Shown: piece after piece, positions 1-29,651 of the stretch | How the letters are laid out: the number at the start of each line of letters is the position of its first letter | Position numbering within the stretch: position 1 is the stretch's first letter | Virus record (IMG/VR): IMGVR_UViG_2563366842_000009 | Length of the DNA: 29,651 nucleotides | Origin: a virus | Lineage: Duplodnaviria; Heunggongvirae; Uroviricota; Caudoviricetes | Reading direction: 5' to 3' (one strand) | The notes under the pieces: generated by a model | Databases searched by the model: none | What the model saw: the letters and a program-made list of their open reading frames with translations, nothing else | What the model was told of the DNA's origin: nothing | Made by a program: the position numbers and the translations under genes

Positions 1-14
1 AACACGAGCAAACA

Positions 15-47
15 GATAAAAAAGGGCCAGCCAATTGGCCAGCCCTT
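15..47 (-). terminator. Near-palindromic hairpin (aagggccagccaattggccagccctt, 22..47) flanked by an A-run on the plus strand, i.e. a U-tract for minus-strand transcripts; candidate intrinsic terminator downstream of int or of a flanking host gene
   Basis: 11 of 13 stem positions pair when folded; aaaaaa immediately 5' on the plus strand. Confidence 0.4.
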
Positions 48-171
48 CTTAACAGGATGTCGCTTAAGCGAAACCTTAGTTAAGACGCTCCTATTAACAC
101 CCCATACCAAACAAGCACTTATCATATAAAACAACTAGTTAAAGTAATTTTTAATGCAATGAATTGCAGTG

Positions 172-1221
172 CTATGAAACCTCTGCCGCCACATTGTCGC
201 CAACATACAGCGATAACGGATTGAGGGTGACAGCTTGTTCAAGGTGGTCAGGAGCAAAGTGTGCATACTTCATTGTTTCTCGAATATTGGCATGCCCGAG
301 AATTTTCTGCAGCACCAGTATATTCCCGCCGTTCATCATAAAATGTGCACCAAAAGTATGACGCAAAACGTGCGTCTTCTGCCCTTCCGTCAATTCAATA
401 TTCGTTAGTTTGAGCATCTTTTTAAACTCCTGATAGCAGGGTTTAAACATTCTGCCTTGACGTTCGGACAACTCGTCGTACAGCCATTTAGGGATAGGAA
501 CTGTGCGATTCTTCTTACCTTTGGTTTTGGTGAACGTCAGTTTATATGGAGAAAGTTGCGGGCGGGTCAATCTCTCCGCTTCCCCCCATCGAGCGCCGGT
601 TGCAAGGCACACCTTAACAATCATGGTGAGGTCTTCTTTGCCGTATTGCTCGCAGGCTCGAAACAGCTCAGGGAGTTGAGACAAAGTCAGCCATGACATT
701 TCTTTCTCAGCTTCTTTGAATACTCGGATCCCATCAAGTGGATTGGGTAGGCTCCATTCCCCTAACCGGCGGAGCTCATTAAACACTGCTTCTAGGTATT
801 GTTGTTCGCGATTGACGGTTATAGGTTTGGCGATCCATTTCGAGGGGTCTTTATGATAACCATTGTCTATTTCACCACGTAATCGACGGTCACGATAATG
901 AGCCCAGTCTTTCGCGGTAAGGCGAGATGCAATCGGGTCGCCAAGTCCATTACATACGATTTGAAGCTTTGCAAACCTCGACTTACTGGCGACTAACGCT
1001 TGACCGTGCAAATTGTGCCAAAGCTGAATAATCTCGCTTAAGCGTCGGCGGTCTTCTTTCTTGCCGAGCCACGGCTTATCTTCACTCTCGCTTTTGGTAA
1101 ATGCTTCGAATGCCTCGGCCTCACCTTTGGTATTGAATTGCCGACGTATACGCCGCCCTTCTCTACCATTTGGATAGAGCTCGCATAACCATTTGCCATT
1201 TTTTTGCTTACTTACAGTCAT
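172..1221 (-). CDS. int: Phage integrase, tyrosine recombinase (P2/186 Int family)
   Basis: 349-aa ORF at the prophage end adjacent to the repressor; C-terminal catalytic region with LRHTFGAHF, LGH and a Tyr-containing tail typical of tyrosine recombinases. Confidence 0.9.
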   Translation of the reverse strand: MTVSKQKNGKWLCELYPNGREGRRIRRQFNTKGEAEAFEAFTKSESEDKPWLGKKEDRRRLSEIIQLWHNLHGQALVASKSRFAKLQIVCNGLGDPIASRLTAKDWAHYRDRRLRGEIDNGYHKDPSKWIAKPITVNREQQYLEAVFNELRRLGEWSLPNPLDGIRVFKEAEKEMSWLTLSQLPELFRACEQYGKEDLTMIVKVCLATGARWGEAERLTRPQLSPYKLTFTKTKGKKNRTVPIPKWLYDELSERQGRMFKPCYQEFKKMLKLTNIELTEGQKTHVLRHTFGAHFMMNGGNILVLQKILGHANIRETMKYAHFAPDHLEQAVTLNPLSLYVGDNVAAEVS

Positions 1222-1243
1222 AATGTCACCGAAGCAACTCTAA

Positions 1244-1582
1244 TTATTCGCAAAGTGCTGTTGCGGCATCCATTACAGGATCCAAAGGAATTTTTACACC
1301 TGCATACTCTGGACTGTCTTTCCAAACAGCATCAATATTGCTCCCCTCAAGCTTTCCAGACTTTACTCCATCAATAGCAAAACCATTTAATGGGTATCGG
1401 TCATCAGTTGCTTTGTCGTACACAAAGGCATACTTACCGTTGACGCAAGACACCGTAGCTTTTTCAAAAGTTAACGGCCAATCATCACCAAACTTAGTGC
1501 CGTCTAAATCCTGTGTTTTTTCAGAGGCTAAGGAGCCAAAAGAAAAGGTAAGAAGCATAGCTAAAAAGAGTTTACGTTTCAT
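1244..1582 (-). CDS. Small secreted (signal-peptide) protein, cargo/moron between cI and int; function unknown
   Basis: Start taken at the internal Met (MKRKLFLAMLLTFSFGSLA|SE...) with an AAGGGA RBS 8 nt after the repressor stop; the track ORF extends to 1654 but that overlaps the repressor 3' end. Hydrophobic N-terminal signal peptide with an SLA cleavage-like site, no lipobox Cys. Local GC is visibly lower than the backbone. Confidence 0.6.
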   Translation of the reverse strand: MKRKLFLAMLLTFSFGSLASEKTQDLDGTKFGDDWPLTFEKATVSCVNGKYAFVYDKATDDRYPLNGFAIDGVKSGKLEGSNIDAVWKDSPEYAGVKIPLDPVMDAATALCE

Positions 1583-1590
1583 AATTTCCC

Positions 1591-2451
1591 TTATACGTGT
1601 TTTTCCAATGTGAAAACTACAACCCCGGCAGGCGTAATGTCGGTAATGTTGCATTCAAACTCAGCAGACTTATTTGACAACCTGACTTTTCCACCAGGTA
1701 AACGAATTACATCAAAAACATCAAGAGCGCCGTCGATATCAATTAACCAGCGGCCATTACTTATATTCGAAGCAGAACAGTCGACAAGCCAAGAGGCGGC
1801 CACACCGTCAACAAAAATCAATTCCCCTGAGTTAGAAGGAATCATTGAGGGGTCAGGCTGCCACGTTCCTGCGTCCTTAAGCTCACCAGATTCGAGGCGA
1901 GATTTTTTAATAGAAAAACCAGATGTGACACCTTCCCTGTTAGCTCGCATTTGCCCCTTGCCTGTTGCTAACCATTCCAGTGACGTATCGGTATCAAGAG
2001 CGCATGTAACAACAACATCACCGGGGAAAAAATCTCGCCTTACCCATGTGCTAATTGTGCCAGAGGAAATGCCGAGCAAATCACCAAGCTCCTTTTGCAT
2101 GGTAAAGCCGTACGCATCAAGAATCCTACGCAAAACGGTTTTACCACCATTCGTCATAATCTCGTCATAAAGCTCTTTGCCTTTTAACTTGCAACCGGCA
2201 CGCTCGCAATTTGCATTTGCAAGCTCTCCATTTACAAGCCAATTGATATCAGCTCCCGTGTCAAGACAACACCTAACTATGACGTTGCCAGGTATTGCAT
2301 CACGCTGAACCCAGCCGCTAACGCTGTGTTTAGCGATACCTAGCAGGTCAGCCAAATCCTTTTGCATCTTGACGCCATAGGCTGACATTAAGCGTTCCAA
2401 TACGCCGTTCGTTGCACTAACACGCCACTGAACATCAAGCTCAGAACTCAT
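1591..2451 (-). CDS. cI: CI-type immunity repressor (186 CI family) with a tandemly duplicated N-terminal HTH domain
   Basis: 286 aa. Two adjacent segments (about aa 16-78 and 106-166) are clearly paralogous (VLERLMSAYGVKMQKDLADLLGIAKHSVSGWVQRDAIPGNVIVRCCLDTGADINWLVNGE vs VLRRILDAYGFTMQKELGDLLGISSGTISTWVRRDFFPGDVVVTCALDTDTSLEWLATGK). The C-terminal part resembles the 186 CI C-terminal domain as I recall it (...WLVDI.GA......LPG.K......FEC...). Divergent from the Apl-like gene, upstream of int as in 186. Confidence 0.8.
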   Translation of the reverse strand: MSSELDVQWRVSATNGVLERLMSAYGVKMQKDLADLLGIAKHSVSGWVQRDAIPGNVIVRCCLDTGADINWLVNGELANANCERAGCKLKGKELYDEIMTNGGKTVLRRILDAYGFTMQKELGDLLGISSGTISTWVRRDFFPGDVVVTCALDTDTSLEWLATGKGQMRANREGVTSGFSIKKSRLESGELKDAGTWQPDPSMIPSNSGELIFVDGVAASWLVDCSASNISNGRWLIDIDGALDVFDVIRLPGGKVRLSNKSAEFECNITDITPAGVVVFTLEKHV

Positions 2452-2480
2452 AAAAACCCCTATAGATAATTTTATGGGTG

Positions 2481-2509
2481 TTTACAGAAAACTTTTTACG
2501 ATCTATAGT
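2481..2509 (+). promoter_or_regulatory. Candidate lytic promoter (pR analogue): -35 TTTACA (2481..2486), 17-bp spacer, -10 TATAGT (2504..2509)
   Basis: Sigma70-like hexamers with canonical spacing in the cI/apl divergent intergenic region, about 65 nt upstream of the ATG at 2573, which has an AGGAG RBS. Confidence 0.5.
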
Positions 2510-2572
2510 GGCGTTCATCGACCAAGATGCACACCACTGCACTACATTTCAAACAACAGGAGATAATGCGAT

Positions 2573-2926
2573 ATGTCAGATGCAAAATCAATCCCGCTGC
2601 ATGACACACAAAACTTACAAAATCAAACTGTATTGCTAGACGCTGGTCAGTTCAACGCGCTTGTAACCATGATGCAGCTATCCATGCAAAACATGATTCG
2701 TACAGCGATGTTAGACACCATGTCAGTAAAAGACTTCGCCGCCGCCCGTGGCGTTAGCGAGCGTCTGGTCTGGCAATGGATTGATGAGGGCGTCCTTCTC
2801 AAAGCTCCCACCAAAGATGTTACCAGCAAAGAAAAAGCCGCTAAGCGTAGCCGCACCCTTATCAACGTCAAAGCATGGCGTGACAAACTGACCCAGCAAG
2901 CTATCGATTGCCGTTATATCAACTAA
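2573..2926 (+). CDS. Apl/Cox-like small DNA-binding regulator/excisionase (putative)
   Basis: First gene of the rightward early operon, divergent from cI, the position occupied by apl in 186 and cox in P2. Contains an HTH-like segment (VKDFAAARGVSERLVWQWIDEG). No close recalled match, so assignment rests on position. Confidence 0.5.
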   Translation: MSDAKSIPLHDTQNLQNQTVLLDAGQFNALVTMMQLSMQNMIRTAMLDTMSVKDFAAARGVSERLVWQWIDEGVLLKAPTKDVTSKEKAAKRSRTLINVKAWRDKLTQQAIDCRYIN

Positions 2927-2976
2927 CAGTCATCGCTTAACTGAACTTGATTTTGCAAGTTAAAGGGAGTTACAGC

Positions 2977-3486
2977 ATGTTAGATTTTCGTGTTTCGTCA
3001 CATGCGCACTTTGACGAGGCCTGCAGAAAATTCGCAGCTACTCATAACGTGAAAGAACTAGCGAATAAAGCCGGAATCAAGCCGCATACGCTTTACAACA
3101 AACTCAACCCAGAACAGCCGCACCAGTTAACGCCGCGTGAAATCTGGACACTGACAGACCTGACCGAAGACTCGACTCTCGTCGATGGTTTTCTGGCGCA
3201 GATCCATTGTCTGCCATGCGTACCGGTCAACGAGCTGGCAAAAGAGAAATTGCAATCCTACGTCATGCACGCAATGAGTGAACTAGGCGAACTGGCAAGC
3301 GGTGCAGTTTCCGGCGACCGCCTCACGCCAGCCAAAAAACAAAACATGATTGCTAGCGTAAATGCGGGGATTCGCATGTTGTCATTATCGGCAATGGCGC
3401 TGCATGCACGCCTGCAGACTAATCCCGCTATGTCGAGCGTAGTCGATACTATGAGCGGTATTGGCGCATCGTTTGGTCTGATTTGA
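2977..3486 (+). CDS. cII: CII-like lysogeny-establishment transcriptional activator (186 CII family)
   Basis: Start chosen at ATG 2977 with AAGGGAG RBS, giving 169 aa. Strong similarity to 186 CII as recalled (LNPEQPHQ.TP, TDLTEDSTLVDGFLAQIHCLPCVPVNELAK, C-terminal NPAMSSVVDTMSGIGASFGLI). Confidence 0.85.
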   Translation: MLDFRVSSHAHFDEACRKFAATHNVKELANKAGIKPHTLYNKLNPEQPHQLTPREIWTLTDLTEDSTLVDGFLAQIHCLPCVPVNELAKEKLQSYVMHAMSELGELASGAVSGDRLTPAKKQNMIASVNAGIRMLSLSAMALHARLQTNPAMSSVVDTMSGIGASFGLI

Positions 3487-3493
3487 GGTGCGT

Positions 3494-3721
3494 ATGCTGA
3501 AAAGTGAACCGTCATTCGCGTCTCTGCTCGTTAAGCAAAGCCCCGGCATGCATTACGGCCACGGCTGGATCGCAGGTAAGGACGGCAAGCGCTGGCACCC
3601 GTGCCGCTCACAGTCCGAATTATTAAAAGGGCTGAAAACAAAGTCGCCGAAATCGTCAGGTTTTTTAATTATTCGTATTGTCCACTTTGTAATTAAAGGA
3701 GTGAAACATGTCACGCGATGA
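3494..3721 (+). CDS. Hypothetical early protein
   Basis: ORF immediately after cII with GAGGTG-like RBS before ATG 3494; the 3' part runs into an AT-rich island, so the true extent is uncertain. Confidence 0.35.
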   Translation: MLKSEPSFASLLVKQSPGMHYGHGWIAGKDGKRWHPCRSQSELLKGLKTKSPKSSGFLIIRIVHFVIKGVKHVTR

Positions 3722-3908
3722 ATTAAGAATTGTTTTGGGTGCCATGATTCCAAATATGGAGGAAGGTTTTGAAATTAAAACCCGCGACGGCGCAATACTT
3801 CGCGTTGACCCTGAGTGGGAGTGCTGCAAAGAATTTAAGGATGGATTAAAAGCCGAAATCATCAAGCAGTTAAAAAGCAAGCCTGCTGTTGTATTTGGAT
3901 ATAGTTAA
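3708..3908 (+). CDS. Hypothetical small protein (66 aa) in a low-GC island
   Basis: Strong RBS (AAAGGAG) 6 nt before ATG 3708. Surrounding DNA (about 3640..3960) is markedly AT-rich and bounded by ttaattaattaa, suggesting inserted cargo. Confidence 0.5.
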   Translation: MSRDELRIVLGAMIPNMEEGFEIKTRDGAILRVDPEWECCKEFKDGLKAEIIKQLKSKPAVVFGYS

Positions 3909-3974
3909 TTAATTAAACGTAATTACTTGGCGTAAACCCGCCGGGCATTCTTTTGCCAAAAATCAGGAGGATAT

Positions 3975-4208
3975 ATGAGTCGAACTATTTATTTATCAAC
4001 GCCGAGTAGTGCTGGCGACCACGTGCTGGAGTCTTTGTTTAAAGAAGCCAAAAAAGAAGAGCGCAAAGACCGCGCTCTCGCCGTTTCAATCCGTCTCGAA
4101 GCTCTGGCCGTTCACATTACCAATTCAGATATGACCGGCAAAGAAGCGGCCGAACTGTTGCGCCGTGAAGCAGCCCGCTTTGAGAACGAGTCACAGGAGC
4201 TGCACTAA
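3975..4208 (+). CDS. Hypothetical early protein (77 aa)
   Basis: AGGAGG RBS before ATG 3975; stop overlaps the next start (TAATG), indicating translational coupling. Confidence 0.6.
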   Translation: MSRTIYLSTPSSAGDHVLESLFKEAKKEERKDRALAVSIRLEALAVHITNSDMTGKEAAELLRREAARFENESQELH

Positions 4209-4429
4209 TGGCCGACGCAATTGATTTAGCACAACAGCGTGAGCAGGAAGACCGCGAGCGCCACATCAGCAACGCGCGCAGCCGTATCGCTGCGCCCTCT
4301 CGCTTCCTCTGCGAAGAATGTGACGCACCAATCCCGGAAGCTCGCCGCATTGCGATTCCGGGCGTGGCCTTTTGCGTGACATATCAGCAAATCGCGGAGC
4401 TCAAACACAAACACTACAGGGGCGTTTAA
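4208..4429 (+). CDS. TraR/DksA-family zinc-finger protein (P2 Orf82-like)
   Basis: 73 aa with CEEC...FCVT Cys motif and an N-terminal acidic coiled region; similar small proteins are conserved in P2-like early operons (recalled). Confidence 0.6.
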   Translation: MADAIDLAQQREQEDRERHISNARSRIAAPSRFLCEECDAPIPEARRIAIPGVAFCVTYQQIAELKHKHYRGV

Positions 4430-4819
4430 ATGGTTAATAAACACTTAACAGACAAGCGCGCGCGTCTGCGCAGGGCCGCTCAAGACTACCAATCTACATT
4501 ATCGTGGTATCAAGAAAACCTCGATAGTCCAAATGCAGAACAGGATTGCGATGAGGCAACCGCGGCATTTAAGCGCGAAATCGGCCATCGAGAGACAGAC
4601 ATTATTGCTGACCTGTTGGATGAAATAGACGAGCTCCGGGAATACCGAAAAGCTCGCATTGTTCCTGATGGCTGGATAGCAGTACCTTCGGAGCCTACTG
4701 GCGATATGCTGGCGCGAATCAAGCTTTCTGATATTTGGACAACCGAAGCGCTAACCACCAGATACAAAGACATGCTACGCGCCGCCCCTCGCGCGCCATA
4801 TGAGGGGATAAACAAATGA
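4430..4819 (+). CDS. Hypothetical early protein (129 aa)
   Basis: Translationally coupled ORF in the early operon. Confidence 0.55.
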   Translation: MVNKHLTDKRARLRRAAQDYQSTLSWYQENLDSPNAEQDCDEATAAFKREIGHRETDIIADLLDEIDELREYRKARIVPDGWIAVPSEPTGDMLARIKLSDIWTTEALTTRYKDMLRAAPRAPYEGINK

Positions 4820-5088
4820 GCATTAATATCAGTATTGGCGACAAATGGGTTATTACCAGCGACCAGTATCAATTCATCCTGAATGAAAAGAAGGTCGTTA
4901 AGTCTGGTAAAAAAGCTGGCGAGGAATGGCTCGACACCATCGGTTATTACCCCAAGATTAACCAGCTTATTTCCGGGCTGATTCATCATCATATTCAGCA
5001 GTCATCAATTACCACGCTTGACGCAATGGCATCTGAAATTGAGCGTATCGGAGAAATGTGCGCCTCCTCTATCAAGGCGGCGACATGA
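4816..5088 (+). CDS. Hypothetical early protein (90 aa)
   Basis: ATGA overlap with the preceding ORF; coupled early-operon position. Confidence 0.55.
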   Translation: MSINISIGDKWVITSDQYQFILNEKKVVKSGKKAGEEWLDTIGYYPKINQLISGLIHHHIQQSSITTLDAMASEIERIGEMCASSIKAAT

Positions 5089-5366
5089 GAAAAACACATC
5101 AACTAAAAATTCGGCCTGAGTTTTTTCAGGCTGTCATCAATGGAACGAAAAAAGCCGAGTTTCGTCTTGCTGACCGTGCTTTTGCTGTAGGGGATTTACT
5201 TTGCTTAAACGAGTATGGCCACTGCGAGTATGACCCGCAAAAGGTCGGGTTTACAGGGGCATTTGTCTACGTGCTGGTGACTCATGTAACTGACCTTAGC
5301 GAGTGGGCTCCTGGCTATGTGATGCTAAGCATACAGCGTAGGCAAATGGGGGAACTATGCGGGTAA
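5085..5366 (+). CDS. ASCH/DUF3850-like small protein
   Basis: Start at ATG 5085 (AAGGCGG RBS); the N-terminus (HQLKIRPEFFQAVINGTKKAEFRL.DR.F.VGD) resembles the ASCH-like DUF3850 fold as recalled. Confidence 0.55.
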   Translation: MRKTHQLKIRPEFFQAVINGTKKAEFRLADRAFAVGDLLCLNEYGHCEYDPQKVGFTGAFVYVLVTHVTDLSEWAPGYVMLSIQRRQMGELCG

Positions 5367-7591
5367 GCGTTAATTATGCTTACCCGTGGAACACTCCACG
5401 GTCGGCAATAGCCAGCCCATATCTTACCTATAACCAACAGCATCGCCGCGACCGTATGTTCGCGGCTTTGCTGCATGCGAGAAAGGTGCTTTCTCTGCAG
5501 CCTGAGTGCGTGCGATTTGACGTTTATCGCACCGCTGAAGTGCTGGAACAAAATCAGGGCAGTCAACGAGCCAATGCTTTTTTAATCAACTTCTGCAAAA
5601 AGGCATTGCCGCGTCTTGAACTGGTCGCAAAAAAATATGAGTGTGCAGGCATTAGCAGCGATGTATCAGGCGCTGTTTTCGGTGGTCATTTCGATACGAA
5701 ATATATGCAGTATCTGGCATCACGTATGGTCAATATGGTCGCCAGATACAACCGCCTCCCGGATATGTCGCGTGCCGACATTGACCTGCTTTCTGCTGAT
5801 ATCGCTAATTTTATTCGTGCTGAACTGGCAGAACATGATGACGCTGATTCACATTTCGGCGAGTTGGCGACATTACATGGCTGGTACATGCGCGCCGGAT
5901 TAATTGCGCTGCAATTTGGTGTTACTCCTCCTCATTGGGCGGGACTGACAACAAAATACTTTGACCAGGACAAAGCGGCGCCAGCAATCATGCGCATGTT
6001 TAATGAGGTTTGGTGGCGTGGCCGTCTGCGACGCATTGCTGCGTCATGGCGCGAACATCTGCAAATTGCAGTCGGTAATGTCAGCAAAAAACGACACGCC
6101 TACGCGAGTAAAAATTGTGTGACCGACTGGCGCGAGCAGAAGCGCCGCACGCGTGAATTTCTCAAAGGGCTGGATCTCGAAGACGAAGACGGCAACCGCA
6201 TCAGCCTGATTGAAAAATATGATGGCTCGGTCGCCAACCCTGCGATACGTCGCTGCGAGCTGATGACCCGCATCCGTGGGTTTGAAAATATCTGTAATGA
6301 ACTCGGTTATGTCGGGGAGTTTTACACCCTGACCGCGCCGTCTAAATATCACGCCACAACTAAAGCAGGCTACCGTAACAGCAAATGGAACGGAGCCAGC
6401 CCGTCGGACACGCAGAGTTATCTCACTGGCCTTTGGGCGCGCATACGCGCCAAGCTACACCGTGAAGAAATCCGCATTTTCGGCATCCGTGTTGCCGAGC
6501 CTCATCACGACGGGACGCCTCACTGGCACATGCTTATGTTTATGCTGCCGGAAGACGTTGAGCGTGTGCGCCTCATTATTCGCGATTATGCGTGGGAGGA
6601 AGACCACCACGAACTGAGAAGCGATAAAGCCAAAAAGGCACGTTTTCATGCCGAAGCCATTGACCCGGAAAAGGGCAGCGCTACCGGCTATGTCGCTAAA
6701 TACATTTCCAAAAACATCGACGGATATGCTCTTGATGGTGAAACCGATGACGAAAGCGGTGAGCTGCTGAAAGAGACAGCTCCCGCCGTATCAGCATGGG
6801 CGGCGCGCTGGCACATCCGTCAGTTCCAGTTTATCGGCGGTGCGCCGGTGACGGTCTACCGTGAATTACGTCGTCTCGCTGATACCGAGACCGCGCACGG
6901 TCTGAGCGTTGAGTTTGCTGCCGTCCATGATGCCGCTGACGCCGGTGACTGGGCTGGTTACGTTAATTCGCAGGGTGGTCCGTTTGTCCGTCGCGATGAT
7001 TTACAGGTGCGCACGCTGTATGAGCCGCGCCCCGAGTTTAACCAGTATGGTGAGGAAACCGTCTGCATTCGTGGCGTCTACGACTCTGCTGTCGGTGCTG
7101 GCACCCCGATTTTAACCCGGTTAACGCAGTGGAAAATTGTGCCGAAGCGTGCCGTTGATTTGGCCGTTGACGTTAAGGGCGCTCCTGCGCCCTCTCGGAG
7201 TTCTGTCAATAACTGTACGGGAAGCGAAAGCGATCCACCGGAACTCGATTTATCAAAACCCCTGAGTCGACGTGAAAGACGAGAGCTGACCAACCGACTC
7301 AGGAAGCAAAAGCCAGCAATACGGCGAAAATTCATCCACGGAACGGATGAGCAAAACGCAGCTATAGCTAAAACTATCGACGAGATACAACTGACAACCG
7401 GCATTACAATCGGCCGTGGCGAAGCCCTGCACCTGATGGCCGGTGGTAAAAGTTGTTTTGATGGCAAATGGCTACGCGGAACGGCCAAAGGAGAAATATT
7501 CTTAGCAGCACCATCGCATCAGGCTAAGGCTAGAAAAATCCTTTATCGTGTTGCTGCGATGGCTGAGGCATCAAAACCAATGCCTGAGTAA
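5357..7591 (+). CDS. A: Rolling-circle replication initiator endonuclease (P2 gpA family)
   Basis: 744 aa. HUH-type metal-binding motif (TPHWHMLMF) and catalytic tyrosine motif (GYVAKYISKNIDG) characteristic of P2 A / phiX174 A-type replicases; size and position match P2 gpA. Confidence 0.9.
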   Translation: MRVSVNYAYPWNTPRSAIASPYLTYNQQHRRDRMFAALLHARKVLSLQPECVRFDVYRTAEVLEQNQGSQRANAFLINFCKKALPRLELVAKKYECAGISSDVSGAVFGGHFDTKYMQYLASRMVNMVARYNRLPDMSRADIDLLSADIANFIRAELAEHDDADSHFGELATLHGWYMRAGLIALQFGVTPPHWAGLTTKYFDQDKAAPAIMRMFNEVWWRGRLRRIAASWREHLQIAVGNVSKKRHAYASKNCVTDWREQKRRTREFLKGLDLEDEDGNRISLIEKYDGSVANPAIRRCELMTRIRGFENICNELGYVGEFYTLTAPSKYHATTKAGYRNSKWNGASPSDTQSYLTGLWARIRAKLHREEIRIFGIRVAEPHHDGTPHWHMLMFMLPEDVERVRLIIRDYAWEEDHHELRSDKAKKARFHAEAIDPEKGSATGYVAKYISKNIDGYALDGETDDESGELLKETAPAVSAWAARWHIRQFQFIGGAPVTVYRELRRLADTETAHGLSVEFAAVHDAADAGDWAGYVNSQGGPFVRRDDLQVRTLYEPRPEFNQYGEETVCIRGVYDSAVGAGTPILTRLTQWKIVPKRAVDLAVDVKGAPAPSRSSVNNCTGSESDPPELDLSKPLSRRERRELTNRLRKQKPAIRRKFIHGTDEQNAAIAKTIDEIQLTTGITIGRGEALHLMAGGKSCFDGKWLRGTAKGEIFLAAPSHQAKARKILYRVAAMAEASKPMPE

Positions 7592-7664
7592 TTCATATCC
7601 ATATCATGCACATACAGCAATCACCCTATTCATTTTTTTCTTCCCATCTTTTACCAATACGTGC

Positions 7665-7684
7665 TACTGTATAAACATACAGTA
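7665..7684. promoter_or_regulatory. LexA (SOS) box TACTGTATAAACATACAGTA
   Basis: Perfect CTGT-N8-ACAG dyad with flanking TA/TA, about 20 nt upstream of a GGGAGGG RBS and ATG 7705; corresponds in position to the LexA-controlled p95/tum promoter of 186. Confidence 0.8.
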
Positions 7685-7704
7685 CACCCTATGGGAGGGA
7701 TTTC

Positions 7705-7887
7705 ATGGTTGGCGAACATTTCAGCCGAACGCAGCAAAAGTGGGCTTGTGTGCAATTTATCGCCGAGGTATCTCTGATTGCAAACTGCAAGCCATCAGAC
7801 TTAAAGCTCGCGCTCACTCTCATTGCAGACCTAGCAAACAGCGAAAATAACGAAACCGAAGATGATATTTTTTATAAGGCTGATTAG
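7705..7887 (+). CDS. SOS-operon ORF 1 (60 aa), possible N-terminal part of a Tum-like antirepressor
   Basis: Immediately downstream of the LexA box with a strong RBS; ends at TAG 7885..7887, in the same frame as the DinI-like ORF that starts one codon later. Confidence 0.55.
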   Translation: MVGEHFSRTQQKWACVQFIAEVSLIANCKPSDLKLALTLIADLANSENNETEDDIFYKAD

Positions 7888-7890
7888 ATT

Positions 7891-8124
7891 ATGAGAATCA
7901 ATATCACGTTGGATAAAGAGCAAAAAATTAGTCAGGCAACGTTGGATGCACTAGAGGCTGAGCTGTACCGCAATCTTCAACCTATTTACCCAAAGACTGC
8001 TATCCGCATTCGCAAGGGCTCCGCAAATGGTGTTGAGCTAAGCGGTTTGAAACTGGACGAAGATAAAAAACGAGTAATGGAAATCATGCAGCAAGTATGG
8101 GAAGACGATAGCTGGCTGCATTAA
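7891..8124 (+). CDS. DinI-family protein (Tum C-terminal-like module)
   Basis: 77 aa aligning along its length with E. coli DinI as recalled (MRI.[IV]T..K......A.DAL..EL.R......P......R.......LS........K.R..EI.Q..WE....W); low-GC region. Confidence 0.8.
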   Translation: MRINITLDKEQKISQATLDALEAELYRNLQPIYPKTAIRIRKGSANGVELSGLKLDEDKKRVMEIMQQVWEDDSWLH

Positions 8125-8130
8125 TAAACG

Positions 8131-8165
8131 CCGCCAGCGCTGAAACTCGCTTTCAGTGCTGGCGG
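8131..8165. terminator. Hairpin between convergent genes (15-bp stem with 1 mismatch, loop ctcgc); candidate bidirectional terminator
   Basis: ccgccagcgctgaaa / tttcagtgctggcgg inverted repeat located between the DinI-like stop (8124) and the stop of the minus-strand 312-aa gene (8198). Confidence 0.5.
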
Positions 8166-8197
8166 GGTTGAACAACGAGCTACGCGAGGCGTTAGTG

Positions 8198-9136
8198 TTA
8201 ATTTAGTTTTAATGAATGGTACTCAACCGAGTCGACCTTAGATTTGATATATGTACAATCATTTACAGAGAGTAATGCTGCTAGTAAGCGACATACCAGA
8301 GCCTGCATTTCTCGTAATATATCATCACCATATTGACCGCCATTAACACTGGAGAAACCAAGCGGTTGACCATAGAAAATAGCCTCATGAAAATTATCAT
8401 TGCGGATGGTTGTAATATTTTTTTTGCCTGTTACCCATGAAGGACGTGGTATGCCATAGGTTTCGCACAGCCACTTTAACCGCCTGGAATGATTTAACGT
8501 TTTTTCAGGGCACTTGTTTTTTTCTGCCCACGCTAAAGCAAAGCAACCATCCAATGCCATATAAAGATAATGGAACTTTTCAAATGAAAGGTATTGTGGG
8601 TTGTGAGATAAAAATAGTGCGTGCACCACTGCCGCTATTTTTATTGGTGATTTCTCTTTTTTTTGCTCGCTAGATATGTAATTGAGAGCCAATTCTATGA
8701 TTGCTTTTTCAGAGCATCTGCCGAGAGTAAAGTCTGTTAACTTAGCAGGCTTGATGGGGGTTGCATCTAAAAAACCAGCTTCGGTGGTTGTTAATCTCAT
8801 CCCCCTGAAAAAAGACAGGCACCACACAACAAAGTTGAGAGTTTCTAGCGAGGATGTATTTTTTAATTTTAGTATGTGCGTTTTTGGTAATCCGAATACT
8901 CGGCAACTATAAGGCATTGTGGATATGCCGCCATTAAAGTTATATATCTCTTGGTTTCCGGGGTATATCCAGCCATTAACAACATTTTTGTCATTGTTAA
9001 CGCGCTCTACTTTCTCAGCGAGGCCGGGTAAAGTAAGTAAAGAAAAATTTTCAGTCTCAATGTTAACTTCTACTGGATAGTATCCAAACTCAGATCCAAT
9101 CTCATCGGGCTGCTGTTCGGTAACTTCACCTTGCAT
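8198..9136 (-). CDS. Orphan 312-aa protein in the A-cos accessory hotspot; candidate anti-phage defence or abortive-infection protein, function unknown
   Basis: Good RBS (GGAG 6 nt before ATG at 9136); low GC relative to the phage backbone; no signal peptide or obvious transmembrane segment; occupies the old/tin position of P2. Contains an R-N-x-x-x-H motif (RNDNFH, 8387..8404), which is only weak evidence for a HEPN-like RNase. Confidence 0.7.
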   Translation of the reverse strand: MQGEVTEQQPDEIGSEFGYYPVEVNIETENFSLLTLPGLAEKVERVNNDKNVVNGWIYPGNQEIYNFNGGISTMPYSCRVFGLPKTHILKLKNTSSLETLNFVVWCLSFFRGMRLTTTEAGFLDATPIKPAKLTDFTLGRCSEKAIIELALNYISSEQKKEKSPIKIAAVVHALFLSHNPQYLSFEKFHYLYMALDGCFALAWAEKNKCPEKTLNHSRRLKWLCETYGIPRPSWVTGKKNITTIRNDNFHEAIFYGQPLGFSSVNGGQYGDDILREMQALVCRLLAALLSVNDCTYIKSKVDSVEYHSLKLN

Positions 9137-9373
9137 ATCTTTCTCCGTTCAAAAATAGGCTCGATAGTTATGGAGAGGCTATCATGTTTGGAAATAGCCA
9201 ATGTTCGTGATTTTTGTAAATTTAAGGTGATTTATCAATAAATAAGCTGTGCATGCAACAGGTGCATGGTTTTGCATGCGTCAGGCTTGCCCGTTCTGGT
9301 AGTGCGCCGCCAGAGCTGGCACGGATCCAGAGTGGTCATGCAACTGCATTAAAACCGACCCATAAAGCGGGCA

Positions 9374-9392
9374 GGCGTGGCGGGGAAAGCAT
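9374..9392. other. Candidate cos site (19-nt cohesive-end sequence GGCGTGGCGGGGAAAGCAT)
   Basis: Matches the 186 cohesive-end sequence as I recall it, differing at 2 of 19 positions from the recalled P2 cos; lies about 180 bp downstream of the portal gene Q, as expected for P2-family phages. Confidence 0.6.
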
Positions 9393-9533
9393 TGCGCGCC
9401 AGAGGTGGTGCGTAATAATAAAAATTATCGTCTGAGCGCGCCATGATGGCGCGTTTATGGTCGCTTTCGATTCGTTGGTGGTTGGGTGTGGTAGTGCGCG
9501 TGCGGCGCGTCTGAGGCGTGATGGTGGCGGGGT

Positions 9534-9557
9534 ATGAAAAAACCGCCATAATGGCGG
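9534..9557 (-). terminator. Short hairpin (ccgcc-ataat-ggcgg) followed by a U-run on the minus strand; candidate terminator of the leftward P-Q operon
   Basis: Immediately downstream of the Q stop on the minus strand; plus-strand aaaaaa gives a T6 tract on the minus strand. The stem is short (5-6 bp). Confidence 0.4.
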
Positions 9558-9569
9558 CTTGAGGGGGAG

Positions 9570-10616
9570 TTATTCCGGGTTATCGAGGGTGTACTCTTTG
9601 AACCTGATGACCTCCATGCCGAGCCAGTCGTTTACCTCCCTGAACCTGTCCTGCAGCGGCGACAGCTCGTTACGCACAAATACCTTTGCCACCTTCTCAA
9701 CGTCACCGAGCGAGCCGATATTCTCGGGCTTACCGCCCATTAGCTGGAAAGGTACGCGGTGCGCATCCATCAGGTCGGCGGCACTGGCTTTCTTGATATT
9801 GAAAAAGTCATCCTTTGTGGCGACCTCGCTCAGTGGCACGATTTTTATGCCGTCCGGTTTTCCACCGGGGGCGTAGAAAAACAGGTTCTTAAAGTTGCCG
9901 AGCCCTTTCGAGTTGCGCATCGCCTCGCGTAGTGATTCGACGTCGGTCGCACTCTGCGCCGGGTCGGTTACATACATGATGTAACCCGCGTGCGCGCCGT
10001 TCTGGTAATACTTGCGGCGGAACAGCGTTGCGGATTCATTCAGCCAGGCAGAATTAAGCGCGCTGAGATATTCCGGCAGGCCGTAAATCTCCTGATTAAT
10101 GTCAGGCTCCAGCAGGTGAAACACGGTATCAGGCGCGAACTCATGCGGCTGAGTGAAGTTTTCCACAAACCAGAAAATTGAATCATCAACCCCACGGCGG
10201 GTGTATTTTGCTGGTGATGCCAGCAACTTGATTAACTGGCCGGTGACGCTGTGGCGCTGCTCAAGAAAAGCGTTGCCGAAGACCAGATAGTCGAGCGCAA
10301 AACGGCTGAAATCCTGACGGGACAGCAGCGGGTGCGGAATGTAGGTGCTCGCGAGCACGTTGCGTTTAACGTAAATCGGTGAGCTGTGATGCACGGCAGA
10401 GCGCAGGCTCTTTGCCAGCCCGGAAAAGCTGACCGGCGGCTCGTACCATTTGCCGTTACTGATGCACTCGACATAATCCAGAATGTCGCGCTTATCGAGC
10501 ACCGGAACTGGCTCACCGAAGGTGAACGCTTCCATTTTTTGCGGTGCGCTGGCTTTCAGTTGCTGTGGTGCGCGTGTTTTCTGCGCGGCGGCTTTGCGGG
10601 ATTTTTGCTTACCCAT
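9570..10616 (-). CDS. Q: Portal protein (P2 gpQ family)
   Basis: 348 aa; extensive recalled similarity to P2 Q (MEAFTFGEPVPVLD.RDILDYVECISNG.WYEPPVSF.GLAKSLR.AVHHSSPIYVKRN.LAST...). Start overlaps the stop of P. Confidence 0.95.
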   Translation of the reverse strand: MGKQKSRKAAAQKTRAPQQLKASAPQKMEAFTFGEPVPVLDKRDILDYVECISNGKWYEPPVSFSGLAKSLRSAVHHSSPIYVKRNVLASTYIPHPLLSRQDFSRFALDYLVFGNAFLEQRHSVTGQLIKLLASPAKYTRRGVDDSIFWFVENFTQPHEFAPDTVFHLLEPDINQEIYGLPEYLSALNSAWLNESATLFRRKYYQNGAHAGYIMYVTDPAQSATDVESLREAMRNSKGLGNFKNLFFYAPGGKPDGIKIVPLSEVATKDDFFNIKKASAADLMDAHRVPFQLMGGKPENIGSLGDVEKVAKVFVRNELSPLQDRFREVNDWLGMEVIRFKEYTLDNPE

Positions 10617-12385
10617 TAGTTGAACTCCAGAATAGATTTAGGCTGCATGCCGCTACCGGCAGAAAGCGGTTCGTTTAACAGGGCGTGCATGGTCGCCCAT
10701 GCGATATCGGCGTGACTGGCTTCCTCGGTGCGGCTGGCCTCGTAGGTGGCACTGCGCCCGCTGCTGGTCATGGTTTTGCGAATAGACATAAACGACTGCG
10801 TGACGTCGGTTGCCCCGGCGTCGTACTCCAGACAGCCACGGCGAATGGTGTCTTTCGCCTTGAGTACCATCGCGGTTTTCATCTCAGGTGTGTAACGGAT
10901 GCCGCGTGCTGCCGGGTAGAATGAGCGCACCAACTGGAACACGCCGAGGCCGAGGCCGGTTGCGTCAATGCCGATGTATTCGACGTTGTATTTCTCGGTC
11001 AGCTTGCGGATGCCCTCTGCCTGCGCGGCAAAGTCCATGCCCTTCCACTGGTGGCGCTCCAGCATGCGGAACTTGCCACCCGAGACCACCGGCGGCGCGA
11101 GCACGACGCACCCGGCACTGTCGCCAGTGTGCGACGGGTCGTAGCCAATCCAGACCGGGCGAGAGCCGAAAGGATGGTCGGCGAACGGGGCAAAATCCTC
11201 CCATTCTTCCATCACATCGACCATGCAGCGCTGCAGCTCCTCGAACGGGAATACCGATGCCTTATCGTCGACAAACTCGCACATAAACAGGTTTTTAAAA
11301 TCATCATCACTGTTTTCGCGTTTGAGCTGGTCGAGGTCGAACAGGGTGCAGCCCCCGGCAAGGGCGTCCTCAATGGTGACAATCTGCCGCCACTGGCCAT
11401 CGTCGCAGAGCTGACCACCGGCGAGCGCGCGGTGACTGATGTCGATTTCGATGCGGTCAGCGGCACTGGCGCGCCCCTTGTTGAACAGCTCACCCGACCA
11501 GAAGGGGTAAGCCCCGTGCGCCAGTGTTGAGGGGGTCGAAAAGTAGGTTGAGCGCAGGTGCTTCTGCGATGCCATGCCCGAGGCGACTTTGCGCAGTTTC
11601 TGAAAGTTCGGGATCCAGAATATTTCATCGACATACAGGTCGCCGTTATGGCTCTGCGCGGTGTTGGAATTGGTACCGAGAAAAATCAGTTTTGCGCCGT
11701 TGTTGCCGATGACAATTGGGTCGCCGGTCAGGTCGACGTCGACCAGTCGCGCAAACTGGATGATGTATTCGCGGAACACGTAAGCCTGCGTTTTACTGGC
11801 TGACAGAAATATCTGGTTATGGCCGGTTTTGAGCGCGCGCAGCAGCGCCTCGCGGGAGAAATAGAACGTCGCGCCAATCTGGCGTGATTTGAGAATGTCG
11901 CGAATACGGTGTTCCAGCCCTGCGCGGTACCACTGCAACTGATACTCGAAAGACTGGTCGAAAAATAATTCCTCCAGTTTCTCGATAGCCTCGTCGCTGA
12001 AAAAATTCTTTTTCGGCTTTTTGCGCTCCCCTTTGTTGCGGTTGGCGACGTTGGGGTTAAGGTCGGCCTCGTTGCCGGTCTGGCTGTAGCGGTTGACGCG
12101 CGCCAGCCGCTCAATCTGCCGCCCGAGCAGGTCAATCTCTTTGAAATCGCCGCCTGTCTTTTGCGGCTTGGCGATGAGCTGAATCAGCCTGGCCTCAAGG
12201 CTGCTTTCAACGCGGGAAATCGGCGCGATGCCGTCCCAGCCGTCGCGCTGCTTCCAGCTCTGCACGGTCGGGCGCTTGACCTGCAGCATTTCGGCAATCT
12301 GTGGCACGGAAAAGCCCTGCCAGTAAAGCAGCGATGCCTGTCGTCGCGGGTCATGCAACAAGGTTGTATCGGTGGAAATGGTCAT
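10616..12385 (-). CDS. P: Terminase large (ATPase) subunit (P2 gpP family)
   Basis: 589 aa, size and sequence consistent with P2 P; divergent from O as in P2. Confidence 0.9.
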   Translation of the reverse strand: MTISTDTTLLHDPRRQASLLYWQGFSVPQIAEMLQVKRPTVQSWKQRDGWDGIAPISRVESSLEARLIQLIAKPQKTGGDFKEIDLLGRQIERLARVNRYSQTGNEADLNPNVANRNKGERKKPKKNFFSDEAIEKLEELFFDQSFEYQLQWYRAGLEHRIRDILKSRQIGATFYFSREALLRALKTGHNQIFLSASKTQAYVFREYIIQFARLVDVDLTGDPIVIGNNGAKLIFLGTNSNTAQSHNGDLYVDEIFWIPNFQKLRKVASGMASQKHLRSTYFSTPSTLAHGAYPFWSGELFNKGRASAADRIEIDISHRALAGGQLCDDGQWRQIVTIEDALAGGCTLFDLDQLKRENSDDDFKNLFMCEFVDDKASVFPFEELQRCMVDVMEEWEDFAPFADHPFGSRPVWIGYDPSHTGDSAGCVVLAPPVVSGGKFRMLERHQWKGMDFAAQAEGIRKLTEKYNVEYIGIDATGLGLGVFQLVRSFYPAARGIRYTPEMKTAMVLKAKDTIRRGCLEYDAGATDVTQSFMSIRKTMTSSGRSATYEASRTEEASHADIAWATMHALLNEPLSAGSGMQPKSILEFN

Positions 12386-12550
12386 TGATGCCTCGCCGTA
12401 GTGGATTCAGGGCAAGGCTACTTAATGGCCGTCAGTGATTCGCTAAGGTGCTGTTGTGTGGGCGATTGTCCAGCCGTCGTTAGTGGTCTGGCGTGCCCTG
12501 AGTCTGGAAACTGGCGTTGACCAGTAACCCTAACCTCAGGACTCCTGACA

Positions 12551-13405
12551 ATGGCAAAAAAAGTCTCAAAATTCTTTCGCATCGGCGTCGAGGGTGATAC
12601 CTGCGACGGGCGCATTATCAGCGCCAGTGATATTCAGGAAATGGCCGAAACCTATGACCCGCGCGTCTACGGTTGCCGTATCAACCTTGAACACCTGCGC
12701 GGCCTGCTGCCTGATGGCATATTCAAGCGTTATGGCGATGTGGTCGAGCTGAAAGCCGAGAAAATTGACGACGATTCTGCGCTTAACGGCAAATGGGCGT
12801 TGTTCGCTAAAATCACCCCGACCGATGACCTTATTGCGATGAATAAAGCCGCGCAGAAGGTCTACACCTCAATGGAAATTCAGCCGAATTTTGCCAATAC
12901 CGGCAAATGCTATCTCGTTGGTCTGGCTGTGACCGATGACCCGGCAAGCCTTGGCACCGAATACCTCGAATTCTGTCGCAATGCAAAACACAATCCGCTT
13001 AACCGATTTAAGGCTAACCCTGAAAACCTGATTTCAGCGGCAACGCTTGCAGAGCTTGAGTTTGAAGACCAGCCGGAAACGGTATTTACCGCCCTGACTG
13101 ACAAGGTGAAAGCCATTTTCAGCCGTAAGCAGGTCAGCGACGATGCGCGCCTGAATGATGTGCATGAAGCGGTGACCACCGTCAGCGAACATGTGCAGAC
13201 CAACCTGACCAAACAGGACGAGCGCCTTTCTGCTATGGAAACCGCGTTTGCCACCTTGAGTAAGGAGCTGACCGGCAAGGTTGAAGAAACCAGCCAGGCA
13301 TTTTCCGCCCTGAAAACCACCCTCGATAAAACCGAAAGTTTCAGCCAGCCGCGACGCACGAAAGCCAGCGGCGGTGGCGGCGATGAGCTGCTGACCGACT
13401 GCTGA
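12551..13405 (+). CDS. O: Capsid scaffolding protein (P2 gpO family)
   Basis: 284 aa, same length as P2 O as recalled, first gene of the rightward head operon. Confidence 0.9.
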   Translation: MAKKVSKFFRIGVEGDTCDGRIISASDIQEMAETYDPRVYGCRINLEHLRGLLPDGIFKRYGDVVELKAEKIDDDSALNGKWALFAKITPTDDLIAMNKAAQKVYTSMEIQPNFANTGKCYLVGLAVTDDPASLGTEYLEFCRNAKHNPLNRFKANPENLISAATLAELEFEDQPETVFTALTDKVKAIFSRKQVSDDARLNDVHEAVTTVSEHVQTNLTKQDERLSAMETAFATLSKELTGKVEETSQAFSALKTTLDKTESFSQPRRTKASGGGGDELLTDC

Positions 13406-13481
13406 TAAACCGCAGACCCGAAACCGGGCGGCAACCCCGCCCGATGCAGTGACTAACCGATAAATTCAAACAGGAAATACT

Positions 13482-14549
13482 ATGCGCCCGGAAACCCGTT
13501 TTAAGTTCAATGCCTATCTGAGCCAGCTCGCCAAACTGAACGGCATCAGCGTTGATGACGTCAGTAAAAAATTCGCCGTCGAGCCGTCCGTCACGCAGAC
13601 GCTGATGAACAAAGTGCAGGCGTCATCCGCGTTTTTGCAGACGATTAACCTTCTGCCGGTCGCAGAAATGAAGGGTGAAAAAATTGGCGTCGGTGTGACC
13701 GGTACTATCGCCAGCACGACCGACACCTCGGGCGATGATGAGCGTAAGACCGCAGATTTCACCGCGCTTGAGTCTAACAAGTACGAGTGCGACCAGATTA
13801 ACTTTGACTTCCATCTGAAATATAAAACCCTCGACCTGTGGGCGCGTTACCAGGACTTCCAGCGCCGTATTCGTGACGCCATTGTCCAGCGTCAGGCACT
13901 GGATTTCATCATGGCCGGTTTTAACGGTACTACCCGCGCCGCCACCTCTGACCGCACCAAAAATCCGATGCTGCAGGATGTGGCCGTCGGCTGGCTGCAG
14001 AAATACCGCAATGAAGCCCCGACGCGCGTGATGAGCAACATCACCGACGCTGACGGTAAGGTCGTTTCAGCAGTGATTCGCGTCGGTCGAAACGGCGACT
14101 ATGAGAACCTCGACGCGCTGGTGATGGATGCGACCAACAACCTGATTGATGAGGTTTATCAGGATGACCCGAAACTCGTTGCCATCGTTGGCCGTAAACT
14201 GCTGGCCGACAAATATTTCCCGCTGGTGAACAAACCTCAGGAAAACAGCGAGGCGCTCGCGGCAGATATCATCATCAGCCAGAAGCGAATCGGCAACCTG
14301 CCTGCTGTGCGTGTGCCGTACTTCCCGGCGAATGCCGTGTTAGTGACCACGCTGGAAAACCTCTCTATCTATTTTATGGATGAGAGCCACCGCCGCAGCA
14401 TTGATGAAAACCCGAAAAAAGACCGTGTGGAAAACTACGAGTCGATGAATATCGACTATGTGGTCGAGGCGTATGCCGCCGGGTGCCTGCTGGAAAACAT
14501 CACCCTGGGCGATTTCACCGCACCTGCAGCACCGGAAAGCGGAGCCTAA
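13482..14549 (+). CDS. N: Major capsid protein (P2 gpN family)
   Basis: 355 aa, following the scaffold gene; length and position match P2 N. Confidence 0.9.
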   Translation: MRPETRFKFNAYLSQLAKLNGISVDDVSKKFAVEPSVTQTLMNKVQASSAFLQTINLLPVAEMKGEKIGVGVTGTIASTTDTSGDDERKTADFTALESNKYECDQINFDFHLKYKTLDLWARYQDFQRRIRDAIVQRQALDFIMAGFNGTTRAATSDRTKNPMLQDVAVGWLQKYRNEAPTRVMSNITDADGKVVSAVIRVGRNGDYENLDALVMDATNNLIDEVYQDDPKLVAIVGRKLLADKYFPLVNKPQENSEALAADIIISQKRIGNLPAVRVPYFPANAVLVTTLENLSIYFMDESHRRSIDENPKKDRVENYESMNIDYVVEAYAAGCLLENITLGDFTAPAAPESGA

Positions 14550-14552
14550 ACC

Positions 14553-15305
14553 ATGACGAGTCCCGCACAGCGTCACATGATGCGGGTCTCGGCCTCTCAA
14601 GCCGCGCAGCGGGAGCAAGCCCCGCTGCGCCATGCAACCGCCTATGAGCAGATGCTGGTTAAGCTGGCCGATGACCGTCGCACGTTAAAAAACATCCGTT
14701 CAAACGAACGTAAAGCCGAGAAAAAGCGCGAGCTGCTGCCGTTCTATGCGCCGTGGGTCGCCGGTGTGCTGGCTGATGGCCGTGGTGCGCAGGATGACAT
14801 TGTCATGACCGTCATGCTGTGGCGTCTCGATGCCGGTGATATCGCTGGCGCGCTGGAAATTGCCCCCTACGCGCTGAAATACGGCCTCACTTCTGACCAT
14901 CGCCGCACCACACCTTACATGCTGGTTGAGGAAGTGGCACTTGCCTCGCAGCGTCTGCGCGATGCCGGTGAGTCTGTCGACCTTTCCTGGCTGCAGACCA
15001 CTATCGACCTGACCGACGGCGCAGACGTTCCCGATATGGTGCGCGCCCGTCTGCATAAGGTGACAGGCCTGACCCTGCGTGATGCCGGTATGAATGCAGA
15101 GGCGCTGGCGCAGTTTCAGCGCGCGATGCAGCTCGACCGCAATGCCGGTGTGCGCAAGGAGATTGAGCGACTGGAACGGGCATTGAAGCCAAAGCCAGAG
15201 GCCGCACCCCGTAAAACGACTAAACCGCGCACGCGCAAACCTGCCACCAGACCGGCAGCAAAGCGCGGGCGTCCACCAAAGGCGGCAAAACCGCCGGTTA
15301 ACTGA
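14553..15305 (+). CDS. M: Terminase small / endonuclease subunit (P2 gpM family)
   Basis: 250 aa with a basic Pro/Lys/Arg-rich C-terminal tail; position after N as in P2. Confidence 0.85.
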   Translation: MTSPAQRHMMRVSASQAAQREQAPLRHATAYEQMLVKLADDRRTLKNIRSNERKAEKKRELLPFYAPWVAGVLADGRGAQDDIVMTVMLWRLDAGDIAGALEIAPYALKYGLTSDHRRTTPYMLVEEVALASQRLRDAGESVDLSWLQTTIDLTDGADVPDMVRARLHKVTGLTLRDAGMNAEALAQFQRAMQLDRNAGVRKEIERLERALKPKPEAAPRKTTKPRTRKPATRPAAKRGRPPKAAKPPVN

Positions 15306-15393
15306 ACGCTCCCCGAGCCGGGCGGCACGCCGGTCAAAGCAGGCAAAGACCTGACGGCGACCGGCGTCCACCGCCCAACCTGATGAGGTTGTC

Positions 15394-15900
15394 ATGACGA
15401 CAGTGATACTGAACCAGCCCGATGAACCGCAGGACGTACCGGGCGTGGTGATTCCCGCACCGGAGACGGGCGGTGCAGTGATTAAAAACACGTTCTTTTT
15501 CCCTGATGTGGATCCGAAGCGCGTGCGCGAACTGATGCGCCTTGAGCAGACGGTTTCCGATGCGCGCCTGCGCAATGCCATCAAGACCGGCATGGCCGAG
15601 ACCAATGCGGAGCTTTACGACTACCGGCTGCGCCAGACTGCCGCCGGGTTTAAGCAACTGGCCGACGTGCCTGCCGAGGAAATCGACGGCGAGAATGTGC
15701 GCGTTTTCCACTACCTCAGCGCCGTGACGGCGATGGCGACCGCCACCCTGTATGAGCGTTATCGCGGCGTTGAGGCCACCGGCAAGGGTGACAAAAAAGC
15801 CGACAGTGTGGAAACCACCATTGATGACCTGTGGCGGGATATGCGCTGGTCAGTTGCGCGTCTGCAGGACAAGCCGCGCTGCATAGTGGGTCAGCTCTGA
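15394..15900 (+). CDS. L: Head completion/stabilisation protein (P2 gpL family)
   Basis: 168 aa; synteny and size match P2 L. Confidence 0.85.
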   Translation: MTTVILNQPDEPQDVPGVVIPAPETGGAVIKNTFFFPDVDPKRVRELMRLEQTVSDARLRNAIKTGMAETNAELYDYRLRQTAAGFKQLADVPAEEIDGENVRVFHYLSAVTAMATATLYERYRGVEATGKGDKKADSVETTIDDLWRDMRWSVARLQDKPRCIVGQL

Positions 15901-16103
15901 TGAAAGTCAGGGCAATGCAGGGCGACACCCTCGATGCGATTTGCGCCCGGTATTACGGGCGCACTGAGGGCGTGGTCGAGACGGTGCTGCAGGCTAATCC
16001 GGGTCTGTCTGAGCTGGGAGTCATTCTGCAGCATGGTACCGAGATTGACCTGCCCGATGTGCCGTCTTCACCAGTAACTAACACTATCAATCTTTGGGAG
16101 TAA
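15900..16103 (+). CDS. X: Tail protein X (P2 gpX family)
   Basis: Start at ATG 15900 overlapping the L stop (ATGA); 67 aa MKVRAMQGDTLDAICARYYGRTEGVVETVLQANPGLSELG... closely matches P2 X as recalled. The track ORF beginning at 15831 is an upstream extension. Confidence 0.9.
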   Translation: MKVRAMQGDTLDAICARYYGRTEGVVETVLQANPGLSELGVILQHGTEIDLPDVPSSPVTNTINLWE

Positions 16104-16106
16104 ACC

Positions 16107-16403
16107 ATGACAGAAGGGGAAAAAGGCGTCCTGTCACTGTTTGTGATTGGCGTGATGATTGTTGTCGGGAAAGTGCTGGCAGGTGGTGAGCCCATCACCC
16201 CGCGCCTGTTTGTCGGACGCATGCTGCTCGGCGGTTTCGTTTCGATGGTCGCCGGTGTTGTTCTGGTGCAGTTTCCGGATATGTCACTGCCTGCCGTGTG
16301 CGGGATTGGATCCATGCTCGGCATTGCCGGTTATCAGGTGGTGGAAATCGCCATACAGCGCCGCTTTAAGTCACAGAAAGGGGAAGACAATGCCGGTCAT
16401 TAA
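16107..16403 (+). CDS. Y: Holin (P2 gpY family)
   Basis: 98 aa with hydrophobic transmembrane segments and a charged C-terminus, directly upstream of the endolysin. Confidence 0.85.
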   Translation: MTEGEKGVLSLFVIGVMIVVGKVLAGGEPITPRLFVGRMLLGGFVSMVAGVVLVQFPDMSLPAVCGIGSMLGIAGYQVVEIAIQRRFKSQKGEDNAGH

Positions 16404-16887
16404 TACTCACCAGAATATCGCCGCCTTTCTGGACATGCTGGCGTATTCCGAAGGAACAGCGAACCATCCGCTGACGAAAAACCGTGGCTATGACGTCATT
16501 GTCACCGGTCTTGATGGTAAGCCAGAGATTTTCACCGATTACAGCGACCACCCTTTCGCACATGGCCGACCACCGAAAGTGTTTAATCGCCGTGGTGAGA
16601 AATCCACGGCATCGGGGCGTTACCAGCAGCTTTATCTGTTCTGGCCGCACTATAAAAAACAGCTCTCGTTGCCTGATTTCAGTCCACTGTCGCAGGACAG
16701 GCTCGCGATCCAGTTAATCCGGGAACGCGGTGCTATTGACGATATCCGGGCGGGGCGTATTGAGCGTGCTGTTTCCCGTTGTCGCAATATATGGGCGTCA
16801 TTACCGGGTGCCGGTTACGGCCAGCGCGAGCACAGTCTCGAAAAGCTGGTCACTGTCTGGCGCACGGCTGGCGGGGTGGTGGCATGA
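16390..16887 (+). CDS. K: Endolysin / lysozyme (P2 gpK family)
   Basis: Start at ATG 16390 (MPVINTHQNIAAFLDMLAYSEGT...), overlapping the holin 3' end; the track ORF from 16159 carries a spurious N-terminal extension. Sequence matches P2 K as recalled. Confidence 0.9.
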   Translation: MPVINTHQNIAAFLDMLAYSEGTANHPLTKNRGYDVIVTGLDGKPEIFTDYSDHPFAHGRPPKVFNRRGEKSTASGRYQQLYLFWPHYKKQLSLPDFSPLSQDRLAIQLIRERGAIDDIRAGRIERAVSRCRNIWASLPGAGYGQREHSLEKLVTVWRTAGGVVA

Positions 16888-17297
16888 AAGTCCTGATAAC
16901 GCTGCTTGTGCTGGCTGTGCTCGGGTTGCTGTGGTTGCGCCATGAGAACGGCAATTTATCCCGCTCTTTTGAGGCGGCAAATCGTGTCGCGAGCGAGCAA
17001 AAGACGACGATTGGCATGCTGAAAAATCAGCTCAGTGTTGCCGGTCAGCTCGCCCGACGTAATGAATCCGCGCAGGTGGCACTGCGCGAGCAGCTCGCAA
17101 AGGCAAGTGCAGAAGCCAGCCGCCGTGAGCAGACGATAACGAGGTTACTTAATGAAAATGAAGCCTTTCGCCGCTGGTATAACGCTGCTCTGCCTGATGT
17201 TGTGCGTCGGTTGCACACCCGCCCTGCCTGCGCCAGCGCCGGTGATTGTGGTCAACGGATGCCCGAAGGTGAGCCTTTGCCCGATGCCGGGAAATGA
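16884..17297 (+). CDS. lysB: i-spanin (LysB / Rz-like)
   Basis: Start at ATG 16884 (ATGA overlap with K stop); N-terminal TMD (MKVLITLLVLAVLGLLWL) followed by a coiled-coil region and C-terminal ...RRLH.RPAC....DC.QRMPE.EPLPDAG as in P2 LysB. Confidence 0.85.
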   Translation: MKVLITLLVLAVLGLLWLRHENGNLSRSFEAANRVASEQKTTIGMLKNQLSVAGQLARRNESAQVALREQLAKASAEASRREQTITRLLNENEAFRRWYNAALPDVVRRLHTRPACASAGDCGQRMPEGEPLPDAGK

Positions 17298-17442
17298 CCC
17301 GAAAACAAATGGTGACCTGAGCGCGGATATTCGCCGTCTTGAGGGCGCGCTGACTGCCTGTGCGCTGCAGGTCAAAACCGTCAAACACTGTCAGGATGAA
17401 CTCGATGCAAAAGCACAAAAGCCTGCGCAAAGCGCTGATTAA
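17152..17442 (+). CDS. lysC: o-spanin lipoprotein (LysC / Rz1-like), embedded in and overlapping the 3' end of lysB in another frame
   Basis: Lipoprotein signal with lipobox (LMLCVG|C), Pro-rich mature region with several Cys; classic embedded/overlapping spanin architecture. Confidence 0.8.
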   Translation: MKMKPFAAGITLLCLMLCVGCTPALPAPAPVIVVNGCPKVSLCPMPGNDPKTNGDLSADIRRLEGALTACALQVKTVKHCQDELDAKAQKPAQSAD

Positions 17443-17872
17443 CGCCGTGCCGCAGCTCCGAAATAACCCCGATATGCTGCGCCTGTTTGCCGACAACGGC
17501 CATACCGATTCCCGACTGGCGAGCTCGCTGTCGTTTGAAAAGGTGTACGTGCTTAACGTGGTGGTGACTGACTTCACCGGCGACCTCGACTTGATATTTG
17601 TGCCGGTGCAGGCGTGGCTGCGTGAGCATCAGCCGGACATTATGACCACCGACGCCGGGAGGGATAAAGGATTCACCTGGATGATTGATATCAATAACGA
17701 CGATTCGCTCGATATCAGTATCAGCCTGAGACTCACCGAGCGCACGCTCGTCAAAGAGGTCGACGGCGCACTGCACGTCAGCTATGCGCCGGAGCCGTCG
17801 CTGCCTGAACCCGTGACGCGCCCGGTCGAGCTGTACGTTAACGGTGAGCTGGTGAGTAAGTGGGATGAGTGA
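17405..17872 (+). CDS. R: Tail completion protein R (P2 gpR family)
   Basis: Start chosen at ATG 17405 (155 aa, matching the P2 R length); strong recalled similarity (NPDMLR.F.DNG, SLSFEK.Y.LNV.VTDFTGD.DL, PDIMTTD, ELYVNGELVSKWDE). Confidence 0.9.
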   Translation: MQKHKSLRKALINAVPQLRNNPDMLRLFADNGHTDSRLASSLSFEKVYVLNVVVTDFTGDLDLIFVPVQAWLREHQPDIMTTDAGRDKGFTWMIDINNDDSLDISISLRLTERTLVKEVDGALHVSYAPEPSLPEPVTRPVELYVNGELVSKWDE

Positions 17873-18314
17873 GTTAACCGCACTGCAGGAGCGCCTTGCC
17901 GGTCTGATTGCCAGCCTGTCACCGGCGGCGCGTCGTCAAATGGCGGCTGAGATTGCGAAAAAGCTGCGCGCCAGTCAGCAACAGCGCATTAAGCGGCAGC
18001 AGGCACCCGACGGCACCCCGTATGCCGCGCGAAAGCGCCAGCCGGTGCGGAGCAAGAAAGGGCGCATTAAGCGCGAAATGTTCACCAGACTGCGCACCAG
18101 TCGCTTTATGAAAGCCAAAGGCAGCGACAGTGCGGCGGTGGTGGAGTTTACCGGCAAGGTGCAGCGCATGGCGCGGGTGCATCAGTACGGGCTCAAAGAC
18201 CGGCCAAACCGCAACAGCCGCGATGTGCAGTACGAGGCGCGCCCGTTGCTCGGTTTCACTCATGACGATGAGCAGATGATTGAAGACGTCATTCTCAGTC
18301 ACCTCGGCAAATAA
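17865..18314 (+). CDS. S: Tail completion protein S (P2 gpS family)
   Basis: 149 aa; overlaps the R stop; matches P2 S. Confidence 0.9.
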   Translation: MSELTALQERLAGLIASLSPAARRQMAAEIAKKLRASQQQRIKRQQAPDGTPYAARKRQPVRSKKGRIKREMFTRLRTSRFMKAKGSDSAAVVEFTGKVQRMARVHQYGLKDRPNRNSRDVQYEARPLLGFTHDDEQMIEDVILSHLGK

Positions 18315-18382
18315 ATATTGTGTGAGCCATCACCGGAGCCGCGCGAATTGGCGCGGCTCCAGACCAGAGGCATTCTTGCACT

Positions 18383-19024
18383 ATGAATACGTTATCCACT
18401 CTACAGGAGCTCGCGCGCGCAATTCGCAACCTCATCCGCTCAGGTGTGGTGACTGAGGTCGATACCGTGCAGGGGCTGTGCCGCGTACAAAGCGGCGGGA
18501 TCCAGACTACATGGCTGAACTGGCTTACTACCCGCGCCGGTCGTTCTCGTACATGGTGGGCTCCCTCGGTCGGTGAGCAGGTACTGCTGCTGGCGATTGG
18601 TGGTGAGCTTGATACCGCTTTCGTGCTGCCGGGAATTTTTTCCGACGATAACCCCGCCCCGTCAGCCTCGGCGGATGCGTGGCATGTGGTGTTCCCTGAT
18701 GGCGCGGTTATGGAGTATGAGCCGGAAACCGGTGCACTGACGGTCAGCGGCATCAAAACTGCCGATGTGACGGCATCGGAGTCCATCACCGCCACCGTGC
18801 CGGTGGTGCTGGTTAAAGCGGCAGAGCGTATCACCCTCGACACCCCGGAGGTGGTCTGCACCAACAAACTGACGACGGCGACGCTTGAGGTGCGGAAAGG
18901 CGGCACCATGCGGGGAAACATCGAACATACCGGCGGTACGTTGAAATCAAATGGTGTGCAGGTTGATGACCACGGTCACGGTGGCGTGCAACGGGGCGGG
19001 AGCTGGACGGAGGGCACCAAATGA
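18383..19024 (+). CDS. V: Baseplate spike / assembly protein V (P2 gpV family)
   Basis: 213 aa; first gene of the baseplate operon; synteny. Confidence 0.85.
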   Translation: MNTLSTLQELARAIRNLIRSGVVTEVDTVQGLCRVQSGGIQTTWLNWLTTRAGRSRTWWAPSVGEQVLLLAIGGELDTAFVLPGIFSDDNPAPSASADAWHVVFPDGAVMEYEPETGALTVSGIKTADVTASESITATVPVVLVKAAERITLDTPEVVCTNKLTTATLEVRKGGTMRGNIEHTGGTLKSNGVQVDDHGHGGVQRGGSWTEGTK

Positions 19025-19368
19025 CGGCGCGCTATATGGGGATGAACCGCAATACCGGCATTGCTATCCGTGACAGTGAGCATATCAGCCAGAGCATGCG
19101 CGACATTCTGCTGACGCCGGTCGGCTCGCGGGTAATGCGTCGTGAATATGGCTCGCTCCTGTCTGCGTTGATTGATATGCCGCAAACCCCGGCGCTCAGG
19201 CTGCAAATCATGGTGGCGTGCTATTCCGCGATCCAGAAGTGGGAACCACGCATCAGGCTTACATCCATCAGTTTTGAGCACGGCGACACTGGCGAAATGT
19301 ATGTCGATATTACCGGGATGCGTACCGATACCGGTACGTCAGTTTCAACCACTGTTTCACTGAGTTAA
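19021..19368 (+). CDS. W: Baseplate wedge protein W (gp25-like)
   Basis: 115 aa, ATGA-coupled to V; same size as P2 W. Confidence 0.85.
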   Translation: MTARYMGMNRNTGIAIRDSEHISQSMRDILLTPVGSRVMRREYGSLLSALIDMPQTPALRLQIMVACYSAIQKWEPRIRLTSISFEHGDTGEMYVDITGMRTDTGTSVSTTVSLS

Positions 19369-19374
19369 ACCACT

Positions 19375-20283
19375 ATGGCAACTGTTGACCTGAGTCTGCT
19401 ACCTGTTCCTGATGTGGTCGAGGAACTGGACTATGAAACTATCCTTGCGGAGCGCATTGCGACGCTGATTTCGCTCTATCCAGAAGACCAGCAGGAAGCC
19501 GTCGCCCGGACGCTCGCGCTTGAGTCTGAGCCGGTTGTTAAGCTACTGCAGGAAAACGCCTACCGTGAGGTTATCTGGCGTCAGCGTGTCAATGAGGCTG
19601 CGCGCGCAGTCATGCTGGCTTATGCCATAGACAGTGACCTCGATAATATCGGGGCGAATTTCAATGTTGAGCGCCTTGTCGTCACGCCTGCTGACGACAC
19701 CACTATTCCACCCACCCCGGCAGAGATGGAACTCGACGCCGATTATCGTCTGCGCATACAACAGGCTTTCGAAGGAATGAGCGTGGCAGGCTCTACGGGG
19801 GCTTATGAATTTCATGGCCGCAGTGCTGACGGGCGTGTCGCTGATATTTCTGTTATCAGCCCATCCCCTGCGTGCGTCACGATATCAGTGCTCTCGCGTG
19901 AGAATAACGGCGCGGCGTCTGATGAACTTCTGAGCATTGTACGCAATGCGCTTAATGGTGAGGACGTGAGGCCGGTTGCTGACCGTGTAACTGTGCAGTC
20001 GGCTCAGATTGTTGATTACCAGATACGCGCAACGCTTTTCATTTATCCGGGGCCGGAAAGTGAGCCGATTCGCGCAGCAGCTGAGGCGAAGCTCAAAGCC
20101 TATGCCAGCGCTCAACACCGGTTAGGGCGGGATATTCGCCTGTCGGCCATCTATGCCGCGTTACATGTTGAGGGGGTGCAGCGTGTCGAGCTGGCGGCGC
20201 CAGTGGCTGACATTGTGCTTGATAAAACGCAGGCCTCCTTTTGCACTGACTATCAGATAGTGATTGGTGGCTCTGATGAGTGA
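19375..20283 (+). CDS. J: Baseplate protein J
   Basis: 302 aa, same length as P2 J; synteny. Confidence 0.85.
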   Translation: MATVDLSLLPVPDVVEELDYETILAERIATLISLYPEDQQEAVARTLALESEPVVKLLQENAYREVIWRQRVNEAARAVMLAYAIDSDLDNIGANFNVERLVVTPADDTTIPPTPAEMELDADYRLRIQQAFEGMSVAGSTGAYEFHGRSADGRVADISVISPSPACVTISVLSRENNGAASDELLSIVRNALNGEDVRPVADRVTVQSAQIVDYQIRATLFIYPGPESEPIRAAAEAKLKAYASAQHRLGRDIRLSAIYAALHVEGVQRVELAAPVADIVLDKTQASFCTDYQIVIGGSDE

Positions 20284-20809
20284 TGCGCGCCTGTTACCTG
20301 TAGGCTCATCACCTCTTGAGGTGGCTGCTGCCCGTGCCTGTGCAGATATTGAAAACACACCCATTCCGTTACGCCGTCTGTGGAGCCCTGACACCTGTCC
20401 TGCAAACCTTTTGCCGTGGCTGGCGTGGGCGTTTTCCGTTGACCGCTGGGATGAGAACTGGCCGGAAGAAACCAAGCGGGACGTTATTCGCAGTGCGTAT
20501 TACATCCACTGTCACAAAGGGACGATAGGCGCTGTGCGGCGTGTGGTCGAGCCGCTCGGTTACGTCATTAACGTTACTGAGTGGTGGGAGAATGACGACC
20601 CGGCAGGCACTTTTCGTCTTGATATCGGTGTACTGGAAAGCGGTATCACCGAAGAAATGTATTTAGAAATGGAGCGGTTAATTGCGGATGCAAAACCCGC
20701 AAGCCGTCACCTGATTGGTCTGAATATTATCCAGGACATAGCGGGCTATATGTACACCGGCGGTGTGGCATATGACGGCGACATTATTACGGTTTACCCG
20801 GAAGAGTGA
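20276..20809 (+). CDS. I: Baseplate/tail fibre attachment protein I
   Basis: Start at ATG 20276 overlapping the J stop; 177 aa, about the P2 I size. Confidence 0.8.
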   Translation: MSDARLLPVGSSPLEVAAARACADIENTPIPLRRLWSPDTCPANLLPWLAWAFSVDRWDENWPEETKRDVIRSAYYIHCHKGTIGAVRRVVEPLGYVINVTEWWENDDPAGTFRLDIGVLESGITEEMYLEMERLIADAKPASRHLIGLNIIQDIAGYMYTGGVAYDGDIITVYPEE

Positions 20810-20815
20810 GGAATA

Positions 20816-22735
20816 ATGAGCAAAAAATTCAAAACAATTATTACCACTGCCGGTGCTGAAAAGCTGGCTGCTGCCACTGTGCCGGGTGGTAAAAAAGTGA
20901 ACCTTACTGCGATGGCTGTCGGTGATGGTGGCGGCACGCTGCCGGAGCCAAGCGCCGGTCAGACAACGCTCATTAATGAAGTCTGGCGTCATGCGCTGAA
21001 TAAAATCAGCCAGGACAACAAAAAGAAAAACTATATCGTGGCAGAGCTGGTCATCCCTCCTGATGTGGGAGGCTTCTGGATGCGCGAGCTGGGTCTGTAT
21101 GATGATGCAGGCGCGCTGATTGCCGTTGCCAATATGGCTGAAAGTTACAAGCCGAAGCTGGCCGAGGGGTCGGGGCGTGCGCAGACCTGTCGCATGGTGA
21201 TTATTGTCAGCAACGTTGACTCGGTAGAGTTGTCCATTGATGCAACAACGGTGATGGCAACGCAGGATTATGTTGACGACAAACTCGCCGAGCATGAACA
21301 GTCCCGCAAACATCCTGACGCCACGCTGAACGAAAAAGGTTTTGTCCAGCTCAGCAGCGCCACCGACAGCACGTCTGAGAACCTCGCAGCGACGCCGAAA
21401 GCGGTTAAGGCGGCGTATGACCTTGCCAGTGGTAAATATACGGCTCAGGACGCGAGCACAGCGCAAAAGGGCATTGTGCAACTCAGTAGCGCAACTGATA
21501 GCAGTGACGAAGGGAAGGCTGCAACCCCGAAAGCGGTTAAGGCTGCGTATGACCTTGCGAATGGTAAATATACAGCTCTGGATGCGAGCACAACGCAAAA
21601 GGGTATTGTTCGCCTCAACAGTGCAATTGACAGTGATGCTGAAAATCTTGCAGCGACATCGAAAGCAGTAAAAATAGCGATGGAAAATGCAAATGCAAGA
21701 CTCGCTAAAGACAGAAATGGCGGTGACATTCCTAATAAGCAGTTATTTATTCAAAACATAGGCATGCAGGATACTGTAAATAAGGCTGACGGAGCTATTC
21801 AGAGGTCTGGCGACAACATGACAGGCCCTCTTGGTCTCACACGAACATCCTCCTTTGGTGTGGCTACTGAGAACGCGCTAGGTGGAAATTCCATTGCCAT
21901 CGGTGACAGCGATTCAGGGTTTAAGTCAAATGGTGACGGTAACATTGCGCTGATGGCAAATGGTGTTCTTGCCGGGTATTTTTCGGAAAATGAATTACAG
22001 CACCGGAAAAAAATGCTGACAAAAATTTTTCAGGCCATTGCAGAAAACAACTGGACGGAAGGTGCCGGAGGTTTTGGTTCGCAACTTGGAAGTGGCGCAC
22101 CTTTTATCAGTCCGCGAATAACCCGACCAAATGATGACAACAATTATTTCCCTTTCTGGAAGCAAATTGTCTCTCTTGTCTCTGGTTATCCCGTTGCCGC
22201 TTCAATGGGGTTAATGACGACCGGGAAAACAAATTTCCCTCAGATTGTTATTCATGCGAAAACAGATTTTGATGTCAATGACAAGCTATGGGTTTTTGAT
22301 GTGGCATCAGGAGAGTTCAGAAGCCCAGGCCGTTTGTTAGGTACTGAAATATTTCTTTCAGGAAAGACGCGAATTGCGGCCGATGGAAACATTAACAGTG
22401 ATGTATGGGGCGGCTGGCTGAGTGATTATTTAAACAATACCTATAATAAAAAAAATACGGCAACACTGGGGTTCTCAGGCTGGAGCCGTGATGAGTCAAC
22501 GGGGCTGATTATGCAGTGGGGTAACGTGGATAACGCTAACGGAACCTACTCATTTCCACGGGCATTCAGTGATACCTGTTTTGCTGTCTTTGCGACGAAC
22601 AAAGACGGACAGGGTGGTGCTATTGATAATGCTTATGGCTATCCGGTAAGCAAAACGCAATTCCGTCTGGCCTGTAAGGCGAACTCTGGCGCTGATACAG
22701 CATACGGCATTTCATGGTTTGCACTGGGGTACTGA
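20816..22735 (+). CDS. H: Tail fibre protein H with internal tandem repeats and a divergent low-GC receptor-binding C-terminus
   Basis: 639 aa; conserved N-terminus (baseplate-proximal), three tandem 44-aa repeats (KG[FI]VQLSSATDS...[26 protein letters not shown] 21335..21712), AT-richer C-terminal half. Confidence 0.9.
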
Positions 22736-22737
22736 TA

Positions 22738-23157
22738 ATGACTGAACAATATTACTACAGCTATTCGGCGAAAGGTTTTTTCTGGCTGTGTGAAGATGAG
22801 CTAAAGGGGAATGATATTCCCGCTGACCTTATACCCGTCAGCGAGGAAGAGCACGCCGCAATGTTTCTTGGTCAGGAACGGGGTAAATACATTAACCATA
22901 CGCCTGATGGACCAGTTCTGGTTGACCAGCCGGATTACTCGCCAGAAGAACTCATTGCGCAGGCGGAAAGCAAAAAGTCACGTCTGATGCAGACGGCTAA
23001 CGCAGAGATTGCCCCATTGCAGGATGCAGTTGATTTGGGGATTGCGACGACAAAAGAGATTGCCGCGTTGTCTGAATGGAAGAAATACCGGGTTATGCTG
23101 ATGCGTATTGATTGTCGGGCGATTCCTGATATTAACTGGCCTGACGCACCGGTATGA
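22738..23157 (+). CDS. G: Tail fibre assembly chaperone (P2 gpG / Tfa family)
   Basis: Start at ATG 22738 just after the H stop; C-terminal region ...[13 protein letters not shown]...WPDAP typical of Tfa chaperones. Confidence 0.8.
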
Positions 23158-23160
23158 AAG

Positions 23161-23186
23161 AAGCGGGTTAAACCCGCTTTCTTTTT
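23161..23186 (+). terminator. Intrinsic terminator after G (stem aagcgggt / acccgctt, then TCTTTTT)
   Basis: Perfect 8-bp stem with a 3-nt loop, followed by a T-run, immediately after the G stop codon. Confidence 0.7.
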
Positions 23187-23285
23187 ACCCTGCTGTTGTA
23201 TCACCCCTTGCCCAACGCCGACAAATAGCCCACCGTTACAGCACAACAGAAAATACGCTCACCCCTTAACCACGGAGTTAACCGG

Positions 23286-24464
23286 ATGAGTGATTTTCAC
23301 CACGGCGTACAGGTGCTTGAAATTAACGACGGCACCCGCGTCATTTCCACTGTTTCGACCGCTATCATCGGCATGGTCTGCACGGCAAGTGATGCGGATG
23401 CGAAGCTATTCCCCCTCAATGAGCCGGTACTGATTACCAATGTGCAAAGCGCCATTGCGAAAGCCGGTAAAAAAGGCACGCTGGCAGCCTCTCTGCAGGC
23501 CATCGCCGACCAGGCTAAACCTGTCACTATTGTTGTGCGCGTTGCCGAAGGTACCGGCGACGACGCAGAAGCGCAGACCGTTACCAACATCATCGGTGGC
23601 ACGGATGAGAACGGCAAATACACCGGTATTAAAGCGCTGTTGACTGCCGAAGCGGTTACCGGCGTTAAGCCGCGTATTCTCGGCGTGCCGGGTCTCGATA
23701 CACAGGAGGTGGCGGTCGCACTTGCGTCAGTCGCTATCAAACTACGCGCATTTTGCTATGTCAGCGCGTGGGGCTGTAAAACCATTTCCGAGGCGATGGC
23801 CTATCGCGAGAATTTCAGCCAGCGCGAACTGATGGTCATCTGGCCTGACTTCCTCGCATGGGATACCACCGCAAACGCCACTGCCACGGCATACGCCACC
23901 GCCCGCGCACTCGGTCTGCGTGCCTACATCGACCAGACTATCGGCTGGCACAAAACGCTGTCTAACGTTGGCGTACAGGGCGTCACTGGCATCAGTGCCT
24001 CAGTCTTTTGGGATTTGCAGGCATCCGGCACCGATGCTGACCTGCTCAACGGGGCCGGAGTCACAACGCTGGTTCGCAAGGATGGTTTCCGCTTTTGGGG
24101 AAACCGCACCTGCTCTGATGACCCGCTTTTCCTGTTTGAGAACTACACACGCACCGCGCAGGTACTGGCCGACACGATGGCTGAGGCGCACATGTGGGCG
24201 GTCGATAAACCCATCACTGCATCGCTCATCCGTGACATTGTCGACGGTATTAACGCCAAATTCCGCGAGCTGAAATCTAACGGTTACATCGTGGACGGTG
24301 AATGCTGGTTCGATGAGGAATCGAATGACAAGGAAACCCTCAAGGCCGGGAAACTGTATATCGACTACGACTATACACCGGTTCCCCCACTGGAAAGCCT
24401 GACCCTGCGCCAGCGTATCACCGATAAATATCTGGTGAATCTGGCCGAATCGGTCAACAGCTAA
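23286..24464 (+). CDS. FI: Contractile tail sheath protein (P2 gpFI family)
   Basis: 392 aa; N-terminus MSDFHHGVQVLEINDGTRVISTVSTAIIGMVCTASDAD... matches P2 FI as recalled. Confidence 0.95.
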   Translation: MSDFHHGVQVLEINDGTRVISTVSTAIIGMVCTASDADAKLFPLNEPVLITNVQSAIAKAGKKGTLAASLQAIADQAKPVTIVVRVAEGTGDDAEAQTVTNIIGGTDENGKYTGIKALLTAEAVTGVKPRILGVPGLDTQEVAVALASVAIKLRAFCYVSAWGCKTISEAMAYRENFSQRELMVIWPDFLAWDTTANATATAYATARALGLRAYIDQTIGWHKTLSNVGVQGVTGISASVFWDLQASGTDADLLNGAGVTTLVRKDGFRFWGNRTCSDDPLFLFENYTRTAQVLADTMAEAHMWAVDKPITASLIRDIVDGINAKFRELKSNGYIVDGECWFDEESNDKETLKAGKLYIDYDYTPVPPLESLTLRQRITDKYLVNLAESVNS

Positions 24465-24479
24465 GGAGCCTGAAACAAC

Positions 24480-25001
24480 ATGGCACTACCCCGCAAACTT
24501 AAATATCTGAACATGTTCAATGACGGCCTTAGCTATATGGGCGTTGTTGAATCCGTGACGCTGCCGAAGCTGACCCGCAAGCTCGAAAACTATCGCGGCG
24601 GCGGCATGAATGGCGCGGCGGCGATTGACCTCGGCCTCGACGATGATGCACTTACCGTCGAATGGTCTGTCGGTGGCCTGCCTGATGTGGCGCTGTGGGC
24701 GCAGTATGCCGCGCCGGGTGCTGATGCCGTGCCGCTGCGTTTTGCTGGCTCTTACCAGCGTGACGACACTGGCGAAATCGTGGCAGTCGAGGTGGTCATG
24801 CGTGGCCGTCATAAAGAAATCGACGGCGGCGAGAATAAGCAGGGTGAAAACACCTCGACCAAACTGTCGACCGTTTGCACCTATTACCGCCTCACGATTG
24901 ATGGTAGCGACATTATCGAAATCGACACCGTCAACATGGTCGAGAAGGTGAACGGCGTCGACCGTCTGGAACAGCACCGCCGCGCAATCGGGCTACTGTA
25001 A
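24480..25001 (+). CDS. FII: Tail tube protein (P2 gpFII family)
   Basis: 173 aa directly after the sheath gene. Confidence 0.9.
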   Translation: MALPRKLKYLNMFNDGLSYMGVVESVTLPKLTRKLENYRGGGMNGAAAIDLGLDDDALTVEWSVGGLPDVALWAQYAAPGADAVPLRFAGSYQRDDTGEIVAVEVVMRGRHKEIDGGENKQGENTSTKLSTVCTYYRLTIDGSDIIEIDTVNMVEKVNGVDRLEQHRRAIGLL

Positions 25002-25064
25002 TTCCCTGACCGGTCAGCACCGCTGGCCGGTTATTACTCCCATTCAAAGCAGAGAAAAAACATC

Positions 25065-25400
25065 ATGGCAAAAGCACCACGCAAAACCCCTGAATTTGTT
25101 GACCCGGCTGGCAATGAAATTGACACCGTAAACCCGAATGTCGTGACCCTCGACAAGCCGATTAAGCGTGCTGGTCAGACGATTGAAAAGGTCACCCTGA
25201 TTGAACCGAACGCAGGCACCCTGCGCGGCGTCAGTCTGGCGGCAGTGGCGCAGTCCGAGGTCGATGCGCTGATTAAGGTGCTGCCCCGCATGACCTACCC
25301 GGCACTCACCACGCAGGAACTTACCGCAATGAACCTGCCCGATATGCTGTCACTGGCCGCTAAGGTGATTGGTTTTTTGTCACCGGCTTCGGCGGAATAG
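25065..25400 (+). CDS. E: Tail assembly chaperone E (zero-frame product)
   Basis: 111-aa ORF between the tube and tape-measure genes, containing the slippery heptamer TTTTTTG near its 3' end. Confidence 0.85.
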   Translation: MAKAPRKTPEFVDPAGNEIDTVNPNVVTLDKPIKRAGQTIEKVTLIEPNAGTLRGVSLAAVAQSEVDALIKVLPRMTYPALTTQELTAMNLPDMLSLAAKVIGFLSPASAE

Positions 25401-25552
25401 ACTTCCCGCCCGACCTGTCGACCGATGACCTGATGGCGGATATCGCAGTGATATTCCACTGGCCGCCATCAGAGCTCTATTCCCTGAGCCTGTGCGAGCT
25501 CATCACATGGCGCGAAAAGGCGCTGCAGCGTAGCGGAAACCACAATGAGTAA
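25065..25552 (+). CDS. E': Tail assembly chaperone E+E' (-1 programmed frameshift product; shift at TTTTTTG 25373..25379)
   Basis: After a -1 slip at T6G, the reading frame continues ...FFVTGFGGIDFPPDLSTDDLMADIAVIFHWPPSELYSLSLCELITWREKALQRSGNHNE, which matches the P2 E' C-terminus as recalled, ending at TAA 25550..25552 overlapping the T start. Confidence 0.8.
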
Positions 25553-27986
25553 TAACCTGAGGCTTGAGGTATTGCTGAAAGCGGTCGACCAGGCGACCCG
25601 ACCGCTTAAATCTATCCAGACCGCGAGTAAAACCCTGTCGGGTGATATTCGCACCACACAAAAAGGGCTGCGTGACCTGAATGGTCAGGCGTCGAAAATC
25701 GACGGCTTTCGTAAGACAAGTGCGCAACTGGCCGTAACCGGTCAGGCGCTTGAAAAAGCGAAACGTGAAGCCGAGGAGCTTGCCACCCAATTTAAAAATA
25801 CCGAACGGCCAACGCGTGCGCAGGCGCAGGTGCTTGAATCGGCAAAACGTGCGGCTGATGGTCTGCAGGTCAAATACAACAGCCTCACCGAGTCGGTAAA
25901 ACGCCAGCAACGCGAACTGGGTGCTGCCGGAATCAATACCCGCAACCTTGCTAATGACGAGCGAGGATTAAAAAACCGCATCAGTGAAACGACAGCACAA
26001 CTCAACCGGCAGCGCGAGGCGCTGGCGAAGGTCAGCGCACAGCAGGCGCACTTAAACCGCGTGAAAGAACGATATAAATCAGGTAAGGAGCTTGCCGGTA
26101 ACATGGCCGCAGCAGGCGCTGCCGGGGTAGGTATTGCGACAGCGGGAACGATGGCCGGGGTTAAATTGCTGATGCCCGGTTATGACTTTGCGCAGAAAAA
26201 TTCCGAGCTGCAGGCTGTGCTCGGGGTCGATAAGCAGTCGCCAGAAATGGAGGCGTTACGCAAACAGGCACGCCAGCTCGGTGACAATACCGCCGCTTCT
26301 GCAGATGATGCAGCCAGTGCGCAAATTATCATTGCAAAAGGTGGCGGTGATGCGGCAGCTATAGCGGCCATGACACCTGTGACTCTCAACCTGTCACTTG
26401 CGAACAGAAAAACAATGGAGGAAAACGCGCAACTGTTGATGGGGACAAAAGCCGCCTTTCAGCTTTCTAATGACGCGGCTGCGCATATCGGTGATGTTCT
26501 TTCAACCACGATGAACAAAACCACCGCTGATTTTCAGGGACTAAGTGACTCATTAAGTTACCTTGCCCCTGTTGCGAAAAATGCTGGAGTGAGTCTTGAA
26601 CAAGCGGCGGCGATTACCGGCACACTTCATGATAATAACATCAGGGGGTCAATGGCTGGGACGGGCGGCGCTGCTGTTATAACGAGACTACAGGCACCCA
26701 CAGGCAAAGCATACGATGCTCTCAAGGAGTTGGGAGTTAAAACCTCGGACAGCAAAGGCAATACGCGCCCATTATTTACCATCCTGAAAGAAATGCAGGC
26801 CAGTTTTAAGCGCAACAATCTTGGTACCTCACAAAAGGCCGAGTACGTGAAAACGATATTCGGCGAGGAGGCTATGAAGTCTGCAAGTGTCCTTATGGCG
26901 GCAGCAGCAAGCGGAAAACTCGATAAGCTAACTGCCACGATAAAGGATTCAGACGGTAAAACAGAGGAACTGGTCAAGGTTATGCAGGATAACCTCGGCG
27001 GCGACTTTAAAGAGTTTCAATCCGCTTATGAGGCCGTCGGCACCGACCTCTACGACCAGCAAGATAGCTCATTGCGTCAGCTAACTCAGACAGCAACGCG
27101 GTATGTGCTAAAGCTTGATGACTGGATCAAAGACAACAAGGAGTTAGCGGAAACTATCGGCATCATCGCCGGTGGTGCACTGGCTCTGATTGGTATCATC
27201 GGCGGTATTGGCCTCGTTGCGTGGCCGGTTGTTATGGGGATTAACGCCATTATCGCTGCTGCTGGCGTGCTGGGTACGGTCTTTACTGTCACCGGAGGTG
27301 CCATTGTGACCGCACTCGGCGCGATTACCTGGCCGATTGTCGCAGCGGGGGCGGCGATTGTGGCCGGGGCGCTACTCATCCGTAAATATTGGGAGCCCAT
27401 CAGCGCATTTTTCTCGGGAGTGATTGAGGGCATCATGAGCGCCTTTGCCCCTGTCGGGGAAATGTTCGCTCCACTGGCTCCCATTTTTGATGGTCTCGGC
27501 GAGAAACTGCGCGGTGTCTGGCAGTGGTTTAAAGACCTGATAGCACCGGTCAAGGCCACGCAGGAAACGCTCGATAGCTGCAAAAATGTTGGCGTCATAT
27601 TTGGTCAGGCGCTAGCCGATGCTCTGATGTTGCCTCTGAATATTTTCAATAAGCTGCGTGGTGGCCTCGATGTAATTCTCGAAAAACTAGGCCTCGTTAA
27701 AAAAGAATCGAGCAGCATTGATAAGGAAACAGCGAAAGTACCGCCGGTTGGTCAGGGTGGAGGATATATTCCGACGACCAGTTCGCTTGGTGGATATCGG
27801 GCTTATCAGCCCGTCACGGCTCCCGCTGGCCGTACCTACATTGACCAAAGCAGCCCAACCTATCAAATCACCCTGTCGGGTGGTGGCGCTCCGGGCGGTC
27901 AGTTGGGTAATCAGTTGCAGGATGCGTTAGAAAAGTATGAACGCGACAAGCGAGCCAAAGCCCGCGCCAGCATGATGCACGATTGA
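25545..27986 (+). CDS. T: Tail tape measure protein (P2 gpT family)
   Basis: 813 aa, coiled-coil-rich, with a long Gly/Ala/Ile-rich hydrophobic segment typical of tape-measure proteins; synteny. Confidence 0.9.
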   Translation: MSNNLRLEVLLKAVDQATRPLKSIQTASKTLSGDIRTTQKGLRDLNGQASKIDGFRKTSAQLAVTGQALEKAKREAEELATQFKNTERPTRAQAQVLESAKRAADGLQVKYNSLTESVKRQQRELGAAGINTRNLANDERGLKNRISETTAQLNRQREALAKVSAQQAHLNRVKERYKSGKELAGNMAAAGAAGVGIATAGTMAGVKLLMPGYDFAQKNSELQAVLGVDKQSPEMEALRKQARQLGDNTAASADDAASAQIIIAKGGGDAAAIAAMTPVTLNLSLANRKTMEENAQLLMGTKAAFQLSNDAAAHIGDVLSTTMNKTTADFQGLSDSLSYLAPVAKNAGVSLEQAAAITGTLHDNNIRGSMAGTGGAAVITRLQAPTGKAYDALKELGVKTSDSKGNTRPLFTILKEMQASFKRNNLGTSQKAEYVKTIFGEEAMKSASVLMAAAASGKLDKLTATIKDSDGKTEELVKVMQDNLGGDFKEFQSAYEAVGTDLYDQQDSSLRQLTQTATRYVLKLDDWIKDNKELAETIGIIAGGALALIGIIGGIGLVAWPVVMGINAIIAAAGVLGTVFTVTGGAIVTALGAITWPIVAAGAAIVAGALLIRKYWEPISAFFSGVIEGIMSAFAPVGEMFAPLAPIFDGLGEKLRGVWQWFKDLIAPVKATQETLDSCKNVGVIFGQALADALMLPLNIFNKLRGGLDVILEKLGLVKKESSSIDKETAKVPPVGQGGGYIPTTSSLGGYRAYQPVTAPAGRTYIDQSSPTYQITLSGGGAPGGQLGNQLQDALEKYERDKRAKARASMMHD

Positions 27987-27999
27987 GGAGACACAGCTT

Positions 28000-28485
28000 A
28001 TGATGCTTGCACTAGGAATGTTTGTGTTTGAACGCCGCACCCTGCCTTATCAGTCGATGCAACACTCGAAGGGTTACCGCTGGGTGTCTAATGACAGGGT
28101 TGGTAAACCTCCCGCTTATCAGTTTCTCGGTGAGGGGGAAACCTCCATTCAGCTTGCCGGTACACTTTACCCTGCCATTACCGGTGGCCGTATATCACTG
28201 AGGGCTGTTGAACTGATGGCCGACGAGGGCAGAGCGTGGCCGCTGATTGAGGGTACCGGCAATATCCTCGGGATGTATATCGTCGATAAAGTCTCGACTA
28301 CACACACCGAGTTTTTCAGTGATGGCGCGGCCAGAAAGATTGATTTCACACTTTCGCTGAAACGGGTCGACGAATCACTGGCGGCGATGTTTGGCGACCT
28401 GAATAAGCAGGCAGGCGAACTGCTTGGCTCTGCCGGTAATCTGACCGATAAGCTGCAGGGTATGCTCGGAGGGCTGACCGCATGA
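28000..28485 (+). CDS. U: Tail protein U (P2 gpU family)
   Basis: 161 aa; follows T; ATGA-coupled to D. Confidence 0.85.
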   Translation: MMLALGMFVFERRTLPYQSMQHSKGYRWVSNDRVGKPPAYQFLGEGETSIQLAGTLYPAITGGRISLRAVELMADEGRAWPLIEGTGNILGMYIVDKVSTTHTEFFSDGAARKIDFTLSLKRVDESLAAMFGDLNKQAGELLGSAGNLTDKLQGMLGGLTA

Positions 28486-29651
28486 TGACGGGCATGACCA
28501 TTGACGCCGGGGCAAGCCTTGCACCGGCATTTATGCTGACACTGAACAGCCAGGACATTACCAGCAATTTTAGTGACCGGTTGATTTCTCTCACTATGAC
28601 CGACAACCGGGGTTTTGAAGCTGACCAGCTAGACATTGAGCTCGACGATACTGACGGCAAAGTCGAGTTACCACTGCGCGGCGCGGTGCTGACGCTGTGG
28701 CTTGGCTGGCAGGGTTCGGCACTTCTGAATAAGGGCGATTTCACGGTTGATGAGATTGAGCACCGAGGCGCGCCTGATACGCTGACCATTCGTGCGCGTA
28801 GCGCAGATTTTCGCGGAACACTCAATTCACGGCGTGAGGAATCATGGCACGACACCACTCTCGGTGAGCTGGTCAGCGCCATCGCAAAACGCAATAAACT
28901 GACGGCCAGCGTCGCGGATTCGCTGAAAAAAATCCCGGTACCGCATATTGACCAGTCGCAGGAGTCCGACGCAGTATTTTTGACCAGACTGGCTGAGCGC
29001 AACGGGGCGGCAGTATCAGTGAAAGCGGGGAAATTGCTGTTTCTGAAAGCCGGTAGCGCAGTGACGGCCAGCGGTAAACCCGTCCCACAAATGACACTGA
29101 CCCGCGGTGATGGTGACCGTCATCAGTTTGCCATTGCCGACCGTGGGGCTTATACCGGCGTAACGGCAAAATGGTTGCACACCAAAGACCCTAAGCCGCA
29201 AAAGCAAAAGGTAACGCTGAAACGTAAACCAAAAGAGAAGCACCTGCGCGCACTGGAACACCCGAAAGCAAAGCCGGTCAGCAAAAAGACAAAAGCCAAA
29301 AAAGAGCAGGAAGCGCGCGAGGGTGAGTATATGGCCGGTGAGGCTGATAACGTGCTGGCGCTGACGACGGTCTACGCTTCAAAGGCTCAGGCGATGCGAG
29401 CAGCTCAGGCTAAGTGGGATAAGTTGCAGCGAGGCGTTGCGGAGTTTTCAATTACGCTGGCGCTCGGTCGAGCTGATTTATTCCCTGAGACACCAGTGCG
29501 CGTGTCGGGCTTTAAGCGTGTCATAGATGAGCAGGCATGGTTAATCAGTAAGGTAACTCACAATCTGAATAATAATGGATTCACGACGGGCTTAGAGCTT
29601 GAGGTTAAGCTCTCCGATGTGGAGTACAGCTCAGAGGAAAGCGAAAGCTGA
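28482..29651 (+). CDS. D: Tail protein D (late tail gene, P2 gpD family)
   Basis: 389 aa, complete, with the stop codon forming the last 3 nt of the window; contains a Lys-rich segment (KPKPQKQKVTLKRKPKEKH...). Confidence 0.85.
   Translation: MMTGMTIDAGASLAPAFMLTLNSQDITSNFSDRLISLTMTDNRGFEADQLDIELDDTDGKVELPLRGAVLTLWLGWQGSALLNKGDFTVDEIEHRGAPDTLTIRARSADFRGTLNSRREESWHDTTLGELVSAIAKRNKLTASVADSLKKIPVPHIDQSQESDAVFLTRLAERNGAAVSVKAGKLLFLKAGSAVTASGKPVPQMTLTRGDGDRHQFAIADRGAYTGVTAKWLHTKDPKPQKQKVTLKRKPKEKHLRALEHPKAKPVSKKTKAKKEQEAREGEYMAGEADNVLALTTVYASKAQAMRAAQAKWDKLQRGVAEFSITLALGRADLFPETPVRVSGFKRVIDEQAWLISKVTHNLNNNGFTTGLELEVKLSDVEYSSEESES

Follow-up and report, generated by a model that had tools for sequence, protein, structure and literature searches.

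We asked what a short G+C-rich stem-loop might be doing in the spacer that separates the scaffold gene of a P2-family phage from its capsid gene. The window, by which we mean the whole 29 651 nt stretch of DNA analysed here, belongs to a 186/PSP3-type phage or prophage (Eganvirus). Its capsid protein shares 93 % identity with the one encoded by phage 186, and identity across the spacer region reaches 96 % with Midge and 90–94 % with SEN1, SW9, EtG and PSP3, but only ~71 % with P2. A prophage of E. coli EC6868 matched a 96-nt query spanning the spacer between genes O and N at 100 %. The large terminase gene P is divergent and lies upstream of scaffold gene O. The features of the locus are:

12551..13405, plus strand: scaffold/protease gene O (homologue of 186 V), 284 aa, PF05929 Phage_GPO, E=7.6e-107
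13403..13408, plus strand: tandem stop codons TGA-TAA closing gene O, TGATAA being shared by almost all of the 61 unique clade sequences
13406..13481, plus strand: untranslated O-N spacer of the late polycistronic mRNA, 76 nt
13425..13431, plus strand: 5' arm of the O-N hairpin, CGGGCGG
13432..13436, plus strand: loop of the hairpin, CAACC, hypervariable
13437..13443, plus strand: 3' arm of the hairpin, CCGCCCG
13444..13470, plus strand: single-stranded A/U-rich leader from the hairpin to the ribosome-binding site (RBS), mean unpaired probability 0.73
13472..13484, plus strand: Shine–Dalgarno AGGA (13472–13475) and ATG (13482–13484) of capsid gene N
13482..14549, plus strand: major capsid gene N (homologue of 186 T), 355 aa, PF05125 Phage_cap_P2, E=2.1e-147
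14553..15305: small terminase gene M, downstream of capsid gene N
15394..15900: gene for head-completion protein L, downstream of M

The PF05929 and PF05125 matches confirm the first-pass annotation in placing a 76-nt spacer between scaffold gene O and capsid gene N. The cgggcgg/ccgcccg stem with a 5-nt loop that it described at 13425–13443 proved exact in both coordinates and sequence, and the missing U-tract that it reported is borne out by the 3' flank and by a terminator scan, both given below. The stem is perfect, with seven consecutive G:C pairs in a hairpin of 19 nt in total, and is placed 19 nt after the O stop and 28 nt before the N Shine–Dalgarno. The TGA that ends O is followed immediately, and in frame, by TAA. 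At the far end of the spacer, the CAGGAAA before the N start and the ATG itself were invariant in our alignments, and the Midge record annotates an RBS at the position equivalent to the Shine–Dalgarno of N in the window. The operon context of the hairpin is provided by phage 186, in whose annotation pV drives V-T-R-Q..., and in whose record N, M, L and the lysis and tail-completion genes have no annotated promoter of their own.

In isolation the hairpin folds at −13.1 kcal/mol. Both arms are >99 % paired in the folding model within 350 nt of mRNA context, and the hairpin appears in the MFE and centroid folds alike in a 100-nt context. Outward extension of the stem is stopped by a C.A mismatch at 13424/13444 in 60/61 unique sequences. 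The leader that follows (13444..13470) includes the family-wide motif A(C)CCGAT(T/A)AA, which occurs in most spacers of at least 40 nt, hairpin-less lineages included; it is a candidate endonuclease cleavage or ribosome standby region, in which we infer that cleavage could occur. The folding energy of the whole O-N spacer is unremarkable (z=−1.1, p=0.14) because the spacer outside the hairpin is unstructured. Hairpin-bearing spacers reach a whole-spacer MFE z of only −1 to −3, and whole-spacer folding energy is a poor statistic for O-N hairpins. The best-hairpin score of the spacer was matched by ~0.5–0.7 % of its own shuffles, and the number of hairpins expected by chance per 76 nt is 0.011 from shuffles or 0.036 from the window's own density. 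That density is high: dinucleotide shuffles yield 4.3 ± 2.6 perfect G+C-rich hairpins of at least 7 bp, whereas the window contains 17 (~14 distinct), located mostly within genes. This abundance speaks for a neutral origin, whereby the O-N hairpin would be a G+C-rich palindrome either kept by descent or left behind by an old insertion or gene conversion, and would have no present function; we return to this reading once its conservation has been described.

A G+C-rich stem in this position invites comparison with terminators. The true terminators of the same phage consist of a hairpin with a U tail; two such sites were equated with terminators of 186 on the strength of their position, that at 23160–23180, after the tail-fibre assembly gene, with t45, and the hairpin at 25007–25033, after the tube gene, with the 'tI partial terminator'. 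The O-N hairpin resembles tI in being a short G+C-rich hairpin that follows a highly expressed structural gene in a late operon of the same phage group. Unlike tI and intrinsic terminators, however, it has no U-rich tail and is not annotated as a terminator in the 186 record, and termination at this site would cut off N, M, L and the lysis and tail-completion genes. The 3' flank, ATGCAGTGACTA, contains no U run, a U run directly 3' of the stem is likewise absent from the tail AUGCAGUGACUA, and the site was not called in a terminator scan of 12000–17000. A Rho-independent terminator was therefore ruled out by the missing U run and the negative scan, despite the G+C-rich stem. A transcriptional pause or weak attenuator, at which the nascent hairpin would slow or sometimes release RNA polymerase and so lower expression of the genes past O, would suit the stability of the hairpin in nascent RNA and the use by this phage group of tI after the tail tube gene in 186. 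We nevertheless consider it very improbable, given that no U tract follows the stem here or in any of eight versions of the hairpin from other lineages, that the scan is silent, and that a lower output of capsid than of scaffold would seem the opposite of the stoichiometric need.

Loci for comparison were gathered via the capsid protein (56 from bacterial genomes and 80 from IMG/VR), and further loci via an anchor motif located downstream and clear of the hairpin. The set used to measure conservation within the 186/PSP3 clade was chosen by identity of the coding flanks alone (≥85 %) and comprised 83 sequences, 61 of them unique; O-N spacers in the clade are 73–76 nt long, with a 1-nt indel polymorphism at 13417. 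The hairpin was present in 83/83 of these flank-selected sequences. The 14 stem columns displayed 4 extra alleles, against 14.0 predicted from the rest of the non-coding columns (permutation p=0.0004), making the stem ~3.5 times less variable than the remaining spacer among these 83 close relatives. Each of the 5 loop columns is variable, and together they hold 10 extra alleles (2.0 per column), against 0.9–1.4 per column in the neighbouring spacer and ~0.85–1.0 at synonymous third positions. The stem core was also retained in all 196 loci found via the anchor motif, which comprised 61 unique upstream sequences.

Changes within the stem were then considered position by position. On the 5' arm of the 61 unique clade sequences, 13425 changes from C to A in four and 13426–13431 are invariant. 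On the 3' arm, C to T changes opposite G occur at 13437 and 13440 (G.U), and a G to A change at the terminal 13443. Several sequences lack the outermost pair, 13425/13443, and one has T in place of G31, whilst the remaining internal stem changes in the clade are all C to T opposite G, giving a G.U wobble. G.U-compatible variants across the clade and its sister lineages were CCGTCCG, TCGCCCG, GCCCGGT (locus L136) and those of loci L015 and L013. One-nucleotide deletions leave loops of 4 nt in two loci (L101 and L116). The wobble changes preserve pairing only in plus-strand RNA, because they would create C.A mismatches on the other strand. We conclude that the O-N hairpin is genuine, consisting of a 6-bp G:C core and a less constrained seventh pair, and that it is selectively maintained.

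Three further candidates were rejected from the same alignments. A minus-strand terminator was ruled out as the wobbles fit the plus strand only and the minus-strand tails are not U-rich. A protein-bound DNA palindrome was excluded by the wobbles, again, and by a loop whose length differs among lineages (3–7 nt). The 1-nt indels that are polymorphic within the clade ruled out a small ORF spanning the O-N spacer.

Hairpins were also observed in the O-N spacers of several other enterobacterial lineages of the P2 family. In a Raoultella/Klebsiella-type lineage they lie in register with that of the window, as CCGGGCAA...TTGCCCGG in L014 and CCGGGCGA...TTGCCCGG in L015. Where the window has its two inner G-C pairs, L014 has A-U/A-U and L015 has G.U/A-U, and window, L015 and L014 taken in that order represent a textbook stepwise compensatory path. 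Also in register, an 8-bp version with one G.U pair occurs in L013 and the L011/L135 clade carries GCCGGGC...GCCCGGC, whilst Serratia-type loci (L022, L030/32) and L048 display hairpins of 6–9 bp with unrelated arms in the same place. A Fisher combination over coarse clusters, with p=1 assigned to hairpin-less clusters, gave p=0.2; finer clustering and a binomial count were used in its place, and by these 6/30 spacer-sequence clusters had a hairpin at p≤0.02 against shuffles (binomial 2.5e-5, the lineages not being independent). The hairpins in these clusters all begin 1–19 nt past the stop. With the partner strand in register, 98 % of alignment cells were paired, versus at most 56 % with the partner slid. 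The covariation score was 0.085, a value equalled by controls slid by −1 and −2, and covariation in the stem involves two pairs only, probably reflecting one evolutionary event. As we read these sequences, the case for selection derives mainly from differential conservation and pairing-compatible change, not from rich covariation.

The distribution of the hairpin has clear limits. Approximately half of the spacer clusters lack one, and O-N spacers in the family span 10–76 nt, with many lineages at 10–45 nt. The 58-nt spacer of P2 contains only a 4-bp CCGG-N11-CCGG remnant, or else a weak stem overlapping the stop codon, and its best hairpin is no better than chance (p=0.52). Short spacers were found in Yersinia (21 nt), Arsenophonus (10 nt), Cartapus and ST15-OXA48phi14.1 (16 nt each), phiCTX (35 nt) and PHL101 (13 nt), and the hairpin is absent from the short-spacer phages phiCTX, Cartapus and PHL101. 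The O-N hairpin is evidently accessory and confined to the 186/PSP3 clade and some neighbours. It is missing in P2 and many relatives and therefore dispensable for the family, and any effect that it has should for the same reason be modest or lineage-specific. Conservation across P2-like phages, which the first-pass annotation had put forward as the check on its proposal, thus held for the 186/PSP3 clade and some of its neighbours and failed for P2 and for many lineages with spacers of 10–45 nt.

These data also bear on the neutral reading introduced above. Absence of the hairpin from P2, Cartapus, phiCTX and PHL101, together with weak formal covariation, is compatible with a relic. A relic would not, however, be expected to vary 3–4 times less in its stem than synonymous or neighbouring columns and about twice as much in its loop (p=0.0004), to change internally in ways that remain compatible with pairing, or to have counterparts of different sequence recurring at the same spot in several lineages. 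We regard a functionless palindrome as unlikely.

The earlier annotation had also proposed that the hairpin modulates the relative translation of the two genes, and this did not find support. In general form, such a proposal holds that translation of N (or O) is adjusted by the hairpin, which might keep post-termination ribosomes from sliding to the N start, thereby uncoupling N from O, or might shape the N leader. It suits the placement of the hairpin between the O stop and the N Shine–Dalgarno, and the tendency of hairpin-less lineages towards short spacers that are likely coupled, as in Cartapus, where GGAG lies directly after the stop. In the folding model, however, the unpaired probability of the N Shine–Dalgarno is 0.70 with the hairpin and 0.69–0.70 when it is disrupted or deleted. 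The sole alternative pairing joins the 5' arm to CGCCCGG at N codons 2–4 and appears in the fold with the 3' arm mutated. It is not conserved, as CGCCCGG at these codons is limited to the window, PSP3 and a small number of relatives and is lost in Midge- and 186-type sequences, which begin ATGCGTCAGG. We judge translational modulation to be improbable; the unchanged predicted accessibility also led us to reject the hairpin as an insulator of the ribosome-binding site.

Late operons of P2 are subject to Rho-dependent polarity, which is suppressed by P4 Psu, and the hairpin may alternatively act against Rho, by folding the most C/G-rich stretch of the spacer and so limiting Rho loading and polarity in the late operon. 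Besides this known polarity, two observations agree with such a shield. Strong hairpins (score ≥17) were restricted to spacers of ≥55 nt, whilst spacers of 10–45 nt contained weak 4–5-bp stems or none, and other long spacers of the late block are structured too (M-L, z=−4.4; S-V, z=−3.9; FII-E, z=−4.2). The hairpin nevertheless sequesters only 19 of the 76 nt and leaves the remainder unpaired, and protection from Rho does not explain why the stem sequence itself, as opposed to any structure, is constant in the clade. Its chance of being the correct explanation is in our view small.

Comparison with known classes of element was largely negative. Rfam 15 returned no gathering-level match in the whole window, and at E≤10 the best local matches over 13350–13550 had E≥0.16, far under gathering. 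No hairpin is annotated at this site in the Midge, PSP3, P2, 186 or PGAP records, even though promoters, B-protein sites and terminators are marked at other places in the 186 record. The O-N spacer and its hairpin are unique within the window, and the spacer was matched in 66/5426 E. coli genomes, in one place in each and always at a GPO scaffold/P2 capsid junction; a dispersed palindrome of the REP/BIME type was ruled out by this single copy per genome. In T7 mRNAs, RNase III processing hairpins between phage late cistrons become protective 3' ends, and RNase III requires roughly two helical turns of duplex. The O-N hairpin is similar to these in lying between late cistrons, but its 7 bp are far too short when ~20 bp of interrupted duplex are needed, and a T7-type processing signal was rejected. 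No promoter-like sites were identified in 12600–17000, and the Ogr/B activator pattern TGT-N12-ACA was not found near the O-N spacer. This pattern also misses the known late-promoter regions of the window and may be unfit for the activator sites of the clade, which makes the promoter negative weak. A literature text search found no description of the O-N hairpin or of the M-L structure described below, and no transcript data for P2/186-type phages at this boundary.

The O-N hairpin belongs to a known general kind of mRNA element; it is unannotated, restricted to certain lineages and under selection, and may be described as ordinary operon punctuation. Our preferred reading, to which we give a probability of about 0.4, is that this plus-strand, non-terminator stem-loop of the late mRNA acts as an exonuclease barrier or segment boundary; the figure joins a well-supported, selected plus-strand helix with a barrier function drawn by analogy. 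Its anatomy, namely a coding-strand hairpin without a U tail, soon after a stop, followed by ~27 nt of A/U-rich leader and found in long spacers only, is that of intercistronic decay barriers and segment boundaries. The conserved stem, free loop, wobbles and one compensatory lineage fit a role in message stability, the other option of the first-pass annotation, or in processing. Under the decay-barrier reading, the hairpin would work post-transcriptionally, forming a structural boundary within the polycistronic O-N-M-L... transcript. An endonuclease would cut the single-stranded A/U-rich N leader just downstream of the hairpin, which, being stable and devoid of a U-tract, would halt 3'-to-5' exonucleases (PNPase, RNase II). 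The scaffold segment would then live longer and decay of the scaffold and capsid segments would be uncoupled, an outcome amounting to a form of selective RNA processing and stabilisation with a possible effect on the gpO:gpN ratio. Since related phages whose short spacers are probably translationally coupled lack it, the hairpin would serve as an accessory means of tuning. Against a barrier, there is no obvious reason for the scaffold message to be protected over the far more abundant capsid message, and the mechanism is argued from anatomy and analogy.

REP elements in the E. coli malEFG operon are mRNA stabilisers, from which the O-N hairpin differs in being present as one copy per prophage, always at the same junction. 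In the cip-cel operon of C. cellulolyticum, stem-loops at cistron 3' ends set subunit stoichiometry (PMC4423207). The O-N hairpin shares with the cip-cel and REP stabilisers a G+C-rich, U-tract-less hairpin located 3' of a cistron in an operon for the subunits of one assembly, as well as an adjoining unstructured A/U-rich stretch, and its −13 kcal/mol is within the range of barriers of the cip-cel/REP type. It has the general form of an intercistronic stabiliser, that is, a stable stem-loop 3' of a cistron in an operon with no terminator tail. Unlike the cip-cel stem-loops, it is known here from sequence. Taken alone the hairpin matters little: it provides one more case, from a classic phage group, of a selected intercistronic mRNA stem-loop. 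It may nonetheless offer a simple handle on the scaffold-to-capsid ratio from a single transcript in P2/186-type phages.

Comparison of the operon spacers also exposed a second structure, which merits its own follow-up more than the hairpin does. The M-L spacer (15308–15390) contains a strongly covarying structured RNA of ~85 nt that is conserved across Peduoviridae, and the 88-nt spacer of the window folds at −45.9 kcal/mol (z=−4.4). Its parts are:

15308–15318, plus strand: small hairpin
15320–15325 with 15371–15376, plus strand: outer helix GGGCGG/CCGCCC
next in 5'-to-3' order, plus strand: one-nucleotide bulge, then a 9-bp inner helix with a variable tip
after the inner helix, plus strand: invariant CCA internal loop (C/CCA)
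15377–15390, plus strand: hairpin sequestering the Shine–Dalgarno of L

In an alignment of 43 M-L sequences, 98.1 % of cells pair and compensatory double changes occur in 10/20 pairs. The covariation score was 0.294 against 0.107 in shuffles (0/500 reached it), with slid controls at ≤0.07. A covariance model, R1, was built from this alignment.

The O-N stem core, GGGCGG/CCGCCC, has the same sequence as the M-L outer helix, which raises the question of whether the hairpin is a miniature copy of the M-L element, or a second binding site for the same factor. The 17-nt string CCCGAAACCGGGCGGCA (13417..13433, plus strand) has one other near-copy in the window, CCCGAGCCGGGCGGCA at 15312–15327, on the 5' side of the M-L element. 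The corresponding 16/17-mer, CCCGAR(N)CCGGGCGGCA, matches the window at 13417–33 and 15312–27 only (2 versus 0 expected, the pattern being post hoc), and the exact 10-mer CCGGGCGGCA is likewise confined to these two sites. Locus L013 carries the 11-mer CCGGGCGGCAC in both of its spacers, CCGCCC forms the 3' strand in both structures, and both start soon after a stop on the same strand of the same operon. The differences are nevertheless substantial. A search of the window with R1, filters off, found only 15299–15415 (113.9 bits) and nothing at 13400–13480 at E≤10. Local alignment of the two spacers was marginal (p ~0.013–0.025 versus shuffles, other tiles of the window scoring as high), and the shared pattern was defined after both sequences had been viewed. 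O-N hairpins of other lineages differ in sequence, and the O-N loop is free to vary, whereas the M-L element has an invariant C/CCA internal loop. Moreover, the M-L element comprises ~85 nt in four or five helices with massive covariation and family-wide occurrence, whereas the O-N hairpin is 19 nt long and lineage-restricted. We treat a common origin or factor as a lead, and a slim one. If it were true, the two structures would mark head-gene mRNA for one factor, be it a nuclease, a phage protein or RNA polymerase (as in put-type antitermination), and this shared factor would govern how much the scaffold, capsid, terminase and head-completion genes yield relative to one another.

The M-L structure itself spans enterobacterial to Pseudomonas, Ralstonia and Mannheimia phages. 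R1 matched P2 (E 9e-31), Cartapus (E 2e-17), Yersinia Firavirus (E 1e-15), Ralstonia RsoM1USA (E 7.5e-9), Pseudomonas phiCTX (E 2e-7) and, weakly, Mannheimia PHL101 (E 0.018). It has no match in Rfam and is not annotated in the P2, 186 or PGAP records. A loose sequence pattern for the element was found in at least 120 IMG/VR contigs. Among 116 newly fetched pattern loci, 99 were flanked by homologues of both M and L and 104 had at least the downstream L; the other 12 were chance-like matches, most of them within open reading frames. In PHL101, the authors' annotation at the M-L element reads 'terminator'.

A structured intergenic RNA was found between the small terminase (M) and head-completion (L) genes:

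about 15308-15390, plus strand: structured RNA within the M-L spacer (15306-15393)

In this element of approximately 85 nt, a P1 hairpin was accompanied by an outer helix (GGGCGG/CCGCCC), a C bulge and an inner helix with strong covariation; the internal loop CCA was invariant, and a further hairpin sequestered the Shine-Dalgarno sequence of L. Compensatory changes were present at 10 of its 20 pairs, and 98 % of cells in the alignment were paired. Among the matches listed, our collected phage and prophage loci L005-L140, L275-L280 and about 100 of L281-L396 carried it in addition to the window, a range within Peduoviridae extending from enterobacterial phages to those of Pseudomonas, Ralstonia and, weakly, Mannheimia. 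Rfam 15 contained no family for this RNA, and the P2, 186 and PGAP records left it unannotated. The architecture of the element is suggestive of an RNase III site of the T7 type or of a translational operator. Yersinia phage vB_YenM_42.18 displayed an enlarged M-L spacer of 233 nt, in which the depositors called a hypothetical ORF of 30 aa (locus positions 162-254); the match to R1, the covariance model built from the 43-sequence alignment of the element, lay downstream of this ORF at 272-392, and an insertion adjoining the structured element may account for the extra sequence.

We also examined the spacer between the scaffold (O) and capsid (N) genes, where the 5' arm of the hairpin at 13425-13443, together with its preceding C (CCGGGCG, 13424-13430), was exactly complementary to CGCCCGG at N codons 2-4 (13485-13491). 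In silico, this alternative pairing appeared only when the 3' arm was mutated. The window shared CGCCCGG at these codons with PSP3 and a few relatives, and Midge- and 186-type sequences lacked it. Many O-N spacers without a strong hairpin, including those of P2 and loci L021, L024, L027, L040 and L048, carried CCGG or CCCGG directly 3' of the stop codon and a second CCGG 5-11 nt further on, giving stems of 4-6 bp that look like decayed or minimal forms of a post-stop hairpin. A further conserved feature of this spacer was located upstream of the capsid start:

13455-13477, plus strand: motif A(C)CCGAT(T/A)AA, then an A/U-rich run, then CAGGAAA

Most O-N spacers of 40 nt or longer (L003-L054) carried the A(C)CCGAT(T/A)AA leader at the corresponding position, and it was kept upstream of the capsid start even where the O-N hairpin was absent. 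The leader of locus L023 was GATTAACTTTATTCAGGA, including TTAACTTTA, which corresponds to the 'epsilon' translational enhancer of T7 gene 10. The conserved segment probably serves the most abundant virion protein as a strong-RBS leader.

Other hairpins of the window were noted at three sites:

23160-23180, plus strand: canonical intrinsic terminator, GAAGCGGGTTAAACCCGCTTT then CTTTTT, 3' of the tail-fibre assembly gene
25007-25033, plus strand: 12-pair hairpin, then UAUUACU, in the spacer that separates the tail tube gene (24480..25001) from the E-like gene (25065..)
18335-18360, plus strand: perfect 10-bp hairpin GGAGCCGCGC-GAATTG-GCGCGGCTCC in the spacer between the S-like and V-like genes

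The terminator at 23160-23180, equated by position with t45 of phage 186, served as a positive control for the look of a real terminator in the window phage. The hairpin at 25007-25033, in a spacer with z=-4.2 for its MFE, was equated on the basis of its location 3' of the tube gene with what the 186 record labels 'tI; partial terminator of pJ transcript'. The S-V hairpin lacked a U tract and occupied a 68-nt spacer (S-like gene 17865..18314, V-like gene 18383..19024) with an MFE of -31.2 kcal/mol (z=-3.9); the phage 186 record carried no annotation at the equivalent place. Across the whole window, perfect G+C-rich hairpins of at least 7 bp numbered 17, against 4.3 +/- 2.6 in dinucleotide shuffles, an approximately fourfold excess, and most were intragenic (e.g. 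5445-5466, 15942-15963 and 16589-16610).

Follow-up and report, generated by a model that had tools for sequence, protein, structure and literature searches.

Tail Fiber and Tfa Genes of a Phage-186-like E. coli Prophage: 44-Residue Repeats and a Probable Exchanged Host-Range Cassette

The region described here very probably (we put the probability at roughly 85%) comprises the tail fiber and tail fiber assembly (Tfa) genes of a phage-186-like (Eganvirus, Peduoviridae) E. coli prophage, modular in build and carrying an exchanged host-range cassette. Throughout, the window denotes the whole stretch of 29,651 nucleotides that was analyzed. Phages 186 and PHB48 are 86–95% identical to the window on both flanks of the cassette but become unalignable from about 21762, with homology resuming at 23173 in PHB48 and at 23212 in 186, and the same distal sequence recurs at 81–94% amino acid identity behind four unrelated baseplate modules. 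These comparisons support the initial annotation, which had proposed from the sequence that the C-terminal part of H and the gene G form a horizontally exchanged module. Trading of host-range modules at this location is ordinary, well-documented, known biology.

Gene Setting and Domain Organization

H and G lie between baseplate genes of the P2 J/I type and the sheath gene (Table 1), and the order J–I–H–G–sheath is that of P2 H/186 K-type fibers (Peduoviridae). The H open reading frame contains PF12571 (E 8.9e-58), three stretches of PF03406, and PF21882, and is collinear with the annotated fiber genes of 186, PHB48, and EC6868. The Pfam domains, together with the placement between J/I and the sheath gene, uphold the earlier identification of H as a tail fiber and of G as its assembly chaperone; H is putatively a trimeric virion fiber that mediates adsorption, and G would, by analogy, act in fiber trimerization. 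The most likely start of G is the ATG at 22738, 2 nt past the H stop, which is also the start in the RefSeq entry for EC6868 and in the call made for L085, with the upstream ATG at 22714 being less likely. Two minus-strand open reading frames over the repeats (20678..21598 and 21445..21729) were rejected as genes, since they oppose H, which is well supported by homology, and have no other support themselves. At Rfam gathering thresholds, no RNA family was found anywhere in the window.

Table 1. Coordinates of the Genes, Domains, and Sites Assigned in and around H and G
Feature	Position	Strand	Basis
I baseplate gene	20264..20809		PF09684
H tail fiber gene (P2 H/186 K homologue), 639 aa	20816..22735	+	ORF, Pfam, collinearity
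Conserved N-terminal (baseplate-proximal) domain, aa 1–151	20816..21268	+	Full-length PF12571 match
Repeat unit 1, 44 codons, aa 174–217	21335..21466	+	Orthologous to unit 1 of 186 and PHB48
Repeat unit 2, 44 codons, aa 218–261	21467..21598	+	Absent from 186 and PHB48
Partial repeat unit 3, first 27 codons	21599..21679	+	81 nt, 63–68% identical to units 1 and 2
Mu-S-like junction block, H aa 247–347	21554..21856	+	phmmer match to Mu S
Single vestigial invertase (gix/hix-type) crossover-like site, in codons for FIQNIGMQ	21747..21772	+	Alignment to 186 K
Variable receptor-binding part of H, aa ~321–639, low GC	21776..22732	+	GC and homology
Hypervariable patch, aa ~501–540, before tip domain	22316..22435	+	Identity switch vs EC6868/L026
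C-terminal tip ("foot") domain, aa 547–639	22454..22732	+	PF21882 Gp53-like_C, E 8.9e-18
G tail fiber assembly protein gene (G/Tfa), 139 aa	22738..23157	+	PF02413, E 1.1e-31
Tfa N-terminal domain, aa 1–82	22738..22983	+	Travels with fiber tip
Tfa C-terminal conserved domain, aa 83–139	22984..23154	+	Mu U match
Intrinsic terminator after G, counterpart of 186 t45	23160..23189	+	9-bp stem, 5 G-C pairs, T-run
Intergenic region homologous to 186 activator-dependent late promoter pJ, before sheath gene	23190..23285	+	Alignment
Sheath gene	23286..24464		PF04984

The tail module is 88–93% identical to those of PHB48, BIS20, PSP3, and 186 across ~15 kb, in a match that comes in two pieces and skips the fiber end, and a contig encoding an identical H protein has flanks that are 99.5% identical to E. 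coli rplS-trmD-rimM-rpsP-ffh. Both 186 K with its Tfa gene and P2 H/G show the same order of J, I, fiber, Tfa, terminator, late promoter, and sheath, with a PF02413 Tfa. In 186, the N-terminal domain and first repeat are 86% identical to the window at the nucleotide level, whereas everything distal to the crossover-like site, including the whole Tfa gene and the terminator, is unalignable as nucleotide sequence; 186 K also has two repeat units and 462 residues, in comparison to three units and 639 residues in the window.

The proximal part of H is highly conserved, with a mean pairwise identity of 85% over residues 1–173 among 65 nonredundant relatives, and this lineage-conserved domain, which is of the P2 type and not of the Mu type, presumably docks the fiber to the J/I baseplate wedge. 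Residues 247–347 match the Mu tail fiber protein S (5yvq_A residues 102–202, E 2.8e-30, phmmer), in a junction block where the constant part of the fiber gives way to the variable part. The likeness to Mu S/U (PDB 5YVQ) consists of this block and of the two-domain logic of the Tfa protein; the distal tip is unrelated to that of Mu S, with no match past residue 202.

At the far end of the fiber, a tip profile of 38 homologues matches the C-termini of the R2 and R1 pyocin fibers (6ct8, 6cl6, and 6cxb; E 1.5e-7 to 1.5e-6) and, more weakly, AP22 gp53 (4mtm) and T7 gp17 (4a0t). Sequence and profile matches of this kind (E 1e-5 to 1e-7) suggest an R-pyocin-foot/gp53-like tip. The R1/R2 pyocin fibers (6CL5, 6CL6, 6CT8, and 6CXB) have a P2-H-like architecture, and the tip of ~93 residues matches their foot (profile E 1.5e-7 to 1e-5); the likeness is, however, distant and confined to the tip, and the window fiber belongs to a complete prophage rather than to a tailocin. 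Pyocin feet bind LPS and depend on a Tfa-like chaperone, and the H tip most probably binds LPS as well. An AlphaFold2 monomer model of H residues 306–639, built with 38 homologues, reached a mean pLDDT of 41.4 and a pTM of 0.36, too poor for a fold search.

Residues 57–138 of G match Mu U (5yvq_B residues 98–174, E 1.8e-9). In Mu Tfa, the nonconserved N-terminal domain binds the fiber tip, and the conserved C-terminal domain trimerizes (PMC9608196). Not one of 1665 pairs of relatives with H C-termini that are <30% identical has G N-domains that are >60% identical, while among these same unrelated-tip pairs the G C-domain exceeds 60% identity in 69 and the H N-domain exceeds 90% in 239. When the H C-termini are >60% identical, 63 of 68 pairs also share the G N-domain, and the overall co-variation between the G N-domain and the H C-terminus has a Spearman rho of 0.54. 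The cassette carriers behave similarly, in that the Tfa N-domain hardly differs among the five, with the C-domain diverging independently of it. The G N-domain thus co-varies with the fiber tip while the C-domain is conserved on its own, in agreement with the published description of Mu Tfa, and distal H and the G N-domain would together form one co-adapted host-range cassette.

Probable Exchange of the Distal Cassette

The shared cassette consists of H residues ~317–639 and the first ~82 residues of G. Its nearest relatives are found in E. coli prophages (EC6868 and S1-CAM-04-C, 95% nucleotide identity) and in Mu-like prophages of Salmonella and Enterobacter. At the amino acid level, it is 94% identical from H residue 317 in the Salmonella Mu-like prophage L086, where homology begins at the crossover-like site (21747–21772); 93% identical from residue 295 in L089, which has a different P2-type baseplate; 85% identical from residue 256 in L003, an E. 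coli JNE25 prophage that is an unrelated myovirus; and 81% identical in the Enterobacter Mu-like prophage L087. An Enterobacter plasmid carries the cassette at 87% nucleotide identity. Against the phage collection, megablast gave no match to H and G past the N-terminal third, and blastn gave just 68% identity for the distal region of H, to Fels-2 and SJ46 and over part of the region. We note that the close relatives were reached solely through protein searches and E. coli genomes.

The initial annotation had held that full-length collinearity with a single reference fiber would speak against a mosaic origin. Such a fiber does exist, in EC6868 (95% nucleotide identity over all of H and G), but the mosaicism stands, because siblings like EC6868 carry the same recombinant fiber. 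Even among the siblings, identity to the window changes along the gene: at 22316–22415, the window is 43% identical to EC6868 and 94% identical to L026 at the nucleotide level, with the reverse pattern in the flanking segments, and L005 carries a 34-residue insertion at this hypervariable patch.

No two members of Eganvirus have the same fiber and Tfa genes, and a recombination hotspot lies in the fiber gene (PMC8986868). BIS20, PHB48, PSP3, SEN1, and SW9 share one backbone with the window (88–93% nucleotide identity), each with its own unique fiber end and Tfa, and the window carries yet another cassette. Because every Eganvirus differs here, the window lineage could also hold the older cassette, with 186 and PHB48 being the recombinants; the direction of transfer is not readable from the sequences. 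In the reading we prefer, the cassette would have come by recombination from a pool on which Mu-like prophages and other myovirus prophages in E. coli, Salmonella, and Enterobacter also draw; such an origin would account for its lower GC and GC3.

This compositional step, read from the sequence at the outset as an AT-richer H C-terminus and G, is confirmed both per gene and by a windowed fit, and the composition is not uniform. GC is 0.554 in J, 0.535 in I, 0.530 in the H N-domain, and 0.508 in the repeats, then 0.459 in the H C-terminal part (GC3 0.424) and 0.485 in G, and 0.560 in the sheath gene (GC3 0.649). A two-breakpoint likelihood fit across 19000–25000 places a low-GC block at about 21560–23330 (0.466 inside and 0.554 outside, log-likelihood gain 19.5), which is the sole stretch below 0.50 GC in the late-gene block (9500–29651). 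The early region (1–9500) is AT-rich too. Lower GC hints at import without proving it.

One could instead attribute the lower GC to amino acid or structural constraints on fiber tips, which are rich in Asn, Ser, Gly, and Thr, in a region that is vertically inherited and fast evolving. Fiber tips are indeed compositionally unusual, the distal part of H is rich in these four residues, and rapid diversifying evolution might, in principle, have produced the divergence from 186 and PHB48. However, GC3, which is largely free of amino acid constraint, drops as well (0.42, in comparison to 0.55–0.65 in the neighbors); the cassette retains its 81–94% amino acid identity behind nonhomologous baseplates (of the Mu gp45–48 type, and others); 186 and PHB48 are unalignable in the cassette yet closely similar in the flanks; and identity to L002, L026, and L005 jumps from block to block along the sequence instead of declining gradually, which is a recombination signature. 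Compositional constraint with vertical descent is thus already largely refuted, and we consider it extremely improbable.

Returning to exchange, the right-hand limit depends on the comparison. Relative to the other carriers, the exchanged unit ends mid-G (about residue 82), with the shared cassette stopping at the boundary between the Tfa N- and C-domains; nucleotide homology to JNE25 ends at 22977. Divergence from 186 and PHB48 instead stops at the terminator, fading out in 23190–23285. Among the terminator-like matches, only the one after G (23160–23180) is meaningfully placed, with the other four being at shuffle expectation. The intergenic region that follows can be aligned to the B-binding site and the pJ region annotated in 186 and, by analogy with that phage, would function as a promoter. 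No sigma-70 promoters were found in 20200–23400, as expected for activator-dependent late genes.

The 44-Codon Repeats

The three 44-codon repeats of the initial annotation, the third of them degenerate, are borne out by Tandem Repeats Finder, Pfam, and the unit identities, and are more exactly described as two full units and one partial unit (27 of 44 codons). Tandem Repeats Finder reports one array at 21342–21666 (period 132, 2.5 copies, 73% matches, score 349), which is the sole long-period array in the window; the repeats correspond to Pfam PF03406, "phage tail fibre repeats" (three stretches, E = 1.6e-53), and a custom HMM places the units at residues 174, 218, and 262. Units 1 and 2 are 76.5% identical at the nucleotide level and 82% at the amino acid level, with 16 synonymous and 8 nonsynonymous codon differences, in comparison to 25.3 ± 4.0% nucleotide identity for random 132-nt pairs from the late region (z = 12.9). 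In frame, a third unit would span 21599–21730 (residues 262–305), and its first 81 nt resemble units 1 and 2 (z = 8.5), while identity over its last 51 nt (27–29%) is no higher than chance. We rejected a decayed full copy, as these 51 nt show no relation to units 1 and 2 and are part of the Mu-S-type junction block; the third unit is the start of this conserved block and not merely a decayed copy. The fiber shaft would be built from PF03406 repeats of 44 residues each, of which the window has two full ones and a partial one.

Unit 1 is 86–87% identical to unit 1 of 186 and PHB48 at the nucleotide level, and the 132-nt alignment gap of 186, PHB48, and JNE25 falls at unit 2, which is 97% identical to unit 2 of L026; 186 and PHB48 thus have one unit fewer than the window. 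In 75 close relatives, defined as fibers with an N-domain ≥79% identical, all arrays begin at residue 174 with a period of 44, and the copy number ranges from 1 to 5, with three units as the mode (34 fibers), two units in 26, one and four units in 7 each, and five units in 1. Repeat number therefore varies, as had been anticipated, and may alter fiber length. It would shift over evolutionary time through unequal recombination between units, with the repeats doubling as recombination joints; the breakpoint in the comparison with L026 lies inside unit 1.

A more dynamic interpretation would make the array an active contingency locus, at which frequent unequal crossing-over or slippage quickly changes the repeat number in a population, and with it fiber length and host range. 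The range of copy numbers among close relatives fits this, as do the internal units of L036 and L037, which are 92–98% identical and thus consistent with recent expansion there. The window array, however, lacks the near-identical tandem units of phase-variable loci: at 76.5% identity, its units 1 and 2 point to an old duplication, and their longest shared in-register run is 17 nt. Efficient RecA-dependent exchange usually needs an identical stretch of roughly 25 nt, of which this run falls short, and the siblings L002, L005, and L026 all keep three units, no more and no fewer, including this diverged unit 2. Given the short shared run and the constant three units of the siblings, the variation looks evolutionary rather than phase-like, and we regard an active contingency locus as very unlikely.

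The Crossover-like Site

The crossover-like site at 21747–21772 lines up with what the phage 186 record labels a "Mu-like inversion crossover site" in gene K and matches 19 of the 26 positions of what we take to be the gix consensus, with a poorly conserved right half-site. It lies on the plus strand and is the sole site with ≤8 mismatches to this consensus in the whole window, which holds no inverted partner for it and no invertase gene, with G being followed directly by the terminator, late promoter, and sheath gene. Downstream of G, there is also no minus-strand Tfa or fiber open reading frame that could constitute a second, opposite cassette. Since invertase, partner site, and alternative cassette are all lacking in the window, the cassette is fixed: unlike the invertible G segment of Mu (Gin), the window, with one crossover-like site, cannot switch. 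In L089, the cassette is found inside a true invertible segment, with inverted sites at 7476–7501 and 9923–9948, an inverted Tfa, an alternative fiber end, and a Resolvase-family gene.

Very probably, the left recombination joint falls on a conserved stretch that is at once a vestigial crossover site of the Gin/Pin/Cin type. Were the site still functional, serine invertases that co-resident elements supply in trans (e14 Pin, or Mu-/P1-type Gin/Cin) could have captured the cassette by intermolecular exchange with invertible fiber segments, in line with the coincidence of the left edge of the cassette with the site in the comparisons with 186, PHB48, and L086, with the 93% identical cassette in the real invertible segment of L089 and its Resolvase-family gene, and with the proposal of Sandmeier on invertase-site-like sequences at fiber-segment borders (as cited in PMC8986868). 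Against this, the window is without invertase gene or partner site, the right half-site is weak and the overall match to the gix consensus imperfect, and the other joints (in unit 1 with L026, and mid-G with L003 and L086) have no such site. The site also encodes the conserved peptide FIQNIG, such that homologous recombination explains the joint equally well, and its conservation may reflect protein constraint alone. A functional site is thus, in our view, unlikely. We give still less credence to a bolder version, in which the lone gix-like site would be a live docking point where co-resident Gin/Pin-family invertases capture cassettes of fiber end and Tfa N-domain from L089-like segments; if true, invertase-less P2/186-like phages would gain site-specific access to a shared pool of host-range cassettes.

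Conclusions

The region reveals no new mechanism and no new family. It provides a clean worked example of one cassette, the distal part of a fiber with the N-domain of its Tfa, on at least five myovirus tail backbones (81–94% amino acid identity). Its joints fall in three places: a vestigial invertase site, the interior of the 44-residue repeats, and the boundary between the two Tfa domains. They suggest where to cut when building chimeric P2/186-type fibers or tailocins, namely behind FIQNIG(L/M)Q in the fiber and behind residue ~82 in Tfa.

Prophage Identity and Gene Context

The tail-gene half of the window (14000–29651) aligns over ~15.6 kb, at 88–93% identity, with the Salmonella phages PHB48, BIS20, PSP3, SEN1 and SW9 and the Escherichia phage 186, all of the genus Eganvirus (Peduoviridae), and each of these matches is interrupted, its two segments leaving out the end of the fibre gene. 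A protein identical to the 639-aa tail fibre H is encoded on a public contig on which the prophage adjoins rplS-trmD-rimM-rpsP-ffh, a flank with 99.5% identity to E. coli. Together, the Eganvirus identity of the tail genes and the E. coli flank beside the same H identify the window as a 186-like prophage of E. coli. We note that rplS (ribosomal protein L19) directly adjoins the prophage both in the related locus L085 (17667–19622) and in E. coli EC6868 (locus L002, 14981–16935), and thus the same insertion locus is in use.

When coordinates are transferred from L085, the last position of the window (29651) coincides with the end of D, so that the late-activator gene downstream, annotated in EC6868 as a DNA-binding transcriptional regulator, is absent from the window. 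The gene at 25065..25400 encodes an E-type tail assembly chaperone (PF10109 in L085), the region of note extending to 25545. Both 186 and EC6868 carry an overlapping GpE/E+E' frameshift ORF after this gene and before the tape measure gene, and a programmed −1 frameshift, as P2-like phages are expected to have, presumably occurs at the E-type chaperone gene of the window. The lowest GC of the window (~0.41) is found at 7500–9500, flanked by replication gene A (5357..7591, PF05840) on one side and the portal gene (9570..10616, minus strand) on the other. The 312-aa ORF within this stretch gave no match in Pfam or PADLOC searches; since its position corresponds to the accessory/defence-gene hotspot of P2-like phages, it may be a cargo or defence gene not yet characterised.

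Features of the window and of locus L089 (window coordinates unless L089 is named)
Feature	Position	Remarks
ORF, 312 aa	8198..9136	minus strand; inside low-GC 7500–9500
J	19375..20283	baseplate gene; precedes I
I	20264..20809	PF09684
H	20816..22735	tail fibre
Repeat unit 1	starts 21335	aa 174; H frame
Repeat unit 2	starts 21467	aa 218; H frame
Repeat unit 3	starts 21599	aa 262; H frame
Crossover-like site	21747–21772	TTATTCAAAACATAGGCATGCAGGAT; aligned with the 186 gene K annotation; codons for FIQNIGMQ
Hypervariable patch	22316–22435	aa ~501–540; directly upstream of tip domain; most variable
G	22738..23157	Tfa
Terminator, then late promoter region		between G and sheath gene
Sheath gene	23286..24464
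L089 invertible host-range segment	7001–10231	Logan SRR19364675 contig; complete
L089 crossover-like sites	7476–7501 (+), 9923–9948 (−)	inverted pair; bracket segment

Domain Organization of H and G

In Pfam, H opens with a P2-type N-terminal fibre domain (PF12571, aa 1–151, E 9e-58), contains three PF03406 "phage tail fibre repeats" and ends in a C-terminal Gp53-like domain (PF21882, aa 561–639), and G belongs to the Caudo_TAP family of tail fibre assembly proteins, or Tfa (PF02413, E 1e-31). Against solved structures, H aa 247–347 align with residues 102–202 of fibre protein S of phage Mu (E 3e-30), a span comprising the last repeat and a motif that includes (I/L)G(M/L)Q(D/E)TVN, and G aa 57–138 align with Mu U in its C-terminal part (E 2e-9). 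Furthermore, a profile built from 38 homologues of the distal part of H hits the R2 and R1 pyocin fibres in their C-terminal "foot" (E 1.5e-7 to 1e-5) and, more weakly, AP22 gp53 and the tip of T7 gp17. An AlphaFold2 model of this distal part as a monomer (pLDDT 41) was too poor for use. Every testable feature of a P2 H/186 K-type fibre was found in H, and every one of a PF02413 Tfa in G. Rfam returned no match, and a sigma-70 promoter scan of the region returned no site.

Repeat Array and Its Variation in the Family

Tandem Repeats Finder reports a single array at 21342–21666 (period 132, 2.5 copies, score 349). Between units 1 and 2, identity is 76.5% at the nucleotide level and 82% at the amino-acid level (z = 12.9 against random 132-nt pairs from late genes, 25 ± 4%). 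Similarity of unit 3 to the others is confined to its first 81 nt (63–68%, z = 8.5), its last 51 nt being at chance level (27–29%), and thus the initial annotation of three repeats with a degenerate third was right, the array being more exactly two full units and a partial one. Unit 2 differs from unit 1 by 16 synonymous and eight non-synonymous codon differences, with a longest common run of 17 nt; unit 2 is old, and the window array is unsuited to frequent slippage.

For comparison, we took 80 IMG/VR loci with a fibre N-domain 79–97% identical to that of the window and used a repeat-derived HMM to count their units. The array begins at aa 174 with a 44-aa period in all 75 complete fibres, among which seven have one copy, 26 two, 34 three, seven four and one five, and the final unit is the weakest or truncated in every case. 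By alignment, 186 and PHB48 have two units, with one extra 132-nt unit in the window and its sibling EC6868. Unit-by-unit comparison shows unit 1 to be orthologous to unit 1 of 186/PHB48 (86–87%) and unit 3 to their terminal unit (70–76%), unit 2 being the additional one. In two relatives (L036 and L037), the internal units are 92–98% identical, which indicates recent expansion there. Given this expansion and the spread in copy number, repeat number is evolutionarily labile in the family, and shaft length can reasonably be expected to change with it.

Borders of the Exchanged Cassette

Identity between the window and 186/PHB48 is 86–89% up to ~21540–21563 and 75–79% through the last unit; homology is gone by ~21762 and resumes within the terminator and late-promoter spacer, at 23173 (PHB48) and 23212 (186). 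Gene K carries the annotation "Mu-like inversion crossover site" in the 186 record, and the aligned site of the window matches 19 of 26 positions of a gix consensus. A search of the whole window found neither a second crossover-like site nor an inverted partner, nor was an invertase gene found in the window, and all three features by which an invertible segment was judged are absent from it. We consider it quite improbable that invertases ever act on this lone site.

At the right joint, the first ~82 Tfa residues are nearly identical in all five cassette carriers and the last ~55 are divergent. Across 65 non-redundant H/G pairs, mean pairwise identity is 85% for the H N-domain and 26% for the C-terminal 150 aa of H, and divergence of the G N-domain tracks that of the H C-terminus (rho 0.54); among 1665 pairs with unrelated tips, the G N-domain was common to none, the G C-domain to 69 and the H N-domain to 239. 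Taken together, the constancy of the Tfa N-part among carriers and its co-variation with the tip define the functional cassette as H aa ~317–639 plus G aa 1–~82. These data agree with the two-domain model of Mu Tfa, in which the N-domain is variable and sits on the fibre tip, the C-domain being conserved and serving trimerisation (PMC9608196).

Finer mosaicism is seen in the small cluster with the cassette, where identity switches in blocks of 100–300 nt. EC6868 is 100% identical to the window at 22016–22215 and 43% at 22316–22415, the corresponding values for the relative L026 being 71–75% and 94%. L026 is 96–98% identical from unit 2 onward and 72–82% in the N-domain, which places a joint inside unit 1. 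At the hypervariable patch, another relative (L005) has a 34-aa insertion with a ~20-aa tandem duplication (NSQLATRDANINARATVDWV x2).

Foreign Composition and Other Tail Backbones

The cassette is compositionally foreign. J, I and the H N-domain have a GC of 0.53–0.55, against 0.459 for the distal part of H and 0.485 for G, and GC recovers to 0.56 in the sheath gene. GC3 drops from 0.55–0.65 to 0.42–0.49; formal calculation thus bears out the lower GC initially described for the H C-terminal half and G relative to the upstream baseplate genes. A two-breakpoint likelihood fit delimits a low-GC block at 21560–23330 (0.466 inside vs 0.554 outside, log-likelihood gain 19.5), the sole stretch of the late-gene block with GC < 0.50.

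A protein search with H aa 306–639 gave 261 relatives, most of them 330–560-aa fibres without the P2-type N-domain. The same distal part occurs in a Salmonella Montevideo Mu-like prophage with a Mu gp45/46/47/48-type baseplate (L086; 94% aa identity, from H aa 317), in Mu-like prophages of Enterobacter (L087; 81%, from aa 285), beside a different P2-type baseplate (L089; 93%, from aa 295) and in an unrelated myovirus prophage of E. coli JNE25-001 (L003; 85%, from aa 256, and 85% in nucleotides over 21640–22977). In L089 it lies within a genuine invertible segment, in the order fibre end, Tfa, inverted Tfa (111 aa), inverted alternative fibre end (209 aa) and Resolvase-family gene. The cassette is also found on an Enterobacter plasmid (87% nt identity), and most of it is present in only two of 5426 complete E. 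coli genomes, EC6868 and S1-CAM-04-C, which are siblings of the window (95% nt identity), EC6868 at the same rplS site. This occurrence on other tail backbones supports the initial interpretation of an exchanged host-range module, and the repeats and GC step on which it was based are confirmed.

We note that a 50-aa HTH_7-only ORF (9311–9463) lies downstream of the cassette-bearing fibre/Tfa pair of L086. It resembles what is left of a Gin-type invertase after decay, in which case the L086 cassette would be another "frozen" one.

Proposed Working and Place in Known Biology

From the family assignments, we infer that the fibre would consist of three H chains, with the N-domain docking on the J/I wedge, the proximal shaft built from the junction block and the PF03406 units, and the pyocin-foot-like tip binding a surface saccharide, probably LPS. 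The G N-domain would bind the tip and its C-domain promote trimerisation. Four conserved stretches most likely provide the homology at which exchange takes place: the repeats, the crossover-like site and the Mu-S-type junction around it, the C-domain of Tfa, and the region of the late promoter.

Mosaic fibre genes, in which a conserved 5' part is joined to a variable 3' part and Tfa at borders resembling invertase sites, are long established in P2, 186, Mu, P1 and e14, in work going back to Haggård-Ljungquist et al. 1992 and Sandmeier 1994. The latter is cited in PMC8986868, according to which the fibre gene of Eganvirus harbours a hotspot of recombination and no two members have the same fibre and Tfa genes. 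The fibre/Tfa mosaic of the window is thus ordinary and known in kind, an identical H protein being already present in public assemblies, and the comparisons made here demonstrate both the boundaries of the module and the exchange of the cassette among backbones.
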